A stretch of 64,000 bases of DNA from a virus: the IMG/VR virus record IMGVR_UViG_3300033233_000004, positions 96,001-160,000 of that record, one strand, 5' to 3'. Positions 1 to 64,000 of this stretch are shown here, piece after piece. Both the position numbers and the translations under genes were made by a program. Numbering within the stretch: the first letter of the stretch is position 1; each line of letters opens with the position of its first letter. The notes below the pieces were generated by a model. That model was not told where the DNA came from. It saw nothing but the letters and a program-made list of their open reading frames with translations, and ran no database searches.

Positions 1-165
1 TACACCAATAACAGCCAAAGGTGCTGCTAATGGATTTTTAGAAATAGTATATAAAAGGCTATTAAGTTGAGAGAGAATACCAACCGCAGCCGTCATAGTA
101 CCAAGACCGGCTTCTGATAGAGCTAACGACTCCCCAAGATTTCCGCCTTCTGTTTCTTTTGCCAT
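1..165 (-). CDS. Probable tape measure protein, N-terminus (runs off the window)
   Basis: ATG at 165 with an upstream AGGA; open to the window edge (MAKETEGGNLGESLALSEAGLG...); Ala/Gly/Leu-rich; follows the tube and chaperone genes. Confidence 0.5.
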   Translation of the reverse strand, partial: MAKETEGGNLGESLALSEAGLGTMTAAVGILSQLNSLLYTISKNPLAAPLAVIGV

Positions 166-171
166 ATAATC

Positions 172-945
172 CTACTTGATAATATCCAAGTCGTTATCCG
201 ACTCGATATTTTGTGATTTGGATTGTTCTGCTACTTCCAACTGAGAAATGATAGCTTTATCTGATTCTGGTAATCCAAAGGTACCGCTCAACATTTGTTT
301 CTTGTGTTCTTCAAATTCCACATTGGTCTTTTTATTTTCTTTAACTTTCTCAACAAATTGATACAATTCCTGATTTAACCATGGTTTGATAGACTCTACT
401 ATATCTACTACGAATTTACGTTCCTCCTGTCGGTAGAATGCACTGGCATAAGCTATCCACAATTGCTGTTCCATAGATACTGGAAGAGTCATTATAGCAT
501 TAATACCAATAGATTGAGCAATCTCCCATTGAAATTTTGAAATAGGTTGTTTGGTATAATCTGCCAAGTGTTCATAAAAAAAAGTCTTCCAATTTGAAAA
601 TTCTCGTATAACTTCTGCGAAGATTAGGTTAACAAGAGGCATATTAGTAGTGGAAAGAAAATGAAAAAGCTCTGGTTCGGTCAATTTCGAATTCTTGATA
701 GCTACAATAACTTTGGAGAGACGACTATGAAGTGGAGTACTGTTGTTATCAAGATGGCGTGAAGAAAGCTGTATACGAAAATTCATTCGTTGAAGTTGCT
801 CATTGCAAGACGCTCGAAAAGGATAGATGTTTACTTCGGGTGCCAGATTGTGAAATAATACTTTTTCAATATCGAAATCATTAAACCGTGTTTGTTGTTT
901 TTTCATGTGTTTCTGCCAAGTCAATAAGATAGTCTCTGTATTCAT
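172..945 (-). CDS. Tail assembly chaperone-like protein (downstream member of pair; start may be ATG 906)
   Basis: Position between the first chaperone-like gene and the presumed tape measure gene. Confidence 0.4.
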   Translation of the reverse strand: MNTETILLTWQKHMKKQQTRFNDFDIEKVLFHNLAPEVNIYPFRASCNEQLQRMNFRIQLSSRHLDNNSTPLHSRLSKVIVAIKNSKLTEPELFHFLSTTNMPLVNLIFAEVIREFSNWKTFFYEHLADYTKQPISKFQWEIAQSIGINAIMTLPVSMEQQLWIAYASAFYRQEERKFVVDIVESIKPWLNQELYQFVEKVKENKKTNVEFEEHKKQMLSGTFGLPESDKAIISQLEVAEQSKSQNIESDNDLDIIK

Positions 946-1609
946 CTTGAGTTTTAAAATCAGCAGGAGTCCTTACAGTAGGCGTGTTTTGAGGTGATGC
1001 TGCGGTGGGTTGAACGTCGTCTTTTTTCGGTTCAGGAATTAATTCTTGTTCTTCAAATTCAAATGCGTCTTCTTCACTTATCTTAGGCAAACAATCAATA
1101 CAAAGGAATTCTGCTGTACTAAACTTAAGTTTACGAGCACCCTCTGGAAGTATATGGTCTATGCGTTTACAAATACCACACATCTGCATCCCCATTACTT
1201 TTCGAGCTTGTTTTTGTTGCAGTTCTGAGTAGAGCGAGTATAGATAGTCTACTAAATACTGTTCAAAATCATTAACAAAAACTCGTTTATACTCAAGGTC
1301 AGATAGTTCTGTTTTATGCGCTTGGTTGTACTGTTCTAAATCTTCTTTGACAACAACATTAGAACCATCTACTGTCCATAAGGTACGAGCAACAATTTCC
1401 TTTTTAAGAGCTTGGTCTTGAGCCGTAACAGAAGCATTGTTGATATATTCCAATGATTGTTCGAGTTCTCCTGCATTCAAAAGACGCAATCCAACCGTTC
1501 TACCTCTCCATAAAGGAAGTCCAAACCAAGCTCGAAACGGTTTAAGCACTGTTATCCCATTAGGACTTAATGCTGTGAGTTCTGTAAGTATTTTCAAAAT
1601 GGATGCCAT
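881..1609 (-). CDS. Tail assembly chaperone-like protein with CxxC...CxxC motif
   Basis: Directly downstream of the tail tube gene; acidic C-terminus. Confidence 0.45.
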   Translation of the reverse strand: MASILKILTELTALSPNGITVLKPFRAWFGLPLWRGRTVGLRLLNAGELEQSLEYINNASVTAQDQALKKEIVARTLWTVDGSNVVVKEDLEQYNQAHKTELSDLEYKRVFVNDFEQYLVDYLYSLYSELQQKQARKVMGMQMCGICKRIDHILPEGARKLKFSTAEFLCIDCLPKISEEDAFEFEEQELIPEPKKDDVQPTAASPQNTPTVRTPADFKTQDEYRDYLIDLAETHEKTTNTV

Positions 1610-1681
1610 AGAGGAACCTATAGGTAAGATGAAGGAAGGAGCGGCACTTAAAATATAAAGTGCCGTTAATATAAGAATGGA

Positions 1682-2146
1682 TTACTTATTACTCATAAAA
1701 ATTCTTTCGCACTCTAACGTAGCATTTTCTTTAATTGTAATTTCACCGGCACCAACTGTCTTACTCCAACCTGTTATCCAGCAACGGTCATATACTATTT
1801 GGCGAGACTCACCATTAGGGCCTGTGATTTGTTCAACAATGGTAATTGGGTCACGAATTTGAGCGATTGATTCACCAAAAATATTGTAACCTAATGCTTT
1901 GATAACGTTCTTATTGTATGTTTCAATACGGTCGATAGTGATTTTGAATTCAGAACGACCCGGAACAATTTCAAACGTGTCTTCCAACGTATTTAGAATT
2001 TCACGAACACGTTCGACTGCTCGGTTAGCCGTAGGATTAAATCCTTGAAGTGTACCAATTTCTACACCTTGGGATTTAATTGTGTAGCTATAGGAGACCA
2101 CACTTTGAGTATTTGGAATTTGAGTATGATTTTTGAAATTTAACAT
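1682..2146 (-). CDS. Tail tube protein
   Basis: 154 aa, beta-rich (IGTLQGFNP, ITIVEQ, YDRCWITGWS, ENATLECERI); downstream of the sheath; AAGGAG SD. Confidence 0.8.
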   Translation of the reverse strand: MLNFKNHTQIPNTQSVVSYSYTIKSQGVEIGTLQGFNPTANRAVERVREILNTLEDTFEIVPGRSEFKITIDRIETYNKNVIKALGYNIFGESIAQIRDPITIVEQITGPNGESRQIVYDRCWITGWSKTVGAGEITIKENATLECERIFMSNK

Positions 2147-3228
2147 GTGATATTCTCCTTCGAGACATAGTTTACAAATTGTGAAATTTTGTTCTTGAGA
2201 TGTAGCATGTCTTTTAGTTCATGTTCCCAAATGACAAGACAAGTAACACCGATTGCTGAATAATTATTAACAATGTCGGCTTCATGGTCGGCTGGTTCAA
2301 GGTCTTCAAAATGTTTACCGTGCCAGTAGGTACCAAAGCATTCAATTACGGCTGTGCGAGATGGAAACAACGTAAAATCGGCATTCTTATTACGACCATC
2401 TTGAAACTTGAACATACCAGACGGATTGAAGTCGCCAGTATATTGAAAGTCTGATGGAAGAAAAGCAGCAATCTTTTGTTCAAACTTGTTAGGTCGAAGC
2501 TTGAGACCTTTCTGAAGAGCATCCCAATACTTCTGAGATTGCATACTACGCTTGAGGCTTTCTTTTCGTTTTGCGATCTCTTCTGGCGAATGCTTTCTAC
2601 CAGTTTGTGCTTTACTAACAGCGTCTTTTACATTCTGTGGTGCACGATAGCCATTAATTGCTTTTGAAGCTTTTATCTTGGCAAGAGTTTCGGAAGAACG
2701 TGGGATACCCCGCCTTTTGTTTGCTAATCTCGCAGTAATTTGTTTACCAATATCTGTCTGATAAAACTCTTTGAGTTTCTTTGAAACTTCTGGTCGTTTA
2801 ATACCACGTGTAGATTGTGCAAGTTCTTTTTGTCTATCTTTACCTTGCGGACTTTTCCAATACGCTCTCAAGATTTTTGAATTATCTTTAGATAAATTCG
2901 GGTATAACTTTTTACGAGTTTCGACACCCCTCTTCACACCACTTTTCCATTTCGATCCTTGGAAAACTTCATGCATTCGTACTTTATGCTTATACAAGGC
3001 TTCTTCTGACCACGGCTTATATTTCTTCTTTGGTACAGTAGAGGACTTAAAAGACTTTAATTCAAAGGATTTTTTACTAACAGTAATAGCATTTGGAAAT
3101 CTTTGCCTGTAATCTTTCAAAGTAGTTTGATGTATTTGTCTAAGATGTGATGCGGACAATCTTTTACTTCTGCGTCCACACAATTCACAAATTACATAAT
3201 CTATATTTTGTAAGTTATTATCAGACAT
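2140..3228 (-). CDS. Free-standing homing endonuclease (Zn finger + NUMOD3-like repeats + Vsr/DUF559-like nuclease)
   Basis: CELCG...HLRQIH N-terminus; RSSETLAKIK and HSPEEIAKRK repeats; NADF...IECFGTYWHG...LVIWEHE. Confidence 0.75.
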   Translation of the reverse strand: MSDNNLQNIDYVICELCGRRSKRLSASHLRQIHQTTLKDYRQRFPNAITVSKKSFELKSFKSSTVPKKKYKPWSEEALYKHKVRMHEVFQGSKWKSGVKRGVETRKKLYPNLSKDNSKILRAYWKSPQGKDRQKELAQSTRGIKRPEVSKKLKEFYQTDIGKQITARLANKRRGIPRSSETLAKIKASKAINGYRAPQNVKDAVSKAQTGRKHSPEEIAKRKESLKRSMQSQKYWDALQKGLKLRPNKFEQKIAAFLPSDFQYTGDFNPSGMFKFQDGRNKNADFTLFPSRTAVIECFGTYWHGKHFEDLEPADHEADIVNNYSAIGVTCLVIWEHELKDMLHLKNKISQFVNYVSKENITC

Positions 3229-3232
3229 ACTC

Positions 3233-4759
3233 TTATATGAAGGTCGAAACCACGATGTTGATAAACTTCATTGGATAAAGGAATTTTATACTGCATGTTA
3301 CGTTAATTCTTCGCGGTTCATTTACATCCTGAATTGCAGTAATCTTGGTTTCACCAGTGTTGGGATCATCCTTAATACCATATCCAAATATTTCTCCTGC
3401 TTGACGTAAACTATTGAGAATTGAACGAGTCGTTGCCTCAACATCACGTACCGTTGAAGGGTTAATCGTTTTGCCTTTATTGGTGTAAACCTCAAACAAC
3501 TTAGCGGAAAGTGTACGCTCAACCAATCGACGCTGTGATACTACAGAAATCTCTTGTGTATCAGCACTTGTACTATCAGTCGTAATAGCATCACGAATAG
3601 TAATGAGACCAGCAATGTTTTGTAATACCAAAACACCACCAGCACCAAGAGAATTCATCTGGAACATATCCCACTTATCTTCTTCAATATTAATACCAGT
3701 TACCGGGAATCCAGTTATTGGAATGGAACGCAATGGTTGTGCAGCATGAACACCAGCAATAGCACATGCAGCGTATGCCGAATCCAGTTCTATACGAATA
3801 TTATTATTGTCAAATCTCCATACAACAGATGGAGCAACTAAAGCAACATCTTCATGCGAAAATGCTTTTGCTTTACCAATGTAAGAATTTGATACACTGG
3901 AATCTCCAATAAGGTCAAAACTTTCAGATGGATTGTATAATGGAGACGATACACCATAATACATACCTCTCCAACGACCATTAAGATTCATTAATTGTGT
4001 ATGCTGAAATAAATATGTCTGAACATCGTTACGGAATGTCGATGTTGGAAGAGAACCACTTGGGAAAATAGCAATAACTTCTTCAATAGCACTCTTCTTA
4101 CGCAATTTATCAATAGCATCTCGATAATTTGCAACAGAGAATGATGCCAACGAACCAGACACTTGACATACAATAACAGCAGGTGCTCCATTTTCTAAAG
4201 CAATAGATGCAGCAATTGTCAAGCTACCCGATGTGTTATTTTCCTCACCGAAGAAATCAACAAGAGATTGCTTGTCGGAGAATGTCATTGGTAAGAATTG
4301 TGATGCAGGAACGTCAAATTGATATGTTACATAATACACAGAACCTGTTGCTGGAACCGAACCTGTAGTAACTGCTGCGGCTTCTTGATTCCAAGAAATT
4401 ATACCATTAGTATACAAACCATTACTTCCAAAGTAACCTGCAACTGGAAATACACCACCTGCTGGAATAGAACCAGATGGAAGATAAAGACTTCCATTCA
4501 CACCTTGAATAGCATCTGGACTACTACCGCTTACCAAGCCTGTACGTTTTGCAACTTTTGTAATGACAACATTCGTGGATGGATACGCAGCAAGAGCATC
4601 AGTACCGCCGACACCTCTTTGTACAGCTTCATCAACAACATAGCGAACAACAGGGCCTATGCCGACAATGGCTGGCAATCGTGCCTCACCAGCAATATTA
4701 ATAATGCGTGGATTTGGAACGACATTGACATCGACTTTTGGTGGAGAATAAAGAGACAT
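3233..4759 (-). CDS. Contractile tail sheath protein
   Basis: MSLYSPPKVDV start; C-terminal ITIRDAITT...EISVV...RRINVTCSIKFLYPMKFINI sheath signature. Confidence 0.9.
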   Translation of the reverse strand: MSLYSPPKVDVNVVPNPRIINIAGEARLPAIVGIGPVVRYVVDEAVQRGVGGTDALAAYPSTNVVITKVAKRTGLVSGSSPDAIQGVNGSLYLPSGSIPAGGVFPVAGYFGSNGLYTNGIISWNQEAAAVTTGSVPATGSVYYVTYQFDVPASQFLPMTFSDKQSLVDFFGEENNTSGSLTIAASIALENGAPAVIVCQVSGSLASFSVANYRDAIDKLRKKSAIEEVIAIFPSGSLPTSTFRNDVQTYLFQHTQLMNLNGRWRGMYYGVSSPLYNPSESFDLIGDSSVSNSYIGKAKAFSHEDVALVAPSVVWRFDNNNIRIELDSAYAACAIAGVHAAQPLRSIPITGFPVTGINIEEDKWDMFQMNSLGAGGVLVLQNIAGLITIRDAITTDSTSADTQEISVVSQRRLVERTLSAKLFEVYTNKGKTINPSTVRDVEATTRSILNSLRQAGEIFGYGIKDDPNTGETKITAIQDVNEPRRINVTCSIKFLYPMKFINIVVSTFI

Positions 4760-4786
4760 ATGATTACTCCTATGACTTTGGTAGTG

Positions 4787-4801
4787 TATCCCAAATAATT
4801 A
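4787..4801 (-). promoter_or_regulatory. Candidate late-promoter motif TAATTATTTGGGATA (copy 1)
   Basis: Identical 15-mer at 9949-9963; both copies lie about 28-30 nt upstream of late-gene starts. Confidence 0.4.
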
Positions 4802-4888
4802 GGTGTTATAATAGCTGTTGTTACATACTATAAATACACACTTTGTAAGGTATTTTATAGTGGTATAATGAGATTTTTTATGGTCTTA

Positions 4889-5977
4889 TCAAAACCCAGT
4901 AACTGCGCCATGAGTATTGATTTCTTTAATAGTTTGTTCTTCAAAATCAAGGCTCCATTCGGTACGTATATCAACAGTAAGACCAATAGTGAAAATTATG
5001 TCATTATCTCCACGCTTACGGTTCTCTAAGGCTCCCTTTGCCACTTTTTTAATAGAAATACCTTTACTGGTAAGGAAAGGTACATTATCAACCAATAATC
5101 TGGATAAATTGAGTTTGGCTTCATTAGTGCTTGAACGACTCAATGCACCATACTGTCCCATTTTAATGTATATTTCACTTAAATCTGCAAGATTTTGTGC
5201 TTTTTCCATAGAGTTCTTTGAAGAACAACGAATAATAATGGAGAATTCTTGAGCACCACCCATTCGCATAAGCGGAGAATAACGTAATCCGCCATAAATA
5301 CTGCCAGTGACCAGAGTGCCTATAGGAGTGCTGCCTGAGTAGGCTATGGAAGAATAAACACCATTGTACGTAGTATCTATAGCAATTCGATATACTGAAC
5401 CTGATTTTGGTGTAAGTTCAATCCAGTAGTCCTGACCATTCTGAATCAAAGGATATGAATAGAAACCACCGAAATATGTACTTGTCGTAAGAGAATCAAA
5501 ACTCTGAATACTACCTGATGCAAGAAGTACAGACCCTGTAGTAAAGTAATTTTGAAATAGTTTGATAGTGATGTCTTCAACATTCTCACCATTTTTCCAT
5601 ACCATATCTGTAATAAATCCACCCAAAGAACCTGTAAAATTGGATGGTAATTTAAAAGCAAATGGAGTACTGGTTGAAAAATTTACTAAAGCTAACGACC
5701 GAGTACCAAGTGGAGATGTGAAATCAAAAGTGTTATCTACTTGGTCATTGAAACCGAGTGATACAGACGTACCACCTAAAGAACCCACGGTTATCAAAGG
5801 ATACTTTTCAGGCTCTTCAAAAAATTGTTCGAAGACAAGTTCACCTTCTGGCTTATCTACCGAAACTATCTCCAATTCACGATTAGTCCATGAACCACCA
5901 TATCTAAAACAACGTCTTAGATATTCTACAAATGTATCTTTTCCATGTTTTTCAAAACGATAAAATAGTTTATCCAT
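4889..5977 (-). CDS. Tail completion/terminator-like structural protein
   Basis: Upstream of the sheath; YPLITV and FSIIIRCSSK...NLADL segments typical of tail terminator folds. Confidence 0.45.
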   Translation of the reverse strand: MDKLFYRFEKHGKDTFVEYLRRCFRYGGSWTNRELEIVSVDKPEGELVFEQFFEEPEKYPLITVGSLGGTSVSLGFNDQVDNTFDFTSPLGTRSLALVNFSTSTPFAFKLPSNFTGSLGGFITDMVWKNGENVEDITIKLFQNYFTTGSVLLASGSIQSFDSLTTSTYFGGFYSYPLIQNGQDYWIELTPKSGSVYRIAIDTTYNGVYSSIAYSGSTPIGTLVTGSIYGGLRYSPLMRMGGAQEFSIIIRCSSKNSMEKAQNLADLSEIYIKMGQYGALSRSSTNEAKLNLSRLLVDNVPFLTSKGISIKKVAKGALENRKRGDNDIIFTIGLTVDIRTEWSLDFEEQTIKEINTHGAVTGF

Positions 5978-6247
5978 TACAATACACCTTTTAATATTAA
6001 GGCTTTTTGAATACTGTGTTTATAAAACTCGATTGCCTTAGAAACAGCAGCCGTGTTCTCAACTACACAACGAATTATTGAAAACCCGTATTTTAATGCC
6101 AACCTATCTTTATAGTCATCATTTTCTTTTTGATTCTTGTGCCAGTATGTACTGTCATCCACAGGACATTGTTTCACCCGCCAACAAGTGTCCCATAACC
6201 GACAGCATTCCAAATTTCTGTCCAGTTATATTTTTGAAGACACCCAT
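5977..6247 (-). pseudogene. Collapsed homing endonuclease remnant
   Basis: 6247-6155 encodes MGVFKNITGQKFGMLSV...TMSCG*; an overlapping frame encodes DSTYWH...KD...GFSIIR (DUF559-like C-terminus). Confidence 0.55.
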
Positions 6248-6251
6248 AGGT

Positions 6252-7118
6252 TTACTTTATGAACGGAATATCATAACGCTGGTCGAATTTCTCAAGCAAA
6301 TTTAACTTGAAACGTTGAGATACAAGTTGTCGTTGGATTACAGAGTCTGTGGAGTTAACAATTTCGTACCGATACTCTATTCCATCAGGACTATCCTCAG
6401 CATCGAGTATTAGTACATCAAAGTCATTCACATATGGAGTCCAAGCCATATGAGAATCACGATTTTCAATAATTACTTTACCCTCATCACTAATAACTAC
6501 ATCATGAATATTGATTGGAAGACGAACCAATACTTGATTTGGTTTTTGAACGAGGTTCCAAAAATTGTTGATATATTGTCGCCAGCCAAATAAAGATTGG
6601 TTAATAGAATCCCCTCGTTTTACAGAAAGGTCTTCAACACCATCTTCCCATGTTGTATAATGATATGTAACCGCGGTAGTATTAGTAAAACCAACATTGA
6701 AGACTACTTCTACACGATGTGGGTCTGTGTCTTTTCTTTCCACTACTGCTATTTCAGTATCGGCAATTATGTCATCGGGGGTTAGCACACGTGTAAGACG
6801 AGAACCATTGACATAAATACCAATATTTCCCTGTCCATTATTAACATATGGACGTGTGTCAGGATGATTAGACCCACCACCCCAAATTATTAATCTGTAT
6901 TGATTGTTGGATAATATAAATTGCTCTGATAACGGTGCTATTTGTGCACTGGCATAACCTACAGGTACACCACCAGTTGCTTTCTGTAGAAGATACATTG
7001 GTGTATGCGAAATTCTTTGTAACACCAAGTAAGTATCACGAATATATTGAATATGTAGGGGATCAATTCCCAGATATTCGTCGTATCCAAAAGAAATATT
7101 TCGAGGTGTAATGGTCAT
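6252..7118 (-). CDS. Neck/head-closure-like structural protein
   Basis: Structural operon; C-terminal WTPYVNDFDVLI...YRYEIV...QRFKLNLLE...RYDIP. Confidence 0.45.
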   Translation of the reverse strand: MTITPRNISFGYDEYLGIDPLHIQYIRDTYLVLQRISHTPMYLLQKATGGVPVGYASAQIAPLSEQFILSNNQYRLIIWGGGSNHPDTRPYVNNGQGNIGIYVNGSRLTRVLTPDDIIADTEIAVVERKDTDPHRVEVVFNVGFTNTTAVTYHYTTWEDGVEDLSVKRGDSINQSLFGWRQYINNFWNLVQKPNQVLVRLPINIHDVVISDEGKVIIENRDSHMAWTPYVNDFDVLILDAEDSPDGIEYRYEIVNSTDSVIQRQLVSQRFKLNLLEKFDQRYDIPFIK

Positions 7119-7126
7119 GAAATGTA

Positions 7127-7363
7127 TTACCCACTGCTCTTTTTTTCTTTAGGTTCTTTAATATCTTTCGCCTTTGGTATTTGTATAGATGGTGTATCTA
7201 CATATTCAAATAATGTGTCTATGGCATCACGAAGCTGTTCTTGAGTTAACACAACTTCTTCACCTTCTTCGGTATTATACTCCAAAGCATCAGTACGAAT
7301 AGGATTCCCCTTTTCATCCAATGTAACCACATTGATAGTTATGTCTGTAATGAATTTGTTCAT
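7127..7363 (-). CDS. Hypothetical protein
   Basis: 78-aa ORF packed in the operon. Confidence 0.55.
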   Translation of the reverse strand: MNKFITDITINVVTLDEKGNPIRTDALEYNTEEGEEVVLTQEQLRDAIDTLFEYVDTPSIQIPKAKDIKEPKEKKSSG

Positions 7364-7409
7364 AGCGACACCTATTGTACTAATGTGAATGTTGTGATAC
7401 GAAAAAAAT

Positions 7410-7438
7410 TTGCTTTTGATGTAGAAAATGTGTATATT
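7410..7438 (+). promoter_or_regulatory. Sigma70-type promoter for the HNH-AP2 gene
   Basis: TTGCTT-17nt-TATATT; ATG follows 6 nt after the -10 box. Confidence 0.5.
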
Positions 7439-7444
7439 GTATAT

Positions 7445-8134
7445 ATGAATAAACGATTGAATCTCATAGGGAAAACCTTCAACAGACTAACTGTTGTTGA
7501 GTTTGCTTTTGTGGATAAACGACATAAGTCTTATTGGAAATGCCGTTGTGAATGTGGTAAAGAAATAGTTGTTCGCTCTGATTGTCTAAAATCAAACCAC
7601 ACTAAATCTTGTGGTTGTCTAAGTAAAGAAATAACAAGTAAACGACTACAAGGAAATAAATTAGCTTTCAAACATGGACATTCCACGAAGACTAAGAAGT
7701 CGCCAGAATATTGGTCGTGGAAAGATATGGTTCATAGATGCATTTACAAAGGATATCGGTATTACAAACGCTATAGTGAGCTTGGTATCTATGAACCTTG
7801 GTTAATCTTTACCAACTTCTTGCAATATCTTAAAGATAACGGTATGTATCCAAGACCTAATGGGCTATCCATCCACAGAATTGATAATGAACAAGGATAC
7901 TTTCCCGGTAATATAAAATGGGCTACATCTAAAGAACAGGCCAACAATCGAAGACCACCTAAAATTCAATCTAATAATACATCTGGTTTCAAAGGTGTCT
8001 CGTACAATAAAACTGCAAGAAAATGGGTAGCACAGATTAAAGGAACTTATCTCGGTTTATTTCCTACTCCTGAATTAGCTGCTCAAGCCTATAAAGAAGC
8101 TGCAATTAAAACATACGTTAGTTTACCAATGTAA
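7445..8134 (+). CDS. HNH/AP2 homing endonuclease
   Basis: LIGKTFNRLTV...CRCECG...TKSCGC; SIHRIDNEQGYFPGNIKWAT; NNTSGFKGV...WVAQI...AAQAY AP2 domain. Confidence 0.85.
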   Translation: MNKRLNLIGKTFNRLTVVEFAFVDKRHKSYWKCRCECGKEIVVRSDCLKSNHTKSCGCLSKEITSKRLQGNKLAFKHGHSTKTKKSPEYWSWKDMVHRCIYKGYRYYKRYSELGIYEPWLIFTNFLQYLKDNGMYPRPNGLSIHRIDNEQGYFPGNIKWATSKEQANNRRPPKIQSNNTSGFKGVSYNKTARKWVAQIKGTYLGLFPTPELAAQAYKEAAIKTYVSLPM

Positions 8135-8660
8135 AGTAACAAATTCTGAAATAATTTGATGGTTGGATAGTTCTCGTTTTTTGAAAAACCCCACCGCCCT
8201 CGAACTGAGAACCAACCTCATTAGAACTCGTATTCCCTTCTATTGTCTCTCCTGATACTGTACCCCACCTGCGTATAAATCCAATATGACCAAGTGGCCC
8301 TGTTCCACGTTTCCATATTACAAGCGAACCAGACGGAATTTTGATTTTGCCAATTAAAACGTCGTTCGCCTTTATGGATTGTTTCGTAATGAACTTCTGT
8401 GCTAATGCAGAACGAATTGGAAATGTAGAATGGGATACTGTAAGGCAATACGATACAAACGCTGCACACCAAGAATACCCTTTTTCTAATCCAACCGAAC
8501 GAAGAAATTTCTCAACATTTACGCCATCATTATGACCCGTCGCCTCGACAGTACCGACATATGTATTTGCAGTATCAAGATGTGCTGCTGTTTTGTAATG
8601 ACCATGGGATGTGGATATACAAAACAAAGAAAACAGCAATATAATAATATACCGATACAT
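8118..8660 (-). CDS. CHAP-family peptidoglycan hydrolase (endolysin) with signal peptide
   Basis: WCAAFVSY, GHIGFI, TIEGNT; hydrophobic N-terminus. Confidence 0.8.
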   Translation of the reverse strand: MYRYIIILLFSLFCISTSHGHYKTAAHLDTANTYVGTVEATGHNDGVNVEKFLRSVGLEKGYSWCAAFVSYCLTVSHSTFPIRSALAQKFITKQSIKANDVLIGKIKIPSGSLVIWKRGTGPLGHIGFIRRWGTVSGETIEGNTSSNEVGSQFEGGGVFQKTRTIQPSNYFRICYFTLVN

Positions 8661-8663
8661 GTT

Positions 8664-8978
8664 TTATGATGCTATAATTGCACAACCAATAACTACTGCC
8701 AAAGAAAGTAAAAATAATCCGTAAGCAATATTACCCTTCTTTAACTGTCCCACTGTATCTATTTGTTTCATCATAAAAGAATCCATGAGCCAAAAGAGAA
8801 TAATACCCATTCCTGCTTTTGCAAGAGCTATTGCAAATGAAGATAATTCAATAGCAAATGAAAACGTGATAAAGACACCAAAAATGGCAACTATAGAAAG
8901 CAACACCATGAATTTGCTATGTGTTGAACGAGGTATAATTGCTTTTTCAAGTGTATTAATTGTAGTTGTTGTATTCAT
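8664..8978 (-). CDS. Small 3-TM membrane protein (holin/DUF350-like)
   Basis: Three hydrophobic segments, QLKKGNIAYGLF motif, adjacent to the endolysin. Confidence 0.5.
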   Translation of the reverse strand: MNTTTTINTLEKAIIPRSTHSKFMVLLSIVAIFGVFITFSFAIELSSFAIALAKAGMGIILFWLMDSFMMKQIDTVGQLKKGNIAYGLFLLSLAVVIGCAIIAS

Positions 8979-8990
8979 AATACTACTCCT

Positions 8991-9416
8991 TTATCGTGAT
9001 GTACTTGAACGAATCCAAGCCTCGCCTTCTAACCAACGTTCAGCAAGCTCAACATTTCCACTTGGATACATAAACAAGTCCCATACTCCACGAAGACCGC
9101 TCTCAAGAGGTCTCGATTGTGAAGCCAGAAGACTAAGAGTTAAACCGCCATTACTATCTGAAGAACCTGTATTTGGATTACTACCACTAAATGTAATAGT
9201 GAATTGTACCATAACATTCGGATTGTTGTAACCATCTCGTATTTGTGCAAGACCAGTAAAGCCAGTTAAATCTATAGGAACAAAAACAGGATTGGCAGAA
9301 GATGACGGAGCAAAGAAAGTGATGGGTAAATTAAATATTGCACCTTTATCAATCGTAATATCATAGTGAACAGCATTGTTTCGTTGTTCAAGATTGATGT
9401 TCGCTATGTTCGGCAT
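8991..9416 (-). CDS. Virion structural protein (beta-sandwich, BppU-like)
   Basis: YDITIDKGAIF, PIDLTGFTGLAQIR, VWDL...RWLEG. Confidence 0.55.
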   Translation of the reverse strand: MPNIANINLEQRNNAVHYDITIDKGAIFNLPITFFAPSSSANPVFVPIDLTGFTGLAQIRDGYNNPNVMVQFTITFSGSNPNTGSSDSNGGLTLSLLASQSRPLESGLRGVWDLFMYPSGNVELAERWLEGEAWIRSSTSR

Positions 9417-9418
9417 AG

Positions 9419-9919
9419 TTAATTATCCTTCTTTTTACCCATGTGCACAAAAACACGAAGTTTATCAAGAAGACCATTTGGAAATGGTAATCCTGCTATC
9501 ATACATGCATTTTCCACGATTGAAATAACTTCAGTTATAGCCAACCATGCTAAAGCTCCTGTATCGAGACCCATCCAACCAAAAATAAATAAACTGACAT
9601 ATGACAAAGAATGAAAAGCACCTATGATAATGAAATACATAAGTAACTTTATCAAACCGTTTCGAAATGCACTTGAATTGAATGAATTGTTTTTGAAAGC
9701 AAGCCATACTCCTGTTAGTTGGTCAATTAACACTAATCCAACTAATACACCGACACCCATTACATTTGAATGAATAAAAAAAGTGATAAAAGAAGCTATA
9801 ACAGTTAATGCTGTTTTTAACCATGGGAATTCCCACAATGAAGCAAAGTTATGTTTCAGAGGAAGAAAAAGCAAATTCAAATATTCCATTGATTCTATCT
9901 CACATTCTTTTGCACACAT
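9419..9919 (-). CDS. Phage holin (holin_4 / toxin-secretion family)
   Basis: IDQLTGV...SSAFRNGLIK...EVISIVENA...GLPFP. Confidence 0.75.
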   Translation of the reverse strand: MCAKECEIESMEYLNLLFLPLKHNFASLWEFPWLKTALTVIASFITFFIHSNVMGVGVLVGLVLIDQLTGVWLAFKNNSFNSSAFRNGLIKLLMYFIIIGAFHSLSYVSLFIFGWMGLDTGALAWLAITEVISIVENACMIAGLPFPNGLLDKLRVFVHMGKKKDN

Positions 9920-9948
9920 AAAAGTAAACTCCTGACACGCATATTATA

Positions 9949-9963
9949 TATCCCAAATAATTA
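9949..9963 (-). promoter_or_regulatory. Candidate late-promoter motif TAATTATTTGGGATA (copy 2)
   Basis: Identical to 4787-4801. Confidence 0.4.
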
Positions 9964-9985
9964 CAAACTATAGTTTGGATTCTTA

Positions 9986-10090
9986 CTACCAGACATTAAA
10001 GCACTCATTATCACCCATATTTTTACCAGTACAAGCTCTACTAATTTTACGCTTAATTTCCTCAGAATTTTTACAACCAAGTTTAGGCAT
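9986..10090 (-). pseudogene. NUMOD3-only homing endonuclease remnant
   Basis: MPKLGCKNSEEIKRKISRACTGKNMGDN...* followed by an early stop. Confidence 0.5.
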
Positions 10091-10094
10091 ACAA

Positions 10095-10697
10095 TTATCC
10101 ACCCATCCCAAGACGTGTTCCTCTGAGACCTCTTGTAAGACTTCGTGGAAAAGAGGTTTGACCAGAAAAAGCACCCTTCGGATGTATACGCTCGAAGGCG
10201 AGGGTCTTTCTTAAAACGGGAAGTGTTGTATTAATAAAGGAAAGAATAGAACCATTGGCAATTGCGGCGTAATCTTGTTGCTTCTTACGCATTAAACTTA
10301 TACCATTATCCGAATATTCGAAATGGGTTCCAGCTTCGAAAATTTGTAAACGAACGCAAACAAAGAATTCAGCACATATCATCACTGGTGTAGAAAGTAT
10401 AGAAGATACAGTTTCATCTGTAGGATTAGCTGCACCCGCATATAAATCGGAAGAAGTAAATGTCGTAATGATTGGTGGAAAGGTATTGAAAAAATTGAGA
10501 CCCATACGAAAATCTTCCCACAACTCATCATTACTTAATTGACCCGGAAGTCGAAAATTAGAACCCGATGCTAATTGAGTCCTCATAGAAATTCTTGATC
10601 GTAAAAGGTCTACGAAAAATAACTGTTCAGTAGATAATTGATAAGGCATGTAATCACCGCAGATTAAATTTGAAATTGTATTGATAACCAAGTCCAA
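10095..10697 (-). CDS. Head-tail connector/neck protein (start may be at MPYQL)
   Basis: LSNDELW...LNFFNTFPP...FEYSDNGISL motif; downstream of the capsid block. Confidence 0.55.
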   Translation of the reverse strand: MDLVINTISNLICGDYMPYQLSTEQLFFVDLLRSRISMRTQLASGSNFRLPGQLSNDELWEDFRMGLNFFNTFPPIITTFTSSDLYAGAANPTDETVSSILSTPVMICAEFFVCVRLQIFEAGTHFEYSDNGISLMRKKQQDYAAIANGSILSFINTTLPVLRKTLAFERIHPKGAFSGQTSFPRSLTRGLRGTRLGMGG

Positions 10698-11152
10698 CCA
10701 GCACTCTTACTACCATTTCCACCGAATCCAACAACTCTTAGAAGTATATCAGTTTTCGCTGGTGGCGCAATTGTAACAAAGGGGGTAGTTCTTACCACTG
10801 TTCCGCCAGTTCCTGCATTTATATCACTAAGTGTTCCAGTGGATTCCAGACTTTGCCATGTAGAACCAGAATCTAATGAATATTGAACTCGTAATTTTGC
10901 AGTAGAAAACCCATCAATATCTTGAATACTACATATACGAAATTGTTCAAAATAACGTAGGTTAACCATTCTTCTGGCATATACTCCATTTTTGAATTCT
11001 GTAAGAGCAACGGGAATAGTCCAAGTAGTATCATACGCCACAGTTTGAGATACAATAGTCAAATCAAAAAAGGTATGATTCGGCAATATATCAGAGGATT
11101 GTAATAATTGCGGTTGTCCATCAACTACAACTACTGGTCTTCTAACAGTCAT
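10664..11152 (-). CDS. Virion decoration/fibre-like protein
   Basis: N-terminus RRPVVVVDGQPQLLQSSDIL shared with the neighbouring gene. Confidence 0.45.
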   Translation of the reverse strand: MTVRRPVVVVDGQPQLLQSSDILPNHTFFDLTIVSQTVAYDTTWTIPVALTEFKNGVYARRMVNLRYFEQFRICSIQDIDGFSTAKLRVQYSLDSGSTWQSLESTGTLSDINAGTGGTVVRTTPFVTIAPPAKTDILLRVVGFGGNGSKSAGWTWLSIQFQI

Positions 11153-11153
11153 T

Positions 11154-11618
11154 TTAGAGTTTTATTGGTTGTCTTTGAGTAATTTCAAAAGACGTTGCAG
11201 ACAATGCTTGACCAACTTCGACCACGTATCCGGTAACTGGTGGAGTATTGGATAGTCGTCCCTCTATTGTATCCAAATAATATACAGATTGAGGAACAAG
11301 GAATGTAGAACCAATGACTGCCGTCCAATCACTCTGTTCCAACTCACCATCAGTAATTATACTTCCACTGGCACCTGATAGAATGCTCGTATCATACACC
11401 AAACCAAATACACGCTGTTTTCCAGCAGTGGCGGCATTGGCAAGGTTTATACTACCACCAGAAGCTACGTAAACTGGTTGTCCTTTTACAATAGAACCTG
11501 TATTAGCATTGCCAGCTAATACCAAATCTAACTGTATGCCAAAAGCATCCAGAGTATCGCCAAATTGTAATTGTTCAATTTGACCGTTGTTTAAGACAAG
11601 GGGTTTTCGAGATGACAT
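11154..11618 (-). CDS. Capsid decoration/fibre protein (DUF2190-like)
   Basis: KGQPVYV...LANA...VFGLV...YYLD...GRLSNTPP...VGQALSAT. Confidence 0.55.
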   Translation of the reverse strand: MSSRKPLVLNNGQIEQLQFGDTLDAFGIQLDLVLAGNANTGSIVKGQPVYVASGGSINLANAATAGKQRVFGLVYDTSILSGASGSIITDGELEQSDWTAVIGSTFLVPQSVYYLDTIEGRLSNTPPVTGYVVEVGQALSATSFEITQRQPIKL

Positions 11619-11626
11619 AAATTACC

Positions 11627-12085
11627 TCATAATATAATAGGTTCATTAAACGAAAGTAATATTGTGCTTGGTTCAATAACTAACGCTATCCTTTGAACAA
11701 ATCCTGTAGATGGCGGTTCGTTAGAGAGTACTTTTCCATTTAAAAACAATTTATTACCCACTGTCCAAGACCAAGTGGGATTAACTACAAAACCATGTTG
11801 TTGTACTTGTTTTATTTCATCAATAGCCATATCTTCCAATGCAATTCCAACAAGCATTCCGCTCATTGAAATATCAGAAGAATTTGCTACTCGGCCATCT
11901 ATTGTAACAACATCATAAGCTGAGATTAATTCAGTAGCTTGAATTGCTACAGTATTTGTACCACCAGTAAATTGCAGTAGTCGTTCAATATTATCAACAG
12001 CTTCGGCAAGTAATAATACCTGATTTCTATTAGCTGCCCATGTATGCTCGCCGTAATTATCAAGAATGAATTTATTAATTGGCAT
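11627..12085 (-). CDS. Capsid decoration/fibre paralog
   Basis: LVGIALED...WSWTVGNKLFLNG...PPSTGFVQRIA; ATG 12085 preferred over TTG 12109, which lies at the terminator. Confidence 0.5.
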   Translation of the reverse strand: MPINKFILDNYGEHTWAANRNQVLLLAEAVDNIERLLQFTGGTNTVAIQATELISAYDVVTIDGRVANSSDISMSGMLVGIALEDMAIDEIKQVQQHGFVVNPTWSWTVGNKLFLNGKVLSNEPPSTGFVQRIALVIEPSTILLSFNEPIIL

Positions 12086-12109
12086 AAGATAGGAAGTATT
12101 AAAACGCAA

Positions 12110-12145
12110 AAAGGGTTAACCCTCGTTAAGAAGGTTAACCCCTTT
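12110..12145 (-). terminator. Intrinsic terminator after the capsid gene
   Basis: AAAGGGTTAACC...GGTTAACCCTTT inverted repeat followed by a U-tract. Confidence 0.65.
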
Positions 12146-12183
12146 GAAGGTTTCTTAAAAATTACAGATTAAATTACCCTATG

Positions 12184-12978
12184 TTATTGGGTAATTGTAC
12201 CTGAATGCGTACCACGAGCAACGCCGTTAGCAACCAAAGCCGCCATACCAAGTTCCTCATAAGCTACGTAACCGATACTTGCCTGTTTTGGAGCATCGTC
12301 TGGCATAAGCATAAGCTCAGTACGGACAGGCATAACACCAAAGAATCTTGGCTCTGCCAATGCGTACACTGAACCACGCTGTACCTGACGGCTGACAATA
12401 AGGTCAATACCCCAAATGGAACCGTACAGACCAGTTTCCAATACCTCACGAAGAGATACAGGGTCGAGGTCTTTGTTCGACCAAACACGGATGTCTGCGA
12501 ACGAACGGAAACGCATAAGGAATGCGTACTGTGGGAGGTCGAAGTCCATGATAGACGTAGATAAGTCGTTCAAGAAAATCTTGCTTGCACCAGCCGTACC
12601 AACTGTGTAAGGAACATTGGCAAGGTTACCTGCCGTTGTACCATTCAAAAGTGCCAAGAACTGCAAGTCTTCCTGTTCCTGAACTGCAATCTTAAGTGCT
12701 TCTTGAGTACGATCAAGAATGTTGAAACGCCTCTGTTGAATCTCAGACAGACGGATGTTTGCGTCTGCGAAGATTTCCCAAGTCGTCGGTTCAACAAACT
12801 CAGCGTTGATATTAACTTCATCAACCGCACCCTTCTTTGCAACTACGAAAGCATTAACTTGTTTCTTAATGTCCCTATCGTAACGAACAATCTGACCTTG
12901 AGCCAGAATGTCAATTTCGAGGAACTTTCGGGCTACACCAACGTAGTCCAATTGTTCACGGATAGGCACTGCCATTTG
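12184..12978 (-). CDS. Major capsid protein, exon 2 (spliced product about 314 aa)
   Basis: QMAVPIREQLDYVGVARK...QEQEDLQF...GLYGSIWGIDLIVS...IGYVAYEELG, an HK97-fold capsid pattern. Confidence 0.85.
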   Translation of the reverse strand, partial: QMAVPIREQLDYVGVARKFLEIDILAQGQIVRYDRDIKKQVNAFVVAKKGAVDEVNINAEFVEPTTWEIFADANIRLSEIQQRRFNILDRTQEALKIAVQEQEDLQFLALLNGTTAGNLANVPYTVGTAGASKIFLNDLSTSIMDFDLPQYAFLMRFRSFADIRVWSNKDLDPVSLREVLETGLYGSIWGIDLIVSRQVQRGSVYALAEPRFFGVMPVRTELMLMPDDAPKQASIGYVAYEELGMAALVANGVARGTHSGTITQ

Positions 12979-14002
12979 CAATATGTTACGTCTTATTCAG
13001 ACGGTGACAGTATTTCTACTGCACTCTTACTGTTGCCAGTAAGCTCGGACTATCTCTTCACTTTGGTATATTCAACCAAAATGTTTCACGTATAGTCTCT
13101 GAGGAGCACAAAACTTCTTTATGCATTTTGTATTTGAAATAAGGAACATAAAATCGAGAAAGATATTTGCTCAATATATGTCTTGTATCAGCCGCAAAAT
13201 ACAAATACCAATAGTGGGTTTTTCCATTACTTTTTTGAATCGGTGTTGTTTTTATTCCAAATTTTTTGAAGAAGTAATACCGAATAAGTTTTACTTCTTC
13301 TAAAGTAAAGGAACATGTTGATAACCAATAACTATTTTTATCAAATGCTCCATCGTCATAGAATAAAAAGACAAGGCCAAGTATACTTAACCTATCCAAC
13401 GCCTCTTCTGTAACAATTTTACGTTTTTCTTCATTATACATCATCCTATATATACATTTCAAATCGGGATGTTGTATAGTAGAAAATCCGCAACTAACAT
13501 CGTTCATTTCATATTTTATATCTTGAACACATAGATTATTCAGCAGTAGCCTTTTAATCTTTACGTATTCTTGTTGTTTATACGAATGATGAACTCTTAG
13601 TCTAACAGAACCATTTTTATTAATATCTAAATTACCATCTCCAAAAATAGTGCCAATAATAAAACCATATTGCCATTCTGGAATTGGATTACATCGAAGT
13701 ACTTCCGCCCGTTGTTGAATATCGGCAAGTTCTGTTGTCAATCCAAAAGATTTTCTATAAAATATTATAGGGTCTATAGGAATATTCAGTATACTTGCAA
13801 CTTCAACATGAGAAAGTTGCTTGATATCATTTTGATTAAGAAAAGATTCTGTCAGTATGTTACTATACTTGTAACGATACGTTCCCATCTTAGTTTTGCT
13901 TTCCTGCTGATTGACTCTGTTCTCGGATTTTTACCCTTTGGGTACCGCTAACATTAAATGAGTTGTTCCAGCATATAGTGAAATTAGGTGCCCAAATTAC
14001 TA
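12979..14002 (-). mobile_element. Group I intron (1,024 nt) in the major capsid gene
   Basis: P1 exon GGUGCU with IGS GGGCACC and U.G at the splice site; P10 AUUUG/CAAAU; P7 CAGAGACUAUACG (13089-13101) and AAGAGAUAGUCCG (13046-13058); terminal G at 12979; in-frame join AVGA|QMAVP. Confidence 0.9.
13058..13888 (-). CDS. Intron-encoded LAGLIDADG homing endonuclease
   Basis: Two motifs: GFIIGTIFGDGNL and GLVFLFYDDGAF. Confidence 0.88.
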   Translation of the reverse strand: MGTYRYKYSNILTESFLNQNDIKQLSHVEVASILNIPIDPIIFYRKSFGLTTELADIQQRAEVLRCNPIPEWQYGFIIGTIFGDGNLDINKNGSVRLRVHHSYKQQEYVKIKRLLLNNLCVQDIKYEMNDVSCGFSTIQHPDLKCIYRMMYNEEKRKIVTEEALDRLSILGLVFLFYDDGAFDKNSYWLSTCSFTLEEVKLIRYYFFKKFGIKTTPIQKSNGKTHYWYLYFAADTRHILSKYLSRFYVPYFKYKMHKEVLCSSETIRETFWLNIPK

Positions 14003-14152
14003 AGCACCAACTGCTTGCCTTCCCGCTTCTGTTTGCAACGCATCAAACACTTGGTCTACGCTTACGGCATCCTGAAACGTCTGGAATCCGTCTTGTGCAG
14101 CCGTTGCCTGTGATGCTGTTGTTGCAAAACCTGCTTGTGGCTTGTTATTCAT
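14003..14152 (-). CDS. Major capsid protein, exon 1 (50 codons)
   Basis: GAGG SD, ATG 14152, MNNKPQAGF...LQTEAGRQAVGA; the TAG that follows is the first intron triplet. Confidence 0.85.
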
Positions 14153-14266
14153 GATATTACCTCTCATGTTATTATGTGATTATATTACCTGCAAGACAAA
14201 CTTGCAGTTATTGTACCGATATTGGAGCGGGATTTAAGGGAACCCCGCTCAGACCTTTTGCACAGC

Positions 14267-14749
14267 TTAGATACGGAACAAAATACCAAGCGTGTAATCG
14301 TTGGCTGCATTAGGCACCTGAATAAGCTTTGCCTGTACAGAACCTGTCTGGCTTGCGCCACCAACTGTAACCACCGAACCAGTAAGCGTTAGCCTACCAA
14401 GAGAGTTGACCCACAAGTTATTACCAACAGAACCAGCTTCAACATCAAGTGCATATGCACGAGTTGGATCACCTGCTGCAACTTCTGCGGAGTGGTTGAT
14501 ATAAACCTTTGAACCAACACCATAGATACCAGTCAACAGAGAACCTGTTGGCGGAGTCGAAAGACCCAACTGTGTGGTATTTGCAGGGTCAACACCCATG
14601 AAGAGAGCATTGTCATTTGCTGCTAATACTGCTTCCCCAAGAGAGTTTAATGTGAAAAAGTTACCCGGAACCCAACCAGTTGTAATGGTTGCTGCGGAAA
14701 CTTTGAAAGTGTCTTTTGCAAACACACGATTCATTAATACTTTACTCAT
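14267..14749 (-). CDS. Capsid cement/decoration protein
   Basis: 160 aa immediately upstream of the capsid gene; Gly/Ala/Thr-rich. Confidence 0.6.
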   Translation of the reverse strand: MSKVLMNRVFAKDTFKVSAATITTGWVPGNFFTLNSLGEAVLAANDNALFMGVDPANTTQLGLSTPPTGSLLTGIYGVGSKVYINHSAEVAAGDPTRAYALDVEAGSVGNNLWVNSLGRLTLTGSVVTVGGASQTGSVQAKLIQVPNAANDYTLGILFRI

Positions 14750-14801
14750 AATATTACCTCTTTACATTTGAGATTGAACGAATTTACGATTTTTTGACCG
14801 C

Positions 14802-16652
14802 TTACACTTTTTTCCTGTAATGCGGACGAACTTTTCGATACGATTCTTGTTCAGGGTCGAGTCCTTGTTTACGCAGACGATTTGCATACGTATCAAGATT
14901 ATGTGCAAATGATGTCTTAGTTAACGAAGACGTTGTTTGCATCTGTGGTACTACTGCGGCTTGAGTAATCTTACCATCAGTACTTACTTCTGATGCAACA
15001 CCTTCTGTATCAACATTCTTGTTATCTGGTTTACGAACAGCTTCATGAGTATTTGCAAGAATACCTTGTTCTACTTCTTCATTATCAGGAATACGAGCTT
15101 CTTTCAAAGCCGCTTCATTGACGATTGGCATAGACTCAATAAGTTCTTTCTGTGCTGCGAACTTAGCTTCGTCATATTCGACAACCTTACGAGCATACTC
15201 TGCAATAGCCGTCTTTGTAAACTTCACAATACCACGGCTTGCTGCCAAACGAGAGAAGTCAACTGCTACGCGAGCTTTTGCCCTGCGTATTTCAACTGAA
15301 GCTTCCGTCTTTGGCTTACCAGAACCAACTGAATCTGCATCATTACCACCAGTCAAACCACCCTCTACATCGTTTGCCGACTCTTCCTCTGGCTTGTAGT
15401 TAATGTTCATATCAACACCACTCTTGGTACCTGCATTTGCAGCAGCATCATTGATACCTGCGCCAAGATTAGCACCAGTCTTCTGACTTGATGTTAATGC
15501 TTTTGCAAACTCTGCATCACCAAATGCATCTTTGTAATATGCACGAAGTTTTGCTTTGTCCTTTACCTTTGGTTCGCGTTCTGCCGTTGCTTCCAAACCA
15601 ATAGTATCAACTTCTGCATTCAAATATGCTGCAACAGCCTCGATACCATTCTTTCTAATATGATTTACAACATTCTGTGAGAATGCTGGACTTGTGAAAA
15701 TAGCATAATTTTCTGCGGTCTTATCACCAACTGCTTTTGCCAATTTATCCCACGTTACAACAGCGTACTTACCTTGTTTGTCCTTGTTCAATGCACGAAG
15801 AACAAGAGCCGAACCAAATACATTGTTCTTGTTAACAACCTTGGCATTAACATATGCACCGAATTCATGTGGGTTACCTTCATCAGTCAAACGAGGTTCA
15901 GCAGCAGCATTTGGAAGAGCATCTTCCTTTGCCTTGTTTGTATGGAATTCTGCATTACCTGCTTCGTAGTGTTTGATTTCTTTTTTTGCGGAGTAGTTAA
16001 TGTCTCCATTAATACCCTTATCACCACTAAACTCTGCACCTGTTGGTGGAACTGCGGTACCAAATACTGTACCAAGTTCTGACCATGCTTGTTTTGCTTC
16101 TTTCACGTTCTGAACAACTGCATGAAGAGGGGAGTTATTGGAAACTTTAGTTGATGTTGATTTTCGTTTCAAAAGAAAAGCCCAATGACGAATTGCTCCA
16201 CGAGCATCCTCAACTGCGGAAATAGCTTGCTGTGTCAAAAGACCAATTTCGTTTTGTGCCTTTGCACTCAAACGGAAAGTCTTACTTGAAGTCTTTTGTT
16301 CCATATCAGCACCTTGGTCGGTAATGTTGTCGATACCCTCAACAACAGCCTTAAGGTCTGTGATAGCTTCATTAACAGTCTTCTTCGCCTCTTCAGGAGT
16401 CTTGATCTCAGGAACTTTTTCTTTACCTTCTTCTGTACCTGCTGGTGCACCAATTTCACTACCACCTGTCATGTCAACACCACCAAGATTTGCACTATCT
16501 TCATTGGACATATCGCCTGTACCTGCACCTGTAAAGGATTCAGGCGTATCATTAGATAGTTTGTTAATTAAATACTGTGCGCTCTTTTTGACAGAAGCAA
16601 GTTCAGTCAACATTTCACGCAGACTCTGGTTAACCTGTGCAGTTGAAATCAT
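14802..16652 (-). CDS. Scaffold/prohead core-like protein
   Basis: Upstream of cement and capsid genes; charged, helical, low-complexity; start at MISTAQV. Confidence 0.5.
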   Translation of the reverse strand: MISTAQVNQSLREMLTELASVKKSAQYLINKLSNDTPESFTGAGTGDMSNEDSANLGGVDMTGGSEIGAPAGTEEGKEKVPEIKTPEEAKKTVNEAITDLKAVVEGIDNITDQGADMEQKTSSKTFRLSAKAQNEIGLLTQQAISAVEDARGAIRHWAFLLKRKSTSTKVSNNSPLHAVVQNVKEAKQAWSELGTVFGTAVPPTGAEFSGDKGINGDINYSAKKEIKHYEAGNAEFHTNKAKEDALPNAAAEPRLTDEGNPHEFGAYVNAKVVNKNNVFGSALVLRALNKDKQGKYAVVTWDKLAKAVGDKTAENYAIFTSPAFSQNVVNHIRKNGIEAVAAYLNAEVDTIGLEATAEREPKVKDKAKLRAYYKDAFGDAEFAKALTSSQKTGANLGAGINDAAANAGTKSGVDMNINYKPEEESANDVEGGLTGGNDADSVGSGKPKTEASVEIRRAKARVAVDFSRLAASRGIVKFTKTAIAEYARKVVEYDEAKFAAQKELIESMPIVNEAALKEARIPDNEEVEQGILANTHEAVRKPDNKNVDTEGVASEVSTDGKITQAAVVPQMQTTSSLTKTSFAHNLDTYANRLRKQGLDPEQESYRKVRPHYRKKV

Positions 16653-16930
16653 ATGAGAACCCCATTTTAAAAATTCATGTAAAAGAAGATGGTATATGTC
16701 CACCCTACACACTAAAAGTAATGCTGAGAGGTCGAAATTTATAGTGGGTAAGAGAAAAAAGTAAAATAAAAAGAGATGCCACTTACAATGACATCTTTTC
16801 GATGACGAAACTTATGTTAATTGCTTAATATAGAGTAGATTGAGCTATCCCGTATGAGATGCAGTATTTAGCTTCTTTTGGAAGTTTAATACCATGCCAC
16901 ACAGAAATAATAAGATAAACAGAAATGTTA

Positions 16931-17743
16931 TTATACTACAATTGAGGAAGGTTTTCCAATAACTTGTAATGTCACCAAGTCTGGAAAAGATACTGCGGTA
17001 AGAATACCTGATTGGAAACAGCCTGTATCAACTCCACAAGCTTTTTTACTGAACTTAGGTACATCTCCTACAATTTTGTGTCCATAGAAAACAAAGAATT
17101 CCCCATCATAATTATTTTCCCAATCAATACGGTCTGGCTTACCTTCAAGAGAGACAGAACGAACAGGGCCGTATATTGCATATTCCATTGTCTTCGCTGG
17201 CCCCCATTCATTGACCATACCATAGCCATAAAAATGTGGATAAAAGGCTGCATGTACAGCTACAGCAGTTTGCGTTGGAGCAACCATCTTAATAGTTAAA
17301 GGTGTAGTTGCAAGAAATCGTTTATATGTATTTCGAGTATGCTCATCGACACCGGCAATTTGAAATAGAGTTGTATCAAGACCATGTTTTGGTTGAACTT
17401 TATTACCATTAAGTGCTCGAAGTAATTTCTCATCATGATTTCCAAGCACATTAAAAAATGGCATAAGAAGTTGGTCTTGTGTAAATCCTGCTCCTCGAAG
17501 ATATAACATAAGATGTAAACTCTGAAGAGAATCCTCACCACGATCACAAATATCTCCAATAAATACTATTTTTGTAGTGAAGTTGTCATTCGCTCCACCA
17601 TCTTTACCAAGAGCTATCTCATAGTCAGCAATTTTGAAAAGAAGGTCTTGAAATTGATTAACCATACCATGGACATCACCTATAATCCAAAATCGGTTGG
17701 CTGTCTCTTCTTGTACAAATGGCATTGTTGCTGGAATTTTCAT
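16931..17743 (-). CDS. Calcineurin-like metallophosphoesterase (Pnkp-phosphatase/PrpE-like)
   Basis: IGDVHG, GDICDRG, GNHDEK, YGH, DTGC. Confidence 0.85.
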   Translation of the reverse strand: MKIPATMPFVQEETANRFWIIGDVHGMVNQFQDLLFKIADYEIALGKDGGANDNFTTKIVFIGDICDRGEDSLQSLHLMLYLRGAGFTQDQLLMPFFNVLGNHDEKLLRALNGNKVQPKHGLDTTLFQIAGVDEHTRNTYKRFLATTPLTIKMVAPTQTAVAVHAAFYPHFYGYGMVNEWGPAKTMEYAIYGPVRSVSLEGKPDRIDWENNYDGEFFVFYGHKIVGDVPKFSKKACGVDTGCFQSGILTAVSFPDLVTLQVIGKPSSIVV

Positions 17744-17991
17744 TGACGGTCACCTTTGTGTATAGAATCTACTATATCCTTCATCTTTGAAAAAACGTCA
17801 TTGATAGCATTCCATGAATTTTCAAGTTGAATATAACTTTGTTTTATTTCGAATAGTTGAGTTTCTAACCATAGTTGATATTCCCAAGAAGCAAAACCTA
17901 ATTCACCATGACAAACTGGATTTGTTAACCATCTTTTACCAGTAGTTCTTTCATAATCTTCTCGTATAACTTCTGTTATTTCTTTATTCAT
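17740..17991 (-). CDS. Hypothetical protein
   Basis: ATGA-coupled on both sides. Confidence 0.6.
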   Translation of the reverse strand: MNKEITEVIREDYERTTGKRWLTNPVCHGELGFASWEYQLWLETQLFEIKQSYIQLENSWNAINDVFSKMKDIVDSIHKGDRQ

Positions 17992-18464
17992 AGTCGGTCA
18001 TCCTCCACAAATGGAAAAGCGTGTTTAAAATTGTTATGATAGCGTCGCACCACATCTTCTGATACTCGACGTTCACGATTGGCGTTTGCTATTAATGCAT
18101 CTTCAAGCGTAGTACCAAGGATAATATATACAATACGATATCCATATCGCTTTGCATAGTCGGCCATAATACGGCGAGTTTTTTGTTTGACCATGTATGC
18201 TGCATCAAAAATGACATCTTGTTTGAAACGCATTGCTTCTTCCAAACGTTGATATGCAATACGCCATGCTTCAGCATTTACTGATTGGTCAGATTCATCA
18301 CCGGATATTTCTGCACGAATTTCATCAGGACATATCTCGTTGACATTATGTGGGGCATCTATTGATTGTTGTTGAAGAAGCCCCAAGGACAAAGTTCGAC
18401 GAATAGTGCTCTTTCCTGTGGAGATACCACCTATTAATAAATACAATATAGGTGTATGTGTCAT
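17988..18464 (-). CDS. Polynucleotide kinase-like P-loop protein (AAA_33)
   Basis: GGISTGKST, PDEIR, VIFDA, NANRERRVSEDVV. Confidence 0.8.
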   Translation of the reverse strand: MTHTPILYLLIGGISTGKSTIRRTLSLGLLQQQSIDAPHNVNEICPDEIRAEISGDESDQSVNAEAWRIAYQRLEEAMRFKQDVIFDAAYMVKQKTRRIMADYAKRYGYRIVYIILGTTLEDALIANANRERRVSEDVVRRYHNNFKHAFPFVEDDRL

Positions 18465-18889
18465 ATTGTGATTACCTTTCTTTGAATTAAATACTCTTGT
18501 AACCTATCCAAAAATACAACTTGAGTGTGATGAATTATCGTTTTTGCTTCTTCAATAGAATAGGGTGCAAAACTATTAATCTCCCAACTAAGCTTTCCAA
18601 AGCCGATATATGGATGACAAAAACCATGTATTGTCTTCTGACCGTGTTTATACAATGAACAGCCAAGATAATACAAGTCTTTATCTTGTGCTTCAATACC
18701 AATTTCCTCTTTTACTTCTCTAATGGCACAATGACGAAAACTATTTTCATCAATAGCGTCCATCTCTCCTTTAGGAATACTCCACTTAGCTTTACTATTA
18801 TCGTTGATAACAGAAGATGGATGAACTAACCAAACTCTTAGATCAAAAACACGTTGTTCATAGAAAAGAATACCCGCCGTATAAATCAC
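18461..18889 (-). CDS. NUDIX hydrolase
   Basis: WSIPKGE...CAIREVKEEIG Nudix box. Confidence 0.85.
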   Translation of the reverse strand: MIYTAGILFYEQRVFDLRVWLVHPSSVINDNSKAKWSIPKGEMDAIDENSFRHCAIREVKEEIGIEAQDKDLYYLGCSLYKHGQKTIHGFCHPYIGFGKLSWEINSFAPYSIEEAKTIIHHTQVVFLDRLQEYLIQRKVITI

Positions 18890-19191
18890 TTCTCGTCTTC
18901 TTCTTTCACAATAGATTTCTTGATAAGATGTTTATGTTCTGATTCTTTGTATGGAATCACCTCTGTATGTCTTGAAATAAGCTCATGTTTATACATAGGT
19001 GGATAAGTAACCATTACATTACCTAAACCAATACTTATCAATTCGATAATTTTGTCACAATCAACAATAACATACTTTTCGCCTACTTTGCCATTTTTGA
19101 TATACATTAATCCTTCCTGCAAAGGATAAGATGGATTATCATAACTTTGGTCGATATGTTCTTCTTGTTTTGACTTCATGTTTATCTCCAC
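18886..19191 (-). CDS. Hypothetical protein
   Basis: Packed ORF in operon. Confidence 0.55.
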   Translation of the reverse strand: MEINMKSKQEEHIDQSYDNPSYPLQEGLMYIKNGKVGEKYVIVDCDKIIELISIGLGNVMVTYPPMYKHELISRHTEVIPYKESEHKHLIKKSIVKEEDEK

Positions 19192-19508
19192 GAACGCAAT
19201 TGTGTATGACCTTTGACTCCACGATTATGTCTTCGAGCAAGTCTTTGAGCTTTACGAAATTTCTTTCTGGCAACAATAGCTCGCCTCTTACTTTTACTCG
19301 TTTGGTTATTAATTCTCTTATTTGGTGAAACAATCCCTCTTTTGAAACGACGCAGTATTCCCTGTACTGCATTGAGTGCACTATCACTATGTGGATATAA
19401 TTCTGTACCTTCTCCACGTGAGTCTATAAAAGGTTCCGATGGTATCTTATCAGAACGTAGTGGTTGATTAGCAACCACATCAAGTTTCTCGTCTTTTTCC
19501 GAAGTCAT
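19182..19508 (-). CDS. Basic protein resembling ribosomal protein bS21
   Basis: ILRRFKR followed by SKSKRRAIVARKKFRKAQR; AGGAG SD. Confidence 0.4.
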   Translation of the reverse strand: MTSEKDEKLDVVANQPLRSDKIPSEPFIDSRGEGTELYPHSDSALNAVQGILRRFKRGIVSPNKRINNQTSKSKRRAIVARKKFRKAQRLARRHNRGVKGHTQLRSWR

Positions 19509-19532
19509 AACAAAATCTCCTGTGAATATAAA

Positions 19533-19552
19533 TGGGGGACTTTCATCCCCCG
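19533..19552 (-). terminator. GC-rich hairpin downstream of the DUF932 gene
   Basis: GGGGGA...TCCCCC inverted repeat. Confidence 0.4.
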
Positions 19553-19562
19553 TGGGGCTTGT

Positions 19563-20591
19563 TCAGTTCACGTTGATATTGCTGATTGGACGTTTGTCGT
19601 CAGCTAATACCAGTGCATGGTTGAATGCCAGTTGCTTCTTTTGGTAACCAGTACCAAAAAGTAAGCTATCTGCACGAGCATCAAGAGTTTTGAATGTAGT
19701 CTCGTGGTCGATGAATTCAGCTACAGCATTGAAGGCTCCCCAAACAGTTCCTTTCGCTGTTTCCAACTGAGCACCGTGCCCAACTTCAACAAGTTGAAGA
19801 ACCTTGTCTCTTTTCTCTTGAACACGCCCTTTAATGAGGTCAGATGCTTCTTTCTTGATGGGAAGAAGTGTGTTTACATATCGAAGAAGTTCGTCTGGTG
19901 TAATTTTGGCAAGAGCCATCTTGTTGAAAACTTTGCCAATCTCCATATTGTATTGATTGACCAGACCCATCAAACGAGACGCTTCTTCCATACGTCCTTC
20001 CGCAGAAGCTGTATGACGTATGGAAACCTGTGAGAAATTATTATTCAACGCCATATTAAGAGTGTTATTGCATACTACTCTTATTGGCGTGAGCATTGCA
20101 AGAAGAGATGAGGTTCCATCATGCCAATTCGCTAACAACATGTATGGACGAATCTTATCATCTTCATGACCAAGAATCTTGATAAAGTCAGGAAGAACTG
20201 CCAACAAGAAGATTGCACGTCCCTGCTTCAGGATACCAGCCGTCTCGTAGATAGCTTCGCCCTTACCGACCACATTGTCGAAAAACTTGAAGGCATCGAC
20301 ATTCTGGATAGGCGTGTAATTACGACCAACCCGCCCACACAGAATTGACTCGGTACCATCTTGATTAATACGGACGTTGGAAAAGGAGTCGCTGAGAGCG
20401 ATAGTTTCAATGCGCCCGCGCTCTCGTTTGAGAAATGTGGTGTTCTGTCGTTTCTCGACCTTGAAGTTGAAATTGGGAACGTACTGAATTATCTCTTCCG
20501 AGGTAATCAGTTGTTGTGGGAGAACGGTTGCGATACCATGCCACGGTACCAGACCTTTTGTGCTGACCATATTCTCGATTTTGTGTGCCAT
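19563..20591 (-). CDS. DUF932/DUF945 family phage-plasmid protein
   Basis: MAHKIE...PWHGI...YTPIQN...ETAG...NWHDG...TPIRVVCNNTL...GTVWGAFNAVAEF. Confidence 0.85.
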   Translation of the reverse strand: MAHKIENMVSTKGLVPWHGIATVLPQQLITSEEIIQYVPNFNFKVEKRQNTTFLKRERGRIETIALSDSFSNVRINQDGTESILCGRVGRNYTPIQNVDAFKFFDNVVGKGEAIYETAGILKQGRAIFLLAVLPDFIKILGHEDDKIRPYMLLANWHDGTSSLLAMLTPIRVVCNNTLNMALNNNFSQVSIRHTASAEGRMEEASRLMGLVNQYNMEIGKVFNKMALAKITPDELLRYVNTLLPIKKEASDLIKGRVQEKRDKVLQLVEVGHGAQLETAKGTVWGAFNAVAEFIDHETTFKTLDARADSLLFGTGYQKKQLAFNHALVLADDKRPISNINVN

Positions 20592-20597
20592 AATAGA

Positions 20598-20669
20598 ATC
20601 TCCTTTTTGAGTGATTGGATGACAACTTTTGACACATTCAATATACTACATAGAAATTTAAAAGTCAAG
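20598..20669 (-). repeat. 72-bp exact repeat, copy 1 (promoter + 5'UTR + SD)
   Basis: Identical to 52637-52708; contains TTGACT-17-TATATT (20640-20668) and AAGGAG. Confidence 0.9.
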
Positions 20670-21411
20670 TAGCTATATGAAAATTCTTTACATTTTCTTC
20701 TGGAATAGTTATATCAGTAAAAAGACCAGTTTCTGTATCAAATTCAAGAAATGTATACTCACTTTGCAGACAGTCAATATTGTAATTATTACCGATGGAA
20801 CGTATCCCGTTTGTAATACCATCTCGCGCTGCATCCTTATGTATGTCTATCCACAATGTGTGCCCAAATACTTGCTTCAGTCCTTCTACAGGTTCGAAAT
20901 CTAAATTATAATCACACCAAAGTATTCCAGAACATGGTCTTCTACCGCCCCTCGATTGACCAATCCAATGAATCGGAGATTCTACTGGTGTCGATGACCA
21001 TGTAGTCAGGGTTTCTTCTACTTTGTCTAATGTCAAACCTACATTATCCCATAACCCTTTTGAAAGACCTGCATGTGTTACCAATAATTGATGGTCTTTC
21101 AAATAGAGAAAATATTTTGATCGAGCTTTAATAGCATCGTAATATGGTTGTAATAAATAATCTGTTTCTGGATTCCAACCAGAAGCTCTCATGTGTTGAT
21201 ATAAATACGATTCCTCGTGATTACCTCTGATTAAACCACAATCACTACTCAGAATTAAACGCATACATTCAACTTGATCTCTTGGTGTGAATTTAAACGA
21301 ATCCATAATATCACCAACAAAACAAAGTTGATATTGCGAGAAATTTCCAAGTAAGAATTGAACCAACTTTAAATCACCGTGGATATCGCCTATGAACAAA
21401 TACTTACTCAT
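20665..21411 (-). CDS. Metallophosphoesterase
   Basis: IGDIHG, GDIMDS, GNHE, THAG, QVFGHT. Confidence 0.85.
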   Translation of the reverse strand: MSKYLFIGDIHGDLKLVQFLLGNFSQYQLCFVGDIMDSFKFTPRDQVECMRLILSSDCGLIRGNHEESYLYQHMRASGWNPETDYLLQPYYDAIKARSKYFLYLKDHQLLVTHAGLSKGLWDNVGLTLDKVEETLTTWSSTPVESPIHWIGQSRGGRRPCSGILWCDYNLDFEPVEGLKQVFGHTLWIDIHKDAARDGITNGIRSIGNNYNIDCLQSEYTFLEFDTETGLFTDITIPEENVKNFHIAT

Positions 21412-21671
21412 TCTTCAAGAGAGCCTATTATGATATTTCGTTTGCGAACAATATCAAAAGCTTCATCTACGTCTACAACCATTTCGGTTTTGATATCTGC
21501 TGGTTTATTTAATGAATATTGCCATTCATCTTTACCAGTCCCTTTACTCTTTTTACAAAAGACAAAGGCTCGGTCATCCTGTTTATGTGTTGCCGCAGGA
21601 AGTGTAAATCCTGTTTCAAATTGAACCTCGTTCATAATATGCCTTATTGATTTGTTATTGAATTCACACAC
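21408..21671 (-). CDS. Hypothetical protein
   Basis: Packed ORF, ATGA overlap. Confidence 0.5.
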   Translation of the reverse strand: MCEFNNKSIRHIMNEVQFETGFTLPAATHKQDDRAFVFCKKSKGTGKDEWQYSLNKPADIKTEMVVDVDEAFDIVRKRNIIIGSLEE

Positions 21672-22462
21672 ATATCAGTATAATAAGTTCCAGCCATAAG
21701 TTGTATCAGTAATTTATCTATAGCTTCTCTATCTGGCTGTGTAGGTAGAGTAGATGCTAACCAAGCTGATGTTAATTCTTTTTGTAAACCTTCTGCCATA
21801 TCCTGAATAGCAGATAGTGAATATTTCCCACGCTTGATCTCTGTAAGATAATCTGCATCTATATTGGTACGATCACAAATTATTTCACCAGTCCTTAAGA
21901 ACTCAGTCCCTTGTCTCAATAACAAAATGAGACTACTGGCATTCTTTGTATCATAGCCGAAGTTATCCACCATCTCTTTGCGCTTGGCACCCATATCACG
22001 TGTATGTCCACCATTCTTCATACGATGTAATTGACCAAGAGCATATTTTCCAAATGATTCATAAGCTAATTTGCTACTAAAGAGATGTCGATTAGATCGA
22101 AGTAATTGATATTGCCATTTACGAGTAATAATTTTGTTATCTGGTATCCAAAGTATTTCCATCAAATTTGGATTACATTTAAGCATTAGTCGAACTACTT
22201 TATCCATACTATAAACAATGACATCCCAATCACCATCTTCCTCTGATGATTGATGTTCAAATTGTTCCCATTTATCAGGCGGCGCATTATTCAAACCTAT
22301 GATATGTGTCAAAGGCGGTGTAACAAAACCAATAAGGTCATTATCGGAAAGACCTTGGATATAGGTACCATGAAGCATACTTCCTCTATACGCCAAGAAA
22401 ACCGTGTTAGGAAGTAAATCAAACCGTGTTTCTCGACCAAAGAGTTCAGGTATTTGTATCAT
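21644..22462 (-). CDS. Pol-beta-family nucleotidyltransferase (RlaP/YcgL-like)
   Basis: RGSMLHGT...SDNDLIG, KCNPNLMEILW, GYDTKNAS, EIKRG; start at MIQIPEL. Confidence 0.8.
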   Translation of the reverse strand: MIQIPELFGRETRFDLLPNTVFLAYRGSMLHGTYIQGLSDNDLIGFVTPPLTHIIGLNNAPPDKWEQFEHQSSEEDGDWDVIVYSMDKVVRLMLKCNPNLMEILWIPDNKIITRKWQYQLLRSNRHLFSSKLAYESFGKYALGQLHRMKNGGHTRDMGAKRKEMVDNFGYDTKNASSLILLLRQGTEFLRTGEIICDRTNIDADYLTEIKRGKYSLSAIQDMAEGLQKELTSAWLASTLPTQPDREAIDKLLIQLMAGTYYTDMCVNSITNQ

Positions 22463-23780
22463 ACTTAACCTTTTTTCTTTCCCAATAGCGTTTGATTGCC
22501 AATAGTTCACATTTCTTGGTAAATTGTGCACCCGTTTCACCTTCAGAGGCATTCACAAGTGGTAAAATCTCTGTTAGTGGGTCAAACTCGGTGAGAATAC
22601 GATTTGCAATCATTGTTCTACCAGTCGCATCTGGTGAAATAAATTCAACCAATTTATCAATTCTACCCGGTCTTGTACTTTCACCTTGTTTATTCAATAT
22701 ACCTAAAGCCGAATCAATTCTCGAAATATCATTTGCTGTTATAAATGTTAAAACTCCATTCGATTGTTCAACACCAGAAATACAGTTGAGTAAACTATCA
22801 AGGGTCATAGCATTTTGGTTCATTTTATGTCCAACATTGAAATTACCATCCTTGTCAAACAGACGGTCGATATCTTCAAATAAAGCAACACACGGAGCAT
22901 GTTCAAGCATGTATTGCCAATTTTTTACTAAATCCTGATTATTCATTGAATTTAAATCAAAAGAAAAAATGGGTATATCCAATAATTGTGCAATGGCTCT
23001 AATGAAACTTGATTTACCAGTGCCAGCAGACCCATATGCGCAAACTCCAAATCGCCAATCAAGTCCGTGGTCTAAATACCACTGTTCAGATTCTTTCCAT
23101 TGTTGTAATAATACTTTCATCTCTTCTAATGAGTTATTCAAAGCCAAATATTCAAATGGCTTTTTTGAAGTTGGTGCACCAAGGTCAGAAAGCGTATATT
23201 TTAACGGACGAATACCAGTTTCGAGTTCTGCGAATGACTTTATATTACGTTCGTCGCCGGATGATGGAGCGGTAGTTTTATTACCTTGGTCATTTCTTAA
23301 TTGGAGAATTGAACCAAACAACTTTTCAATTCTAAATCTTGTTTTCCCGTTAGCATTTTGTTTACGATGATTATATTCATCTATAGCATTAATCAATAAC
23401 TCTTCTGTATTAAACAAGCCGCGTACAAATGATATAGTAAGCATATTATTTGGGTCTCCATTATTATTAAATCCTTGAGAAACGAATAATGGTTTCCAAC
23501 CTTTGAAAAATGTTAGTGCTTTACCTGAGCTTTCAAAAGGCACAGATTCATAACGATTACTTGGTTTAACAAATATATCTATGGCAATGTATCGTTTTTT
23601 TCCAATACGACTCGTTTTGAAATTACGCCATAGATATCCCATTGTTGCTTCTGCTATTGTTCCATGTATCTCAAATGAAACAACAACATATGAAGTTAGC
23701 CGTTGAAGAAAACCACGTATTTGATTCCACATTGCGATAATTGCAGCAATAGGGCCGAAGGTCATTAGATCAGCCATCAT
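22446..23780 (-). CDS. BCS1-like AAA+ ATPase
   Basis: WYLDHGLDWRFG, GSAGTGKS, LFEDID, LLNCISG, RPGRID. Confidence 0.85.
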   Translation of the reverse strand: MMADLMTFGPIAAIIAMWNQIRGFLQRLTSYVVVSFEIHGTIAEATMGYLWRNFKTSRIGKKRYIAIDIFVKPSNRYESVPFESSGKALTFFKGWKPLFVSQGFNNNGDPNNMLTISFVRGLFNTEELLINAIDEYNHRKQNANGKTRFRIEKLFGSILQLRNDQGNKTTAPSSGDERNIKSFAELETGIRPLKYTLSDLGAPTSKKPFEYLALNNSLEEMKVLLQQWKESEQWYLDHGLDWRFGVCAYGSAGTGKSSFIRAIAQLLDIPIFSFDLNSMNNQDLVKNWQYMLEHAPCVALFEDIDRLFDKDGNFNVGHKMNQNAMTLDSLLNCISGVEQSNGVLTFITANDISRIDSALGILNKQGESTRPGRIDKLVEFISPDATGRTMIANRILTEFDPLTEILPLVNASEGETGAQFTKKCELLAIKRYWERKKVKYDTNT

Positions 23781-23783
23781 GGT

Positions 23784-24047
23784 TTATATTTTCTCCTGCT
23801 GTTTCATTTGGTTGGTTAAATTTTTCAAAAATTCTAAGGGGTATTGTTCCATTGGATGTTCCTTTATATACTCTTCACATTGTACCCATATCCATCCTTT
23901 TCTTGGTCTATAGTGCCGAGTTGTGCCAGTATTTTTTGGGTCAACTTCCAACTTATAGACATAATAGTAATACTCATCTAAGATTTGTTGTAATTCAAAT
24001 AACGCTTTTGATAGTTTGCTGGCAATATTTGATTTGAACTCATCCAT
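23784..24047 (-). CDS. Hypothetical protein
   Basis: Packed ORF. Confidence 0.5.
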   Translation of the reverse strand: MDEFKSNIASKLSKALFELQQILDEYYYYVYKLEVDPKNTGTTRHYRPRKGWIWVQCEEYIKEHPMEQYPLEFLKNLTNQMKQQEKI

Positions 24048-24125
24048 TACATAAGCTTACAAGTAATGAAACAAAGACACCAACTACAAGAAATAATGCA
24101 ACAACCAATATGAGATGTTTGTATT

Positions 24126-24626
24126 TCATCTGCCATGACACTTTTTGAATTTCTTATTTGAGCCGCAATAACATTTTTCATTACGACCGATCTTTCGATT
24201 GATATCGGTAATTAAAATTCCATCAAGATGATTTGTCTCATGTTGATATACTCTGGAATCATCCCCTGTCAGAACACAATGTCCCATAACATCATCACTA
24301 ACTTCAATTTGAGAATATCGTTCTACCCAACAATACACATCAGGTAAAGACAAACAACCTTCTTCTGATGTAATCATCGGACGGTCAAAACGAATAATAG
24401 TCGGATTAGCAACTCGATTCAAGACTTTCTTGGCATCTTCCAATTTGCCAGAAGCTCCCCAATATACAAAAGCTCTTTTCTTGATGCCTATTTGTGGAGC
24501 ACTCAACCCAATTGCATTTTTATGTTTCTTGATTTCTTCTTCCAATTGAGCAAATATAGATTCATATTCTTCTGGATAAATCGGGTCGGACGGCTTATGT
24601 AGTTCGACGAGATCAGTTACTATCAT
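24126..24626 (-). CDS. def: Peptide deformylase with C-terminal SEC-C motif
   Basis: GLSAPQIG, EGCLS, QHETNHLDG; KIGRNEKCYCGSNKKFKKCHG. Confidence 0.9.
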   Translation of the reverse strand: MIVTDLVELHKPSDPIYPEEYESIFAQLEEEIKKHKNAIGLSAPQIGIKKRAFVYWGASGKLEDAKKVLNRVANPTIIRFDRPMITSEEGCLSLPDVYCWVERYSQIEVSDDVMGHCVLTGDDSRVYQHETNHLDGILITDINRKIGRNEKCYCGSNKKFKKCHGR

Positions 24627-24637
24627 GATTACCCTTT

Positions 24638-25330
24638 CTATTTACGTGCATAACGACTCCAAATTTCATAATCCAATTGTGCGGGACTCATCTTGAGATT
24701 ATCCGCACAACGTAAGAACATCTCTTCCCAATATAGATACTTCTTACCTGTTGGCGTTGAAGTTGGTACATCTTCTTTATTATATACCTCTTTGAGAAAT
24801 TTCAAGATGTGTGTGTCAAGTACTGCCAATCGTTGATTAGGTCTGGTGTGGAGAATAAAAAATCGAGCCGTCTTAGCTCCAATGCCATGAATCTTTTCCA
24901 AATCTTCAACCGAACACATCCGTAAATTGATACCAGATCGAACCAATTCTGCATATGATCGTGTAAGTACATCATATCTTCCAAGACTGGCCGTCTTAAG
25001 ATTTCTTCTCAGTGTACGTTTTGCCAGCATACGTCGAACTCTTAAGAAAGGAGATGTCCCTTTTTCCAAAGCAAGAAACTTGTCTATTGCAAGCACAATT
25101 GTTTTTGCTGTCTTACCAGCTACTGCTACAGCAAACAAAATGAACTTCTCAAGTTGTGCATCAGACATCTTCTTATGAGGGTCTGGACTTGCTAAATTGA
25201 ACTCTATATTTACTTTGTGTTTTTGTGGCACTTTTTCTTTCTTTAGTCTGTTTATTTCACCATTTTCTTTGGAACGTTGTTTCCAGTTTTGTTGTCGAAG
25301 AAAGTATAAGTATGAATGTCCACCATCCAA
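24638..25330 (-). CDS. HhH DNA glycosylase (8-oxoG/endonuclease III-like; true start probably further downstream)
   Basis: LEKIHGIGAKTARFF, AVLDTHILK, LDYEIW. Confidence 0.75.
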   Translation of the reverse strand: MDGGHSYLYFLRQQNWKQRSKENGEINRLKKEKVPQKHKVNIEFNLASPDPHKKMSDAQLEKFILFAVAVAGKTAKTIVLAIDKFLALEKGTSPFLRVRRMLAKRTLRRNLKTASLGRYDVLTRSYAELVRSGINLRMCSVEDLEKIHGIGAKTARFFILHTRPNQRLAVLDTHILKFLKEVYNKEDVPTSTPTGKKYLYWEEMFLRCADNLKMSPAQLDYEIWSRYARK

Positions 25331-25407
25331 CCATACCAGTTATACAAAGATATATTCCAAGACCAATTGTGATTATTGAAAACCAATTTATTATAAGTTT
25401 CATATCA

Positions 25408-26103
25408 TTACTCCTCAGTTGTTGGTTTTAACCATAGTTGTGGATAAAGCTTAAAAAGGGTATATGTTAACCGCCCAAACTTATTCAAAGCAAGGAGAGT
25501 CTTATATGAATTTGCTTTGAAGCATTTGGTCAACTCATCACGTACTCGATCTACGGAGACAGTATTCAACTTGTTAATAAGCTTATCATTATAGAGACAT
25601 ACTTCCGTCTCATTCACAATCTGAAAGTCTTTCGTAATAGAGAAGCGAATAGCTCTCAACATACGGAGCGGGTCTTCATTGAAGCGGTCAAATGAATTAC
25701 CAACGCATCGAATAAGACCGACAGTGATAGCTGTACGTCCATTATGAGGATCAATATACTCTCCTGTCTCGACATCTTGAGCAATGGCGTTCATGGTGAA
25801 ATCTCGTCTGGCTAAGTCATCGTAGATGGTACCCACTGTAACATTATCTGGTCGTCTGCCATCTGAATAGAAACCATCCCTGCGACATAATACAAAATCA
25901 GCATCACCCAACTTTGGCATCTTAGCCCGAATGGTCAGATACTGTTCCCGTTCCTGCCATATGGTACCACCATTGGCGAGAATGTAGTCACGCATAGCTT
26001 CATAGCTTGGAGCTTCAACAGCGTAGTCCAAATCTTTACCAATAGATAAACCAAGCAACTGGTCTCGAAGGGTTCCACCAACAAGATAAATTTTGATACT
26101 CAT
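25408..26103 (-). CDS. tRNA nucleotidyltransferase (class II CCA-adding/poly(A) polymerase family)
   Basis: YLVGGTLRD, KDLDY, DDLARRDFTMNA, FNEDPLRMLRAIRF. Confidence 0.9.
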   Translation of the reverse strand: MSIKIYLVGGTLRDQLLGLSIGKDLDYAVEAPSYEAMRDYILANGGTIWQEREQYLTIRAKMPKLGDADFVLCRRDGFYSDGRRPDNVTVGTIYDDLARRDFTMNAIAQDVETGEYIDPHNGRTAITVGLIRCVGNSFDRFNEDPLRMLRAIRFSITKDFQIVNETEVCLYNDKLINKLNTVSVDRVRDELTKCFKANSYKTLLALNKFGRLTYTLFKLYPQLWLKPTTEE

Positions 26104-26121
26104 GAAGTTCCTTTATGACAC

Positions 26122-26150
26122 AATATAACACATGAAAGTGTCAATGTCAA
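26122..26150 (-). promoter_or_regulatory. Sigma70-type early promoter
   Basis: TTGACA-17-TATATT. Confidence 0.7.
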
Positions 26151-26221
26151 GTAAAATTAAAAAAAAACTCAACATCTACAATTTCTTGTAAACATTGAGT
26201 TTAACAATGTTAATAGTTACT

Positions 26222-26884
26222 TTATCTGATTTTTGCACTATCTATATTATTTGCAATTTGTATTTTGGTTAATAATGTTTCAAAAGCCGATACTTGAGCG
26301 GCTACACCATATACGATTTGATTATCTATACCAACAGACTTTTCTATTATACCTATCAATTCGCCGTCAGTATTGAAAACTCCACTACCAGAGGCTCCCG
26401 GTAATATCGCTTGATTAATTGAGAAATGATTAGTATAGATACGATTGATATAACCAGTATTATGATAAAGGTGCAAGTGTGGTACATTTAATGAGTCATA
26501 AAATGTTAAAGGTTGTATCCAATAAATAATTTCACCTAAGTAAACATGTTGATTAACAACAATAGGAGATTTACTTTTACAATATGTACCCTTTAGTAAA
26601 GCTTGGTCTTCAACACTATCAACTACAGATACAACACTATCAATTAATTCATCATTAATTATAGCCCAATGACTACAATTAATTACGACATGTTGTGCTG
26701 TGATAACATATTTGTTTCCTATTTGTACGCCAGACCCAAAGCCGTCATCTGTCCATACAATAACATAACGTGATATCATCTCACGAGTATCAATTCCGTT
26801 TCTATAAAAACAAGAAGAAAGAAACGGAATTATGACAATGAATAGAAATGCTTTCACAAAAAAACGCATGGATTTTTCCTTCAA
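26222..26884 (-). CDS. Trypsin-like serine protease, lipoprotein
   Basis: GSG, ITAQHVV, DQALL, PGASGSGVFN; LSSC lipobox. Confidence 0.85.
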   Translation of the reverse strand: MKEKSMRFFVKAFLFIVIIPFLSSCFYRNGIDTREMISRYVIVWTDDGFGSGVQIGNKYVITAQHVVINCSHWAIINDELIDSVVSVVDSVEDQALLKGTYCKSKSPIVVNQHVYLGEIIYWIQPLTFYDSLNVPHLHLYHNTGYINRIYTNHFSINQAILPGASGSGVFNTDGELIGIIEKSVGIDNQIVYGVAAQVSAFETLLTKIQIANNIDSAKIR

Positions 26885-27333
26885 TATATGAAAATGAATT
26901 TTAACCGATGATACAAACCAGTTGCACCAAGTGGTGGTATAAAGACTTTTGTCTTAGCCATGTGTTGTAATGTTTCATTAGGAAGAATCACAGATTTTAT
27001 AGAAACAAATTGTGGGTCTTGAATATTAATAAATGTATCTACATGACCAATTTGTCCAGTACTCACAAGGTCTGGTCTGTCATTATCATATGCTTGAAGC
27101 GTGAAATATACTTCCAAATAAGGTACAACCCGTAGAGGTATAGTTCCTGTATTTGTAATATCACCGCCCGTAAATACGAAATAACTTAATCCTGTATCGG
27201 TTCTAATATAGAAGCCATAATTAAATTCGTATTGAGGATATACTGAAGTGACGATATCTCCTTTACAACTAAAGAGAGATGTGCAGAGTATAAGTAAGAA
27301 GAAAAAAGAAAAGTATTTGAAAGAAGGATTCAT
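26881..27333 (-). CDS. Putative lipoprotein
   Basis: Hydrophobic N-terminus ending LFSC. Confidence 0.55.
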   Translation of the reverse strand: MNPSFKYFSFFFLLILCTSLFSCKGDIVTSVYPQYEFNYGFYIRTDTGLSYFVFTGGDITNTGTIPLRVVPYLEVYFTLQAYDNDRPDLVSTGQIGHVDTFINIQDPQFVSIKSVILPNETLQHMAKTKVFIPPLGATGLYHRLKFIFIY

Positions 27334-27335
27334 AG

Positions 27336-27421
27336 TACCCTCAGTAGGATTCGAACCTACACGCTACTATTACTTCGCACTGGCTTCTAAGGCCAGCATG
27401 TCTGCATTTCATCATGAGGGC
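27336..27421 (-). tRNA. tRNA-Leu(TAG)
   Basis: Cloverleaf, loop CTTAGAA, long variable arm. Confidence 0.9.
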
Positions 27422-27611
27422 AGTAATAAGTACTATGGTGACATTGCATTTGCAGCGAAGGACTTACTCTTAAAGTTACTGGCGGAAAAAGCACAAGAAG
27501 CAGGCGAAAGTATACCTTCTTGTGTAAGACCAGCAAGTAAACGAGCGGACAATGAACGAACTATACTTGAAGAGCTATCATTTGCTACGCCAGTACACAT
27601 TACAACTATTG

Positions 27612-27684
27612 TCAAGGTGTTGGGAATCGAACCCAAATTATTCCAATTTCCGATACTGGTACCATACCATTAGGCGACACCCTG
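27612..27684 (-). tRNA. tRNA-Pro(CGG)
   Basis: Cloverleaf, loop ATCGGAA. Confidence 0.75.
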
Positions 27685-27756
27685 AAATTTTTGAGGAGTC
27701 ACGGTCGCACACGCTTCGTGCATCCAAGTTAACCGTTTGTGAGTTGACTCCTCATT

Positions 27757-28251
27757 TTATAACTCTCTTCGTACTATTTTATCCGCCGCATAAGATGCAG
27801 CATATGCTTCTGGCTTAGGCGTACATGGAAAACCACAACCTCGAACCCATCCTATTGCCCAATCATACATTTCATTGCTTTTGAATTCTTTCTCTTTGTT
27901 GAAGTCTAAATGCATGTCATACTCCACAATATTTGGTAATTCAAATGTACCAGTATCTCTGAAATAAGTAGCCATCTCAATGATAATTTCAACTTCACGA
28001 CTCAATCGTTTGAAATCATCTCGATGATATTCTCTTGTCATAGTCCCAACAATGTGTGCACCTTTACCATAACGGTAAAGTACAATAGCGATACCAAATT
28101 CTGCCCATCCCGCATCTTTTGGAAGAGAATCACATCCTACCCAAAGAGAAAATGGTTCCTGTCGATACTCAGCAACATATGCTTTAATATATTGTGCCAA
28201 GTCAGTAATATGAACACGAGAGAGACCAGTTGTTCTAAACTTGAAATCCAT
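27757..28251 (-). CDS. RNase H-like YkuK (DUF458) family protein
   Basis: VGCDS, GKGAH, RLSREV, HLDFN, KPEAYAASYAAD. Confidence 0.8.
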   Translation of the reverse strand: MDFKFRTTGLSRVHITDLAQYIKAYVAEYRQEPFSLWVGCDSLPKDAGWAEFGIAIVLYRYGKGAHIVGTMTREYHRDDFKRLSREVEIIIEMATYFRDTGTFELPNIVEYDMHLDFNKEKEFKSNEMYDWAIGWVRGCGFPCTPKPEAYAASYAADKIVRREL

Positions 28252-28291
28252 GTCTATGGTTTCCTTTCTTTGTCAGCGTAACTTATTATTG

Positions 28292-28362
28292 CTGCCCCAC
28301 AGAGATTCGAACTCCGATAAACACCTTCAAAGGGTGCCGTCCTTCCGTTGAACGATGAGGCA
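28292..28362 (-). tRNA. tRNA-Gln(TTG)
   Basis: Cloverleaf, loop CTTTGAA. Confidence 0.9.
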
Positions 28363-28368
28363 ATTATT

Positions 28369-28875
28369 TTACATAAAAATAAATGCTATAACGAATGACA
28401 CAATCAAACCAATTGCTGCTTGAATCAACAAGATTCTTCCAAAAATAGGTGTCACTCTTGTTATCTTTGGTGAAATCTTCTTAAATATGAAATTGTATGC
28501 CTGTAAAAATAATCCAACCAATGTCCACGATGCCCATACAACTTCGTTTCCCAATACTTCCAACATAAATGCAAATTTATGATTGTACCAATTGAATATG
28601 TAGCAGAACAGATAGTAAAGCAAATCTGCCAACCATACATCCCACATGAAAAGAAACAAAATTGCAGGAACCCAACTAAACTGCCACCAAAGTACTGTTG
28701 TAAGAAGTATCTGAAAAATGGTTTGATAGATTCGATATTCATTAACTTCCCATTTAAAAAATGTAACCATAATATTATTTCGCCCAAGTTTGTTATACCC
28801 TATATAATCAAATAAGGCAAACACAAACAATGCTGCAAAAGCTATTAACCATATAATAATCCATGAAAACATCAT
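28369..28875 (-). CDS. Multi-pass membrane protein
   Basis: Hydrophobic segments; start MMFSW after GGAAGG (the ORF-track start overlaps a tRNA). Confidence 0.6.
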   Translation of the reverse strand: MMFSWIIIWLIAFAALFVFALFDYIGYNKLGRNNIMVTFFKWEVNEYRIYQTIFQILLTTVLWWQFSWVPAILFLFMWDVWLADLLYYLFCYIFNWYNHKFAFMLEVLGNEVVWASWTLVGLFLQAYNFIFKKISPKITRVTPIFGRILLIQAAIGLIVSFVIAFIFM

Positions 28876-28889
28876 AGTACCTTCCTTTT

Positions 28890-28965
28890 TGGTGCATCCA
28901 GTAGGAGTCGAACCTACAACCTTTCGATTAAGAATCGAAAGCTCTACCAATTGAGCTATGGATAC
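28890..28965 (-). tRNA. tRNA-Lys(CTT)
   Basis: Cloverleaf with encoded CCA, loop TTCTTAA. Confidence 0.92.
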
Positions 28966-28992
28966 GTATTTTTAAATTCGAACTGTATTTTG

Positions 28993-29064
28993 TGCCGCCA
29001 CTCAGAATCGAACTGAGGCCTCGCTGCTTAAAAGGCAGGTGAGCTACCATTACCCCATGGGGGC
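28993..29064 (-). tRNA. tRNA-Lys(TTT)
   Basis: Cloverleaf, loop CTTTTAA. Confidence 0.8.
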
Positions 29065-29106
29065 GATTTTATTTCATCCCATAAGGCGTTTCATCAATTG
29101 GTGAAA

Positions 29107-29589
29107 CTACTCATTAGGTGAAACTTCAAACGGAGACTCCTGTTTAAGAGCCTCAGTCTGTTTAGAACGTAATTCATCAAGTTCCTGTTTGGATTCTATA
29201 ACTTCTTGTTTCATTGCTTCTACAAGAGTATCCACAAGTGTAGGAGTTAATGCAACAGACTGACCAGATACTTCCGTATTTCGTTCTTGTTCATCCTTAA
29301 CAAACTTATAACACGAAGACAGATTTTTCTTGATTAACTTGGCATTATTCAAATCAGCACGAATATAACTTTCTATCTTTCCATTGAATAAATATTGTGC
29401 TTTAGCACCGTCCATTCCATTCCATATATATCGAACAGAACCATCATTGAAAAATAATGCTAATTCAAATGCAACAGTACCTTCTGGAAGATTCAGAGCT
29501 TTAATATCTTCATTGATATCCGGTCTATTAACCAAACCCATTTCTGCATTAATTTCTTCTGCTGATTTTGTTACTGTATTTTCTTCCAT
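29107..29589 (-). CDS. Hypothetical protein
   Basis: GAGG SD, 160 aa. Confidence 0.65.
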   Translation of the reverse strand: MEENTVTKSAEEINAEMGLVNRPDINEDIKALNLPEGTVAFELALFFNDGSVRYIWNGMDGAKAQYLFNGKIESYIRADLNNAKLIKKNLSSCYKFVKDEQERNTEVSGQSVALTPTLVDTLVEAMKQEVIESKQELDELRSKQTEALKQESPFEVSPNE

Positions 29590-29685
29590 GATATCCTCTT
29601 TGTGTCTGGATATGTCTTGATACTTATGAATTGATTAAATACTGTCTATTTTCTGGACATTTATCTGGACATAATGTCCAAATTG

Positions 29686-29768
29686 CAGATAGTACGAGAC
29701 TTGAACTCGTAATCCCAATTAAGGACACCAATATTCCAAATTGGCTCTTTTCCATTCAGTTACTCTTT
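29686..29768 (-). pseudogene. Degenerate tRNA-Ser(GGA)
   Basis: Intact anticodon arm (TTGGAAT), variable arm and T arm; 5' acceptor strand damaged and overlapped by the HNH-like ORF end. Confidence 0.55.
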
Positions 29769-30221
29769 ATTTACATTAGTTGTTGCTCCCCATCCACGAG
29801 CTTGTCTATATGCAGTTGTGTCTTGTTCTGGATGAAGGCTACGAAAATTTCTTTTGTTTATTATTTTACAAAGTTTACATATTCTGCTGTTTCTGTTTGG
29901 TGGTATATAAGTATTGTCTTTATCATATGCATGTCCTTTTGGACAATGTGTTTTATTGGTTCGAGGTTCTCCAACATTACACGCTAAATGACTGAAAGCT
30001 ATATTACTTAAATCCCAAAATAATTTGGGGTCATTATTTAACCATGCAGTCTTATGCTCAATCGACAAGTCTTCTACAAATTCTATACAGCGATTACATC
30101 TATAACAAATATTCTCGTTATGAAGAATAAGCAAATGAAAGATAATCATTTTACGTAAACGTCCATTTGCCGTTCCAAATGGCATACCTAACTGTGCAGT
30201 TTTAATTGCATTAGAGTTCAT
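29760..30221 (-). CDS. HNH-like endonuclease with Zn-binding C-terminus
   Basis: CYRC...SIEHK...NIAFSHLACN; KTHCPKGHAY...RICKLC. Confidence 0.7.
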   Translation of the reverse strand: MNSNAIKTAQLGMPFGTANGRLRKMIIFHLLILHNENICYRCNRCIEFVEDLSIEHKTAWLNNDPKLFWDLSNIAFSHLACNVGEPRTNKTHCPKGHAYDKDNTYIPPNRNSRICKLCKIINKRNFRSLHPEQDTTAYRQARGWGATTNVNKE

Positions 30222-30253
30222 TTTAAGTCCTTTGACATTATGAACAAATAGAG

Positions 30254-30342
30254 CGGAGAGGTAGGGACTCGAACCCTATTGGGAGCTTTCGCCCCCCACG
30301 GTTTAGCAGACCGTTGCGACGCACCATCTTCGCCGCCTCTCC
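30254..30342 (-). tRNA. tRNA-Ser(GCT)
   Basis: Cloverleaf, loop CTGCTAA, long variable arm. Confidence 0.92.
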
Positions 30343-30395
30343 ATGCAAGTTTTCAAATAATGTCAATACTTAGGAGACCTTGCAACCCATACGAA

Positions 30396-30704
30396 CTAAT
30401 TCAACATTTCCATCCGTTTCACAGATAATAACATTCTTACAGTAAATACATTGGCTTCATCTTCCATATCATGACATTCACAAACAGGAAAGAAGACCAA
30501 TCTTGAAGTACCATCACCACGAGACCCAAATCCAAGAGCAGCCTCATCACCATCTGGAAGAATTACACCCCAATTATTAGTCGATGCTGTACAAATCCAG
30601 CAAGATGCATAACTGTTCTTTAATGAAGCAATCTTATTTTTGATAGCTTTGCTGAATTCTTCTATAGTTGGTATATTCATACAGTTTTCGCCAATCCTGT
30701 TCAT
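30396..30704 (-). CDS. Hypothetical Cys-containing protein
   Basis: CWIC...CECH. Confidence 0.55.
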   Translation of the reverse strand: MNRIGENCMNIPTIEEFSKAIKNKIASLKNSYASCWICTASTNNWGVILPDGDEAALGFGSRGDGTSRLVFFPVCECHDMEDEANVFTVRMLLSVKRMEMLN

Positions 30705-30744
30705 TATTTATCTCTGTTCACAAAAAATGAACATATCAAAAAAT

Positions 30745-30990
30745 GAACACAATGAGCTTACGCCAACTTCTGCTTTAGGTCATGATTTCTCTTGCGGCCT
30801 GTACCCGCCTTCATCGGTAAAGAATGCGTCTACCTCTGGCTGTTTCAGTTGCACACATACTGGTGGTACTATCGAACTGACCGTAGCTTTCAGGGCTACG
30901 ACCAGTTCTCCCGCTCATTCTTAGTGTGGTCGGACGTTTCTCTCATCCCTATTCCTACAGGGATAGAGCCATGACTTCTCTGTTGTGTTT
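30745..30990 (-). ncRNA. rnpB: Miniature RNase P RNA (about 246 nt)
   Basis: P1 AACACAA/UUGUGUU; P2 GUCAUGG/UCAUGAC; P3 AUCCCU...AGGGAU; P4 ACG(U)CCGAC/GUUGGCGU with bulged U; GUGCAACUGAAA S-domain motif. Confidence 0.8.
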
Positions 30991-31196
30991 CATTTCATAC
31001 TTCTCGTTCAAACAATACAAACACATTTGTTGCGTTGCATAACCGTTATCCAATTCATATCTCTTTGTTTCAACATATGCATGATGTTTGAATATATGAC
31101 ACAGTATTGCTCTACCGAGAGGTTTCAACGAACCTACATATATCACTATCCTCGGAAAAAGATACGGAATTCGTATGACAATTGGATTTTTCATTG

Positions 31197-31269
31197 TGTA
31201 GGTGAAGAGATTCGAACTCTCACGCCAGCGTTGGCAACGCCGTATGCTAACCATTAACATCACACCTAC
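31197..31269 (-). tRNA. tRNA-Gly(GCC)
   Basis: Cloverleaf, loop TTGCCAA. Confidence 0.88.
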
Positions 31270-31354
31270 AAAAACTTAGCTGTCTCATATTGCTCTATCG
31301 TGCGACATTCAACCCATACGAATCTTAATAGGCACTCCTATCCGAATGGGTTTG

Positions 31355-31429
31355 TAGCCTCAGAAGGAGTTGAACCCTCAAATCTCTGCGTTCGAAGCGC
31401 AGCATGTTATCCAGTTACACCATGAGGCC
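31355..31429 (-). tRNA. tRNA-Arg(TCG)
   Basis: Cloverleaf, loop CTTCGAA. Confidence 0.88.
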
Positions 31430-31639
31430 AAAATGAATCTTTTACAGTTCGACCAACATCAAGGTCAAAGTCGAGTTCAAAATAGAAGCAACTTACGTTA
31501 CCTTGTATTTAACAAGTTCCACCGACAGAAAGCGTTTGGTAGTAAGTAAGGGAGACTATTATCGACTGGCGGTGCCATAACCGTTAGTCCAGTTGATGCT
31601 TTCGTCTTCTTCTTTATGGCAAGTACTCCTATTTTTTTG

Positions 31640-31710
31640 AGCGGGTAGTGGTAGTTGAAACCACGTCCGATGGTTGGAAGCCACCTATAATACCGTTATA
31701 CGATACCCGC
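31640..31710 (-). tRNA. tRNA-Gly(TCC)
   Basis: Cloverleaf, loop CTTCCAA. Confidence 0.85.
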
Positions 31711-31711
31711 A

Positions 31712-31966
31712 TTATTCTTTATCCCAAAAATTCACATTAGAAAAATCGTGTGGTAAACCTAATGAATCTTCTAATTTATTCAATTGATAATTTTGATAAT
31801 CTAATTGCTGTTGTTGAAGCTTGTATAGAGACTCATATTGCATACGTTGAGCTTTTGCTGTTACATATGTTCCATGTTCTTTAACAAGAGAGTTTAATTC
31901 AATACAGAACCAAAGAAGTGCAGTAACTAATAAAAGAGTCATTACTACTTTTATAACATTCATCAT
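31712..31966 (-). CDS. Hypothetical membrane-anchored protein
   Basis: N-terminal TM segment plus coiled coil. Confidence 0.55.
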   Translation of the reverse strand: MMNVIKVVMTLLLVTALLWFCIELNSLVKEHGTYVTAKAQRMQYESLYKLQQQQLDYQNYQLNKLEDSLGLPHDFSNVNFWDKE

Positions 31967-32025
31967 GCAACCTTATTTGATTGTTTTCTCTGAAAATCAA
32001 CCATTAAAGGTTGATTATAACTTTG

Positions 32026-32099
32026 TACCCATGGCGAGACTCGAACTCGCATCGACGTAGGGTTTAAGCCTACCGAATATGCCATTCTTCTACATGGGC
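32026..32099 (-). tRNA. tRNA-Leu(TAA), short variable loop
   Basis: 74-nt cloverleaf, loop CTTAAAC. Confidence 0.8.
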
Positions 32100-32101
32100 A
32101 T

Positions 32102-32130
32102 AATGTACACAAACGAAAATCAAAAGTCAA
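32102..32130 (-). promoter_or_regulatory. Sigma70-type early promoter
   Basis: TTGACT-17-TACATT. Confidence 0.6.
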
Positions 32131-32182
32131 GAGAAATCTAAATAAAAATAGAGTTGCTGGCAGGATTCGATACCTGCCATTG

Positions 32183-32737
32183 TTATACGCCATGCGTTGC
32201 GGCAACTTCCAGCTGCACATCGCTGGCAATCTCGTTTCCCCATGTATCCCACCCGTCAACTCTTCGACGGGCGAACAATTCAACGCGAGGATTCAATCCT
32301 TTCGTCGCTCGTTCAATTAACTGGCGAAATTCTTCTGGCTTCTCACTGTGTCGCAATGCTTTCAACTGGAGAAAATTCGGTTCTTGACATCTAAAAGCCT
32401 TCACACGCCCACGTACACCAACAAGGATATGCTCTGTTTGTCCTCTGAACCAATAGCCCATTCCGAGACTCATTATCTTGCGCCACGTCAGCATTGTCTT
32501 GAAGGAATATCCCCACGCCCTGAGAACTTGAAACCCTTCTTCCATCATCGGAACGGTTACCCAAAGAAAAAGCACACTGTTGTTATCAGCAATTTCGCGC
32601 ACGTTCAATCGACAAATTTCATCAACAGTCATTGTCTTGTATTGGTATTCTGCCCCGCTTTGCATAGACTCACCCGTTTTCTTGTTTCGATATGTCCACG
32701 GGGGGTCTGCATATATTATCTGATATCGTTTTTCCAT
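32183..32737 (-). CDS. MT-A70 family N6-adenine methyltransferase
   Basis: IYADPPW, LFLWVT, GMGYWFRGQTEH, HSEKP, ELFAR, GWDTWGNE. Confidence 0.9.
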   Translation of the reverse strand: MEKRYQIIYADPPWTYRNKKTGESMQSGAEYQYKTMTVDEICRLNVREIADNNSVLFLWVTVPMMEEGFQVLRAWGYSFKTMLTWRKIMSLGMGYWFRGQTEHILVGVRGRVKAFRCQEPNFLQLKALRHSEKPEEFRQLIERATKGLNPRVELFARRRVDGWDTWGNEIASDVQLEVAATHGV

Positions 32738-32861
32738 TGCTCAAATCGTTGCCGCAAAACACGCACGGCGTATAACAAGCGGGTTAACGCAAGCCCTACC
32801 CAAATTGGTTTTGAAAAGCATCGTCTGGCAAGCCCTTCGCCTGCTCCAACCCGACTGGACG

Positions 32862-33125
32862 TTAGCCGCCATTTCGCTTACGCACATTTTCTTTACGCCA
32901 AAGTGCAAGCCCTGATCGTCCAGCAAGTTTGTCAACAACCGTAAATGCACCACGTATAAATTGACGACGTTCTTCTTCTGTTGCAAACCCGTGATGTTTT
33001 GGGAAATCGGCTGGTATAGCCCAGCAGTTAAGTTTAGTCCACCACCGTGCCAACCGAGCGCGCAAACGGCGGCTCACAATCGTGCTTACGTCGCTCACTC
33101 TTTTAGATTTCTTCATAGAATTCAC
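32862..33125 (-). CDS. Hypothetical cassette-borne protein
   Basis: Stop codon lies in the GGCTAAC boundary. Confidence 0.5.
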   Translation of the reverse strand: MNSMKKSKRVSDVSTIVSRRLRARLARWWTKLNCWAIPADFPKHHGFATEEERRQFIRGAFTVVDKLAGRSGLALWRKENVRKRNGG

Positions 33126-33186
33126 TCAACACCTTTCTCATTCATAAAAAGCGTGGAGTTCGGTGTGTGCATTGTTGGCGCACACG

Positions 33187-33477
33187 TTAACTGCAAGGTG
33201 GCGGTGGAAGTGGCATCCAATGCGTTATATTGAACGCAAACTCCGTTCCTTCCCATTCGCAATTATGGCTTATTCCTTCTCTTGTTTTCATTGTCATAAA
33301 TGATGATAAGTAACCAACCCTAATATCTTTCCTTTCCTCTCCCGTATGCGTTTTCCAATCATCAAACAATAGAACTTCTTTTCCTAATTCAGGTAGTTTG
33401 TCAACCACCGCTACCCAGTTAACACCACCTTGCTGCAATGCGGGTTTCTTCTTACTTTTTGAGTTTGTAGTTTTCAT
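33187..33477 (-). CDS. DUF551-like protein
   Basis: WVAVVDKLPE...ITHWMPLPPPP. Confidence 0.75.
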   Translation of the reverse strand: MKTTNSKSKKKPALQQGGVNWVAVVDKLPELGKEVLLFDDWKTHTGEERKDIRVGYLSSFMTMKTREGISHNCEWEGTEFAFNITHWMPLPPPPCS

Positions 33478-33691
33478 ATTATTTTGTTTTTATAGTTAAG
33501 TTTTCCACTTCACAGTCAATCCTGCCAAGTTGTATCATCAGGCCGTCTGTCTTTGATTTCGTGCCAAGCAATTAGTCGAATGAAATCAATCTGTGTAAAA
33601 GCGTCCATTGCTCACTCCTTTGATGTTTGAATTGTGTTCGCAACGTCGGACTTACGCCGTCACGCTGGTTGCCATGCGGTGCATTTTATAG

Positions 33692-33925
33692 TCACCGCTC
33701 GACAAGCGTATCGTGCAAATCTCGGTCTGGTTTCGGTACAACCTTTGCATTGCCGGGGACATATCCCCACCGAGTCCCACAGCAAAGGCATTCGTACTGT
33801 ATTACACCGATCAGTGGCGTTCCCGGAGGATCACCAGTTCCAGCTATTCTTGAATAATCTGGAATGTATGAATCATCAACTCTCATCACGTATTTACAAA
33901 CACATTCTCTATGGCTCATTTTCAT
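33692..33925 (-). CDS. Hypothetical Cys-rich protein
   Basis: ECVC...YECLCCG. Confidence 0.45.
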   Translation of the reverse strand: MKMSHRECVCKYVMRVDDSYIPDYSRIAGTGDPPGTPLIGVIQYECLCCGTRWGYVPGNAKVVPKPDRDLHDTLVER

Positions 33926-34090
33926 TTTACCCCGCTCAAATTATTGTACGCACCGACAACTAACAATGCAAAAGTACGGCACTGGCCGAAAGGAACTTAT
34001 CTCCTCGATTTACCACGCCCCGATAAGTGGATGACGTAGACAAGCATAAGGCACAATCTGCTTTAGCGTCTATCTTCCGCCACAGCACCT

Positions 34091-34166
34091 TGGTGCTCCC
34101 ACTACGAATCGAACGCAGGTCTCTTGAGTGTAGGTCAAGCGTGATACACCACTCTACTATAGGAGC
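34091..34166 (-). tRNA. tRNA-Val(TAC), C33
   Basis: Cloverleaf with CCA, loop CCTACAC. Confidence 0.85.
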
Positions 34167-34175
34167 AAAATTATG

Positions 34176-34247
34176 TACTCTCAAAAGGAATTGAACCTTC
34201 ATCTTAGATTTAGGAAATCCATATCCTATCCATTGGACGATGAGAGC
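34176..34247 (-). tRNA. tRNA-Arg(CCT)
   Basis: Cloverleaf, loop TTCCTAA. Confidence 0.88.
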
Positions 34248-34335
34248 AAATGCAATGGTCAGACGACTCCCGATAGCCTTATACAGATTCATCTTGCGAC
34301 TGGTAGAAGCTACCCTTTAACGTTCGTATTAATAG

Positions 34336-34409
34336 TACCCACGGTCAGACTCGAACTGACACTGTACGGCTTCTCGAACCGTTCCCTCTACCAATTGGGC
34401 TACGAAGGC
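34336..34409 (-). tRNA. tRNA-Leu(GAG), short variable loop, C33
   Basis: Cloverleaf, loop TCGAGAA. Confidence 0.72.
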
Positions 34410-34464
34410 GGTACGAGTGATTTTAACGAAGATGAGTAAAATCAAATCCGCCAAACGGTCTTAG

Positions 34465-34538
34465 TACTACGTAGGAGCCTCGAACTCCTAATCTCCTGAT
34501 TGAAAGTCAGGTGAGTTATCCATTTCCTCTAACGTAGC
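34465..34538 (-). tRNA. tRNA-Glu(TTC)
   Basis: Cloverleaf, loop CTTTCAA. Confidence 0.88.
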
Positions 34539-34564
34539 ATTTAGTCGAATCTGAAAGTTCAACT

Positions 34565-34741
34565 CTATTCGTCGCCCTTTTTCGTACAAGTGCAGGGTGA
34601 ATATCTTTTGCACTTGCAATTATTACATTGATGCTCTGGCTGTTTATTTGTTGAAGCCCGAAGTTGTCGAAGACCTTTATACTTAGTTGGGTCAAATGCT
34701 GTAACTACACCGCGCATATCTACTGTTGTTCCATTATTCAT
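34565..34741 (-). CDS. Small Cys-rich protein (58 aa, below the ORF-track cutoff)
   Basis: MNNGTTVDMRG...HQCNNCKCKRYSPCTC. Confidence 0.45.
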   Translation of the reverse strand: MNNGTTVDMRGVVTAFDPTKYKGLRQLRASTNKQPEHQCNNCKCKRYSPCTCTKKGDE

Positions 34742-34891
34742 CGAGTTCTTTCCGTTTCATGTAACCGCATAATTCTCAGACTCTCGGATCGCCAATTGTC
34801 CCTCTGCTATCCGTCTGCTAATACTATTCCGTCCCTTGCCATCAAACGAAGTACTTCTTGCTGCCGAGCAGTGAGTATCACATAAGGATGG

Positions 34892-35143
34892 TTAATAGTC
34901 TTCACAGTCATAACATCTGCACTCTGCACAATGCTTAACACCATGGTTGTGTTCGTCTGCCAGTTCAGCATCGTTACACCACGTACCACATTTCTCACAT
35001 TCTACGACACTGTTCTCCGAAAGATAGTGCTCCAACTCTTCGAGGTCAGAAAACGCCAATCCATACTTTTGGAGTATGTCAGCTATGCTTTGAGCAGTTC
35101 CTAACAAGTCGTCAGCAATCTTCGCTTTGAGTTCGAGTTCCAT
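34892..35143 (-). CDS. Hypothetical Zn-ribbon protein
   Basis: CEKCGTWC...CAEC; start MELELK. Confidence 0.55.
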   Translation of the reverse strand: MELELKAKIADDLLGTAQSIADILQKYGLAFSDLEELEHYLSENSVVECEKCGTWCNDAELADEHNHGVKHCAECRCYDCEDY

Positions 35144-35147
35144 CAAC

Positions 35148-35657
35148 TTAGACCTTGATACATAGATAACTGAACCCGCTACCTTTTCTGTACATCTTGG
35201 TGATTTGACAACCACCAAAGACTCCATGCACCCATTTCATATATACATGTAAACGTTTGTTTGCTTGCCATGTGCCTGTTTTCCCGATACAAGGTCTTCC
35301 ACTACGATTTCCTTCATATACAGAAATGTAGATGCAACCACCAACCTTCACATGTCGTCTTGCCAACCAAAGCACTTCTGTAATACCAGTAGATGTCTCG
35401 ATGACATTTAGAACATTACACAAAGTAACAGTGTCATAGTCATATCGTTCGAGCATTCTGGCATTGTGGTCGGATGTTCTATTGTAGGGGTCATAGATGA
35501 AGTTCCCTACACTTCGTTCCGCCAAATATTTAGTTGCTTCCTCGAACTTTCCACCACCAATATCCAGATTGCTGGTATGTGGATACCAGTTTACTAACTT
35601 AAACACTGCTGGTATCTGCTTGATACAGGTTCGTGCTGAACGATGTATTGTATCCAT
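35148..35657 (-). CDS. Small class I SAM-dependent methyltransferase
   Basis: NLDIGGG, YDPYN, YDTVTLCNVLNVI. Confidence 0.8.
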   Translation of the reverse strand: MDTIHRSARTCIKQIPAVFKLVNWYPHTSNLDIGGGKFEEATKYLAERSVGNFIYDPYNRTSDHNARMLERYDYDTVTLCNVLNVIETSTGITEVLWLARRHVKVGGCIYISVYEGNRSGRPCIGKTGTWQANKRLHVYMKWVHGVFGGCQITKMYRKGSGFSYLCIKV

Positions 35658-35671
35658 GGTATCTCCCTTTG

Positions 35672-35760
35672 TGCCCTAAGTGGGACTCGAACCCACAATC
35701 GTTTCTAATGTTTGCCGTAGGGTTTGAGCCTACCGACTTTGCCAGTTTGTCTACAAGGGC
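35672..35760 (-). tRNA. tRNA-Leu(CAA)
   Basis: Cloverleaf, loop CTCAAAC, long variable region. Confidence 0.82.
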
Positions 35761-35936
35761 GTTACTGTATGCATCCGATACTTGTATGTCTCTTCGTGTT
35801 ATCGCATATCGCATATTGCGATATGCAAATGCTCGTTTGGACGGTTTCTTTGTCTTGTGGCTTCACAAGCTCTTTGCGATGCTTAAGAGCCAGATGAACC
35901 AATTGTCGTATCAAACTTCTGCTTGGCTTTTCCATG

Positions 35937-36010
35937 TACCACATAAGGGCCTCGAACCCTTAATCTTCTGCTTGAGAGGCAGATGTGTTAGCCTATTCCA
36001 CTAATGTGGC
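35937..36010 (-). tRNA. tRNA-Glu(CTC)
   Basis: Cloverleaf, loop CTCTCAA. Confidence 0.88.
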
Positions 36011-36244
36011 ATTTCCGCTCTTTGCTCCCCACTTCATCATCTTCCAGACTCTGTGGTAGATGAAGTACAGCATAATGCGTATACCGATATATGTGAGACT
36101 TGTTTGAATAGAGTGTATTAAGATGTAAATAAGAATCAATCCGAATAATTCCCACACAACGCCTTTTACAAACGTCCGAATATAGCTACGCTTCTTATCT
36201 GTCATCTTATAGTATCCACTTTTCTCCACATTCTTGACATTCAT
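35993..36244 (-). CDS. Small membrane protein (DUF2061-like)
   Basis: KRSYIRTFVKGVVWE...LYFIYHRVWKMMKWG. Confidence 0.55.
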   Translation of the reverse strand: MNVKNVEKSGYYKMTDKKRSYIRTFVKGVVWELFGLILIYILIHSIQTSLTYIGIRIMLYFIYHRVWKMMKWGAKSGNATLVE

Positions 36245-36391
36245 ATAATGACGACTTTGGACGAATGGGTTTGAACTTGACTTCTGGTAAACCTATCAGC
36301 ATTCTTCCATTACTTAGATGAAAGAATCTGCACCACATTCGTCGCCAGAAACTTGGGTCTCTTTTTTCCATATGGCCTTTCTACTTGTTTG

Positions 36392-36466
36392 TACTCGGTG
36401 TAGGATTCGAACCCACGTTGACGCAGAATATAAGTCTGCCGCCTTAACCTGTCGTGCCAACCGAGC
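36392..36466 (-). tRNA. tRNA-Ile(TAT)
   Basis: Cloverleaf, loop CTTATAT. Confidence 0.75.
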
Positions 36467-36577
36467 ATAAAAACCGACAAATAGAATCGAAAACCAAACT
36501 CGTTTAATATACAGTTCGACTATAAATATTGGTCATATCCCTCTATATATATACTATATAGAAAGGATAACTACATC

Positions 36578-37189
36578 ATGACAAATTCCAAACAACGACA
36601 AGTCGAAGGACAACACATTACTGCGGCAATGTCTCATCAACGTTATCTAATACGAATAGAAACATACAAGCAAACTCCAAACTTATGTGCACAGTGTTAT
36701 GCACCGCTTGCTTATAGCCACCGAAAAAACAAATTCTGTTCTCATTCTTGTGCAGCTATTGTTACTAACAGGCTTTTTCCAAAAAGACAACAAACAAATG
36801 GAACAAGAGAATATCGAAGACAAGGAAAATGGCGTAAACAATTTAGAAAAAAAAGGCTCCGTGACCTGACATTACTGGAATATTTAGAACGAACACACGT
36901 TAAACCTCTTCCAGCGATGATAAAGAAATCTGCTCTTCGTTCTTTTGCTCGACATTGGAATCAAGACATTCTCAAAAAACCGTGTGCAAATTGTGGATAT
37001 GATAAACACGTTCAATTAGCACATATAAAAGCAATTCGAGATTTTCCATTAACAGCAACTTTGGGAGAAATTAACTCTCGAACAAACGTCATACAACTTT
37101 GCCCAAACTGTCATTGGGAATTCGATAATACCTTCCTTAAAATCTCTGTAGGGACAGAAGGATTTGAACCTTCAATTTCTCGATTATGA
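36578..37189 (+). CDS. HNH endonuclease
   Basis: CAQC...FCSHSC; CANCGY...AHIK...NVIQLCPNCHWEFD. Confidence 0.85.
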   Translation: MTNSKQRQVEGQHITAAMSHQRYLIRIETYKQTPNLCAQCYAPLAYSHRKNKFCSHSCAAIVTNRLFPKRQQTNGTREYRRQGKWRKQFRKKRLRDLTLLEYLERTHVKPLPAMIKKSALRSFARHWNQDILKKPCANCGYDKHVQLAHIKAIRDFPLTATLGEINSRTNVIQLCPNCHWEFDNTFLKISVGTEGFEPSISRL

Positions 37190-37221
37190 GCCGAGCGGAT
37201 TAGCCATTCTCCTATATCCCT
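37149..37221 (-). tRNA. tRNA with CAT anticodon (Ile2 or elongator Met)
   Basis: Cloverleaf, loop CTCATAA. Confidence 0.82.
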
Positions 37222-37298
37222 AAAAAGTACGTACCCCCAAAGAGGACTCGAACTTGGATGTTACTCGCTACTGCCGACCTCAACCCCACTATAATTTT

Positions 37299-37763
37299 TT
37301 ACGGAACAGGTCGTAATGATGTTATATTTCTATTACCATCTACTCCAATTCTGAATGTTGCACCAACTTCGACAAACTGAGCAAGCAACTCACTGTATGG
37401 ACTAATTACAGTAATGCCAAATTCTTTATTACCTTGCTCGTTACCAATCTGGTCATTCCATTGATTAACTAATGAAAGTACTGGCTCCTGAAATTGATTT
37501 ACCGGAACTCCTCGTAAAACATTGGTGTTGGATTGAACCACGCCAACAAAACCTTCAGTACTATACAAAAATGCTTGTCCATTATCCCAAGCAGAAAGTG
37601 TTACAACACCTACTTTCTCCAAAGACTGTACAGTAGTGGAGATTGGATTAATGTTTGAATCTGATGCTTGTGTACAGCCAGAACAATACAAACAAACTGC
37701 TGTAAACAAAAGCAACAAACTGGCTGAAAATATCTTAACTGCTTTAGCCGTTTGACTCTTCAT
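37299..37763 (-). CDS. Putative lipoprotein
   Basis: Signal peptide ending CSGC; AAGGAG SD. Confidence 0.6.
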   Translation of the reverse strand: MKSQTAKAVKIFSASLLLLFTAVCLYCSGCTQASDSNINPISTTVQSLEKVGVVTLSAWDNGQAFLYSTEGFVGVVQSNTNVLRGVPVNQFQEPVLSLVNQWNDQIGNEQGNKEFGITVISPYSELLAQFVEVGATFRIGVDGNRNITSLRPVP

Positions 37764-37821
37764 ATAAGTATCTCCTTAAATTATGTGATTTGTTATTTTA
37801 GTGAATTAGTGTTGTGAATTG

Positions 37822-37898
37822 TACCCTTGATGGGAATTGAACCCACATTTTCATCCGTTATGCACGTTCTGCTTAGAAGGCAGAGCCATTACAAGGGC
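37822..37898 (-). tRNA. Atypical tRNA-Arg(TCT) lacking a D arm
   Basis: Acceptor, anticodon (CTTCTAA) and T arms intact; 7-nt D-replacement loop; 21-nt variable region. Confidence 0.65.
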
Positions 37899-37986
37899 AA
37901 ATCTAATTGTGACTGGCTTACAGCATATCATAAGTTCACTTACAAACGAAGCTACTATCATGCAAGGGTTTGTCTGTAAGCCATCG

Positions 37987-38057
37987 TCCGCCCAAGAGGA
38001 ATCGAACCTCTATTACCAGTATATCGGACTGGCTTCCTACCGTTGAAAGACAGGCGG
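37987..38057 (-). tRNA. tRNA-Ile(GAT), C33
   Basis: Cloverleaf, loop CCGATAT. Confidence 0.78.
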
Positions 38058-38133
38058 AAAAGTATATCTTATTTACTTGGTTCATCAAGGTTAATACGAG
38101 TAAACTCATCAATGTCGATGTTGTGCGCCATGC

Positions 38134-38343
38134 TTAGTTTATCCCCTGCCGACATCCACAATTCTGACAGTAATCGGTATATTCGGGCCGATCAATGTGT
38201 ACCACCATTTCAGCGTGGGGATCGCCGCACAGAATCACTTTTCGATGAACTCGATCATACACAATCGAATCTGCGGGTCGATCACAGTCATCGTCGGGAT
38301 ATTCGCACTTGTCTTTTCCAGTCAAATGTCGTACTTCGCTCAT
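38134..38343 (-). CDS. Small Cys-rich hypothetical protein
   Basis: AAGGAG SD; CEY..C...CQNCGC. Confidence 0.6.
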   Translation of the reverse strand: MSEVRHLTGKDKCEYPDDDCDRPADSIVYDRVHRKVILCGDPHAEMVVHIDRPEYTDYCQNCGCRQGIN

Positions 38344-38495
38344 AAAGTTCTCCTTTCATTTAATCGGCATCGCACTACCCACTAAAAATACAAAGAATAA
38401 AGGGACAATGTGGAACCCAAAGTCAACTTAGCCGCCTTACCATGCTGTGTACGGGAGACAGGAGTAAACCGTACATGAGAACATTGTCCATTGAG

Positions 38496-38569
38496 TGGAC
38501 ACAGGTGAGATTCGAACTCACAACCTCCGCATTGCAGGTGCGGCGCATTCCCATTAATGCTACTGGCCC
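38496..38569 (-). tRNA. tRNA-Ala(TGC), C33
   Basis: Cloverleaf, loop CCTGCAA. Confidence 0.82.
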
Positions 38570-38688
38570 CAAAAAGTCATTACACTGGTCAACCACTGCG
38601 CTACCCATCTGGATTGCTCTATGCGGTTATGGATTGTCTCCGCCGAATAGTCCAGCATAAGCCTTGTCCGTTGTATGCAATGACTTTG

Positions 38689-38761
38689 TACCATCATACA
38701 GATTCGAACTGTATCTTTGAAGTCCACAACTTCACGTGCTATCCATTAACACTATGATGGC
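38689..38761 (-). tRNA. tRNA-His(GTG)
   Basis: Cloverleaf, loop TTGTGGA. Confidence 0.88.
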
Positions 38762-39058
38762 ATAATACTTCCAGACCCAACGTTTGAGGGTTATAAAGAC
38801 CCAAGTCTGGAAGTTATTTTTATACTATGTTCCCATCCACCGCTTATGCAGCAGATACACTGTCCATTCAGCCTCACAATTATGACGACCGTTAAAGTGG
38901 GAACTTCTTTTTTTAACCTCTGGCGAAGTTGTCTCCGCTTTCCACTCGACTGGCGAACGATTTGAGAAGTAGGTTTCGAGCCTTGTTTCATTTGTCGTTC
39001 CTAAATCAGAGGGTGTTACCTGAATCATTCTCTTAAATTGTCGTCCAATGATTCATTG

Positions 39059-39135
39059 CAGGACGTAGAGGAATCGAACCTCTTCGCTATTTGCACAGGT
39101 TTTGGAGACCTGCCGGAGACCATCTCCCACGTCCC
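39059..39135 (-). tRNA. tRNA-Trp(CCA)
   Basis: Cloverleaf, loop CTCCAAA, slightly long variable loop. Confidence 0.8.
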
Positions 39136-39356
39136 ATTTGTGGTACCTTCCATAGAACCTCTTAAGATGCTGAGAAAGATACCATAATTTTATTAAGTCC
39201 CTTATCTGCGGTTTTTGCACAGTGAACTGTGCAAAAATACTCACAAAGGGACTATAAATACGGGATAACCTACAGGTGCGACCTGCTTCTGTATCGTCGG
39301 ATTATCAGCGACTATCCAATATCAAGATTCCCTTGAATCCTGTTCTTGGAGTGGTG

Positions 39357-39432
39357 TAGCAAGAGCAGGATTCAAACCTGCGATTTCTTGATTATGAGTC
39401 AAGCGAGGACGGTCAGACTCCTCTATCTTGCA
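39357..39432 (-). tRNA. tRNA-Met(CAT), initiator-like
   Basis: Loop CTCATAA; unpaired 1:72. Confidence 0.8.
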
Positions 39433-39433
39433 G

Positions 39434-39507
39434 TCAAGGTGACAGGATTCGAACCTGCGACTTTCTGGCCCCAAACCAGACGCTCTACCAGACTGAGCCA
39501 CACCCTG
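39434..39507 (-). tRNA. tRNA-Pro(TGG)
   Basis: Canonical cloverleaf, loop TTTGGGG. Confidence 0.92.
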
Positions 39508-39597
39508 AAGTTATCTAAAAAACAAACCATTTTGACTACGCTCTGAATCTCGTTTACAACCATTGCAGAATTTGACCATAAAAATCAACTACCTTAG

Positions 39598-40010
39598 TGG
39601 ACGTGTCGGCAATCGAAGCCGAGTCCAAAGTACTACTAATAAAAAATCATTCACAGGTTTAGTCAGGCTTAGAACTCTTTGGTGCCACTACAAACCCGAC
39701 GAACTCAGGCAACCGCAACAAAGCATTTGTTCAGTCCACGGTGCTTTGTACCTTCCGTGTTTCGCCATCTCCACCATCTGGTTTTTTGTCGTTGTGAGGT
39801 GTGTCAAACAGACCATATACCAGAACCTCACGAACTTATACCATTACTGGCACAAGTTCACTCTCGTCTGCAAAGACCAAAATACCAGCCTCGTCAACGA
39901 AAGCCGTAGAAGATTTAGCTTCTGCGTTTGTGTTTTTTAGTTACATTACGGTGTAACAACCCCGACCTGCATTCTTTACTAATTTTACCCTGTCGAATCC
40001 TTTCACGCCC
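39598..40010 (-). ncRNA. ssrA: tmRNA
   Basis: 5' GGGCGTGAAAGGATTCGAC; 3' T arm TCGGCTTCGATTGCCGA-CACGTCCA with G3.U; tag ORF 39925-39836 resuming at GCA. Confidence 0.9.
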
Positions 40011-40046
40011 ATTGTATTACAACTATCTCTTTTTTCTCTGCTCTTT

Positions 40047-40319
40047 TTACAAGTGTCGATGACCAGTGTATACAAAATGCTTTCTGTAAATTTCTCGTGT
40101 TGGTTTCCTATTACTACCATTTGTTAAGAACAACTCAGGATGCTCATCTCCTTGTTTGGTAACAAATACCGAAAAGGTATTACAAGCTAAGAATTCGTCA
40201 GCACATCTTTTCTGGAATACACATGTATCACAAGGCGACGGAACCAGAAGTTCACCCATGGATGCTTCAATTATGGATGCTTCTTCCTGCGTAAGATATT
40301 TTTGAATAAGATTACTCAT
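40047..40319 (-). CDS. Hypothetical Cys-containing protein
   Basis: AAGGAG SD directly behind a promoter; PCDTC...RC...LAC. Confidence 0.65.
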   Translation of the reverse strand: MSNLIQKYLTQEEASIIEASMGELLVPSPCDTCVFQKRCADEFLACNTFSVFVTKQGDEHPELFLTNGSNRKPTREIYRKHFVYTGHRHL

Positions 40320-40337
40320 GTATCTCCTTGTTTGAGT

Positions 40338-40366
40338 AATATACTCATATCATCTGTAAAAGTCAA
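40338..40366 (-). promoter_or_regulatory. Sigma70-type early promoter
   Basis: TTGACT-17-TATATT. Confidence 0.7.
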
Positions 40367-40386
40367 GTGAAGTCTAAACTTTTTTG

Positions 40387-40459
40387 TGGGGCAAGTAGGA
40401 GTCGAACCTGCTTATCTGGATTTTCAGTCCAGCACACTGACCACCAGTGTTATCACCCC
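40387..40459 (-). tRNA. tRNA-Phe(GAA)
   Basis: Cloverleaf, loop CTGAAAA. Confidence 0.88.
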
Positions 40460-40648
40460 AATAAGAGGCTGTCTCTAATGTATGTCTCCTACAGTGCAAC
40501 AGCCTCTTGGCTCTCGAAGGAGTCCTTTATTTGCTTTGTAGGCTAACAGCTTGTTTTTACCACAACGTCTTGTAGTATGGGTCAAGCATTATTCCCATGT
40601 CCTGTATCTCAACATCCCATAGAACGTTGAGGTTCAGTTTTTTGAAAA

Positions 40649-40722
40649 TCGTCCCTGTCGGAATCCGACCGACATCTCTCCTTGAAAATAAGGAGTGTTC
40701 TAAGCAGTTAAACTAAGGGCAT
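40649..40722 (-). pseudogene. Degenerate tRNA-like sequence
   Basis: D, anticodon and T arms present, but the loop is not 7 nt and the acceptor stem is frayed. Confidence 0.45.
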
Positions 40723-40724
40723 TT

Positions 40725-40952
40725 CTATGATTTCGATATTTCATTTACACCATGTTTTTCTAAGCAGTCTGGCGTAATACAATTTCCTTCTGAATCAACT
40801 TGTATTGGGCCACAACCTTCACAGAGAACTACAGCATATAATCCTTGTGCTTCTTCTTCTATTGTTGTTATTCCAACAAAATCACCTTTATGAATGTCAC
40901 CACCATTATGTGGATATAAATTCTCTGCACATTGTCTACAGAATTCTGCCAT
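40725..40952 (-). CDS. Hypothetical Cys-rich protein
   Basis: MAEFCRQC...LCEGCG...GNC; GGAG SD. Confidence 0.65.
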   Translation of the reverse strand: MAEFCRQCAENLYPHNGGDIHKGDFVGITTIEEEAQGLYAVVLCEGCGPIQVDSEGNCITPDCLEKHGVNEISKS

Positions 40953-41134
40953 ATTATCTCCTCTTTGGTAATCTTATTTCACTACGTCCATCATTAGGGT
41001 CGAAAGACTCGTATCCACGATACCTAAAGAATTGTTGTGACTTTTTATTCTTATCTAACACAACGTTATTCTTGACTATTCTAAAACCAGTTGGATATTG
41101 GTCAATAAGTTTTCGCTGTTGTTTATTATGCTTT

Positions 41135-41350
41135 TCATTGCTTAAAAATGTCATCTGAGGCTCCAACTAAAATCTCTCCATGGGCACCTTTTAAAAGAAT
41201 AACATTTACACCCTTTTCAAATAGGTTTCGTGCCACTTTATACTCATCGACATTAGTCAGAACCTGATTGTGTTTGTAACCAGAGTCTTTGATAGCTTTA
41301 ATTTCTCGATGAGAGGTATGCCATGCAAACACTGTTACTTTTTCAGCCAT
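41135..41350 (-). CDS. Hypothetical protein
   Basis: Packed small ORF. Confidence 0.55.
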   Translation of the reverse strand: MAEKVTVFAWHTSHREIKAIKDSGYKHNQVLTNVDEYKVARNLFEKGVNVILLKGAHGEILVGASDDIFKQ

Positions 41351-41352
41351 AT

Positions 41353-41583
41353 TTACCCTTTGTCAAAATGTTTGTATTTTTCGGTAAAGGATACAAATCT
41401 GACTTCTATATCTTGCAATGCATCTGAAACACAAGCGTAAGGGCCATACGTAGTAATCATATTACCATGAATCACCATAGTAGCATACCAACAACCATTT
41501 CCCTTGTCCCAATAGATACCACAACCATCTTGTTCAGTACCACAGGTAAAATGTCTTGTTCTTTTATCATATGTCCATACCAT
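41353..41583 (-). CDS. Hypothetical protein
   Basis: AGGAG SD. Confidence 0.6.
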   Translation of the reverse strand: MVWTYDKRTRHFTCGTEQDGCGIYWDKGNGCWYATMVIHGNMITTYGPYACVSDALQDIEVRFVSFTEKYKHFDKG

Positions 41584-41600
41584 AGAATCTCCTGTTTACG

Positions 41601-41691
41601 CGGTAAGTGACGGATTCGAACCCTCAAAACATCTTTCGACGTTCAACCAATTTTCAAGATTGGGCCTCGCACCAATGAGGTCAGACTTACC
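41601..41691 (-). tRNA. tRNA-Ser(TGA)
   Basis: Cloverleaf, loop CTTGAAA, long variable arm. Confidence 0.88.
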
Positions 41692-42099
41692 AAAACTAAC
41701 CTATTTTGAATACTATCTATAATTTGAACATTTGTGCAAGGCAAAACAGACACAAATACCCAACCGTTATCTGCAAGCCGTTGTCATTCGTAGCGGCTCA
41801 CTGCCATCACCTAATTTCCGTTGTGGCACGACCTATCCGCTTTTTTCTGTCAAGCCAAATTCGTTGTTTCCGACAATGAAAAACTCATGCTCTCTGTCAT
41901 CAATGAGATAATCATCGTCCTGTAATTCCGGTTTGTTCTTGGTGACAAATACTACTCCGTTGGGTTGTAATGCTAACCATACCTTTATCTTCATGTCTTT
42001 CGCTCCTTTTCAAAATCTAAACAGGTGAGGTTTTGAATCTCTGGTTCATCTGCTGATACTACAGATGCGTCTTCTTCTCTTTAGACGATACCTGTTGTG

Positions 42100-42171
42100 A
42101 GCCGCAAATGTGAATCGAACACACACCACCTGACATACCAAGTCAGTGCACTACCATTATGCTACTGCGGC
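42100..42171 (-). tRNA. tRNA-Thr(GGT)
   Basis: Cloverleaf, loop TTGGTAT. Confidence 0.88.
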
Positions 42172-42185
42172 ATTACTTATTATTA

Positions 42186-42257
42186 GGCCAACGACTTGAC
42201 TTGAACAAGCATCTCTCGATTACGAAACGAGAATTCTACCACTTAAACTACGCTGGC
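42186..42257 (-). tRNA. tRNA-Thr(CGT)
   Basis: Cloverleaf, loop TTCGTAA. Confidence 0.8.
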
Positions 42258-42415
42258 GTTTCTTTCTTCCACATAATGGTAGATAATCTCACCAAATGGA
42301 ACGACAGTGACCTTTGACTTCATTTGAGAAGTTTGAGGAGTCTTTGGATGTCCAAAAAAAGCACTATAAATCCAAGCTCCAATTAACATTGATATAAGGT
42401 TAAGTCCCATGATGT

Positions 42416-42444
42416 AATGTACATAATCGTAAATCAAAAGTCAA
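42416..42444 (-). promoter_or_regulatory. Sigma70-type early promoter
   Basis: TTGACT-17-TACATT. Confidence 0.65.
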
Positions 42445-42461
42445 GGTAAATCTGAACTATT

Positions 42462-42536
42462 TGGAGCCACAAATCCGATTCGAACGGATGCCATTATCTT
42501 ACAGGGATAATATACTTCCAACTATACTATTGTGGC
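42462..42536 (-). tRNA. tRNA-Thr(TGT), C33
   Basis: Cloverleaf with CCA, loop CCTGTAA. Confidence 0.82.
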
Positions 42537-42540
42537 ATTG

Positions 42541-42612
42541 AGACCAGAGTGGAATTCGAATCCACATACGTAGTTTTGCGGACTACTACCTAAGCCCTTC
42601 GGTCATCTGGTC
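42541..42612 (-). tRNA. tRNA-Cys(GCA), C33
   Basis: Cloverleaf, loop CCGCAAA, U73. Confidence 0.85.
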
Positions 42613-42823
42613 AATGTCTAATTAAACGTTGCTACTTCAACAACCAATTGGGATTTCTGTCATAGTTGTTGCGAGCATAAAGTATGACAGAAATAACATT
42701 CGCCTTTTGGAAACTTTGGTAAAACTTTCATATGCTCAATTTCAATCTCAAAGAATGCTTCCAACTCTTCATTTGATTTAAGATGGAATTTCTTTTTATT
42801 TCATCAATGAATCTACCCATGTG

Positions 42824-42895
42824 CTGCGGACGAATGAATCGAACATTCATGATAGGCTTCAGAGACCTACATCTTATCCATTAGATGAATCCGCA
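42824..42895 (-). tRNA. tRNA-Gln(CTG)
   Basis: Cloverleaf, loop CTCTGAA. Confidence 0.85.
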
Positions 42896-42896
42896 A

Positions 42897-43203
42897 TTAT
42901 TTCTTTTTATCAGTTTTCTCACGAGTACGAAGCTCATTAAATAGAGCTACAACAGCGTCCGCCGATTTCAAATCCTTCTTGCGTTCTATTGCTCCTACTA
43001 CAGCGTAAGGATAAAAACTTCGCCAAGTATCTGTACTCGCAAAGTACGTGATACTGAATCTATGTTCCCAATTTTGTAATGTAACTACAAGATGGGGTGT
43101 ACCATTGAGTGAAAATCTGAATTCCGCACCTTCAATTTTTTCACCCAACTCTTTAATCTTGGCTTCAATAACTGCTGAGAATTTGGTTATTCTGTTTCCC
43201 ATA
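42897..43203 (-). CDS. Hypothetical protein (start at about MGNRITK)
   Basis: ORF between tRNAs with GAGG SD. Confidence 0.55.
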
Positions 43204-43223
43204 TTAGGTTCCTCAATCTGTTG

Positions 43224-43298
43224 TGGCTCCGACAGCAAGAGTCGAACTTGCAACTCCACGGTTAACAGCCGTGTACTCTGCCATTGAGTTATGTCGGA
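43224..43298 (-). tRNA. tRNA-Asn(GTT)
   Basis: Canonical cloverleaf with CCA. Confidence 0.92.
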
Positions 43299-44043
43299 AT
43301 AAAATCTGATGTTCTATTTCCCGCCAAGAGTAGGATAGGTAACTCTAACAAGTGTTACTCTCACCCGCATACTCGGTGCCTATCTATGTGTATGCGACCC
43401 AAGGTAACACAGCGTACATAGATACATCAGAAAGCTTCAAATTCTCCTATATAACTAATACCATATTCCAAAATAGGAAAATCAGAAGTCATGATTTCAT
43501 CTTCCATACGAAAAGCTTCTATAACAGCTTCTTCTTTTGTCTGAAATACTTTAGAAGTTCCAAAATAACTTCTCAAAGTATCTTTTCTTTCTTGAGAACC
43601 TTCTGGATAATAATCTATATTCTCATTAGATCGTCAGAGGTCTACTCAAAGTGTCTTCTCGACACATCCAGTATCAACAATTCAAAGTAGCGAACTTCAA
43701 ATTTACACTGGTCTTAGTTTTCACCAACGATTGATACCTTATCACGTCCCAAAATAGTTCTTTTGACTGGATTCGAACCAGTAATCATTCGCTTCTTGTG
43801 CACATGGGCGAATACGGGTATTCCGCTCGGCTGCCAGTTTCGACACAAAAGAACACGATATATCTCCTTTTTTTATGAACCAATAGAATAACCACGCTCT
43901 TTTAAAGCAGCAAGTATCTTTTTTGCTTCAGAAATAGCTGCTTCTTTTGTATAACTTTCGTCGCTTATTGAACGAAATCCATACAGAATAGTTGCGATGT
44001 CTTCAACAAATAATTTTTCCATAAAAGTATCCTTCTTTCTTTG

Positions 44044-44128
44044 TGTATCAGGATGGATTCGAACCACCAAGGATTTCTCCTACTTGTGGGTTACAGCCAC
44101 ATGCCTTACCAATTGAGGCTACAGATAC
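44044..44128 (-). tRNA. tRNA-Tyr(GTA)
   Basis: Loop CTGTAAC, long variable arm. Confidence 0.88.
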
Positions 44129-44157
44129 AAACTTGTAATGGACTCCCAAATTTAATG

Positions 44158-44228
44158 CGGAGCCAGAGAGAATCGAACTCTCAATCCTTGCGTGACAGGC
44201 AAGCAGTTTGCCATTAACTTATGACTCC
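44158..44228 (-). tRNA. tRNA-Asp(GTC)
   Basis: Loop CTGTCAC, G73. Confidence 0.88.
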
Positions 44229-44263
44229 AAATATTAACATTAGAATCTCCCTTATACTTCAAC

Positions 44264-44292
44264 AATATACACACTGAAAACGTAAAAGTCAA
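44264..44292 (-). promoter_or_regulatory. Sigma70-type promoter heading the tRNA array
   Basis: TTGACT-17-TATATT. Confidence 0.72.
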
Positions 44293-44547
44293 GAGAAATC
44301 TGAACTATTTTTTAAAGTGACTGGTGGAACAGATGTGTAATTATCAGTCACTTCGGGCAGCTTCTCCCCAATGACCAATAAGGTAATTAGGTGAGTTTTT
44401 TAGTTGAAAAGCAATAATTAGGTGTGCGGGTTATGCCCATGGTGGAATGTATCCACACCGATTCTTGTTTTGTGATATGTGATGCTGCTTTCATGTATAA
44501 TAGTTAGTAGTAATATTTTCTTTTTATAGAGGATTTGGAAGATTTTT

Positions 44548-45006
44548 TTAGTCTTTCAGGACACCTATAAATTTGGGGTTTTTGAGCAGTTCATTCATCA
44601 ATTCTACAACAGGTTCCCGTTCTAATTCTCCATTACCAGTACCCAATACTGGTACATATACCGATGTATTAGAAAACTCATTAGCATGCTCCTCAAGCCA
44701 CATCAAGGATTCAGTAATGATGAATATATCCGAAGGTTGTTTCCATGACAACTGTGGTTTCTTCTTATTGAGACCTTTTGATGGAACACAAATCAGTCGA
44801 TATTCTTTGAAATATTGATGTGGTTGATATGCCTGACAGAAGGCACCATATATAATTGGAAGTTCTGGAAACATCTGTGCAGCATCTCGTGCCAAACCTC
44901 GACCCATAACATTCTCGCCAGAATTTTTCCACCCTGCATTCGTCGGAATAACGATTACTCTTCCAATACTGTGAAACTGCCAAATATTACCAGTAACCCA
45001 TTGCAT
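44548..45006 (-). CDS. Macro-domain-like protein
   Basis: VTGNIW, VIPTN, VMGRGLA, VPVLGTGNGEL. Confidence 0.78.
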   Translation of the reverse strand: MQWVTGNIWQFHSIGRVIVIPTNAGWKNSGENVMGRGLARDAAQMFPELPIIYGAFCQAYQPHQYFKEYRLICVPSKGLNKKKPQLSWKQPSDIFIITESLMWLEEHANEFSNTSVYVPVLGTGNGELEREPVVELMNELLKNPKFIGVLKD

Positions 45007-45011
45007 ACAAA

Positions 45012-45404
45012 TTATTCCTCTTTAGATTCTTCTGATGGTGGAACATGCGGCTTAACAATCACACCTTTATCAGATACTTCTATTTCGCCAAGTTCATCCT
45101 CTTCTTCAACCAATTCGAATTGTTCACAACCACATTCACACGACAATGGAGTATTATGGACTTTATTAAGAAGCTGAATTAACATATCTTCAACAGCATG
45201 CTTACTACCAAATGCTGCTTTGAAGTTGAAAACATTTCCTTTCTCATCAGCAACAGCAACTCCAATATGAGCATGAACAAGTCTGCCAGCATCATCTGCA
45301 TTTATTACTTCCTGTAATTTGTTGATAGTACTTTCTATCTCTTCACGTGCAGTTTCCATTGCTTTTTCAAACTCTGGATTGGGTTGTAATATTTCGTCGC
45401 TCAT
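45012..45404 (-). CDS. Acidic hypothetical protein
   Basis: 130-aa packed ORF. Confidence 0.6.
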   Translation of the reverse strand: MSDEILQPNPEFEKAMETAREEIESTINKLQEVINADDAGRLVHAHIGVAVADEKGNVFNFKAAFGSKHAVEDMLIQLLNKVHNTPLSCECGCEQFELVEEEDELGEIEVSDKGVIVKPHVPPSEESKEE

Positions 45405-45413
45405 AGTATCAAT

Positions 45414-45671
45414 TCAGGATGGTTTTTTTGGTAGTTCAATAGTTTGTTTTGGTTTTGTTCGTGGGTCTGGCTTTCCACCGGAGAATGCGCCGCCATTGAC
45501 AAGATGAAACCATCCATTAATAGGTTTCAATTTCATCATACATTCTGGACATACACAACCGTCCCATATCAGTTCCCACCCAAGAGGACAAAATATACCA
45601 GAAGCCTGTATGTAACAATAATCACATGTCCACACAGGTAACGATGCCGACAAATTCTCCTTTATGCCCAT
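45414..45671 (-). CDS. Hypothetical Zn-finger protein
   Basis: CDYC...CPEC. Confidence 0.5.
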   Translation of the reverse strand: MGIKENLSASLPVWTCDYCYIQASGIFCPLGWELIWDGCVCPECMMKLKPINGWFHLVNGGAFSGGKPDPRTKPKQTIELPKKPS

Positions 45672-46258
45672 GGATTTTCTTTCACTGGATAATCTTTGAA
45701 GTCATCAAACAACGACACACCTTCGATTAACCGCGCAATAGCCTCTGCTTCCCAAATTGCCCCGTTAAGTGCGTAATGCGGTGTTGGCTCATTAGGAATA
45801 CCAAGCTTCTCATAGATAAACGATGCTGACATATCCTTGGGATACCAGAAACCTTTCCACTGACGATAATGCGTATGCGCAACTGTATGCAGGTCATATA
45901 CTCGATGCGTGAATATATTCAAAGTCTTCTTGAGACCACAACGTTCCATTTCTTGTGTGATAAAATCAAGGTCAAACTTCGAATTATGTCCAGCCAGAAC
46001 AGGTGATGTATTTTGCTCCCGGCACCACGCAAAAAAATTAGATAATACAACTACTATTGGGTCTGGTAACGCTTTCAAGGATTCTACTGTCATTCCATTG
46101 ACATCTAAGGCACCTTGTGTAATCTCAACATTGGCACTTGGACGACCTTCTCCATAAAAATACTGTGTTGGGTCATCATAATTAACAGCACCTATACTAA
46201 TAATACCGTGAAGCCACGGTTTCAAACCTGTTGTCTCGACATCAACTACAATAGGCAT
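45662..46258 (-). CDS. DEDDh 3'-5' exonuclease (RNase T/DnaQ-like)
   Basis: VDVETTG, AGHNSKFD, YDLHT, HYALNGA; start MPIVVD. Confidence 0.85.
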   Translation of the reverse strand: MPIVVDVETTGLKPWLHGIISIGAVNYDDPTQYFYGEGRPSANVEITQGALDVNGMTVESLKALPDPIVVVLSNFFAWCREQNTSPVLAGHNSKFDLDFITQEMERCGLKKTLNIFTHRVYDLHTVAHTHYRQWKGFWYPKDMSASFIYEKLGIPNEPTPHYALNGAIWEAEAIARLIEGVSLFDDFKDYPVKENPWA

Positions 46259-46266
46259 GTGATGCC

Positions 46267-46857
46267 TCACTCTGTCGTATTTGAATTGTGTTCGCCACTT
46301 TGTTGTTGCTCTCCATTTGTAGTGCCGCAAGCAGCCATCTTGCGCTCGTAGTAGTGGAGAGACTTATTAATCTTACGAATAGCCGTCTCTGCTCTCTTTG
46401 CTTTTGTGAACCATCGTTTCTTTCGGTCATACAACTGGATGATCTTAGCTTCGTCGGTTCTTTCTTTCGGTTTTGGCTCTTGTCGGAATCGCAAAAAGAA
46501 GCCACGCACATACTCAACATTGAACGTCTCATCCTTTGCCATGTCACCATGCTTCAGTCCACGGCAATGACACAACTCATGCAAGAGCGTTCTCGCTATG
46601 TTCATTGCCGGGTCATCATCTTTCCGGCACGAGTGAACTCGGTCTGCATCCTTCGATATTTTGAGAACAACCACCCCACTATTATAATAGGCATAACCGC
46701 CACAAAAGCCATCCCGCACTCGTCGGTAAATACAGGTGATGCTAACCCGCTCCGGCTTCGTGTGAGTTCTCCAATATTCTTTCATCACGGTGGAGACGAT
46801 ACGCCGGATGTCCCTGTTCTGATACTTTGTCTTATTGTAAATTGCGATTCGGCTCAT
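46267..46857 (-). CDS. HExxH metalloprotease-like (SprT-like) protein
   Basis: GGYAY...TLLHELCHCRGLKH; AAGGAG SD before MSRIAIY. Confidence 0.55.
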   Translation of the reverse strand: MSRIAIYNKTKYQNRDIRRIVSTVMKEYWRTHTKPERVSITCIYRRVRDGFCGGYAYYNSGVVVLKISKDADRVHSCRKDDDPAMNIARTLLHELCHCRGLKHGDMAKDETFNVEYVRGFFLRFRQEPKPKERTDEAKIIQLYDRKKRWFTKAKRAETAIRKINKSLHYYERKMAACGTTNGEQQQSGEHNSNTTE

Positions 46858-47109
46858 TGCTTGGCTCTCCTTTCTTGGCTCGGACACCGTGTCCTTGCAT
46901 ACTACAATATAACACATGACATTTTTGTCGTTCACTCGGTTGCGATTCTGTTCTGTGTTCGCAAGTCAACACGGTCTAAGTCATTACGCATCGGTCAATA
47001 ATTCTGTCAAGAGCGTTTCCCGAATTGCGCTCGATCTCGTTTGGAAGTTGCCGATTGCCGCTCACGCTCACAAGAAAATTTATTTTCAAGAGCCTGATTC
47101 CTGTTCCGA

Positions 47110-47343
47110 CTGTCATCTCATACACACGTGCGAGTTGCAACGGGGAATCATGAATCAAATCAGAATCTCAGCAAACTGTCATCTCATACACACGTGCGAG
47201 TTGCAACATCTGACCGAGCCGTAAGATGTTGATCGCAGCATTCCTGTCATCTCATACACACGTGCGAGTTGCAACACGAACACTCTCTTCTATGAGGATG
47301 ATTACCACAAGCTGTCATCTCATACACACGTGCGAGTTGCAAC
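47110..47343. CRISPR. CRISPR array: 4 identical 32-bp repeats, 3 spacers (34, 36, 36 bp)
   Basis: CTGTCATCTCATACACACGTGCGAGTTGCAAC at 47110, 47176, 47244 and 47312. Confidence 0.95.
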
Positions 47344-47369
47344 CACTATACAAATCTGTCAACACCAGT

Positions 47370-48650
47370 CTATACAATCTGTATAGCTTCCGCTAACCCA
47401 AACTTTTGAGACCCTTCTGACTCGATACACCCGTCAGTCGGTGAGACGAACGTCTCTTTACAGGCTTGCGCCTGTTGGCTCTGACCGAGCCTTAAGATGT
47501 TAATAGCAGCATTCAAATCTCGATTTATTTCAAGCCCACATTCGCATGTATATATTCGTTCCGCTAACGTCTTCTTTTGCACACGACCACACTGTGAACA
47601 TGTACTTGTTGTTCCTGCTGCTTTTACTTTCACAAAGACCCTACCAGCTTCTTCCGCTTTGTAGGCAATCTGATTCAAAAACTGTGACCAACCAGCATCA
47701 GCAATAGACTTATTCAATCCGTTCGGTAAACTTGATTTTGGCTTACATCGCTTAGACATTGTTTTTACGTTCAAATCTTCAACAGCAATCAACCCATACT
47801 GATTTACAAGCGTTCGAGACAATTTATGGTGAAAATCTGCTCGTTGTCTACGAATCTTGGTATGTAAAGCAACAACTCGTTTTTTAGCGTTTTGACGACG
47901 ATTAGAGCCTTTGGCCTTGCGACTCAAACTTTGTTGTGCTTCGGTTAGCGCAACCGCCGCCTTACGATACCAACGAGGGTTTTCTATTGCCTGTCCAGTA
48001 GATAACATAGCAAAGGTGTTCAAACCAACATCAATACCGACTTGTTTGTCGGTATTAGGTAATCTTTGACAAGGTACATTATTACAAGAAAATACAACAT
48101 ACCACTCATTTGCTTCTCGTTTGATTATTGTAGTCTTGATTGTCCCAAGAATACTGCGGTCTATCTTGACACGAACAAGACCAATGTTCAAGAATCTTAC
48201 AACGAATCTACCACTTGGGAGCTTCACAAGTTTACAACCAGAACCGTATGTTGGATACACAAGACTATCCCATCTATCTCGTCCTTTGAATCGAGGAAAA
48301 CCTGCGGCTTTACCTGCACCTACTTGTACACGTTTCTCGAATGCCTTGTAAGCCTTATGTAGACGGTCTAATACCGCATTACAAGTTTGTGCTGGTACTT
48401 GACCAAGACCAGCAGGGTCAGAAATACGGGCTTCTGGATAAAATCTCATCTGGTCATACGCAGTAAGCGATGATACAGAAGACGTATATTTCTTTTTGTT
48501 CTCATTCCAAAACTTGGGTGTAGACTTGTACTGATGTATACGCTGTTCCAACGCAGCATTATACAGAGACCGAGTTGCATTCAATTGTAACTCAAGTTTC
48601 TGAATTTGAACCTTGTTAGGATACAAACGATATTTAAATGATTTACGCAT
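47370..48650 (-). CDS. TnpB-derived miniature type V effector (Cas12f/TnpB-like), 426 aa
   Basis: FKYRLYP N-terminus, GFPRFK, RuvC-I GIDVG, RuvC-II AVEDL, CSQCG...CECG Zn finger, RuvC-III NRDLNAAINI; array starts 26 nt after the stop; no tnpA adjacent. Confidence 0.88.
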   Translation of the reverse strand: MRKSFKYRLYPNKVQIQKLELQLNATRSLYNAALEQRIHQYKSTPKFWNENKKKYTSSVSSLTAYDQMRFYPEARISDPAGLGQVPAQTCNAVLDRLHKAYKAFEKRVQVGAGKAAGFPRFKGRDRWDSLVYPTYGSGCKLVKLPSGRFVVRFLNIGLVRVKIDRSILGTIKTTIIKREANEWYVVFSCNNVPCQRLPNTDKQVGIDVGLNTFAMLSTGQAIENPRWYRKAAVALTEAQQSLSRKAKGSNRRQNAKKRVVALHTKIRRQRADFHHKLSRTLVNQYGLIAVEDLNVKTMSKRCKPKSSLPNGLNKSIADAGWSQFLNQIAYKAEEAGRVFVKVKAAGTTSTCSQCGRVQKKTLAERIYTCECGLEINRDLNAAINILRLGQSQQAQACKETFVSPTDGCIESEGSQKFGLAEAIQIV

Positions 48651-48660
48651 AGTACAAGTC

Positions 48661-49086
48661 CTAAATCATAAGTACGTCTATACTGACTTGATACGCCAGT
48701 ACTGTATGTTGATTGTAATATTGTTTCGTGAATTTGGCAATCTTAATAATATCTTCTCTGGAACAACTAATACGCACTGGTATCATTGGCTCAACAATAA
48801 GAGTTTTTGTTTGTGGATGTATCCAAGTACCTTTGGCTGTTTTGAGTAATGTCATTCCTTCTGAAAGTGAATAAACGAAATCATCCCATTGTTGATGGTA
48901 AGAAACTGAAATTTCATTACCATCCTTATCATTTGCTGGTACCAAAATCTCCCACATCATTACAGGAATAGATGGCAATTCAAAAAAAGCACGCGCATGA
49001 CGAATACGATCTTGTTCTGCAAAAAGAGTATGCACTAACAAACTGCCATTACTAAGCCGTTGTTTTAAACATTTAAAACTACTCAT
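48661..49086 (-). CDS. Conserved hypothetical phage protein
   Basis: MWEILVP...HQQWD...KGTW...EPMIPVRI. Confidence 0.6.
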   Translation of the reverse strand: MSSFKCLKQRLSNGSLLVHTLFAEQDRIRHARAFFELPSIPVMMWEILVPANDKDGNEISVSYHQQWDDFVYSLSEGMTLLKTAKGTWIHPQTKTLIVEPMIPVRISCSREDIIKIAKFTKQYYNQHTVLAYQVSIDVLMI

Positions 49087-49151
49087 TCTTCCTCGCCTTC
49101 AGTATTAAATTCATTCACAACTGACCAACACCCGATACCACATTTTGATAT

Positions 49152-49382
49152 CTATTGGTTTATCCAATCATGAATAGCAATACCGACCAATGTCACCGGC
49201 CCACCAATTACCGAAACCGCCACACTATAGACCACATTTATTTTATGCTCCCTATCTTGAATTTCGGGATGGTATGTGCGGTTTATTTCAGCATCATAAT
49301 AACGAACCATCGGACGAAGTGCCAATAAGACACAAACAATCCACAAACAAGCTATGGGATGCTTTAAAAGGAATCGTGTCAT
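49152..49382 (-). CDS. Small membrane protein
   Basis: Two TM segments. Confidence 0.55.
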   Translation of the reverse strand: MTRFLLKHPIACLWIVCVLLALRPMVRYYDAEINRTYHPEIQDREHKINVVYSVAVSVIGGPVTLVGIAIHDWINQ

Positions 49383-49429
49383 TTGTTTACTGCCACCTTT
49401 CTTTGTTTATTTTTGATATAAGTAATTTT

Positions 49430-49458
49430 AATATACACAAATAAAAAATCAAAGTCAA
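49430..49458 (-). promoter_or_regulatory. Sigma70-type early promoter (could read through to the effector gene)
   Basis: TTGACT-17-TATATT. Confidence 0.7.
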
Positions 49459-49730
49459 GTTCTTGGTACTTTTTCTTTATCGAGAAACGAAATCCTCATA
49501 GAAGGATAAGAATGACCATCTACAACCTTTAAGTTTTGCTCAATAATGTAGTTTCGATAACCCGTATTAAATAACAGATTATGTAATCGTTGTAATTCTC
49601 CATCAGGAATCAATTGACATTGAACATACATCTCATGATGACAAGAACATTCAGTATTGAAGCCATTATCCCGTAGAAGCTTTACTTCTGGACGAATGTA
49701 TTCCTCTATAACTTCTTCCAACCATGTCAT
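49455..49730 (-). CDS. Hypothetical protein
   Basis: VKLLRDNGFNTECSCHH. Confidence 0.6.
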   Translation of the reverse strand: MTWLEEVIEEYIRPEVKLLRDNGFNTECSCHHEMYVQCQLIPDGELQRLHNLLFNTGYRNYIIEQNLKVVDGHSYPSMRISFLDKEKVPRT

Positions 49731-49993
49731 AGTTTCACTGCCATGTAAATAAACAGAATGAGATAAACAATCTGGACGACATAGCTCTGAACAGTACTAT
49801 ATTTCTTATAATACTCTGGTTGCATCATTTTTTTCAACTGTTTGGAAAGAACTGAATTAATGATATATAATACAACCACGCTTACAGCAGCGTAACGCAG
49901 ATTAGGAACATACAACAGAATATAACCAAGCGTTAAAATAGTCAAAGCAAATATTGGCAGAACGATACAAATAGCAAACAAAGTTCCTTTCAA
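49727..49993 (-). CDS. Small membrane protein
   Basis: Three hydrophobic segments. Confidence 0.55.
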   Translation of the reverse strand: MKGTLFAICIVLPIFALTILTLGYILLYVPNLRYAAVSVVVLYIINSVLSKQLKKMMQPEYYKKYSTVQSYVVQIVYLILFIYMAVKL

Positions 49994-50778
49994 ATTCTGG
50001 TTTTAAGACAATTTGGACAAGTATCAAAACCATTCTCAACATCTACAGGTACTTCGTGACAAATAGTACAAAGATGTGATATATCTTTTCCTTTATCAAT
50101 AAGATTTACAGGAACTGCACCTTGAGCAATAGCTGTCAAACCATTTTCCCGAATCTTACGAGCAATAAAAGCGTCAATCTCGCCTTTAGCTTCTGTAACA
50201 GCATTAGTCATTTGCTCGTGAAACTGACCGAGCACAAATGGCATATTGTTAGCAATACCCATGGATGCGCCTTCCAACTTTGAAAGTACTTCCTTAAGCT
50301 TCGTCTTGGGAATCGTCGGTTTCAACATCAATTCTTTGAGATCATGCACTGCTGTAGCAAGGTCGGTGGATATTTCCTGCGCTTTCTGAGCGAATTCACT
50401 ACGGAATTCTCGTTTGACATCACTATACTCAGGCAGTGGAAATCTCTTTTTATTGATGTGACGAATGGTTACAGGCGTACCTGAGCCTTGACCGAAACTG
50501 GTAATGACATCAGCAAATTGTGTGGGCGACATCCAAACTTCGATGATTTCATCTCTATCGTGGAAGTAGTCGCTGTTGAATTTACGATGTTTTTCGGCAT
50601 GACTGATGGTTAAACAGATAGTTTCGTGATGTTCAATAGATGACCCAAAAAGAGCCGTAACACGACCTTGCATGCGATTGATATTCAACACACCATAAGA
50701 TGGATGAGTCTCGACATAATCTGTCATGACATCACCAGTCTTAGTGCGAATAGGTGATGTTACTTGCTGTTCACTCAT
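49990..50778 (-). CDS. Conserved hypothetical phage protein
   Basis: ETHPSYG...LFGSSI...IIEVWMSPTQFA...GTPVTI. Confidence 0.65.
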   Translation of the reverse strand: MSEQQVTSPIRTKTGDVMTDYVETHPSYGVLNINRMQGRVTALFGSSIEHHETICLTISHAEKHRKFNSDYFHDRDEIIEVWMSPTQFADVITSFGQGSGTPVTIRHINKKRFPLPEYSDVKREFRSEFAQKAQEISTDLATAVHDLKELMLKPTIPKTKLKEVLSKLEGASMGIANNMPFVLGQFHEQMTNAVTEAKGEIDAFIARKIRENGLTAIAQGAVPVNLIDKGKDISHLCTICHEVPVDVENGFDTCPNCLKTRI

Positions 50779-51023
50779 TACTCATTCCTTTCTGGCGTAC
50801 CACCCTTGGTTTTCAGCAATGGACTACCTGTGTAACAAATTACGATTCTACCAAACCGAAAAAATCTCCTGTGATATCCGATAAATTCATACTCATCTGT
50901 CCTGCCAAACTCAAAAGCCCACCACGAAACATTTAGCCAAACTTGTATTTTATGATTAGCTGAACTCCACAGAGTAGTTCCGATACTCCACAACGGTCGT
51001 TTACCAATATCTTGTTTGTACAT
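50778..51023 (-). CDS. Hypothetical protein
   Basis: First gene after promoter 51047-51075. Confidence 0.5.
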   Translation of the reverse strand: MYKQDIGKRPLWSIGTTLWSSANHKIQVWLNVSWWAFEFGRTDEYEFIGYHRRFFRFGRIVICYTGSPLLKTKGGTPERNE

Positions 51024-51046
51024 GATTATCTCTTTTTCTTGGTACT

Positions 51047-51075
51047 AATATGCTACAAAAAAATGTAAATGTCAA
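51047..51075 (-). promoter_or_regulatory. Sigma70-type early promoter
   Basis: TTGACA-17-CATATT. Confidence 0.6.
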
Positions 51076-51137
51076 GAGAAATTTCCACAATCTTCCACAC
51101 TATTACTTTTTTGCCAAAAATAGACTTATTTAAGTAG

Positions 51138-51692
51138 TTACCAGTCTCTTAACTTGTCCAAAGTTTCCAGAAACTTCTCTAAACGGTCAAGGTCATTCCG
51201 TCCTTGTCCTTTAACCATATGGATGAGAATAGGGCCTTGGTCATGAGCATAGTGGAATATAGCATCTATACCTACAAGGATATCAATATCGGTTTGAGCT
51301 TTTTCTAATTTCTCAATACGTTCCCTAAGATATCTCATCCAGTGTCCGTTCTGTCCACTTAATAAACCGTCAGATTTGTCACAAAATTTATCAAAAAAGT
51401 CTTCAATTAGATATTGGTTATCCTTATCTTTGCAACTTTCTTGCCAAAGCAGGTTCAATTTCTTTGTATTGTTTAAGAACGCTCTCGCTATAGGAAGAAC
51501 AATAGACCGAAGCTCAATAACATCATCCAAATAGTAATAACCCTTACGATACTTATTATAGCATGTAAGTATCTGAGTCCTACTTGGAAGTGGCGGAATA
51601 GGGTCTGGCTTTATTTTTTCCAAATCTTTAGGAGTCATTGGCCTTGTACTAACAGTGGATTCACTAATATTATAGAGTTTTGGTTTCTTCAT
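51138..51692 (-). CDS. Hypothetical protein
   Basis: 184-aa ORF, ATGA-coupled. Confidence 0.6.
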   Translation of the reverse strand: MKKPKLYNISESTVSTRPMTPKDLEKIKPDPIPPLPSRTQILTCYNKYRKGYYYLDDVIELRSIVLPIARAFLNNTKKLNLLWQESCKDKDNQYLIEDFFDKFCDKSDGLLSGQNGHWMRYLRERIEKLEKAQTDIDILVGIDAIFHYAHDQGPILIHMVKGQGRNDLDRLEKFLETLDKLRDW

Positions 51693-52201
51693 ACATCAAT
51701 TTCCTTATATGGGTCTTCCAACAAACCGGCATCTAATTCTGCTTGGAGAGCTATCTGATGCGCTTCCCAATACTCTTTTCCATCCCTCATAGCTTTGAAT
51801 TCTACTATCTCATGTAGAATAGTGCTTTCGAGAAATAAGTTTGACACTGGCTGAAAGGGTTTGACATTTATACACAAACATTCATTGTGAGCAGCAGATA
51901 CCCATATTTCATTTAAAGGGATGAATTCGTATACATAGCCATGTCCACCATGACCAAATGTGGCATTCAGATTATTTTTCACCCACTCCGAATTGACAAC
52001 AAACACATCAAAACCATCTTGAACAACATATTTGCTTTTCCAAGTTCCTTCTAACTTAAATGTACTGGACTTATTCAATGCTCTTGCTTGAACTTTGCAT
52101 TCAAGTTCTCGCCATGCAGGGTCTGAGATATCATTAGCCAATGTTAAAGACGACTTCAGAATATCTGTTTTGTTCATAAAGTTCCTTTCATCTGGCTGCA
52201 T
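51689..52201 (-). CDS. Zincin-like HExxE protein
   Basis: EFIPLNEIWV...TILHEIVE...YWEAHQIAL. Confidence 0.5.
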   Translation of the reverse strand: MQPDERNFMNKTDILKSSLTLANDISDPAWRELECKVQARALNKSSTFKLEGTWKSKYVVQDGFDVFVVNSEWVKNNLNATFGHGGHGYVYEFIPLNEIWVSAAHNECLCINVKPFQPVSNLFLESTILHEIVEFKAMRDGKEYWEAHQIALQAELDAGLLEDPYKEIDV

Positions 52202-52391
52202 CGAGCATATGATGATGATTCATATATGCCCGAATATGGATACCTTTACTCCGAGCAATCTTGGCAACTCTATTGAGATACTTGGTGAGTCGTGCCGTTG
52301 TTATTCCATTCCAAAAGTCAATATCGAGTGAGAGATAGAACGGCTCATTCATGTGGCTTAATTTTTCCATTGTTAATAGCAGTGACCGTTT

Positions 52392-52631
52392 TTATGGATT
52401 AACCTTTACAAGATCATGACCAACTTTTACAGAAGAACCTATAAGTTCTGTAAGCATAGCACAACTACCATCCTTAAATACTACAATAGCGTCTGTTCCT
52501 AATCCTTCAAGAGAACGTTTAACTCCATATGAAAAAATATCTTTCAGGTTTTCATCTCCTGATACTTCTTCACAAAAGCATAAAGAGTATTCATTTGTTC
52601 CACGGAATAGAATTTTTTTAACGGTACTCAT
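52392..52631 (-). CDS. Hypothetical early protein
   Basis: Start MSTVKK behind the duplicated promoter/SD block. Confidence 0.6.
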   Translation of the reverse strand: MSTVKKILFRGTNEYSLCFCEEVSGDENLKDIFSYGVKRSLEGLGTDAIVVFKDGSCAMLTELIGSSVKVGHDLVKVNP

Positions 52632-52636
52632 CGTTG

Positions 52637-52708
52637 ATCTCCTTTTTGAGTGATTGGATGACAACTTTTGACACATTCAATATACTACATAGAAATTTAA
52701 AAGTCAAG
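52637..52708 (-). repeat. 72-bp exact repeat, copy 2 (promoter + 5'UTR + SD)
   Basis: Identical to 20598-20669. Confidence 0.9.
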
Positions 52709-53025
52709 AGAAAAATGATGGGAGGTAAAGATTACCCGTTCGGACGGAAATATGGGCAAATATTGTCTAAATTATAAATCAAAAGACGCACTTCTATAAA
52801 TTGCCCCCCTCCCGTGTAGCATCGCCGGTGCTCGTTCCTGCATCATTTGCAGGTATTGTACAAGATGCAGGGTATGATTTATTGGATCACTACGTTAACT
52901 CCAACTTAGATCAACTTGTGACCTTGCGTGGTGTTACTCAATGTCTTGCAATTAACTTTAACGGAGCGGCTTTGGTCGCTGGTCAAATTCATGCCTACGA
53001 GATAGTCTGGATAGAGGAGTAAAAA

Positions 53026-53388
53026 TTATAGGTTAAAAATATCTGCTTCATCGAGAGTAGGAACATTATCGGTAGGAAGCCAAACTACATGCACGAGGTC
53101 GTGAGGAAGGAAGATTTCAGAAATGCCTTTGCCAAATGCTACTTTGAGAATAATGTCTGTAGGTTTCGGAACAACGTAGTCCGGTACATGACAAATACTC
53201 CACCATTCATGTTCATGCGAATGCGGGTAAAAAATATGAGTTACTTCGCCAATGCACTTAAGATAGCGCATCCCGTAGCGTACCATACCCACAGTTTTGA
53301 AGACAATCAAGACAGAAGCCCCTATTTTTATTGGAAGAGTTGGAACTGAACCATAATACCTTCCTTTATATTGAAATATTTGACTCAT
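53026..53388 (-). CDS. Hypothetical protein
   Basis: Coupled to thyX. Confidence 0.55.
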   Translation of the reverse strand: MSQIFQYKGRYYGSVPTLPIKIGASVLIVFKTVGMVRYGMRYLKCIGEVTHIFYPHSHEHEWWSICHVPDYVVPKPTDIILKVAFGKGISEIFLPHDLVHVVWLPTDNVPTLDEADIFNL

Positions 53389-54032
53389 AACTGTGCTGCT
53401 GCTGCAATGGTCGGAAAATTCTGTTTGAATATATGTAGTATAGATTCTGCTACTTGACGATGTTCTAATTGAGCGTGTTCATCACAACGAACCTGCAAAT
53501 AATGTATCCAACTTCTCACGGAACCTTTCATATAAAGAGTAGTTTGTGTAGTAAGAGGTAATATCATTCGAGCACACTCTTTGGCAATACCTATGGATAA
53601 TAAATCCTCGTATGATTCTTCGGCTATTTGAACCGCATTTCGAACAACATCATCCGCATAAACCTTGTCATCACCTATGGGTACTATTGTCGATGACTGC
53701 CGATTCTTAGTAGCCTGATAACGCAACTGTACTGGTTCCATTGCCGATACTATAGCATAACGTTGCGAAAACTCCTGAAAAGAAAAAGAGCGATGTCGAA
53801 GTATTTGTTGTGCAATAGCTCGACTTGTTACGATCTCTACACACATATCTACTTGTTCGAAAGGCGACCAGTGTTTATTAGATATGAGATACTGAATCAA
53901 TTTGGATGCAGTCTCAGTATTCAACTGATTGCTTGGGTTACTAACTCTCGCAATGTATACTATCAACTCTTCTGGTGATAGTTCTTGTTCTGTAATATAG
54001 GATTTAGTGAGAGATATAAGACGTACTTTCAT
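53385..54032 (-). CDS. thyX: Flavin-dependent thymidylate synthase
   Basis: HWSPFE, RAIAQQILRHRSFSFQEFSQRY, KECARMILP, HAQLEH. Confidence 0.95.
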   Translation of the reverse strand: MKVRLISLTKSYITEQELSPEELIVYIARVSNPSNQLNTETASKLIQYLISNKHWSPFEQVDMCVEIVTSRAIAQQILRHRSFSFQEFSQRYAIVSAMEPVQLRYQATKNRQSSTIVPIGDDKVYADDVVRNAVQIAEESYEDLLSIGIAKECARMILPLTTQTTLYMKGSVRSWIHYLQVRCDEHAQLEHRQVAESILHIFKQNFPTIAAAAQL

Positions 54033-56044
54033 AACGTGCCTTTCGAAGTAATTTCACAGACATCGTTTGAACAATACTTCTCAATAGCAACTTCTTCCCC
54101 ACGTATACGTCCTAATCTAAGCTTACCCAACTTCTTCATCTTTGCTTTGCATGTTTTCTCATCAATAGCTTCATATGGCATTTGACGATACACATGAGTC
54201 TTATGTCGTGGTAAGAAGCTCACACCTTTAAGTTGGTATTGGAAGTAATCCAATGCATGAACTAATTCTTCGCCTTCGGTCATTGGATTGAAAGATACTG
54301 TAGCGGATACTTGATTATCACTCCAATACTTCTGCATAAATGCTGCTAAGGATAACTGTTCCCACATGGACACTTCATCCACAGAACGCATACCAACACC
54401 AATGTCCACAGGCACCTCCACAACTACCGTGGTGTGCTCCAATCCGTAACATGGTTCTACATGATAGCCAGCTTTCTTCAATGGTGCAATTAATTCAGAT
54501 GTGTTATTCAGTCGGATTCGACGAATGTAGAATCTGGATTCAGGATAATGAATTCCGGGAGTTGCACCTGCTAACAGCGAAACAGTTCCAGATGGTTTCA
54601 CGGAAGTAGTTTTAATGCTAAGTGGAATTGCAAACCATTCGGAATAAACAGTATCCCATTTTTGTACAGTGTCGTAACCAGCTATAAGCCATTGGCGTAG
54701 TGTCTCAATTCCACGATAAGTCACAAACTGAGCAATACCACTAACCGAACAACCTATTCTTCGATTACGCAGCATGATACGATTGGTCTCTGCCCAATGT
54801 GTCTTACCTAATGTTACTGTCTTGGCATAGAGATAGGCATACTTAAGTGTGATAAGATAATCTTCCAACGTATCGTGTTTGAAAGGAAATGTCTCAACTA
54901 AACAGCAAAGCTCCATTGATTCAAGCGTTTGTTCACCACAGGGATTAGTTCCATCAGCACGACGATCTTTATTATCTATGTCCTTATTCATACGAGAATA
55001 ACCACGCATATTATCAAGCCATGCTATTCCCGGCTCTCCATTATCTATAATACGTTCCGCTATTGAAGCATATTGATCTCCCATTTTTGCAAATACGGAA
55101 TTATTGGATGCCCAACCATACTCTTCTCGGTGTGGATTTTTTTTGTAGTTCTTAAGGTCTAAATATTCTATATTGTCTATGCCACCAAGAACTAATTCTG
55201 CACTTCGACGAATATTTCCTGATACCACACACTTACCAATAAGATTCATAATATCTACAATAGTGGTAACACTGATAGGCGACCCCACTTCTTTGTCCAA
55301 TATCTTTCGCACAGCTTCGTGCATTTCTGTAAGCGGTTTATATCCTGAACTCGTACCACCAAAACCTTTGATTGGTTCTCCTTCCTTTCGAATAAGAGTA
55401 TAATCAAATACAATCGGTGCTGTAGATAAAAAATAGGATTCAAGAAGAAGACGCAGACTTTCTACCCACCCCTCTCGTGTATCAGGGATTTGGAATTTCT
55501 CCACACTACGTTTGGTGTTAGGCTCCTTGATAATAATCTGACCAGCCCCCAAAGTATCAAACGCTATACCACACCCTAACATGGACATATCCATAAGGAA
55601 CATAAAAGGCTTGGCTAAATCCTCTTTCAGATTTTTAGTAGACACATACCCACAATTATTTAATGCAGCATACAAGCCCTTCTCTTCCGTAATAGAACTA
55701 CCCATTGCCCATAGTCCACGACCCGGTGGAAGGAATTTCATCTTGAACATTCGAGTATACATCTCTTGGGCTGACTTCTGAGCTTGCCATGCATTCCATC
55801 CACACCCATGTTTCTCGATGTGTTGCTTCTGCATCCGATACGTACCTTCTACAACTCTCCTACAGGTTTCAAACCATTGCTCATTGGGACACTCACACTT
55901 TTGTGTCTGTGCACAGGTTGGACTATGTTGAATACGTGAGTATGCTTGCATGTATGCCAACTCTCCCAAGCCGTTGAAACCGAATGGTGGTAACTTAGTT
56001 TTGAATGTATCAATGAAACTGTCAGACAACTGAAACTTGTCCAT
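54029..56044 (-). CDS. nrdJ: Class II (B12-dependent) monomeric ribonucleoside-triphosphate reductase
   Basis: PPGRGLW, ALNNC, GNIRRSA, TNPCGEQ, CCLVE, TSVKPSGTVS, C-terminal CSNDVC. Confidence 0.93.
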   Translation of the reverse strand: MDKFQLSDSFIDTFKTKLPPFGFNGLGELAYMQAYSRIQHSPTCAQTQKCECPNEQWFETCRRVVEGTYRMQKQHIEKHGCGWNAWQAQKSAQEMYTRMFKMKFLPPGRGLWAMGSSITEEKGLYAALNNCGYVSTKNLKEDLAKPFMFLMDMSMLGCGIAFDTLGAGQIIIKEPNTKRSVEKFQIPDTREGWVESLRLLLESYFLSTAPIVFDYTLIRKEGEPIKGFGGTSSGYKPLTEMHEAVRKILDKEVGSPISVTTIVDIMNLIGKCVVSGNIRRSAELVLGGIDNIEYLDLKNYKKNPHREEYGWASNNSVFAKMGDQYASIAERIIDNGEPGIAWLDNMRGYSRMNKDIDNKDRRADGTNPCGEQTLESMELCCLVETFPFKHDTLEDYLITLKYAYLYAKTVTLGKTHWAETNRIMLRNRRIGCSVSGIAQFVTYRGIETLRQWLIAGYDTVQKWDTVYSEWFAIPLSIKTTSVKPSGTVSLLAGATPGIHYPESRFYIRRIRLNNTSELIAPLKKAGYHVEPCYGLEHTTVVVEVPVDIGVGMRSVDEVSMWEQLSLAAFMQKYWSDNQVSATVSFNPMTEGEELVHALDYFQYQLKGVSFLPRHKTHVYRQMPYEAIDEKTCKAKMKKLGKLRLGRIRGEEVAIEKYCSNDVCEITSKGTL

Positions 56045-56240
56045 ATAAGAGACTTCCTTTTCAGTGTAAAATGGATATCAACAATGAATTATAATATGAG
56101 TACTATTGAGCAAATGTGCCAAGAATGAAACATATTTTGGCATACCACACCCAAATGCGAGGAAGAAGACGTTGCAGATATGTAACAAGAGAATAGGAAT
56201 GCGTAATCATAGTAATTACCTTGGTATTAGAACTATTATA

Positions 56241-56633
56241 TTAAAACTCGTTATCGAGAACGAGATAGTCGATAACGAATTCATAATTGAGTACAATTGA
56301 AAACAACGTAAGAAAACTACATCCATAAGGATAATGAGACAACGCTATTCTGTTTATATCACGATGCAATACCATGGATGCCAGTTGCAATCGAGTCGGT
56401 TCAGTATAGAAAGGAGCATACTTTCCAATGATACTATAGTTCCTCTTGTAATCATCGAACAGTATCATCAAAATAATACGAGCCAATTCCCACCTACTGG
56501 CAGTCTTAAGATAATTCTCTGTTAATTTGAATCGTTCACATTTACATAACCAGCATTTATTTCCATCAAATGGAGAGTGTTGGTATAGTCGATGGTTACA
56601 TTCGCAGAACAAATCGTGGTTTGGTTTTGACAT
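56241..56633 (-). CDS. Hypothetical protein with N-terminal Zn motif
   Basis: CECNH...H...CWLCKC; GAGG SD. Confidence 0.55.
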   Translation of the reverse strand: MSKPNHDLFCECNHRLYQHSPFDGNKCWLCKCERFKLTENYLKTASRWELARIILMILFDDYKRNYSIIGKYAPFYTEPTRLQLASMVLHRDINRIALSHYPYGCSFLTLFSIVLNYEFVIDYLVLDNEF

Positions 56634-56644
56634 GGATTACCTCT

Positions 56645-56673
56645 AATATATACATTTGTTTCGAGAAAGTCAA
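56645..56673 (-). promoter_or_regulatory. Sigma70-type early promoter
   Basis: TTGACT-17-TATATT. Confidence 0.65.
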
Positions 56674-56687
56674 ATGTTCATAAAAAT

Positions 56688-56724
56688 AGATGTGTACCAA
56701 TTATTCATTTCTTGGTACACGTCT
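56688..56724 (-). terminator. Intrinsic terminator after the modular-protein operon
   Basis: AGACGTGTACCAA...TTGGTACACATCT hairpin followed by ATTTTT. Confidence 0.55.
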
Positions 56725-56756
56725 AAGAAACATGTCCCTAACGGGTGCATGTTCAT

Positions 56757-59186
56757 TTACATGTATTCTGCCCAAAACTCTTGACTTTCGAGTTGTTTTA
56801 TAAACGCTGCTTTAGCTTCATCAACTTTGGTATCTATTTCATTGAATGCTTTATCCATTGCTTCGGCTGCATAAGCCAAGCCATTCCATATCTTGAATTC
56901 GGGTTCTTCGCCTTGTTCTACAAGAAGTTCAGCAGTGGAATTCAAATCTGGCTCTCTTTGCCACAGCGTCTCCCATATAATTTCTGCATAAGGTAAACCA
57001 AACTTAGACTCATTAATTACAAGTTGCAACCAACCGCCTGACCGACCAGTAATTTCATAACCTTCAATCCATGGATAAGTTTCCTTCAAACTTAATACAA
57101 AATCATAAAGAGTAGTTGCTGTGTTTTGTTGGATAATACTATTCATATTATCTGCACTTATAGCTAATCGTACATTGTCAGGAATATCTACTCTATAGTA
57201 TTTGACGTTGAATGCCAATTGTCCATCTACCTCATGGAAGTGACCGTTCTGTAAGAACGAAGCAATATTCTGATAAGCAGTATTTGCCTGAGTCTTTGCT
57301 ACATCAATTTGAGACGGCTGAGATATAATATCAGAGAACTTAAGAGAACCTACTAATTCCATTTCTGGTTCAGGTCGTGGAATAACATACTTAATCTTAT
57401 TCTTCTCTACTATACCAAATGATTCACTCCCATCATTCCAAATTACATACACAGAATCGCCTTCATCTTTAACCGCAGCACCCGTAGTGCCTTTTGGAAT
57501 TACTCCTTGTGTAGGAATAACGATGTCCTCCAACGCTTCTACTCGGTGAGATTTATCAGTTCTTTTTGGTGGTCTTCCTCTTCGCTTTGTTACTGGCTTA
57601 CCATAAGGATATGGATATTCCTCGAAATCAGGAGCGAGTGAGTCTATAAACTTACGTTCCAATGTTCTACCTACATAAGAGAACCTAAGACTGCCTATAC
57701 GCTCATCCTCATATGGATTGGTTCTCAATTGCTTTGGTCGTCCAGTTGATTTATTTTCACGAGATTTTTCAACCTTCTTTCCACATTTTTTACAAGTGTA
57801 AATATACTTGTCCCCAATAGCTAAAGGATATCCCATAGATATATGGCATTCTGGACACATTGTAGAAGCATAGACATCATGTCTATGTTCTTGTCCGATT
57901 TGGCTATCTCCACCTTCAAGCTCCAATTCTGGATATTCTTGTGGTTTGCCAGACATTGGTGTGGATGCCTCTGGTTGTGCATTATCCTCTGTTGGTGGCA
58001 TTGATGTATCTACACCTTCAGATAGACCCTCAAATACACCTTCACGGATAAGAAGGAATGGCTCATACATACGACTTACCAACCACGGTGATGTAGAGTT
58101 AAGGAATTTACCATTCTTTTGAGGTAGTAAAGCACGAAGAGAACGAGGCCCCGTGCCCGTCCAAGCTCCTTTGAAACGAATGAATCTCGATTGTCGGCGG
58201 GTAGGGGCATTCTCCAAGAGACGATCAATACGGATAAGGCTATTTGATGTTTGCCAAATTTGTCCTGCACGAGCAATATGCTTGAACTGTTCCCATGTAT
58301 ACTCACCTTGATGAATTGGTCGAGCAGAAGTTGTATTTAAAGAAGCTATTTTTTTCCACCAACCACGACCCCTAATAATGTGCTCTCCTTCTTCTTCTAC
58401 ATACAAGTCGCCTGCTACATAGCCTTGTCCAAGTAATTGGGCAATATAGTCAAGACTTACTTGGTCGTTAACAAGGTCATAATCGAGAGCATTCTTTCCT
58501 GTTAACTGCCACTCAATATCATCTCGTAATACAGTAACTACACCATGATTACTTTCATCCTCTTCATAGAAGTCTGGTAATCCAATTACATCTGCAAACT
58601 TCAACTCACCAGTCACAGCCATCAAATCCTTACGTAATGTAAATGGAAAGTCAGATGATATAAGTGTATTAGGCTGGCTCGGTGTTAGTCGCTGATTGTC
58701 GGCTGTACGCCACTGGATACCACTCATAACTATTCGATTATTGTCACGAGCAGTTACAGCAAAGTTTGGTTGTAGATGTAAGAAGTTACCAGATTGACTT
58801 TGCCACACCTGATTAGGAGCTACCATATTGGCAAAGTCTCCCATAGAGTTGGCAATTAATTTCTGTTGTGGTGCATTAGCAGTTGGCTGAACGGCTGGTT
58901 GTACCTCAGCAGCAGTCTTCTCTTCTGGCAAGAATTGAAGCTCTCTGATATTGACTGCCAAAGCTCCCATGTACGGTTTATCATCCCAATTTACAAACGC
59001 AGTGTCTCCCAACATATTGAAGATAGTACCTTTACTATTAGGTGGAAGATTCAAGTCGAAGTTCACATTCTTAAGAGCTACTCTGGCTCCTTTACCAAGA
59101 ATCGTAAAATGAGGTTGTCCAATGATGTCAGCAGTTTTTGGTCTGAATGGAAAATGTAATGGTATTATTTTATTGAGTAATTTCAT
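56757..59186 (-). CDS. Large modular (polyvalent-like) protein, probable internal virion protein
   Basis: ATGA-coupled start MKLLNK; KTADI/SLKFxD motifs; two SH3-like modules, Zn ribbon, AT-hook RRGRPPK. Confidence 0.6.
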   Translation of the reverse strand: MKLLNKIIPLHFPFRPKTADIIGQPHFTILGKGARVALKNVNFDLNLPPNSKGTIFNMLGDTAFVNWDDKPYMGALAVNIRELQFLPEEKTAAEVQPAVQPTANAPQQKLIANSMGDFANMVAPNQVWQSQSGNFLHLQPNFAVTARDNNRIVMSGIQWRTADNQRLTPSQPNTLISSDFPFTLRKDLMAVTGELKFADVIGLPDFYEEDESNHGVVTVLRDDIEWQLTGKNALDYDLVNDQVSLDYIAQLLGQGYVAGDLYVEEEGEHIIRGRGWWKKIASLNTTSARPIHQGEYTWEQFKHIARAGQIWQTSNSLIRIDRLLENAPTRRQSRFIRFKGAWTGTGPRSLRALLPQKNGKFLNSTSPWLVSRMYEPFLLIREGVFEGLSEGVDTSMPPTEDNAQPEASTPMSGKPQEYPELELEGGDSQIGQEHRHDVYASTMCPECHISMGYPLAIGDKYIYTCKKCGKKVEKSRENKSTGRPKQLRTNPYEDERIGSLRFSYVGRTLERKFIDSLAPDFEEYPYPYGKPVTKRRGRPPKRTDKSHRVEALEDIVIPTQGVIPKGTTGAAVKDEGDSVYVIWNDGSESFGIVEKNKIKYVIPRPEPEMELVGSLKFSDIISQPSQIDVAKTQANTAYQNIASFLQNGHFHEVDGQLAFNVKYYRVDIPDNVRLAISADNMNSIIQQNTATTLYDFVLSLKETYPWIEGYEITGRSGGWLQLVINESKFGLPYAEIIWETLWQREPDLNSTAELLVEQGEEPEFKIWNGLAYAAEAMDKAFNEIDTKVDEAKAAFIKQLESQEFWAEYM

Positions 59187-62100
59187 TTTTCTTCTTTCGG
59201 CTGTTGAACTACTTGTACAAAGCGAATCTGTGTCCAACCATCTTCCGTTGGAAACCCGGTGGATACGTCTTTATCGGGACTCATAGATTCTTCAAGAGAA
59301 TTACCAAATATACCATGCACTTGACCAAGCTCTGGATTAAGACTGGTAATCTTAACAAACCTATTAATATATTGACCTTGGAGTTGCGCTTGTCCTGCTC
59401 GTTGAAAAGACCATACTTGATTTTCACGTGCATACTGCCAAAAACGTTCTACATCCAATACTTGAGCACTAAGATATCCTATCCAATCAGCTTGTGTATT
59501 CATGTCTTCTCCAAACTTAAGTGATGCTACGGCTTCTTGCGTCGGTGTCGATTCTCCAACTTTCCGAGCTTCATATATCTCTTCATGTTGTTTTGGTGGA
59601 GTAAGACTATACGTGACATCACCAATCTTCACAGACAACTTTCTACCAAGGGCTGTAGATTCATTACGCTTAATTGTCCATGGTTGACCTTCATCATTAA
59701 TGTCTGTACGACGAACCATCCATACGTCATTTACTTGCATTTGTGCATACGCGTCAGCAAGTGGTATCCAAATCTCTGGTGGTTGACGTGGAATTTCATC
59801 CCATCCCATCTCTATAGTTTCACCCCGCTCGTGTTGACGCGTAGCTTCATCTGCCATGTCTTGTACTGGTGGTGGAACGTTTTCCAAAGGTTCACGTACA
59901 ACTTCCCCACCAGCATCAATAGGCGGAGTATCTGAATACGACCAACTTGTACCATGCCTAAAAGCAAGGTCGCTGGCAAAATTTTCAGCATCGGGTTGGT
60001 TATTAAAAGATGATACAAAAGTATCTACTTCATCAGTTGTATTTAACCACCAAACACCCCACTCTGAATTCCCCACATCCATAGGAGCTACAAGTAATGT
60101 ACGTTTTGATGTAGGTGTAATTGGGTCTTGTCCTAATTCACGGAAAGAGTCAATAATATCACCAAATTTCAAAGATGCAAAATGAGGGGGGAACTTATCG
60201 TAGATTTTCTGAGCCTTATCAATTTGGTCTTGTATCAAAGACTCGTTATAAGGCATAATCTCAGAAGGAGACAATATTTGCGTATTCCAAGAACCACCAA
60301 TCACACGTTTAGATGCATCAAATTCTACCACATAGAGAAAACCTTCATCTGGTATTTGTAACCATGGAGTACCACTACTTTTTCTCCAACTATTAAGAGT
60401 ACGAGTATATTGAGCTTGTCCACGTTCGTAAATCTTCTTAATAGTAGCAGGAATACCAGCAAGAAACCACACATGCCATGGTAAAGGCCAGTGCTTGGCT
60501 GCTTGCTCTACATCCAAAAGAATTCTATCACCAACTTTATAAGTCGAAAGTTGACTAATAATGTCTGCAAACTTAAGCGAGGCAACAGGATTAATCAATG
60601 GTTCTACTGGCAATGCATACCACCGAGCACCGACTAATCCATTGGTTCTTCGAAGCTGGATTTCGGCTGCATCTGGCTGTGCTTTGAAATAAACGATAAC
60701 GTCTGGCCCCGAAGAGCGATACTGGCTTTTTAAGTAACCAACATGTCCTTCTTGAATAGCCACCGCATGTATTTGCTTCACAACTCTATTATTATACCAC
60801 CCCAACATTCTATCACCACCATCAAAATATACAAGCGTACTCAATATAGAAGCTGGTTGTTCTGATTGTGGTGGCATCTCTGATTTTTCCTGCATAGATG
60901 GCTGTCCAATAATGTCAGCTTGCTTCATAAACTCGAACGTAAGTCCAGTATAGAGATGTGGTCTCAGTTCTTTCTCTGTTTGTGGCTGTGGTAATGTTTG
61001 TCCTTCATAATCAATCATTCTATATTGACTTGGGTCTGGCTTAGGGCGTGGGTGAGGCCAGTGTGCAGGTGCATAGAATTCATGCTCATTAAATGGACGT
61101 ACATGTTCATCGTCATAATGCATTTTCTTGAGCATGTTACGATACGCTGTTTCACCAGTCTCATTATAGTAATCTGGATGATAGTAATTTTCCATCAAGT
61201 CCCAACTAATGTATTCCATCGGGTCTATTTCATCAAATTCAGTATACCCCCGTTCTTCCATCAACTCTTCAAGCATGGCCTCATTGATAAATATGTCATC
61301 CCACGGTACAGTCCAACCATATGAGGCATACAGTATTTCTTCAACACCATGCTGATACAATGGGGTGCCTGTATCCAACCAACCTTCTACTTGAACAAGA
61401 TGTACACCATCAGCGAATTTCTTGGCATAGATAATCTTTGGGTTTTCCCACTCATCATTATCTTCCAGTAATTCCCAACCGTGTCTATGAGCATATCGAC
61501 TAATCTCAGTTTCAAACTCGGCAGTTATCTTATTATCTCGGTCAACTTCATGCTTCTTACGTGCCACAAACTTCTGAAATGATTCTACATGTTTCTTATG
61601 AGCATCTAACATCTGCTGTGGAGTCATACTCGGATAGTTCTCTTGAGAAACAGTTTGTGGCGGTGGATTTTCATTCTCTTCTATATCTTCGGATTCTGGT
61701 GGATGGACATACTCAGGATACTGGTCTGCTATTTCTTGAAGATACTCATCATAATCTTTTGGTTCGATGTTCTGAATGATGTCTGCTGTCTTGGATTTTC
61801 GATAATCATTCAAAACAAGTTCATATGGTTCTTCGTTTTTATGTACACGTACATTACCCATCTGGTCATCTTGGAAATTATTATGTAAACTTAATTCCCA
61901 TGTAGAATCAGAAATATCAAAATAATAATCTTTTATATACTTTGTTATTTGTGGGTGTTCACCAATATATAAATATTGAAGGCTACCTAAATGTGATTTC
62001 CATACTTGATATGGTCGTATCATTTTTGGTAAATCTTCCCATTTAATTATCGGTCGAAGTTGGTTAAGAATATCAGCCGTCTTTGTTGGTGATACATCTT

Positions 62101-62857
62101 TCAGTTTTTCAAACTCTTTCTTAAGCTCTTGATAACCTGCTGTATCCTGTTGATTCTTCTTTCGTAACAATTGTAATTGGTCAATCAATTGACGCTTACG
62201 GTCGTATTTTGAATCTGCAAACTTAAGACTTCCTTCACCTGCTAACAATCGACCTTCCCATGGAGTGAGATTTGTTACCAATCCATCATAGGTTGCTACA
62301 ACAATATGGTCATCCATACGATAATATTTATCATCAGAAGACTTCACATATAGAACTGAGTTAGCGGCTTCCTGTTCTTGATGTAATTGCATCCGCTCTT
62401 CAGCAGTTGGCATATATCCCAATTCGTATGCAGTAGGACGATGATATCTACGACTTTTATGTTGCACCACGAGTGGTATACCAGCATAACTAAGAAATCT
62501 ATTCATCATGATAGCTGTATATTTCGTATACCAACCACCATTGTCCAAGTCTACCTCATTAGGAAGGAATCTAATAATATCCGTATCATGATACTTAATA
62601 CGTATAGAGAAATCATCAGGTTCAAATCTCACAGTAATACCAGTAACAGGGTCATTAATCTTTTTACGGATGATAGTCTTGGATTCAATCTCAGTAGTTT
62701 CTGGCACTTTAAGTGTTTGAAAGAAGTCATTGAACATACGCTGATAAATCGGATGACCCATTTGTATACGATTCATTGGGTCAATCTGACTGATGATGTC
62801 CGCAGTTTTGGTCAACCCACTTATCAGCTTGTTCCATATGGTTTTAAACGTAATCAT
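59183..62857 (-). CDS. 1,224-aa modular protein with 8 KTADI/SLKFxD motifs
   Basis: Unrelated modules separated by the recurring motif. Confidence 0.65.
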   Translation of the reverse strand: MITFKTIWNKLISGLTKTADIISQIDPMNRIQMGHPIYQRMFNDFFQTLKVPETTEIESKTIIRKKINDPVTGITVRFEPDDFSIRIKYHDTDIIRFLPNEVDLDNGGWYTKYTAIMMNRFLSYAGIPLVVQHKSRRYHRPTAYELGYMPTAEERMQLHQEQEAANSVLYVKSSDDKYYRMDDHIVVATYDGLVTNLTPWEGRLLAGEGSLKFADSKYDRKRQLIDQLQLLRKKNQQDTAGYQELKKEFEKLKDVSPTKTADILNQLRPIIKWEDLPKMIRPYQVWKSHLGSLQYLYIGEHPQITKYIKDYYFDISDSTWELSLHNNFQDDQMGNVRVHKNEEPYELVLNDYRKSKTADIIQNIEPKDYDEYLQEIADQYPEYVHPPESEDIEENENPPPQTVSQENYPSMTPQQMLDAHKKHVESFQKFVARKKHEVDRDNKITAEFETEISRYAHRHGWELLEDNDEWENPKIIYAKKFADGVHLVQVEGWLDTGTPLYQHGVEEILYASYGWTVPWDDIFINEAMLEELMEERGYTEFDEIDPMEYISWDLMENYYHPDYYNETGETAYRNMLKKMHYDDEHVRPFNEHEFYAPAHWPHPRPKPDPSQYRMIDYEGQTLPQPQTEKELRPHLYTGLTFEFMKQADIIGQPSMQEKSEMPPQSEQPASILSTLVYFDGGDRMLGWYNNRVVKQIHAVAIQEGHVGYLKSQYRSSGPDVIVYFKAQPDAAEIQLRRTNGLVGARWYALPVEPLINPVASLKFADIISQLSTYKVGDRILLDVEQAAKHWPLPWHVWFLAGIPATIKKIYERGQAQYTRTLNSWRKSSGTPWLQIPDEGFLYVVEFDASKRVIGGSWNTQILSPSEIMPYNESLIQDQIDKAQKIYDKFPPHFASLKFGDIIDSFRELGQDPITPTSKRTLLVAPMDVGNSEWGVWWLNTTDEVDTFVSSFNNQPDAENFASDLAFRHGTSWSYSDTPPIDAGGEVVREPLENVPPPVQDMADEATRQHERGETIEMGWDEIPRQPPEIWIPLADAYAQMQVNDVWMVRRTDINDEGQPWTIKRNESTALGRKLSVKIGDVTYSLTPPKQHEEIYEARKVGESTPTQEAVASLKFGEDMNTQADWIGYLSAQVLDVERFWQYARENQVWSFQRAGQAQLQGQYINRFVKITSLNPELGQVHGIFGNSLEESMSPDKDVSTGFPTEDGWTQIRFVQVVQQPKEEK

Positions 62858-63975
62858 ACTTGCACTTCTTGTTCTTCGTCCTTTTTTATTAAATTAAACC
62901 TTGGATAATCAAGACAATCACGAACTGGTTGTGGCATGGTTGAAGTTTTAGAAGAGACTTTAATCAAGTCCGAATATACATTTTCGAACGGCATTTCCAT
63001 TGTTAACAATTGCACGGGTGGTTCATGAAGTTTACTATATACTCCAAATATAGCTGTCTTGTTTCGTAAATTAAAGCCTAAAAGAGTAATTGGACAATCA
63101 TACACAAAATTGTAAATGGTTGGATATCCTGCATCATAAACTTTCTGCTTGTAATCTGGAAGTAATTTCATATCCATATACTGCCATACTTGTTCAAAGG
63201 ACTCAGTATCAGTGATGAATTCAAACGAATCACCAATTCGATAAGTCCATACGTCACTTTGTTCCATATTCAAAATATCGGCTGTCTTGAATGCTTTGTC
63301 CACATTCTCCAATAGTTTAAGTACGCGCTTAGTATCTTCTTTTGAGTTGTTCCACTTCTTGAAATAGTCAACGTCGTTTTCAACTTTTATAATCATGTAT
63401 CCTACGTCTGGATTATTCTTGTTATAATAAGCAAGTAATTTCTGTGGGTCAATTTCTCCATAGCCATCATAGAATTTACCTTTATACCATACAAAAGCAT
63501 GTCCATCAGCACCGTAAGTTTCCATTTGTTCTGCATTTGTAGCATCTACAGCAAACAATTCTGCTCCAAATAATTTACGGAACGCTCTTGCTATAGCAAC
63601 GCAGTCACCGTTATCAACCAATGTCTCGGCTTGCAGTACTTCTTGATGTTTCTTGTCAAGAAATGGTAATGTTGTTCTGGTAGTATAAGGACGACGAGTT
63701 GCAGCTTCCTTAATGTTTCCTTGATATATACCCCTGTCGATTAGTATTTCATTAGGTGTATCTGGATAATAAGCTATGATACGATACGTTGGATATGATT
63801 CGGCAGAGACTTCACCGTATTCCTTGGCACTTCGTTTATCTTTCGTTACCCATATGAGTCGTTGTGCAGGGATAGATGCTAACGCCTTTTCTGACATAAG
63901 TACACGTAAATCCTTATTACCCAATTCATGACGTTCATAGTTTATGACATCAAGTGCAGTTTTATTTCTTGGCAT
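62854..63975 (-). CDS. Modular protein (ART-like + Cys-His-Asp papain/transglutaminase-like modules)
   Basis: IWVTKDKRSAKEYG; NGDCVAIA...GHAFV...FYDG; KTA motifs. Confidence 0.55.
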   Translation of the reverse strand: MPRNKTALDVINYERHELGNKDLRVLMSEKALASIPAQRLIWVTKDKRSAKEYGEVSAESYPTYRIIAYYPDTPNEILIDRGIYQGNIKEAATRRPYTTRTTLPFLDKKHQEVLQAETLVDNGDCVAIARAFRKLFGAELFAVDATNAEQMETYGADGHAFVWYKGKFYDGYGEIDPQKLLAYYNKNNPDVGYMIIKVENDVDYFKKWNNSKEDTKRVLKLLENVDKAFKTADILNMEQSDVWTYRIGDSFEFITDTESFEQVWQYMDMKLLPDYKQKVYDAGYPTIYNFVYDCPITLLGFNLRNKTAIFGVYSKLHEPPVQLLTMEMPFENVYSDLIKVSSKTSTMPQPVRDCLDYPRFNLIKKDEEQEVQV

Positions 63976-64000
63976 TGCACTGTCAGGGCCACCACGATAG

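Follow-up and report, generated by a model that had tools for sequence, protein, structure and literature searches.

The tRNA gene array of a myovirus was found to carry a gene for a miniature RNase P RNA, and the sequence evidence supports the view that this RNA is truly homologous to the type A RNase P RNA of bacteria. Its catalytic P4 helix differs from the bacterial consensus, and the view that this rewritten helix is one among many compensated versions, present across a conserved family in phages, is likewise supported. The DNA analysed comprises positions 96,001 to 160,000 of the IMG/VR record IMGVR_UViG_3300033233_000004; this whole stretch of 64,000 nt is referred to here as the window, and window coordinates are used throughout. 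According to IMG/VR the phage record is complete, with 171,836 bp and direct terminal repeats, and the phage was judged to be a myovirus from its tail-sheath gene. ARAGORN predicted a minus-strand array of 35 tRNA genes plus a tmRNA that spans 27.3 to 44.2 kb (27335-44228). The preliminary description of this DNA had placed the RNA among its likely substrates, and the same-strand array of 35 tRNA genes and tmRNA agrees with that placement. The features of the locus that are needed first are given below.

30743..30988, minus strand: mini RNase P RNA gene, 246 nt by the Infernal bounds, recognised by an end-to-end alignment to RF00010 and by a leave-one-out family profile
31196..31269, minus strand: tRNA-Gly(GCC), the nearest upstream tRNA, 207 nt before the mini RNase P RNA
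30253..30342, minus strand: tRNA-Ser(GCU), the nearest downstream tRNA, 400 nt past the mini RNase P RNA
25408..26103, minus strand: CCA-adding-type nucleotidyltransferase with a short PolyA_pol head domain (PF01743, E 2.7e-19), adjoining the tRNA island

The gene order Gly, RNase P RNA, Ser(GCU), Lys(UUU) is common to the window and to the relative L073. An RlaP RNA-repair protein (21644-22552) is encoded just outside the tRNA array, as are two metallophosphoesterases (16931-17743 and 20665-21411). An MT-A70 methyltransferase (32183-32737, minus strand, E 1.4e-33) and a weak HNH endonuclease match (29760-30221, minus strand, E 0.004, below the Pfam cut-off) were observed in or near the tRNA island, and a transposase (47370-48650, minus strand, phrog_506, E 6.6e-104) lies about 3 kb past the array. 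Rfam recognised a tRNA at 37822-37898 on the minus strand (37.4 bits) which is absent from the ARAGORN output and which had been noted earlier as a 'D-armless' candidate. The tmRNA (39597-40010, minus strand) encodes an unusual 29-residue tag, AEAKSSTAFVDEAGILVFADESELVPVMV, the end of which is not the usual ...LAA; the tag of the tmRNA of contig L094 (5661-6052), which carries one of the closest relatives of the RNase P RNA, likewise begins with AEA (AEAISDFTFDDAMAMVGCELVTA).

A cmsearch with bacterial and archaeal RNase P RNA models had been proposed in the preliminary description as a check of its reading. Using Infernal, positions 1-367 of the bacterial type A model RF00010 (RNaseP_bact_a) were aligned, end to end, to 30743-30988 on the minus strand with a score of 30.5 bits. 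The match had an E-value of 8e-8 in a sensitive local scan of 30600-31200, where it was the sole meaningful match, and of 5.5e-9 across the whole 171.8-kb genome, in which it occurs as a single copy. No match was obtained anywhere in the genome, at E up to 10, with the models for archaeal type T (RF02357), bacterial type B (RF00011) and archaeal (RF00373) RNase P RNA. The score of 30.5 bits misses the curated gathering threshold of 100, and nothing was reported in gathering mode. Since it lies so far under this threshold, standard Rfam annotation overlooks the mini RNase P RNA, just as had been foreseen by the suggestion that it may escape standard models; the length proposed for it earlier, about 246 nt and shorter than typical, is also the length given by Infernal. 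A protein-coding alternative was considered and rejected; the ORFs overlapping the RNA have no Pfam or PHROG match.

The secondary structure was written from the Infernal alignment with RNA position 1 at window position 30988, and each pair was checked. All 58 modelled pairs and the 8 pairs of P4 (66 in total) are canonical. The elements of the RNA are listed below.

30978..30988 (positions 1-11), minus strand: P1 5' strand, 9 canonical bp with 30747-30756; 9/9 pairs covary in the family
30989..30993, minus strand: possible 5' extension of P1, AUGA at 30990-30993 with UCAU at 30743-30746, leaving 30989 as a bulged A
30970..30975 (positions 14-19), minus strand: P2 5' strand, 6 canonical bp with 30779-30784
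30940..30968 (positions 21-49), minus strand: P3 hairpin, 12 canonical bp with one bulged G; covaries in the family
30929..30942 (positions 47-60), minus strand: CR-I and the P4 5' strand, GAGAAACGUCCGAC, with bulged U55
30924..30928 (positions 61-65), minus strand: P5 5' strand, 5 canonical bp with 30852-30856; covaries
30857..30923 (positions 66-132), minus strand: S-domain stub, with a P7-like helix, a GGAG motif, a 14-bp hairpin and a UAGUAC motif
30916..30922 (positions 67-73), minus strand: P6 5' strand AAGAAUG in J5/7, one side of a 7-bp pseudoknot
30874-30908 (positions 81-115), minus strand: hairpin of the S-domain stub, 14 bp, canonical
30841..30851 (positions 138-148), minus strand: J5/15 CAA, P15 5' strand CUG and the 5' side of L15, AAACA
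30807..30840 (positions 149-182), minus strand: P16 and P17, the P17 loop giving the P6 3' strand
30820..30826 (positions 163-169), minus strand: P6 3' strand CAUUCUU in the P17 loop, partner of AAGAAUG
30799..30806, minus strand: 3' side of L15, GGGUA (positions 183-187), and the P15 3' strand CAG
30785..30794 (positions 195-204), minus strand: J18/2, CAAGAGAAAU / AAGAGAAAU, kept
30759..30777 (positions 212-230), minus strand: J2/4 and CR-V, UAAAGCAGAA, followed by the P4 3' strand, GUUGGCGUA

The three motifs on which the preliminary description was built were located on the minus strand (GAGAAACGTCCGAC at 30929-30942, GTGCAACTGAAA at 30843-30854 and GTTGGCGTA at 30759-30767). It had also asserted that P1, P2 and P3 occur in the right order, and these helices (9, 6 and 12 bp respectively) do follow one another correctly and consist of canonical pairs only. 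P1 can probably be lengthened by 4 bp, leaving one A bulged, and hence the true 5' end of the RNA is probably some 5 nt further upstream than the Infernal boundary, which would make the RNA about 251 nt long (30743-30993). The P4 pseudoknot is formed by AACGUCCGAC with GUUGGCGU and comprises 8 bp (A52-U229, C53-G228, G54-C227, C56-G226, C57-G225, G58-U224, A59-U223 and C60-G222), with U55 bulged. In comparison to the bacterial consensus it contains three double, compensatory changes and one change from G-C to G-U; the earlier claim that P4 had been rewritten by compensatory changes with the bulged U kept was thus borne out.

The second pseudoknot of type A RNAs, P6, which joins J5/7 to the P17 loop, is also present in the window RNA. 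P15 and P16 consist of 3 bp each and P17 of 4-6 bp, and the segment running from J5/15 through P15 to the 5' side of L15 aligns to the GCAAggccAAAUA consensus. The internal loop between P15 and P16 contains the GGU motif, with GGGUA flanked by the two helices; the GGU of L15 pairs with the 3'-RCCA of the tRNA (review PMC11143913). The J2/4 motif CAGAA is conserved in the window RNA, and a U-run follows the 3' strand of the RNA. At position 50 the window RNA has an A where most relatives and bacteria have a G (GAGA vs GAGG), and at position 216 it has a G in place of A.

P18 is absent, 2 nt taking the place of 24 RF00010 model positions. A complete S-domain (P7-P14 with the T-loop binding site) was not found either, as about 140 model positions are reduced to 64 aligned nt, the stub measuring about 64-67 nt. 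The S-domain had been described earlier as stripped, and this holds to the extent that it is drastically reduced, but a conserved stub made up of the P7-like helix and one hairpin remains. The P7-like helix pairs positions 74-78 with 123-127, and only 3/5 of these pairs form in the window RNA. By its fold the RNA is of type A. It departs from RF00010 in its score and in lacking a complete S-domain and P18, and it is better filed in a distinct phage family of mini RNase P RNAs.

Near the 3' end of the RNA we observed a 13-nt direct repeat, TGTTCATTTTTTG, which occurs twice on the minus strand (30737-30749 and 30721-30733). The repeat overlaps the RNA 3' end and extends just beyond it, and its second copy can fold into a GUUCA/UGAAC hairpin; a terminator scan called no terminator at 30721-30749.

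Covariation was assessed on a 30-sequence alignment of the phage family, using slid partners and shuffles as controls. In the modelled helices 93.5% of cells were paired, compared to 37-43% with slid partners, and 406 cells with double changes were counted against 123 after shuffling. P2 was paired in 98.9% of cells and all of its 6 pairs covary, G19-C205 in the window RNA being a flipped, still-paired form of the family C-G; P15 was 100% paired across the family. All helices covary, among them P4, P6 and the P7-like helix, which lay outside the search model. For P4, 90.8% of cells were paired vs 28-42% with slid partners, there were 62 double-change cells vs 19 in shuffles, and 6 of the 8 pairs covary; 28/30 sequences keep the C-G pair that follows the bulged U, and 29/30 keep the A-U pair at the opposite end of the helix. 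The P7-like helix was paired in 83.8% of cells (at most 47% when slid), with 18 double-change cells vs 6, and 24 of 27 relatives could form a P6 helix of 6 bp or more, with 20 different versions of its sequence. Between the window RNA and its nearest relative (66.8% identity) we counted 23 compensatory changes and 1 single change, with the pairs canonical in both RNAs.

Columns conserved in at least 90% of the family number 42, of which the window RNA keeps 40, and one of the two deviations is the flipped P2 pair; about 26 of the 42 are fixed by the search pattern, so that their invariance is partly by construction. The same pattern forces the invariance of the L15 GGU across the family. When a profile built from 20 members without the window RNA was run with nhmmer, it recovered the window RNA at 91.4 bits (E = 1.2e-27, profile positions 5-206 of 207) and nothing else in the window, the next match having an E-value of 1.4. 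These observations indicate that the shared reduced architecture is maintained by compensatory change across the family.

They also bear on whether the gene might be a decaying, functionless relic of a host rnpB that was captured along with tRNA genes. Its low Rfam score (30.5 bits), its few deviations from the family consensus and the lack of such an RNA in the closest phage relatives would fit this explanation. Against it are the 66/66 canonical pairs of the window RNA, the 23 compensatory changes vs a single one against the nearest relative, the family-wide covariation, and the recurrence of the same reduced architecture in 41 other distinct sequences. The covariation argues strongly against a relic, which we consider highly improbable.

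For collecting the family, motif patterns were validated on the window first and then run over IMG/VR and metagenome contigs, where they matched 10 and 45 loci respectively. A single-sequence covariance model made from the window RNA matched the 10 viral loci without exception and all but one of the 45 metagenome loci, with scores of 20-138 bits. The family consists of these 54 loci, representing 41 distinct sequences of about 150-310 nt, with the window RNA in addition; as collected, it is biased by the search pattern. Judged by these matches the family has at least 42 distinct sequences including the window RNA, which is therefore not unique. Viral contigs carrying members reach 215, 488 and 527 kb.

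In one genome each of 185,579 prokaryote species, the family pattern was found on only 3 contigs, all of them from metagenome bins, and two of the three coincide with metagenome contigs of the family that carry tRNA arrays. On the basis of these species genomes the family is essentially absent from cellular genomes. Two pattern-positive contigs of a 'Saccharofermentanales' MAG, L112 and L113 (JBBAEW010000030.1 and JBBAEW010000057.1), agree both in length and in pattern position with L083 and L095, metagenome contigs that carry tRNA arrays and a mini RNase P RNA, and they are probably phage contigs that were binned into a bacterial MAG.

Strict patterns specific for the P4 of the window RNA gave 3 chance matches in IMG/VR and none in the metagenomes, and an exact 16-mer matched nothing; the P4 version of the window RNA is, as a result, so far unique. 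Searched by blastn against deposited phage genomes, five of six family members, including the window RNA, found no match. The one exception was L095, which matched LR756501.1 and LR756503.1. LR756501.1 is an unannotated 735-kb genome of an uncultured phage in GenBank, and a divergent family member was located in it at about 181.3-181.6 kb (L114:2940-3200, plus strand). This RNA has CR-I, a compensated P4 and CR-V, together with an extra hairpin at the position of P18; its L15 reads GGGUU instead of GGGUA, and no tRNA lies within 3 kb of it. It was missed by both the covariance model of the window RNA and the RF00010 pipeline and falls outside the pattern, which implies that the true family is wider than the search pattern.

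On a phage contig of about 488 kb (L063), two different mini RNase P RNA genes were observed about 240 nt apart (1878-2132 and 2370-2619, both on the minus strand), beside a tRNA-Met; the first of these also occurs in L068 and L070. One copy matches the window-RNA model at 27 bits. The other scores 53.2 bits with RF00010 and has a P18-like hairpin and its own version of P4, AAGUUCAGGG with CCCUGGCU.

None of 38 IMG/VR records related to the phage by tail sheath had the RNA by RF00010 or the window-RNA model, a search whose pre-filter can miss divergent members, as it missed that of LR756501.1. In the closest complete tail-sheath relative no RNA was found in the tRNA regions even with the filters off, and the tail-sheath relatives carry only 0-8 tRNAs. 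As these closest relatives lack the RNA, this phage lineage can do without it. Around the nearest relatives of the RNA, the flanking regions have no protein similarity to the window, and no protein gene was found to be syntenic with it. The conserved unit is the RNA and not its neighbourhood.

Of the 289 tRNAs at the family loci, 288 share the strand of the RNA; a tRNA starts within 10 nt of the RNA 3' end in 15 loci, and a tRNA ends within 10 nt of the RNA 5' end in 9. Where tRNAs abut it in this manner the RNA must derive from a tRNA precursor, and with an abutting downstream tRNA, the cut that matures this next tRNA would make the RNA 3' end. In contrast to many family members, the window RNA is not abutting, with gaps of 207 and 400 nt to the tRNAs on either side. 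Near the gene, neither a sigma-70-like promoter nor an intrinsic terminator was detected on the strand of the RNA.

Based on these results, we interpret the locus as a phage gene for a mini RNase P RNA that descends from bacterial type A RNAs. The RNA has a complete catalytic (C) domain, comprising P1-P5, the P4 and P6 pseudoknots, P15-P17 and the L15 GGU loop, and has lost P18 and, except for the stub, the specificity (S) domain. The RNA would be transcribed together with the phage tRNA array, excised from the precursor and bound by host RnpA, and would then remove the 5' leaders of phage pre-tRNAs; during infection this may provide extra processing capacity or may replace the host RNA subunit. 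Lacking the S-domain that reads the tRNA elbow, the RNA would have to recognise its substrates via the acceptor stem, the 3' end and the contact between protein and leader. A protein partner from the host is assumed because the phage has no RnpA of its own, no PF00825 match being found anywhere in its genome. A pathway in which the RNA is excised from the tRNA transcript, associates with host RnpA and trims the 5' leaders off phage pre-tRNAs seems to us probable. For the proposition that a phage ribozyme released from a polycistronic tRNA transcript takes over RnpA and matures phage tRNAs without reading the elbow, we consider the chances to be even.

An experimental precedent speaks for this pathway, as bacterial C-domains without an S-domain cleave pre-tRNA both with protein and without it (PMC11143913). 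In E. coli RNase P RNA, on the other side, the deletion of P18 or of the S-domain greatly lowers activity or affinity (PMC11143913). Several of our findings count against the proposed explanation, namely the lack of a nearby promoter or terminator, the weak P7-like helix, A50 and G216, the loss of P18 and most of the S-domain, the lack of rnpA, and the existence of relatives without the RNA. A further one concerns the substrates, as a CCA behind the discriminator base is encoded by only about 4 of the phage's 35 tRNA genes. In many tRNA genes of the array (27335-44228, minus strand) A-C-A was observed instead of CCA after the acceptor stem.

Some of these points would be expected of a non-catalytic mimic, one that sequesters host RnpA or competes with M1 RNA and thereby shuts down or re-programs host tRNA maturation. 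In a phage without rnpA, any function has to depend on a host factor. The phage RNA lacks P18 and most of the S-domain, both of which the E. coli RNA needs for full activity, and most of the phage tRNA genes do not encode the CCA that L15 would bind. However, conservation is strongest in active-site and substrate elements and not only in the regions of protein contact; the conserved features are A51/A52, U55 with C56-G226, J5/15, J18/2, the J2/4 CAGAA, the L15 GGU and P6. The RNA also lies among its presumed substrates and is often fused to them. We therefore regard a mimic as unlikely.

Another alternative is that the RNA is catalytic but independent of RnpA, acting alone or with a phage protein that replaces RnpA and the lost S-domain. 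P3, J18/2 and J2/4, whose regions contact RnpA in bacteria, are all retained in the phage RNA, and no protein gene accompanies it in synteny. These points make independence from RnpA, in our estimate, slightly less likely still than a mimic, even though the genome has no PF00825 match and many ORFs neighbouring the RNA are orphans, such as the downstream ORF at 30396-30704, for which no homologue was found in 5.8 billion proteins. C-domains are, moreover, partly active in vitro without protein (PMC11143913). The reading that we prefer remains that of a ribozyme that would work with host RnpA.

Compared with E. coli M1 RNA (rnpB, 377 nt) and RF00010, the phage RNA has the same order of P1, P2, P3, P4, P5, P15, P16 and P17. 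With bacterial type A RNAs it further shares the bulged U of P4, P6 between J5/7 and L17, the J5/15, J18/2 and J2/4 motifs, and, as in E. coli, the layout of L15, with AAACA in its 5' strand and GGGUA in its 3' strand. It differs from them in length (246 nt vs about 350-400 nt), in the absence of P18, in the reduction of P8-P14 to a stub of about 65 nt, in its rewritten P4 and in its viral location inside a tRNA array. A natural archaeal form without a recognisable S-domain, the Pyrobaculum type T RNase P RNA (RF02357), was reportedly described by Lai et al. in 2010. The type T RNA is likewise naturally miniaturised, to about 200 nt, with the C-domain kept; the phage RNA, in contrast, is viral, has the type A L15 GGU loop, P6 and P16/P17, and gave no match to RF02357.

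Like the phage RNA, engineered C-domain constructs without an S-domain have a catalytic domain and no binding site for the tRNA elbow, and they are reported to act on pre-tRNA whether or not protein is present and to bind it more weakly (PMC11143913). These constructs are laboratory deletions, whereas the phage family is natural, conserved and covarying, has a small S-stub and lacks P18. CPR bacteria likewise have reduced, diverged RNase P RNAs that do not reach the Rfam thresholds and are without P12-P14 and P18 (PMC8172020), but these are the sole cellular RNase P RNA of their genomes and retain more of the S-domain than the phage RNA.

RNase P RNA is considered a universal housekeeping ribozyme of cells, and ever since the work on T4, phage tRNAs have served as textbook examples of host RNase P substrates. 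In a full-text search of the literature outside subscription journals we found no paper on a phage-encoded RNase P RNA, and no such RNA appears in a comprehensive 2024 review of RNase P. A family of virus-encoded RNase P RNAs would add a catalytic RNA to the translation-related genes of large phages. Standard annotation with Rfam gathering thresholds misses all of these RNAs, including the one in the unannotated 735-kb phage genome. The family would supply dozens of natural, covarying minimal RNase P sequences, which show the parts that are dispensable in vivo, namely P18 and nearly all of the S-domain, and it gives a direct test of substrate recognition without contact to the tRNA elbow. If the phage RNA does take over host RnpA, the supply of phage tRNAs would be independent of the host RNase P RNA and tolerant of odd tRNAs.

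Follow-up and report, generated by a model that had tools for sequence, protein, structure and literature searches.

The gene for an MT-A70 family DNA adenine methyltransferase (gene C) in a complete phage genome is enclosed by a 27-bp helix, in which the leader of the gene is paired with the region of its own stop codon. The helix is confirmed as real and is one of a class of gene-enclosing helices that recurs in phages and is under selection. As a model for its role, we tentatively favour a stem in the mRNA that would clamp or process the message of a self-contained mobile gene.

Genomic setting of the gene block

The window, the stretch of 64,000 nt that was analysed, comprises bases 96001–160000 of a 171,836-bp IMG/VR phage genome that is complete, has direct terminal repeats and a GC content of 38%. 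It contains 35 tRNA genes, a tmRNA gene and a weak match to RNase P RNA, all on the minus strand. The order on this strand is gene A, gene B, gene C, a T-arm-like hairpin, a promoter-like site and tRNA-Leu(UAA) (Table 1). The promoter-like site marks the downstream end of the block, and the promoter-like 42-mer downstream of gene C is repeated, with a related copy at approximately 42415–42456 of the window. The block, which to the first-pass annotation had looked GC-richer than its surroundings, is richer in GC than the genome (0.44–0.50 over 32000–33200, compared to a mean of 0.38). The A-B-C block is best explained as a run of small accessory genes from elsewhere that was inserted in the tRNA array, and the view that A, B and C are single-gene modules acquired from elsewhere is supported. 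When 4 kb of the region were searched for near-identical sequences in the phage collection, a tRNA match was the only result, relatives identified by their terminase (46–77% at the amino acid level) have no DNA in common with the A-B-C region, and searches of viral contigs with gene B, a 169-aa gene and an 84-aa gene returned no relatives.

The hairpin that follows gene C had been described as a tRNA T-arm remnant. The resemblance is close, since 19 of its 20 bases are those of the T arm of the phage's own tRNA-Pro(UGG), with one extra base in the loop; ARAGORN and Rfam called no tRNA at this site. A split tRNA was also considered and rejected, as none of 1,344 joins between the stretch after tRNA-Val and the T-arm-like hairpin gave an ARAGORN call.

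Table 1. Features of the A-B-C block, in minus-strand order (window coordinates)
Feature	Position	Strand	Remarks
Gene A, DUF551 protein, 96 aa	33187..33477	-	Pfam PF04448
Repeat A, arms	33405-33423 and 33186-33207	-	both mostly within coding sequence
Mobile B module, extent	32855..33127	-	93.4% identical to contigs L092 and L093, unrelated flanks
Gene B, orphan basic protein, 87 aa (84 aa if ATG at 33116)	32862..33125	-	
Weak stem B, arms	33060-33077 and 32861-32877	-	
B-C spacer, imperfect palindrome TAAC - 7 nt - CGGGTT ... AACCCG - 3 nt - GTTA	32779..32860	-	abuts 5′ arm of stem C
Stem C, 5′ arm, TTGTTATACGCCGTGCG / TGTT bulge / TTGCGGCAAC	32748..32778	-	ends 10 nt before ATG
Gene C, MT-A70 family DNA adenine methyltransferase, 184 aa	32183..32737	-	loop of stem C; Pfam PF05063, E = 1.4e-33; PHROG 359
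Stem C, 3′ arm, GTTGCCGCAACGCATGGCGTATAACAA	32180..32206	-	last 7 codons, TAA stop and 3 further bases
T-arm-like hairpin, GGCAGG-TATCGAAT-CCTGCC	32159..32178	-	starts 1 nt past 3′ arm of stem C
Promoter-like site, TTGACT-17 nt-TACATT	32102..32130	-	serves tRNA-Leu(UAA) at 32025-32099

The stem around the MT-A70 gene

The block had been interpreted as an integron-like cassette array in which each gene is bracketed by a private inverted repeat, and the sequences and minus-strand positions quoted for units A, B and C all proved correct. The repeat that brackets the MT-A70 gene was confirmed as a stem of 27 bp with one G·U pair and one 4-nt bulge, arranged as 17 bp (including the G·U), the bulge and a further 10 bp. 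It pairs GTTATACGCC... with ...GGCGTATAAC over its 27 bp and thereby extends a GTTA/TAAC core. The lone mismatch is of the G·U (or G·T) type on the sense (top) strand.

The significance of the stem was assessed by comparing the start region with the stop region of each of 210 crude gene calls across the whole genome, using a plain alignment score and a G·U-aware helix score, against a null in which the start of one gene is paired with the end of a different gene. Stem C ranks first among the 210 genes with an alignment score of 38 (p = 5e-5), and its helix score of 56 exceeds the null maximum of 45. The stem dominates the predicted structure of the 731-nt RNA, occurring in the minimum-energy fold as well as in the centroid fold (z = −2.9), and its length is in the range of an RNase III-type processing stalk, which has a flanking helix of at least about 20 bp. 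Energies from duplexfold were too permissive as a statistic, and the two scores were used in their place; the bracket ranked second by energy, that of the gene at 35148–35657, pairs with a tRNA T arm and was set aside.

Neither arm of stem C has a further copy anywhere in the genome, and a scan of the minus strand found no terminator-like site between the arms. The 3′ arm encodes a non-conserved C-terminal tail. The repeat is absent from the nearest MT-A70 relatives (78% amino acid identity and lower); as the closest of these lacks the helix, gene C does not require it. An identical MT-A70 protein occurs on only one other contig, and the DNA comparison of gene C is limited to relatives of at most 78% amino acid identity.

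The repeats of genes A and B

Genes A and B are at best weak members of the enclosing-helix class. The repeat of unit A consists of 8 bp and 10 of 11 bp separated by a 3-nt bulge, with one mismatch that is A·C on the sense strand; it is borderline, with p = 0.012 in the DNA test and 0.11–0.12 in the G·U-aware test. The repeat of unit B ranks second in the genome by the G·U-aware test (score 43, p about 0.003–0.004), and is not significant as plain DNA identity, where it falls below the 21-point level (p > 0.058); its stem is missing from the centroid RNA fold. The 5′ arm of B corresponds to a conserved coding motif, IVSRRL, which is also found in a paralogue at genome position 11135, near the terminase gene, and in a second lineage of B on contigs L094 and L095, in both cases with the matching 3′ arm absent. 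In L092 and L093 the 5′ arm reads GTTAGCC, which repairs the G·A mismatch of B in the window. The remark that all three genes stop at the TAA of a TAAC box is accurate, and the pattern is unusual, as 17 of the 210 genes (8%) end in this way and the chance of three in a row is ~5e-4. The longer TAACGT is common to A, B and genes of L094.

These results bear on the view that the repeats have no present function, those of A and B being matches by chance and that of C the trace of a recent inverted duplication or of the insertion of the gene, perhaps into a hairpin loop that was already present. Individually A and B are indeed near chance, IVSRRL occurs elsewhere with no 3′ arm to match it, the nearest MT-A70 relatives lack the repeat and the arms of C are found nowhere else in the genome. 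We nevertheless consider this explanation improbable, as the enrichment of enclosing helices over the null, the compensatory changes that keep them and the strand asymmetry of their mismatches, all described below, stand against it.

Gene B as a mobile module

Relatives of gene B with 90% amino acid identity are present on four metagenomic contigs. In two of these, L092 and L093, the homology begins ~10 nt ahead of the ATG and ends 6 nt beyond the TAAC, and the other ~25 genes on these contigs have no relative in this genome. Since the homology is confined to 33127–32855 and the flanks are unrelated, B is a discrete mobile module, and the comparison indicates that it does move between unrelated phages, at 93% identity. 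The edges of the module are at odds with the cassette boundaries that had been proposed at the G|TT boxes: one, at 33127, lies 50 nt outside the 5′ box and the other, at 32855, inside the supposed attC site. The idea of an attC site travelling with its gene also failed, as both spacers are unrelated in L092 and L093 and neither moves with B. In the second lineage (L094 and L095), the homology breaks inside the gene, at 32943.

Gene-enclosing helices in other phages

The search for enclosing repeats was extended to 1,014 open reading frames from about 100 fetched phage loci, again with a non-cognate null. Repeats scoring at least 28 enclose 1.2% of these reading frames, compared to 0.17% in the null, and those scoring at least 34 enclose 0.5%, compared to 0.005%; enclosing helices are thus enriched 7- to 100-fold. 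Among 77 phage MT-A70 genes, 12% lie above the 99th percentile of the null, including that of the cultured Polaribacter phage Danklef_1, and gene C of the window is the strongest. In the usual geometry, the 5′ arm lies 20–55 nt upstream of the ATG and the 3′ arm runs across the stop codon, which places the ribosome-binding site within the loop.

The class is not confined to methyltransferases. In locus L100, a DUF551 relative has a private repeat of 25 nt, with 24 of 25 positions paired, between codons 4–11 and a stretch across the stop codon, and the two genes that precede it each have a repeat of their own, so that three consecutive genes are enclosed. The helices of these three genes, and that of locus L054, occur with neither a TAAC/GTTA core nor a hairpin site.

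Two features of the helices point to pairing on the sense strand. First, mismatches in helices scoring at least 28 comprise 18 sense-type G·U and only 2 antisense-type, compared to 50 and 41 in the null, and the compact helices have 14 sense-type to 1 (a tally from the per-case table). Second, the MT-A70 module of locus L062 is 87% identical in L065, where the flanks are wholly different, and 79% identical in L064; across these three orthologues the helix is kept, with both partners altered in four pairs, and the paired fraction of cells is 85%, a level that none of 500 shuffles reached and that is well above the 25–45% of slid controls. Together, the enrichment over the null, the compensatory changes and the strand-asymmetric mismatches indicate that sense-strand pairing is under selection in this class of module.

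A literature search, limited in extent, yielded no earlier account of stems that enclose genes in the messages of phages. It is quite possible that mobile accessory genes of phages, such as those for methylases, DUF551 proteins and small orphans, widely share an architecture so far undescribed, in which a private sense-strand helix encloses the whole gene and travels with it. Such a helix could function in RNA, as a device for excising each message and clamping it, or as the folded recombination site of an integron-like system of mirror type, or in both ways.

The B-C spacer and the search for a recombinase

The B-C spacer is the only place in the whole genome with the R″/L″/L′/R′ layout of boxes at the end of a gene; the R′ box is absent from both the A-B spacer and the stretch after gene C. 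The first-pass annotation had noted an imperfect palindrome here and suggested that the block may be a gene-shuffling system with folded single-stranded substrates. The box layout and the imperfect palindrome are present as described, but the DNA is no better folded than its shuffles on either strand (z = +0.4 and +0.9). The spacer is better structured as RNA (−36.7 kcal/mol), with a marginal z = −1.8. In a loose pattern scan, TAAC-hairpin-GTTA sites were no more frequent than in shuffled sequences (123 hits compared to 139); only long stems were informative. A similarity of two junctions in GTGTTGAG was at chance level and was discarded.

The absence of an integrase, noted originally for the window, holds for the entire complete genome. 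PF00589 and TIGR02249 gave no hits at E ≤ 1 in the 171,836 bp and, at the same threshold, no tyrosine recombinase, integron integrase, serine recombinase (PF00239) or Y1 transposase was found. Control genomes were positive in every one of these searches.

A further reading is an invertible segment, whose inversion would turn the methylase gene on and off. Such segments are typically flanked by inverted repeats of 20–30 bp that lie a few hundred bases apart, and phase variation is known for methylases. We regard this as very improbable: the genome has no serine or tyrosine invertase (PF00239, PF00589), the repeats are private to each gene, so that no single enzyme could recognise them all, and an invertible segment predicts identical arms and no strand bias of the mismatches, the opposite of what is seen.

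Imperfect repeats of ~30 bp with a reading frame ending inside one of them also resemble the ends of insertion sequences; on this reading, the methylase gene would be the cargo of a small non-autonomous transposon whose terminal inverted repeats are the arms of C. This origin is just as hard to credit, as the element is present in a single copy, has no target-site duplication at its ends and is accompanied by no Y1 transposase or tyrosine or serine recombinase, the classes that the search covered, and strand-asymmetric wobble is unexpected for double-stranded ends bound by a protein.

Arrays of hairpin sites in other phages

Clear hairpin sites of the TAAC-GTTA type exist in other phages. In L094, which carries a variant of B, several consecutive genes end in TAACGTNNAG and are followed by imperfect palindromes of 90–125 nt that end in CTTGTTA, and arrays of TAAC-hairpin-GTTA sites with long stems are found in L053, L044, L062, L065 and Danklef_1. 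Six such sites, from L094, L103, L062 and L053, gave z values of −1.9 to −5.8 when folded as DNA; the spacer in the window (z = +0.4) does not form a strong hairpin between genes as these arrays do. Gene ends that pair with each other and extend a GTTA/TAAC core are common to gene C, to gp56 of Danklef_1 and to L062. The helix around gp56, also an MT-A70 gene, has ~40 bp and is built on GTTACCTGTAG / CTACAGGTAAC, with a TAAC that is not the stop codon. Danklef_1 additionally has a conserved TATACATTGTT motif before consecutive genes, and a broken tyrosine recombinase gene lies ~1 kb past its array. Two complete array-bearing phages contain no recombinase. The module shared by L062 and L065 has its right edge ~4 nt before the next GTTA, between unrelated flanks.

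These arrays are an argument for an alternative in which gene C and the B-C hairpin site form an orphan integron-like cassette of the TAAC...GTTA hairpin type, stranded in this phage. A long hairpin would then be complete only after excision of the cassette as a circle, with the pairing across the gene as its base, and the folded single strand would be the substrate of a tyrosine recombinase that the host or a co-infecting phage provides in trans. The spacer, in its arrangement of boxes, and the ends of gene C match the sites in L094, L062, L053 and Danklef_1, of which the strong single-stranded DNA folds have z = −3.4 to −5.8. The right edge of the L062/L065 module, the recombinase remnant of Danklef_1, the three TAAC stops and the TAACGT shared with L094 fit as well. 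Published work describes attC clusters that lack an integrase (CALINs) in virulent phages, among them a Polaribacter phage that has cassettes with methyltransferases (PMC9892861). Against this, no recombinase is encoded by this genome or by the two complete array-bearing phages, the sole candidate site of the window is unstructured as DNA, and B moves with neither hairpin and has edges away from G|TT. In L054 and L100, genes are enclosed by helices although hairpin sites of this kind are absent. Furthermore, folding of the bottom strand, which is the strand used by classical attC sites, is at odds with the wobble asymmetry of the stems, which favours the sense (top) strand. The original integron reading is partly supported, by the single-gene modules, the movement of B and the recurrence in other phages of stems with GTTA/TAAC cores beside strong hairpin sites, and finds no support in this genome as regards the recombinase, the single unstructured site, the edges and the strand; none of the results shows the block to function as an integron. 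We consider a stranded cassette the main rival of a role in RNA, rather less likely than that role and more credible than the alternatives above.

A possible role in the message

In the model that we favour, the leader and the stop-codon region of the MT-A70 gene would pair on the sense strand into the 27-bp helix, with the ribosome-binding site and the complete reading frame in its loop. The helix would most likely act in RNA, as a double-stranded stalk of the type that RNase III cuts around 16S and 23S rRNA. This presumes that both arms lie on one transcript, that a nuclease cuts the helix and that the helix affects the stability or expression of the message. The stalk could free the methylase message from the long transcript of the tRNA array, and the cut message would keep its two ends clamped and so be protected from exonucleases; alternatively, the stalk could limit translation of the methylase message. 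Genes A and B may have weaker versions of the same layout. We prefer a role in RNA since there is no convincing DNA hairpin site or recombinase, the ribosome-binding site lies in the loop and sense-strand pairing is maintained.

Several observations count against action in RNA. The mismatch asymmetry would be equally expected if the sense strand folded as DNA, where the wobble is G·T. No RNase III gene is present in the phage genome, and the closest MT-A70 relative lacks the helix. In A, B and two of the L100 genes, the 5′ arm is inside the reading frame, where cleavage would part the start codon from the rest of the message. Finally, the conserved TAAC/GTTA cores suggest a sequence-specific protein that acts on DNA; the conserved TATACATTGTT motif of Polaribacter-type arrays and the TAAC of Danklef_1, which is not the stop codon, point the same way.

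If the helices act in RNA, accessory genes of phages would be packaged as units of expression that insulate themselves and function in whatever transcript they enter, the principle that synthetic biology re-invented with ribozyme and nuclease insulators. If they act in DNA, integron-like gene capture would be extended to large virulent phages, with a different strand logic. Either way, pairing of the leader with the stop-codon region would be a simple signature for finding recently mobile phage genes, and the cultured Polaribacter phage Danklef_1 offers a test system.

Comparison with known systems

In T4-type phages, genes are shuffled by promoter-stem-loop (PeSL) cassettes (PMC2839356, PMC4122927). 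Like these, the block consists of accessory phage genes in a hypervariable region, arranged as single-gene modules bounded by structured motifs. However, PeSLs are shared direct repeats that recombine by homology, whereas the arms described here are private, inverted and unique in the genome, and the boundaries of the modules in the block do not each carry the same promoter-stem-loop.

Integron cassettes and CALINs (PMC9892861) share with the block single promoterless genes, a TAAC/GTTA core with the stop codon in an R″-like box, an intergenic imperfect palindrome, methyltransferase cargo and the absence of a nearby integrase. In attC cassettes, the complementarity across the gene is about 7 bp, compared to 27 bp in C. 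The block differs further in having one candidate site that is unstructured as DNA, edges that are not at G|TT and a preference for folding of the top strand.

Pairing between the ends of a message has precedents in bacteria. In hok mRNA, the fbi-tac closure pairs the two ends of the message. In icaR of Staphylococcus aureus, a duplex between the 5′ and 3′ regions of the mRNA is a substrate of RNase III and controls translation (PMC3868564). C resembles these in that regions hundreds of bases apart, at opposite ends of one message, would pair. The 3′ UTR of icaR masks the ribosome-binding site, whereas in C it is the stop codon that lies in the 3′ arm, and the ribosome-binding site is left unpaired in the loop.

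Bacterial rrn operons, in which RNase III stalks enclose the 16S and 23S rRNAs, provide a further parallel. In both, the flanks of a long RNA pair into a helix of at least 20 bp with the enclosed RNA as its loop, within a transcript rich in tRNAs. In C, unlike the rrn stalks, the enclosed RNA would encode a protein, the stop codon falls within the 3′ arm and cleavage is a prediction.

Small reading frame and tRNA-like sequences

Between gene D and the DUF551 gene A lies an open reading frame of 30 codons that is preceded by a strong AAGGAG ribosome-binding site, and its gene call is also present on the sole other contig carrying this region. A promoter-like 42-mer (TTGACT ... TACATT) occurs in two copies with 86% identity, both located 5' of tRNA genes. 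The stretch past tRNA-Val begins with GGTGCTG, and 6 of these 7 bases could pair with the CAGCAAC found 3' of the T-arm-like hairpin. This possible pairing underlies the idea of a split tRNA assembled from the two regions. When 1,344 joins were tried, ARAGORN recognised no tRNA in any of them.

Coordinates of the features discussed
Feature	Location	Remark
30-codon frame	window 33516-33608 (-)	
Promoter-like 42-mer	window 32101-32143	
Promoter-like 42-mer	window ~42415-42456	
Stretch past tRNA-Val	window 34020-34090 (-)	
T-arm-like hairpin region with CAGCAAC	window 32145-32182 (-)	
Gene B vicinity	window 32862-33125	MT-A70, directly downstream
Gene B vicinity	L092:1619-2557	C5 methylase, 4 genes downstream
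Gene B vicinity	L094:1950-2633	N6/N4 methylase, 2 genes downstream
Gene B motif	window 33060-33116	N-terminal
Motif copy	genome 10973-11200 (L002:1340-1567)	75-aa gene adjoining terminase gene
Motif copy	L094:62-247	another small L094 gene
tRNA-like element	L092:195-250	
Genes with private repeats	L100:121-1450	88 aa, 140 aa, DUF551 protein
127-aa gene	L094:2631-3190 (region)	
gp56 region	L103:2424-3113 (NC_062745 ~36950-37640)	Polaribacter phage Danklef_1
Tyrosine recombinase frame	Danklef_1 41006-41491	

Relatives of gene B

In different phages (the window and the metagenomic contigs L092 and L094), DNA methyltransferases of three different kinds are found in the vicinity of the orphan gene B. 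Its motif KKSKR...IVSRRL recurs in two other small genes, with DNA identity of ~82% across 55 nt. Upstream of the L092 relative is a tRNA-like T arm with a 3' acceptor strand (GGGGGTTCGACTCCCTC...), an element that ARAGORN did not call as a tRNA.

The 127-aa gene of L094 is located between two copies of a 34-nt direct repeat, TAACGTGGAGCGTAACCACGAAGCGGTTTTTGAC, the second of which starts a nearly perfect palindrome of 125 nt (DNA fold z = -5.6). This arrangement suggests that the gene was either inserted beside half of a hairpin site or duplicated together with that half.

Enclosing repeats in other phages

On contig L100, each of three adjacent genes is enclosed by its own private inverted repeat of 21–25 nt, and the TAAC-hairpin-GTTA site is absent between them. 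The cultured phage Danklef_1 carries a helix of ~40 bp around its MT-A70 gene, gp56, and the conserved motif TTTTATATACATTGTT(A/G) is located 5' of both gp56 and gp57. The same phage also contains a tyrosine recombinase reading frame that is interrupted by an in-frame TGA and annotated as a 43-aa 'integrase'.

Follow-up and report, generated by a model that had tools for sequence, protein, structure and literature searches.

A tnpB gene and a downstream repeat-spacer array

An intact tnpB gene (47370..48650, minus strand; stop codon TAG at 47372–47370), predicted from Pfam, alignment and fold to encode an ISDra2-type RNA-guided nuclease of 426 amino acids, is followed on the same strand by four copies of a 32-nt repeat (GTTGCAACTCGCACGTGTGTATGAGATGACAG, minus strand) that alternate with three spacers, all of them different. 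Repeat 1 (47312..47343) starts at position 47343, i.e., 26 nt past the tnpB stop codon, and is followed by spacer 1 (36 nt, 47276..47311), repeat 2 (47244..47275), spacer 2 (36 nt, 47208..47243), repeat 3 (47176..47207), spacer 3 (34 nt, 47142..47175), and repeat 4 (47110..47141), with all four minus-strand repeats being exact copies. This arrangement had been reported in the first-pass annotation, and both of its halves were borne out, i.e., the 426-aa TnpB with an intact RuvC D-E-D triad (by Pfam and an alignment of 24 homologues) and, 26 nt after its stop, the four identical 32-bp repeats with three unique spacers (by the sequence itself). Upstream of tnpB, a phage ORF of 141 aa (48661..49086, minus strand; 38% identical to a PhiJL001 protein) stops 10 nt before the tnpB start, and a non-coding stretch of 252 nt (46858..47109, no strand assigned) extends past the array. 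All genes surrounding the locus are on the minus strand.

The locus lies in a stretch of 64,000 nucleotides (referred to as the window, in whose numbering positions are given) that corresponds to bases 96001–160000 of a 171,836-bp IMG/VR phage record (IMGVR_UViG_3300033233_000004), which has direct terminal repeats and is graded complete. The phage is tailed, uncultured and low in GC (~38%), and carries a sheath gene and a ribonucleotide reductase, to which the window adds 35 tRNA genes and one tmRNA call. No close relatives were found among GenBank phages or in IMG/VR, and searching by the flanking genes revealed neither sibling phages nor an empty site. The reported absence of tnpA, cas1, cas2 and cas4 from the window was found to extend to the whole 171,836-bp genome, in which no Y1 TnpA, serine recombinase, Cas1, Cas2, Cas4, Cas6 or RAMP was detected. 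Apart from two tnpBs, the complete 172-kb genome contains no Cas-like genes; the second tnpB (403 aa, 34% identical to the first) is array-less and located ~61 kb upstream of the locus, outside the window. A "RAMP-like" gene elsewhere in the genome was rejected, as it received no Pfam or PADLOC support.

Four exact 32-mers at a spacing of 66–68 nt cannot have arisen by chance, and the array is the sole one of its type in the genome. Each repeat is predicted to form a modest hairpin (~–5 kcal/mol) and, when read on the plus strand, has a 7-bp hairpin followed by a terminal GTTGCAAC. No degenerate extra repeats were found on either flank of the array; the sequence TTGACAG in the 26-nt gap was considered as a degenerate repeat end (cf. 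ATGACAG) and rejected because of its wrong spacing. Promoter-like matches near the array are weak and occur on both strands, with the gap between stop codon and repeat 1 (47344..47369, minus strand) containing, together with the stop codon, a weak TAGACT-16-TATAGT match (9/12). Further upstream, the putative promoter at 49430–49458 is a match of 10/12 to the consensus. The non-coding stretch at 46858..47109, which holds no significant anti-repeat, could, in a plus-strand reading of the array, serve as its leader, or else as the promoter region of the next gene.

The search of bacterial arrays for a host or donor system that the first-pass annotation had proposed was run with exact-match scans, i.e., with a 27-mer in 185,579 species genomes, a 20-mer in JGI metagenome contigs, and the full 32-mer in IMG/VR, and it revealed no host array with the same repeat. 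The sole match from these scans was one chance 20-mer within a coding sequence. Likewise, the repeat matched no family in Rfam, CRISPR-DR or otherwise. Spacers 1 and 3 had no targets in phage, plasmid or IMG/VR collections, and neither gave a protein-level match to the phage itself.

The TnpB protein matches the Pfam families HTH_OrfB_IS605 (9e-12), OrfB_IS605 (RuvC; 1.5e-29) and Cas12f1-like_TNB (zinc ribbon; 7e-23). Throughout the alignment with 24 homologues, the RuvC triad D207/E291/D378 is invariant, as are C354, C369 and C371 of the CxxC...CxC zinc finger, with C351 being nearly so. The top sequence match among solved structures is ISDra2 TnpB (E 1.4e-44, full length), and the AlphaFold model, which is confident (pLDDT 83.8) except for a disordered tail at residues 402–426, has 8H1J and 8EXA as its top Foldseek matches (TM 0.78–0.85). 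Since the model shows no REC or WED expansion and no added domains, and Cas12n, LaTranC and Cas12f give partial or poorer matches than ISDra2 TnpB, the protein is, as judged from its sequence and predicted fold, a near-unmodified ISDra2-type TnpB with intact catalytic residues, as had been proposed. It resembles ISDra2 TnpB of the IS200/IS605 family (PDB 8EXA, 8BF8, 8H1J) in domain order, catalytic triad, zinc finger, and the presence of an RNA scaffold in the 3′ end of the ORF. PADLOC matches to Cas12u2, Cas12f and Cas12u4 were rejected as evidence of a Cas12 identity and are non-discriminating, because plain TnpBs and the array-less second TnpB score equally; the Cas12u profiles match plain TnpBs as well as they match the phage protein.

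The omega-RNA scaffold and the residence of tnpB

Comparison of ~100 related loci revealed a conserved RNA that comprises the 3′ end of tnpB and 12–67 nt past it. In this clade, the omega-RNA starts with a hairpin (GGCUC-GGACG-GAGCC) within the "LGRS" codons, continues into a variable stem region, and ends in a terminal module (GAGAAGCC-stem-loop-stem-GGAGnnGUCAC) in which compensatory changes are plentiful. As compared between pairs of IS copies in the relatives, the right end of the transposon directly follows GTCAC. The flanks of their left ends were heterogeneous, and no TAM motif could be derived from these paired copies.

A covariance model of the clade omega-RNA (R1), which scored 15–83 bits in 80 independent viral loci and placed the RNA where expected in almost every one of them, identified an omega-RNA-like scaffold in the 3′ end of the phage ORF (47408..47493, minus strand; E ~1e-3) at 17.6 bits, i.e., at the low end of that range. 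Besides hairpin 1 (GGCUC-GGUCA-GAGCC), the scaffold comprises a stem capped by GCAA and additional hairpins, and it overlaps the codons for the TnpB C-terminal region, including part of the disordered tail. On the R1 model, the phage TnpB has retained a recognisable but diverged omega-RNA scaffold. Candidate 3′ ends of the phage omega-RNA were placed at 47408 (the R1 placement, which is uncertain), ~47441 and 47356, each of which precedes repeat 1. Because the native omega-RNA seems to end at least 65 nt before repeat 1, none of the spacers would be the canonical cis guide.

To the first-pass annotation, the locus had looked like a recent transition from TnpB to CRISPR. Covariance models of the terminal module of the clade (R2 and R3, built from 39 and 102 sequences, respectively) scored at noise on both the native end and the repeats, and the idea that the repeat is a copy of this module was consequently rejected. 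The repeat does match the native terminal hairpin at 12/14 nt, with a p-value of ~0.03 that is obtained only under a post hoc restriction to the predicted hairpin; in an unrestricted local alignment of repeat and omega-RNA, the p-value was 0.13 (i.e., 13% of the shuffles reached the score), and better matches were present elsewhere in the genome. Moreover, RNAduplex searches for an anti-repeat or tracr in the whole genome, the ORF tail and the post-array region yielded nothing above background. The best anti-repeat, of 8 bp at 47442–47449, passes the published "6 of 10" heuristic, yet was equalled by 93/500 and 124/500 shuffles (19–25%). With no significant likeness of the repeat to the omega-RNA and no anti-repeat beyond chance, the word "transition" finds no footing at the RNA level. 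Multiplication of the scaffold itself was seen in a viral relative (L109), which carries a tandem duplicate of the entire omega-RNA scaffold with differing downstream sequence, so that this clade does multiply guides in phages.

The word "recent" found no support either. With a GC content of 0.41 and a GC3 of 0.33, tnpB agrees with the phage in composition, in contrast to its GC-rich relatives, which indicates a long-term resident instead of a recent insertion. Since the upstream phage ORF ends 10 nt before the tnpB start, there is no space for a transposon left end, and the right-end motif of the clade (GGAGnnGTCAC) is absent at the phage gene. Lacking a transposase, left-end room and a right-end motif, tnpB is immobilised. 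In this respect the locus differs from ISDra2, having no TnpA, left end or GGAGnnGTCAC right end, and an array in place of a single flank-derived guide. This tnpB is therefore a long-resident gene, either domesticated or stranded, and its intact state and phage-like GC in spite of the loss of TnpA, left end and right-end motif argue that it was retained for a role other than transposition.

Spacer 2 and the association of nuclease and array

Spacer 2 is a fragment of a sister allele of tnpB, matching 32/35 positions of the phage's own gene (47480–47514, minus strand), with the likeness ending exactly at the repeat boundaries. Translated in frame, the spacer reads NAAINILRLGQ, as do the codons of the self-like protospacer, and the three differences between spacer 2 and tnpB are all synonymous (GCT/GCG, ATT/ATC and AGG/CGG). 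Moreover, the spacer retains the GGTCAGA that is specific to this phage, where other relatives have GGACGGA. Because of these synonymous-only differences and the phage-specific GGTCAGA, the spacer must stem from a close sister allele of the same gene and not from a random TnpB, and an allele that matches it exactly was present in no collection searched. The mismatches to the own gene fall at guide positions 10, 13 and 23, of which positions 10 and 13 would be TAM-proximal in a type V orientation and, going by TnpB and Cas12 in general, should spare the own copy. In the same orientation, the 5′ TTT flank of the self site (ATTT on the coding strand) is a weak hint, noticed post hoc. This self-allele spacer is the most distinctive feature of the locus.

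To survey related loci for arrays, ~170 of them, with 35–50% identity to the phage TnpB, were inspected, and none has a comparable array apart from one chance neighbour in Desulfacinum (L092), in which an IS of the clade lies ~310 nt from a Cas6-type host array. Among 5.8 billion clusters, the closest proteins are 50% identical and are plain stand-alone TnpBs of 353–393 aa, the bacterial contigs of which leave no room for arrays, and no relatives above 50% identity were found in any collection searched. Relatives were also found in 442 phage records. The first-pass annotation had itself named two observations that together would count against it, i.e., closest homologues that are plain TnpBs never linked to this repeat, and a protein that does not bind array-derived RNA. 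The former is what was found, since ~170 homologues are without this or any comparable array. As far as these sequences indicate, the phage locus stands alone in a TnpB clade that otherwise lacks arrays.

It is by position only that the nuclease and the array are associated. Given ~250 intergenic sites, the probability of an array landing by chance just downstream of one of the two tnpBs and on the same strand is ~1%. This low chance of adjacency, together with the failure to find a host repeat, favours a functional link between nuclease and array, which is still unproven because of the lack of an RNA-level connection and the singleton status of the locus.

Possible uses of the array

TnpB-derived CRISPR loci have been estimated to have ~50 independent origins, with the array downstream of the gene in nearly all (PMC10691335). 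Among them, the TranCs (transposon-CRISPR intermediates; Jin et al., Cell 2025, via PMC13565253 and bioRxiv 10.64898/2026.03.27.714800) are described as TnpB-sized nucleases that use an array. According to the latter two sources, TranC clades 3 and 9 have repeats of 32–38 nt, ~3–20 repeats per array (median 4.5–5) and an ISDra2-like fold, with a mean protein length of 414 aa in clade 9, to which CauTranC9 belongs, an active and unexpanded nuclease from a Caudoviricetes genome with phage-targeting spacers. By these published descriptions, the phage locus resembles clades 3 and 9 in its protein of 426 aa with an ISDra2-like fold and no REC/WED expansion, its downstream array, its lack of adaptation genes, its 32-nt repeat in four copies, its phage carrier, and its putative phage-type spacer target. 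It differs from TranC in being a singleton in an array-free clade, with no conserved association, and LaTranC matches its C-terminal 150 residues only. The layout hence agrees with that of published compact TnpB-derived CRISPR systems (PMC10691335; bioRxiv 10.64898/2026.03.27.714800), as had been suggested, and the locus is no new kind of system, given that TnpB-sized, unexpanded, array-using nucleases, including a phage-borne one, are already in the literature as there described.

Tentatively, and with the scales close to balanced, we prefer the explanation that the locus is a TranC-like minimal type V system in which TnpB uses the array. The phage would have retained its ISDra2-type TnpB, now immobilised, as a nuclease that cuts DNA under RNA guidance, with the scaffold (tracr-like) portion of the guide RNA being supplied by the 3′ end of the ORF. 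Interchangeable guides of 34–36 nt would come from the four-repeat array, transcribed together with the ORF from one strand. We infer that TnpB would bind array-derived RNA, that this RNA would be processed, and that the system would depend on a TAM/PAM and on some route of spacer acquisition. The spacer 2 guide would then direct TnpB against the sister tnpB allele of a related phage or element infecting the same cell, while the own allele would be spared by its synonymous differences at three guide positions (10, 13 and 23). Such a system could let phages compete with each other (superinfection exclusion) and might also promote homing of the cassette.

Several observations speak for such TranC-like use, i.e., the location of the array on the tnpB strand, 26 nt past the stop codon and with no intervening terminator, the presence of TnpB as the sole candidate effector type in a genome for whose array no host repeat was found, the scaffold duplication in the relative L109, and the overlap of the disordered C-terminal tail with the scaffold RNA. 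In the last respect the locus is like Cas12n, the tracrRNA of which lies under an unstructured C-terminal ORF tail. With Cas12n (V-U4) and V-U systems (PMC10691335; PDB 9J09) it also shares a small TnpB-derived effector, a downstream array and the lack of an adaptation module, whereas Cas12n is larger (~485–544 aa) and expanded in REC and WED, and the 9J09 match to the phage TnpB covers residues 170–390 only. Against TranC-like use stand the singleton status, the repeats falling outside the terminal-module models, an anti-repeat at chance level, and the lack of targets for spacers 1 and 3.

Possible, if rather doubtful, is that the repeats copy a host CRISPR repeat and that a host Cas effector and Cas1-Cas2 use the array against related co-infecting phages, with TnpB as an unrelated neighbour that arrived because an IS landed beside the array or because both share a hotspot for accessory genes. 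It is established that viruses can carry arrays without cas genes whose spacers are directed against their own relatives (PMC6858448; PMC11656645), a pattern into which spacer 2 falls. The array is indeed similar to the mini-arrays of the Saccharolobus portogloboviruses SPV1 and SPV2 described there in being short, in lacking cas adaptation genes, and in having a spacer that matches a gene of relatives. A plus-strand reading would moreover give the repeat an end (GTTGCAAC after the 7-bp hairpin) that resembles Cas6-type (class 1) crRNA handles, and would place the 252-nt non-coding stretch on its leader side; no relation between repeat and omega-RNA was detectable, and the Desulfacinum locus shows that an IS of this clade can lie close to a host array. 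However, the SPV1 and SPV2 arrays copy a host repeat and need host Cas, whereas the exact 27-mer, 20-mer and 32-mer scans of genomes, metagenomes and viruses returned no identical host repeat for the phage array, which instead adjoins a candidate effector gene. The repeat also falls outside all Rfam CRISPR-DR families, no convincing plus-strand promoter was found, and same-strand placement behind tnpB by chance has the ~1% probability given above.

We consider it unlikely that the phage carries an ordinary selfish TnpB, i.e., a homing-type nuclease with its own cis omega-RNA only, next to an array that is inert or a decoy, being either a captured relic or a source of repeat transcripts that act as RNA anti-CRISPRs and soak up host Cas. 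TnpBs without TnpA are common in phages, as illustrated by the 442 phage records with relatives and by the array-less second TnpB, the gene has kept a recognisable omega-RNA scaffold, and repeat-mimic RNAs of phages (Racrs) have been documented (PMC10651486). Nevertheless, the 100% identity of the repeats and the proper length of the unique spacers speak against a decaying relic, and Racrs are as a rule single repeats that imitate the one of the host, whereas the locus holds a full repeat-spacer array for which the scans returned no host counterpart. Spacer 2, which is in frame and has diverged from tnpB by synonymous changes, likewise suggests that a sister allele is genuinely targeted.

A bolder proposal, which we regard as quite improbable, is that the cassette spreads among sibling phages as an RNA-guided gene drive. 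In this scenario, an array gained independently in the ISDra2-like clade would be used by an unexpanded TnpB, with spacer 2 cutting rival alleles, the resident allele being spared by its three synonymous changes, and repair from the resident copy spreading tnpB together with the array (allele-specific homing or marker exclusion). The spacer adjoining the cis scaffold could in that case also be exchanged by recombination among the identical repeats.

That the four 32-nt hairpin repeats are not CRISPR at all, and are protein-binding, regulatory or terminator elements amid unrelated sequence, is very improbable, for although there are four copies only, each with a modest hairpin and without cas adaptation genes, repeats and spacers have the lengths and the 66–68-nt spacing that are usual for CRISPR, and spacer 2 ceases to resemble tnpB precisely where an inserted spacer would end.

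Should TnpB not read the array, we would be dealing with an ordinary viral mini-array beside an ordinary IS remnant, and with a caution against deriving function from adjacency alone. If TnpB does read the array, in line with the TranC-like use that we prefer, the locus would be among the smallest natural CRISPR-type systems and would represent an independent origin within the best-studied (ISDra2-like) TnpB clade. It would then also aid the study of how a nuclease with a cis omega-RNA comes to accept trans guides, and could offer a compact scaffold for editors. The self-allele spacer with its synonymous escape sites would, for its part, provide a clean natural case of phages of the same lineage targeting one another, possibly by RNA-guided homing.

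Promoter candidate and surroundings of tnpB

A promoter-like match (TTGCCA-17-TACAAT, 10/12; minus strand, window 48712-48740) was identified within the upstream 141-aa ORF, approximately 60 nt ahead of the tnpB start, so that, judged from this match, tnpB would not necessarily rely on the promoter at 49430-49458. On the other side of the gene, past the array, an unusually long non-coding stretch of 252 nt (window 46858-47109, GC 0.46) contains a perfect palindrome, GGACACGGTGTCC, near 46874-46886, directly ahead of the ribosome-binding site of the next gene. A short way downstream (minus strand) of tnpB and the array is a dense cluster of 35 tRNA genes, all on the minus strand (window 27335-44228), within which a tmRNA with an odd tag peptide was also called on that strand.

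Other candidate loci of the phage

Outside the window, the same phage encodes an intact second TnpB of 403 aa (minus strand; whole-genome coordinates G000:C1:81713-82924, i.e., L017:1135-2346 in the extracted locus), which is 34% identical to the first TnpB. The 3′ flank of its gene (L017) is rich in GC and resembles an omega-RNA; no array lies beside this gene. Since R1, the covariance model of the omega-RNA scaffold from the first TnpB's clade, gave no match at this locus, the second TnpB belongs to a separate TnpB lineage.

A 229-aa ORF (minus strand; G000:C1:19378-20067, i.e., L181:579-1268) was considered as Cas7/RAMP-like and rejected, as neither Pfam (E up to 1) nor PADLOC gave a match; a PF03787 search of the phage genome was likewise negative.

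Arrays beside relatives of the first TnpB

In Desulfacinum hydrothermale DSM 13146 (L092:938-3160), an IS605-type element of the first TnpB's clade is followed approximately 310 nt downstream by a co-oriented host CRISPR array, which is Cas6-type (repeat end ATCGAAAC) and degenerates toward its far end. This locus is an example of IS-array adjacency by chance.

In the viral relative L109 (IMGVR_UViG_3300024181_000003), whose TnpB is 44% identical to the first, the whole R1-type omega-RNA scaffold of approximately 93 nt is present as two identical tandem copies (L109:2559-2819; 67.5 bits each), with approximately 75 nt of unique sequence between them and a different sequence after each copy. 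These tandem scaffolds are a natural two-unit "omega-RNA array".

Follow-up and report, generated by a model that had tools for sequence, protein, structure and literature searches.

Transposon-CRISPR intermediates, or TranC systems, have recently been described (Jin et al. 2025, as cited in PMC13639567 and PMC13565253). As those citing papers present them, a TnpB-sized nuclease without expanded domains is accompanied by a short array with repeats of 32-38 nt, no adaptation genes belong to the system, and the reRNA is split into tracrRNA-like and crRNA parts. One TranC, CauTranC9, is phage-borne and targets phages (bioRxiv 10.64898/2026.03.27.714800). Mini-arrays of a different kind are carried by the viruses SPV1 and SPV2: their few spacers are aimed at close relatives, near the array, where point mutations set the carrier's own orthologous site apart, and they have no cas gene, the repeats and effectors being those of the host (PMC6858448). 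The Cas12r module of Thermus Lalka phages is type V, needs no tracrRNA, and targets integrative elements (bioRxiv 10.64898/2026.04.20.719267). Finally, the T-even intronless homing endonucleases SegF and SegB are free-standing, protein-guided nucleases that cleave a conserved gene nearby in a relative and spare their own copy (PMC13565253).

Here we compare with these systems a phage locus in which a spacer matches the gene of the adjacent nuclease. It is TranC-like in its nuclease size, in its short array, in lacking adaptation genes of its own and, by prediction, in its split guide RNA; its repeats are 32 nt, whereas those of TranC clade 9 are 38 nt. Like the SPV mini-arrays it holds few spacers, one of them directed near the array and toward a close relative; unlike them it encodes its own effector, whose gene is the probable target. 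With Cas12r it shares a phage-borne type V setting and a likely role in conflict among mobile elements, and with SegF and SegB the pattern of a nuclease that could be directed at a relative's nearby conserved allele, with the differences that guidance here would be by RNA and that homing is a proposal. In the literature searched, largely open-access papers and with the TranC paper represented by those citing it, we found no case of a spacer against an ortholog of its own effector.

The nuclease gene, the array and the guide scaffold

The window (the whole 64,000-nt stretch analysed, positions 96,001 to 160,000 of IMG/VR record IMGVR_UViG_3300033233_000004) belongs to a complete phage genome of 171,836 bp, which has 35 tRNA genes and one array. 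The tRNA genes are clustered on the minus strand at 27335-44228 of the window, and an exact, promoter-like 72-nt intergenic repeat occurs at 20598-20669 and again at 52637-52708. Profile searches of the complete genome found no Cas1, Cas4 or Y1 TnpA. A search of IMG/VR for sister phages, using ribonucleotide reductase, returned only relatives at 49-70%.

The gene for a tnpB-type RNA-guided nuclease (47370-48650, minus strand) encodes 426 aa with an intact RuvC triad (D207/E291/D378), and a CRISPR array lies beside it, a linkage kept in the relative described below. Its predicted fold resembles ISDra2 TnpB (PDB 8H1J, 8EXA), with which it shares the RuvC triad, the zinc finger and, in the predicted RNA, the first stem and pseudoknot of the omega-RNA; residues 401-426 form a low-confidence tail that overlies the RNA scaffold. 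[quoted passage not shown] Membership in Cas12n, Cas12f or V-U2 was rejected on these C2c8 and Cas12f2 scores and on the lack of expanded REC and WED domains; Cas12n was compared by name in the fold search, where RdCas12n was weak. Among 15 billion catalogued proteins no full-length relative exceeded approximately 50% amino acid identity. In a tree the protein nested among array-less TnpBs of IS605 and IS607 elements, on a long branch and with its placement unsure. LaTranC aligned with residues 245-392 only, and the protein is closer to ISDra2 TnpB than to LaTranC.

None of the fetched homolog loci has an array; most of them have an ordinary IS605 right end, and tnpA adjoins two. At the phage locus the right-end hairpin is replaced by the array. 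A mobile IS200/IS605 element was considered and rejected, as there is no tnpA in cis or elsewhere in the genome and no short terminal hairpin ending in TCAC or TCAA. Where ISDra2 has a tnpA, a TCAC-type right end and a terminal stem, the phage has a predicted anti-repeat and repeat in place of that stem, an arrangement that would accommodate several guides. A second, ordinary IS605-type tnpB lies outside the window (G000:C1:81713-82924); it encodes 404 aa, is 34% identical to the array-linked protein, and is followed by two right-end-like hairpins in this genome without tnpA. The gene just upstream of the array-linked tnpB (48661-49086) belongs to a family of about 100-130 aa, and its closest homolog (L085) has no tnpB after it.

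The mini-array occupies 47110-47343 on the minus strand, co-oriented with tnpB, and consists of four identical 32-nt repeats (starting at 47110, 47176, 47244 and 47312) separated by spacers of 34, 36 and 36 nt: spacer 1 at 47142-47175, spacer 2 at 47208-47243 and the tnpB-proximal spacer 3 at 47276-47311, all read on the minus strand. Neither the exact repeat nor its core was found in IMG/VR, GTDB or JGI contigs, in contrast to SPV1 and SPV2 with their repeat borrowed from the host; three single gapped matches to the repeat look like chance. No target was found for spacer 1 and no credible target for spacer 3; 18-nt matches to these spacers (the best 28/36) are within chance expectation, in sequences that have no genes in common with this phage. 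A TAM can therefore not be derived from them. Since they also lack a homolog in the phage's own genome, they do not demonstrate targeting of kin.

The same array is present in a second assembly (L012, ENA), and in sediment run X1 a contig covering repeat, spacer 2 and repeat matches without differences at depth 25. The window, L012 and X1 are independent assemblies, possibly of one sample; the concern voiced in the preliminary description that spacer 2 might be an assembly chimera is thereby removed. Depth in X1 was 25 across the spacer-2 unit (47178-47275) and 12.8 on the tnpB contig, possibly reflecting a duplication within the array or sharing of the unit with a co-occurring element. Another X1 contig matches 46892-47103 with three differences, like those of L012 in kind, before running into approximately 500 nt of other sequence in place of the array; one X3 contig likewise breaks at 47103. 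The distal flank of the array is thus variable in the population.

A tracrRNA-like scaffold, the 5' part of a split omega/reRNA, is predicted at 47344-47491 on the minus strand. The region 47312-47492 folds into hairpins with a z-score of -4.40 on that strand, as against -1.94 on the plus strand. A predicted anti-repeat (47390-47412, minus strand) forms 18 pairs with nucleotides 2-14 and 22-27 of the repeat, each at a predicted probability of 0.87-1.0; tested alone, the duplex was no better than shuffled sequences (p 0.38). The loop of hairpin 1 (47482-47485, minus strand) is predicted to form a pseudoknot with the minus-strand repeat, pairing 4/4 at positions -6 to -3. The same loop in 14 array-less homologs has its partner in the right end, at positions -6 to -3; the pairing is complete (4/4) in 12 of them and 3/4 in the other two, and the pseudoknot of ISDra2 has the same register (PMC10097598); the A-U to U-A swap seen in the phage is absent from all 14. 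The relative's scaffold differs by two compensatory pair changes and two changes from G-U to Watson-Crick pairs. Rfam returned no match. The plus orientation, with a tracrRNA in 46936-47109, was also considered: its 10-bp anti-repeat-like stretch is not above shuffles (p 0.31), the region folds no better than chance, and the plus-strand end of the repeat is unable to form the pseudoknot. The minus orientation of the guides assumed in the preliminary description is thus supported by fold, anti-repeat, pseudoknot and covariation. Because the pseudoknot keeps the family register, the repeat would take the place of the omega-RNA 3' end, and the spacers would sit at the guide position. These predictions from sequence and folding point to a TranC-like anatomy, the omega-RNA being split into a tracrRNA-like scaffold and the repeat.

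Spacer 2 and the alleles of tnpB

Spacer 2 matches 47479-47514 (minus strand), within the phage's own tnpB, at 32/36. The site spans codons 379-391 of the gene and, in the predicted scaffold, the first stem-loop. Mismatches fall at window positions 47479, 47492, 47502 and 47505, which in the minus orientation are guide positions 36, 23, 13 and 10, exactly as first described. A match of this quality is expected by chance in the genome approximately 6e-9 times; the second-best match of spacer 2 within the 172-kb genome is 23/38, and the second tnpB was ruled out as a target, as the spacer does not match it. Both spacer and site encode NAAINILRLGQ. Each of the three internal mismatches is synonymous, again in agreement with the preliminary description, and the terminal mismatch is a change from Ser to Ile that disrupts a conserved RNA stem pair. 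If the spacer had mutated randomly, three silent changes of three would have a probability of 0.012; spacer 2 is therefore read as the copy of a coding allele.

Among the 1243 36-nt windows of the gene, the site ranks fourth in nucleotide conservation across five homologs, because it encodes both protein and the first stem of the scaffold. Such a target would be hard to escape from; it would also offer a good match to any tnpB of the lineage, and site conservation does inflate such matches. The preliminary description had named RuvC-III as the target and had pointed to a T-rich 5' flank. The match does lie in tnpB, at codons 379-391, while the codon of the catalytic Asp378 (47517-47519) falls in the 5' flank. 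That flank, at the TAM position (47515-47519, minus strand), does read GATTT and is identical in the relative; it is no evidence of a TAM, since the Asp-Leu codons force it and an array-less homolog shares it.

Contigs of three sediment runs (X1, X2 and X3) were aligned to the locus. Runs X2 and X3, from two other studies, contain an orthologous tnpB with the same repeat adjacent, and the alignment extends into the upstream gene. Nucleotide identity is approximately 94% near the array and 86% further up. The relative is known from contigs alone, the largest of 4.8 kb, and is presumably a phage. It has the letter of spacer 2 at 47492 and at 47502, so that it matches the spacer at 34/36 (1 of 25 differences was unlisted and the count could be off by one), and two mismatches are left, one inside the seed at guide position 10 and one at 36. 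As with SPV1 and SPV2, then, a near-array spacer has a better fit to a relative than to its carrier. Among the catalogued homologs that were fetched (at most approximately 50% amino acid identity) the best match is 29/36, and no perfect protospacer was found in IMG/VR, JGI metagenomes, GTDB (one 20/36 match), or phage and plasmid records. The earlier proposal that spacer 2 came from a competitor's gene is strengthened by the better fit of the related ortholog and falls short of a 36/36 target.

The spacers of the relative differ from those of the phage: in X3 other sequence follows the proximal repeat, at the place of spacer 3, and in X2 there is another repeat-spacer-repeat unit. Spacer 2 was unseen in X2 and X3, as were spacers 1 and 3 in the part of X1 that was read; the contigs are gapped, and absence from them proves nothing. 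The 4.8-kb X3 contig crosses one repeat at 47312 and 315 nt beyond it unbroken, which suggests a single exact repeat, a one-guide state, in that strain.

Origin and use of spacer 2

We consider it reasonably probable (roughly 60%) that spacer 2 derives from the tnpB of a close relative and guides an attack on kin, the match to the phage's own gene being a by-product of homology. Under this reading the phage would carry a TranC-like system in which each spacer serves as a guide for the TnpB-sized nuclease. The source of spacer 2 would have been the tnpB ortholog in a closely related phage, and either host Cas1-Cas2 or recombination would presumably have brought it into the array. During co-infection, guide 2 would then direct a cut in the relative's genome, within the nuclease gene and guide scaffold there. 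The carrier has the same flank as the relative, and nothing but its silent mismatches at positions 10 and 13 of the guide would spare it. ISDra2 TnpB no longer cuts when two mismatches fall in positions 1-12, and cuts less when they fall at 13-16 (PMC10097598); as the own site has just one mismatch within positions 1-12, self-protection would be an extrapolation from these rules. From the alleles compared, the best reading is that the donor also belonged to this narrow lineage and was a third member of it. The 2 and 4 differences in 36 are consistent with divergence among these relatives, and spacer content varies between strains. Against the derivation from kin stand the lack of a 36/36 target and the mismatches of the relative at seed position 10 and at 36.

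The donor could instead have been another mobile element, such as a host IS605 copy or a plasmid, carrying a tnpB of the same narrow lineage, so that the spacer records a conflict with that element or its chance capture. The high conservation of the site would allow this, the codons of the spacer are richer in GC and less typical of this phage, and true IS605 elements with tnpA are among the nearest homologs. No such donor appeared, however, among the 15 billion proteins or in GTDB genomes, and the sole closer allele adjoins the same repeat and upstream gene; we regard this origin as unlikely.

We would give slightly less credence to the idea that the spacer goes back to a fragment of an ancestor's own tnpB, the ancestor having survived through mutations in gene and spacer. 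The site adjoins the array, and the relative may simply keep ancestral letters. At 47505 and 47479, however, the phage's gene agrees with the relative and not with the spacer, which would require two mutations in the spacer while 128 nt of repeats stayed identical. The related suggestion in the preliminary description, that the phage's gene escaped by silent mutation, left no signature: the site changed at 2/36 positions as against 11/176 nearby (p=1), and the changes are all toward the AT-rich codons that the phage prefers. Outgroups are split, and ancestral states are not fixed by them.

A regulatory use was also proposed in the preliminary description: the self site, with its perfect first 9 nt, would be bound without being cut. 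Such binding through the 9-nt seed would block transcription into scaffold and array. The first 9 nt do match, the site falls right where the predicted scaffold starts, and other systems regulate through partial complementarity. Described regulatory guides, however, hit promoters and are conserved in related loci, whereas spacer 2 is a full-length spacer between perfect repeats and its site is far into the gene, with the start codon 1.1 kb away. The mismatches follow codon structure, one of them falls within the 12-nt seed, and the flank gives no TAM evidence. Autoregulation is thus poorly supported and, in our view, highly improbable. The class of regulatory crRNA-like RNAs, with their short partial matches to promoters of cas genes, was set aside, as the match here is 32/36 and falls at the gene's 3' end.

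The derivation from kin has a compatible extension. Repair of the cut made in a sister phage could copy the carrier's tnpB allele, with the array, into the rival, as in RNA-guided intronless homing; spacers aimed beside the array would then be favoured, being self-copying, and the locus would be a homing element programmed by CRISPR through an acquired spacer, its target being a site that catalytic codon and scaffold together hold fixed. The gene makes up 0.75% of the genome and the 600-nt zone around the array 0.35%, yet the sole spacer with a homologous site falls there. The predicted cut is 135-170 nt from the array, and identity of 86-94% across the locus is sufficient for recombination. 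For free-standing phage homing nucleases, substitutions within a conserved gene nearby distinguish one allele from another (PMC13565253), and the spacers of SPV viruses also match close to their own arrays, a pattern left unexplained (PMC6858448). Killing or disarming a rival would account for the position of the target as well, however, and one allele of a relative is at hand; homing is accordingly held here as a tentative and rather doubtful addition.

Kin-directed viral mini-arrays were already known from SPV1 and SPV2, as were phage-borne TnpB-sized effectors with arrays from CauTranC9 and Cas12r. What is new is that the target of the spacer is the effector gene itself, at one of its most conserved stretches, and such targeting could also drive homing of the cassette. 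The locus adds an isolated, 426-aa TranC-like nuclease, at most approximately 50% identical to any catalogued protein. With three alleles (spacer, relative and self) that differ at defined guide positions, and with a predicted scaffold, it makes discrimination between self and non-self in the absence of a TAM difference testable. It is also a test case for what selection acts on early intermediates between TnpB and Cas12, and for why the spacers of viral mini-arrays strike relatives beside the array. If homing is true, it would explain the clustering of such spacers beside their arrays and would provide a selfish route from TnpB homing to CRISPR.
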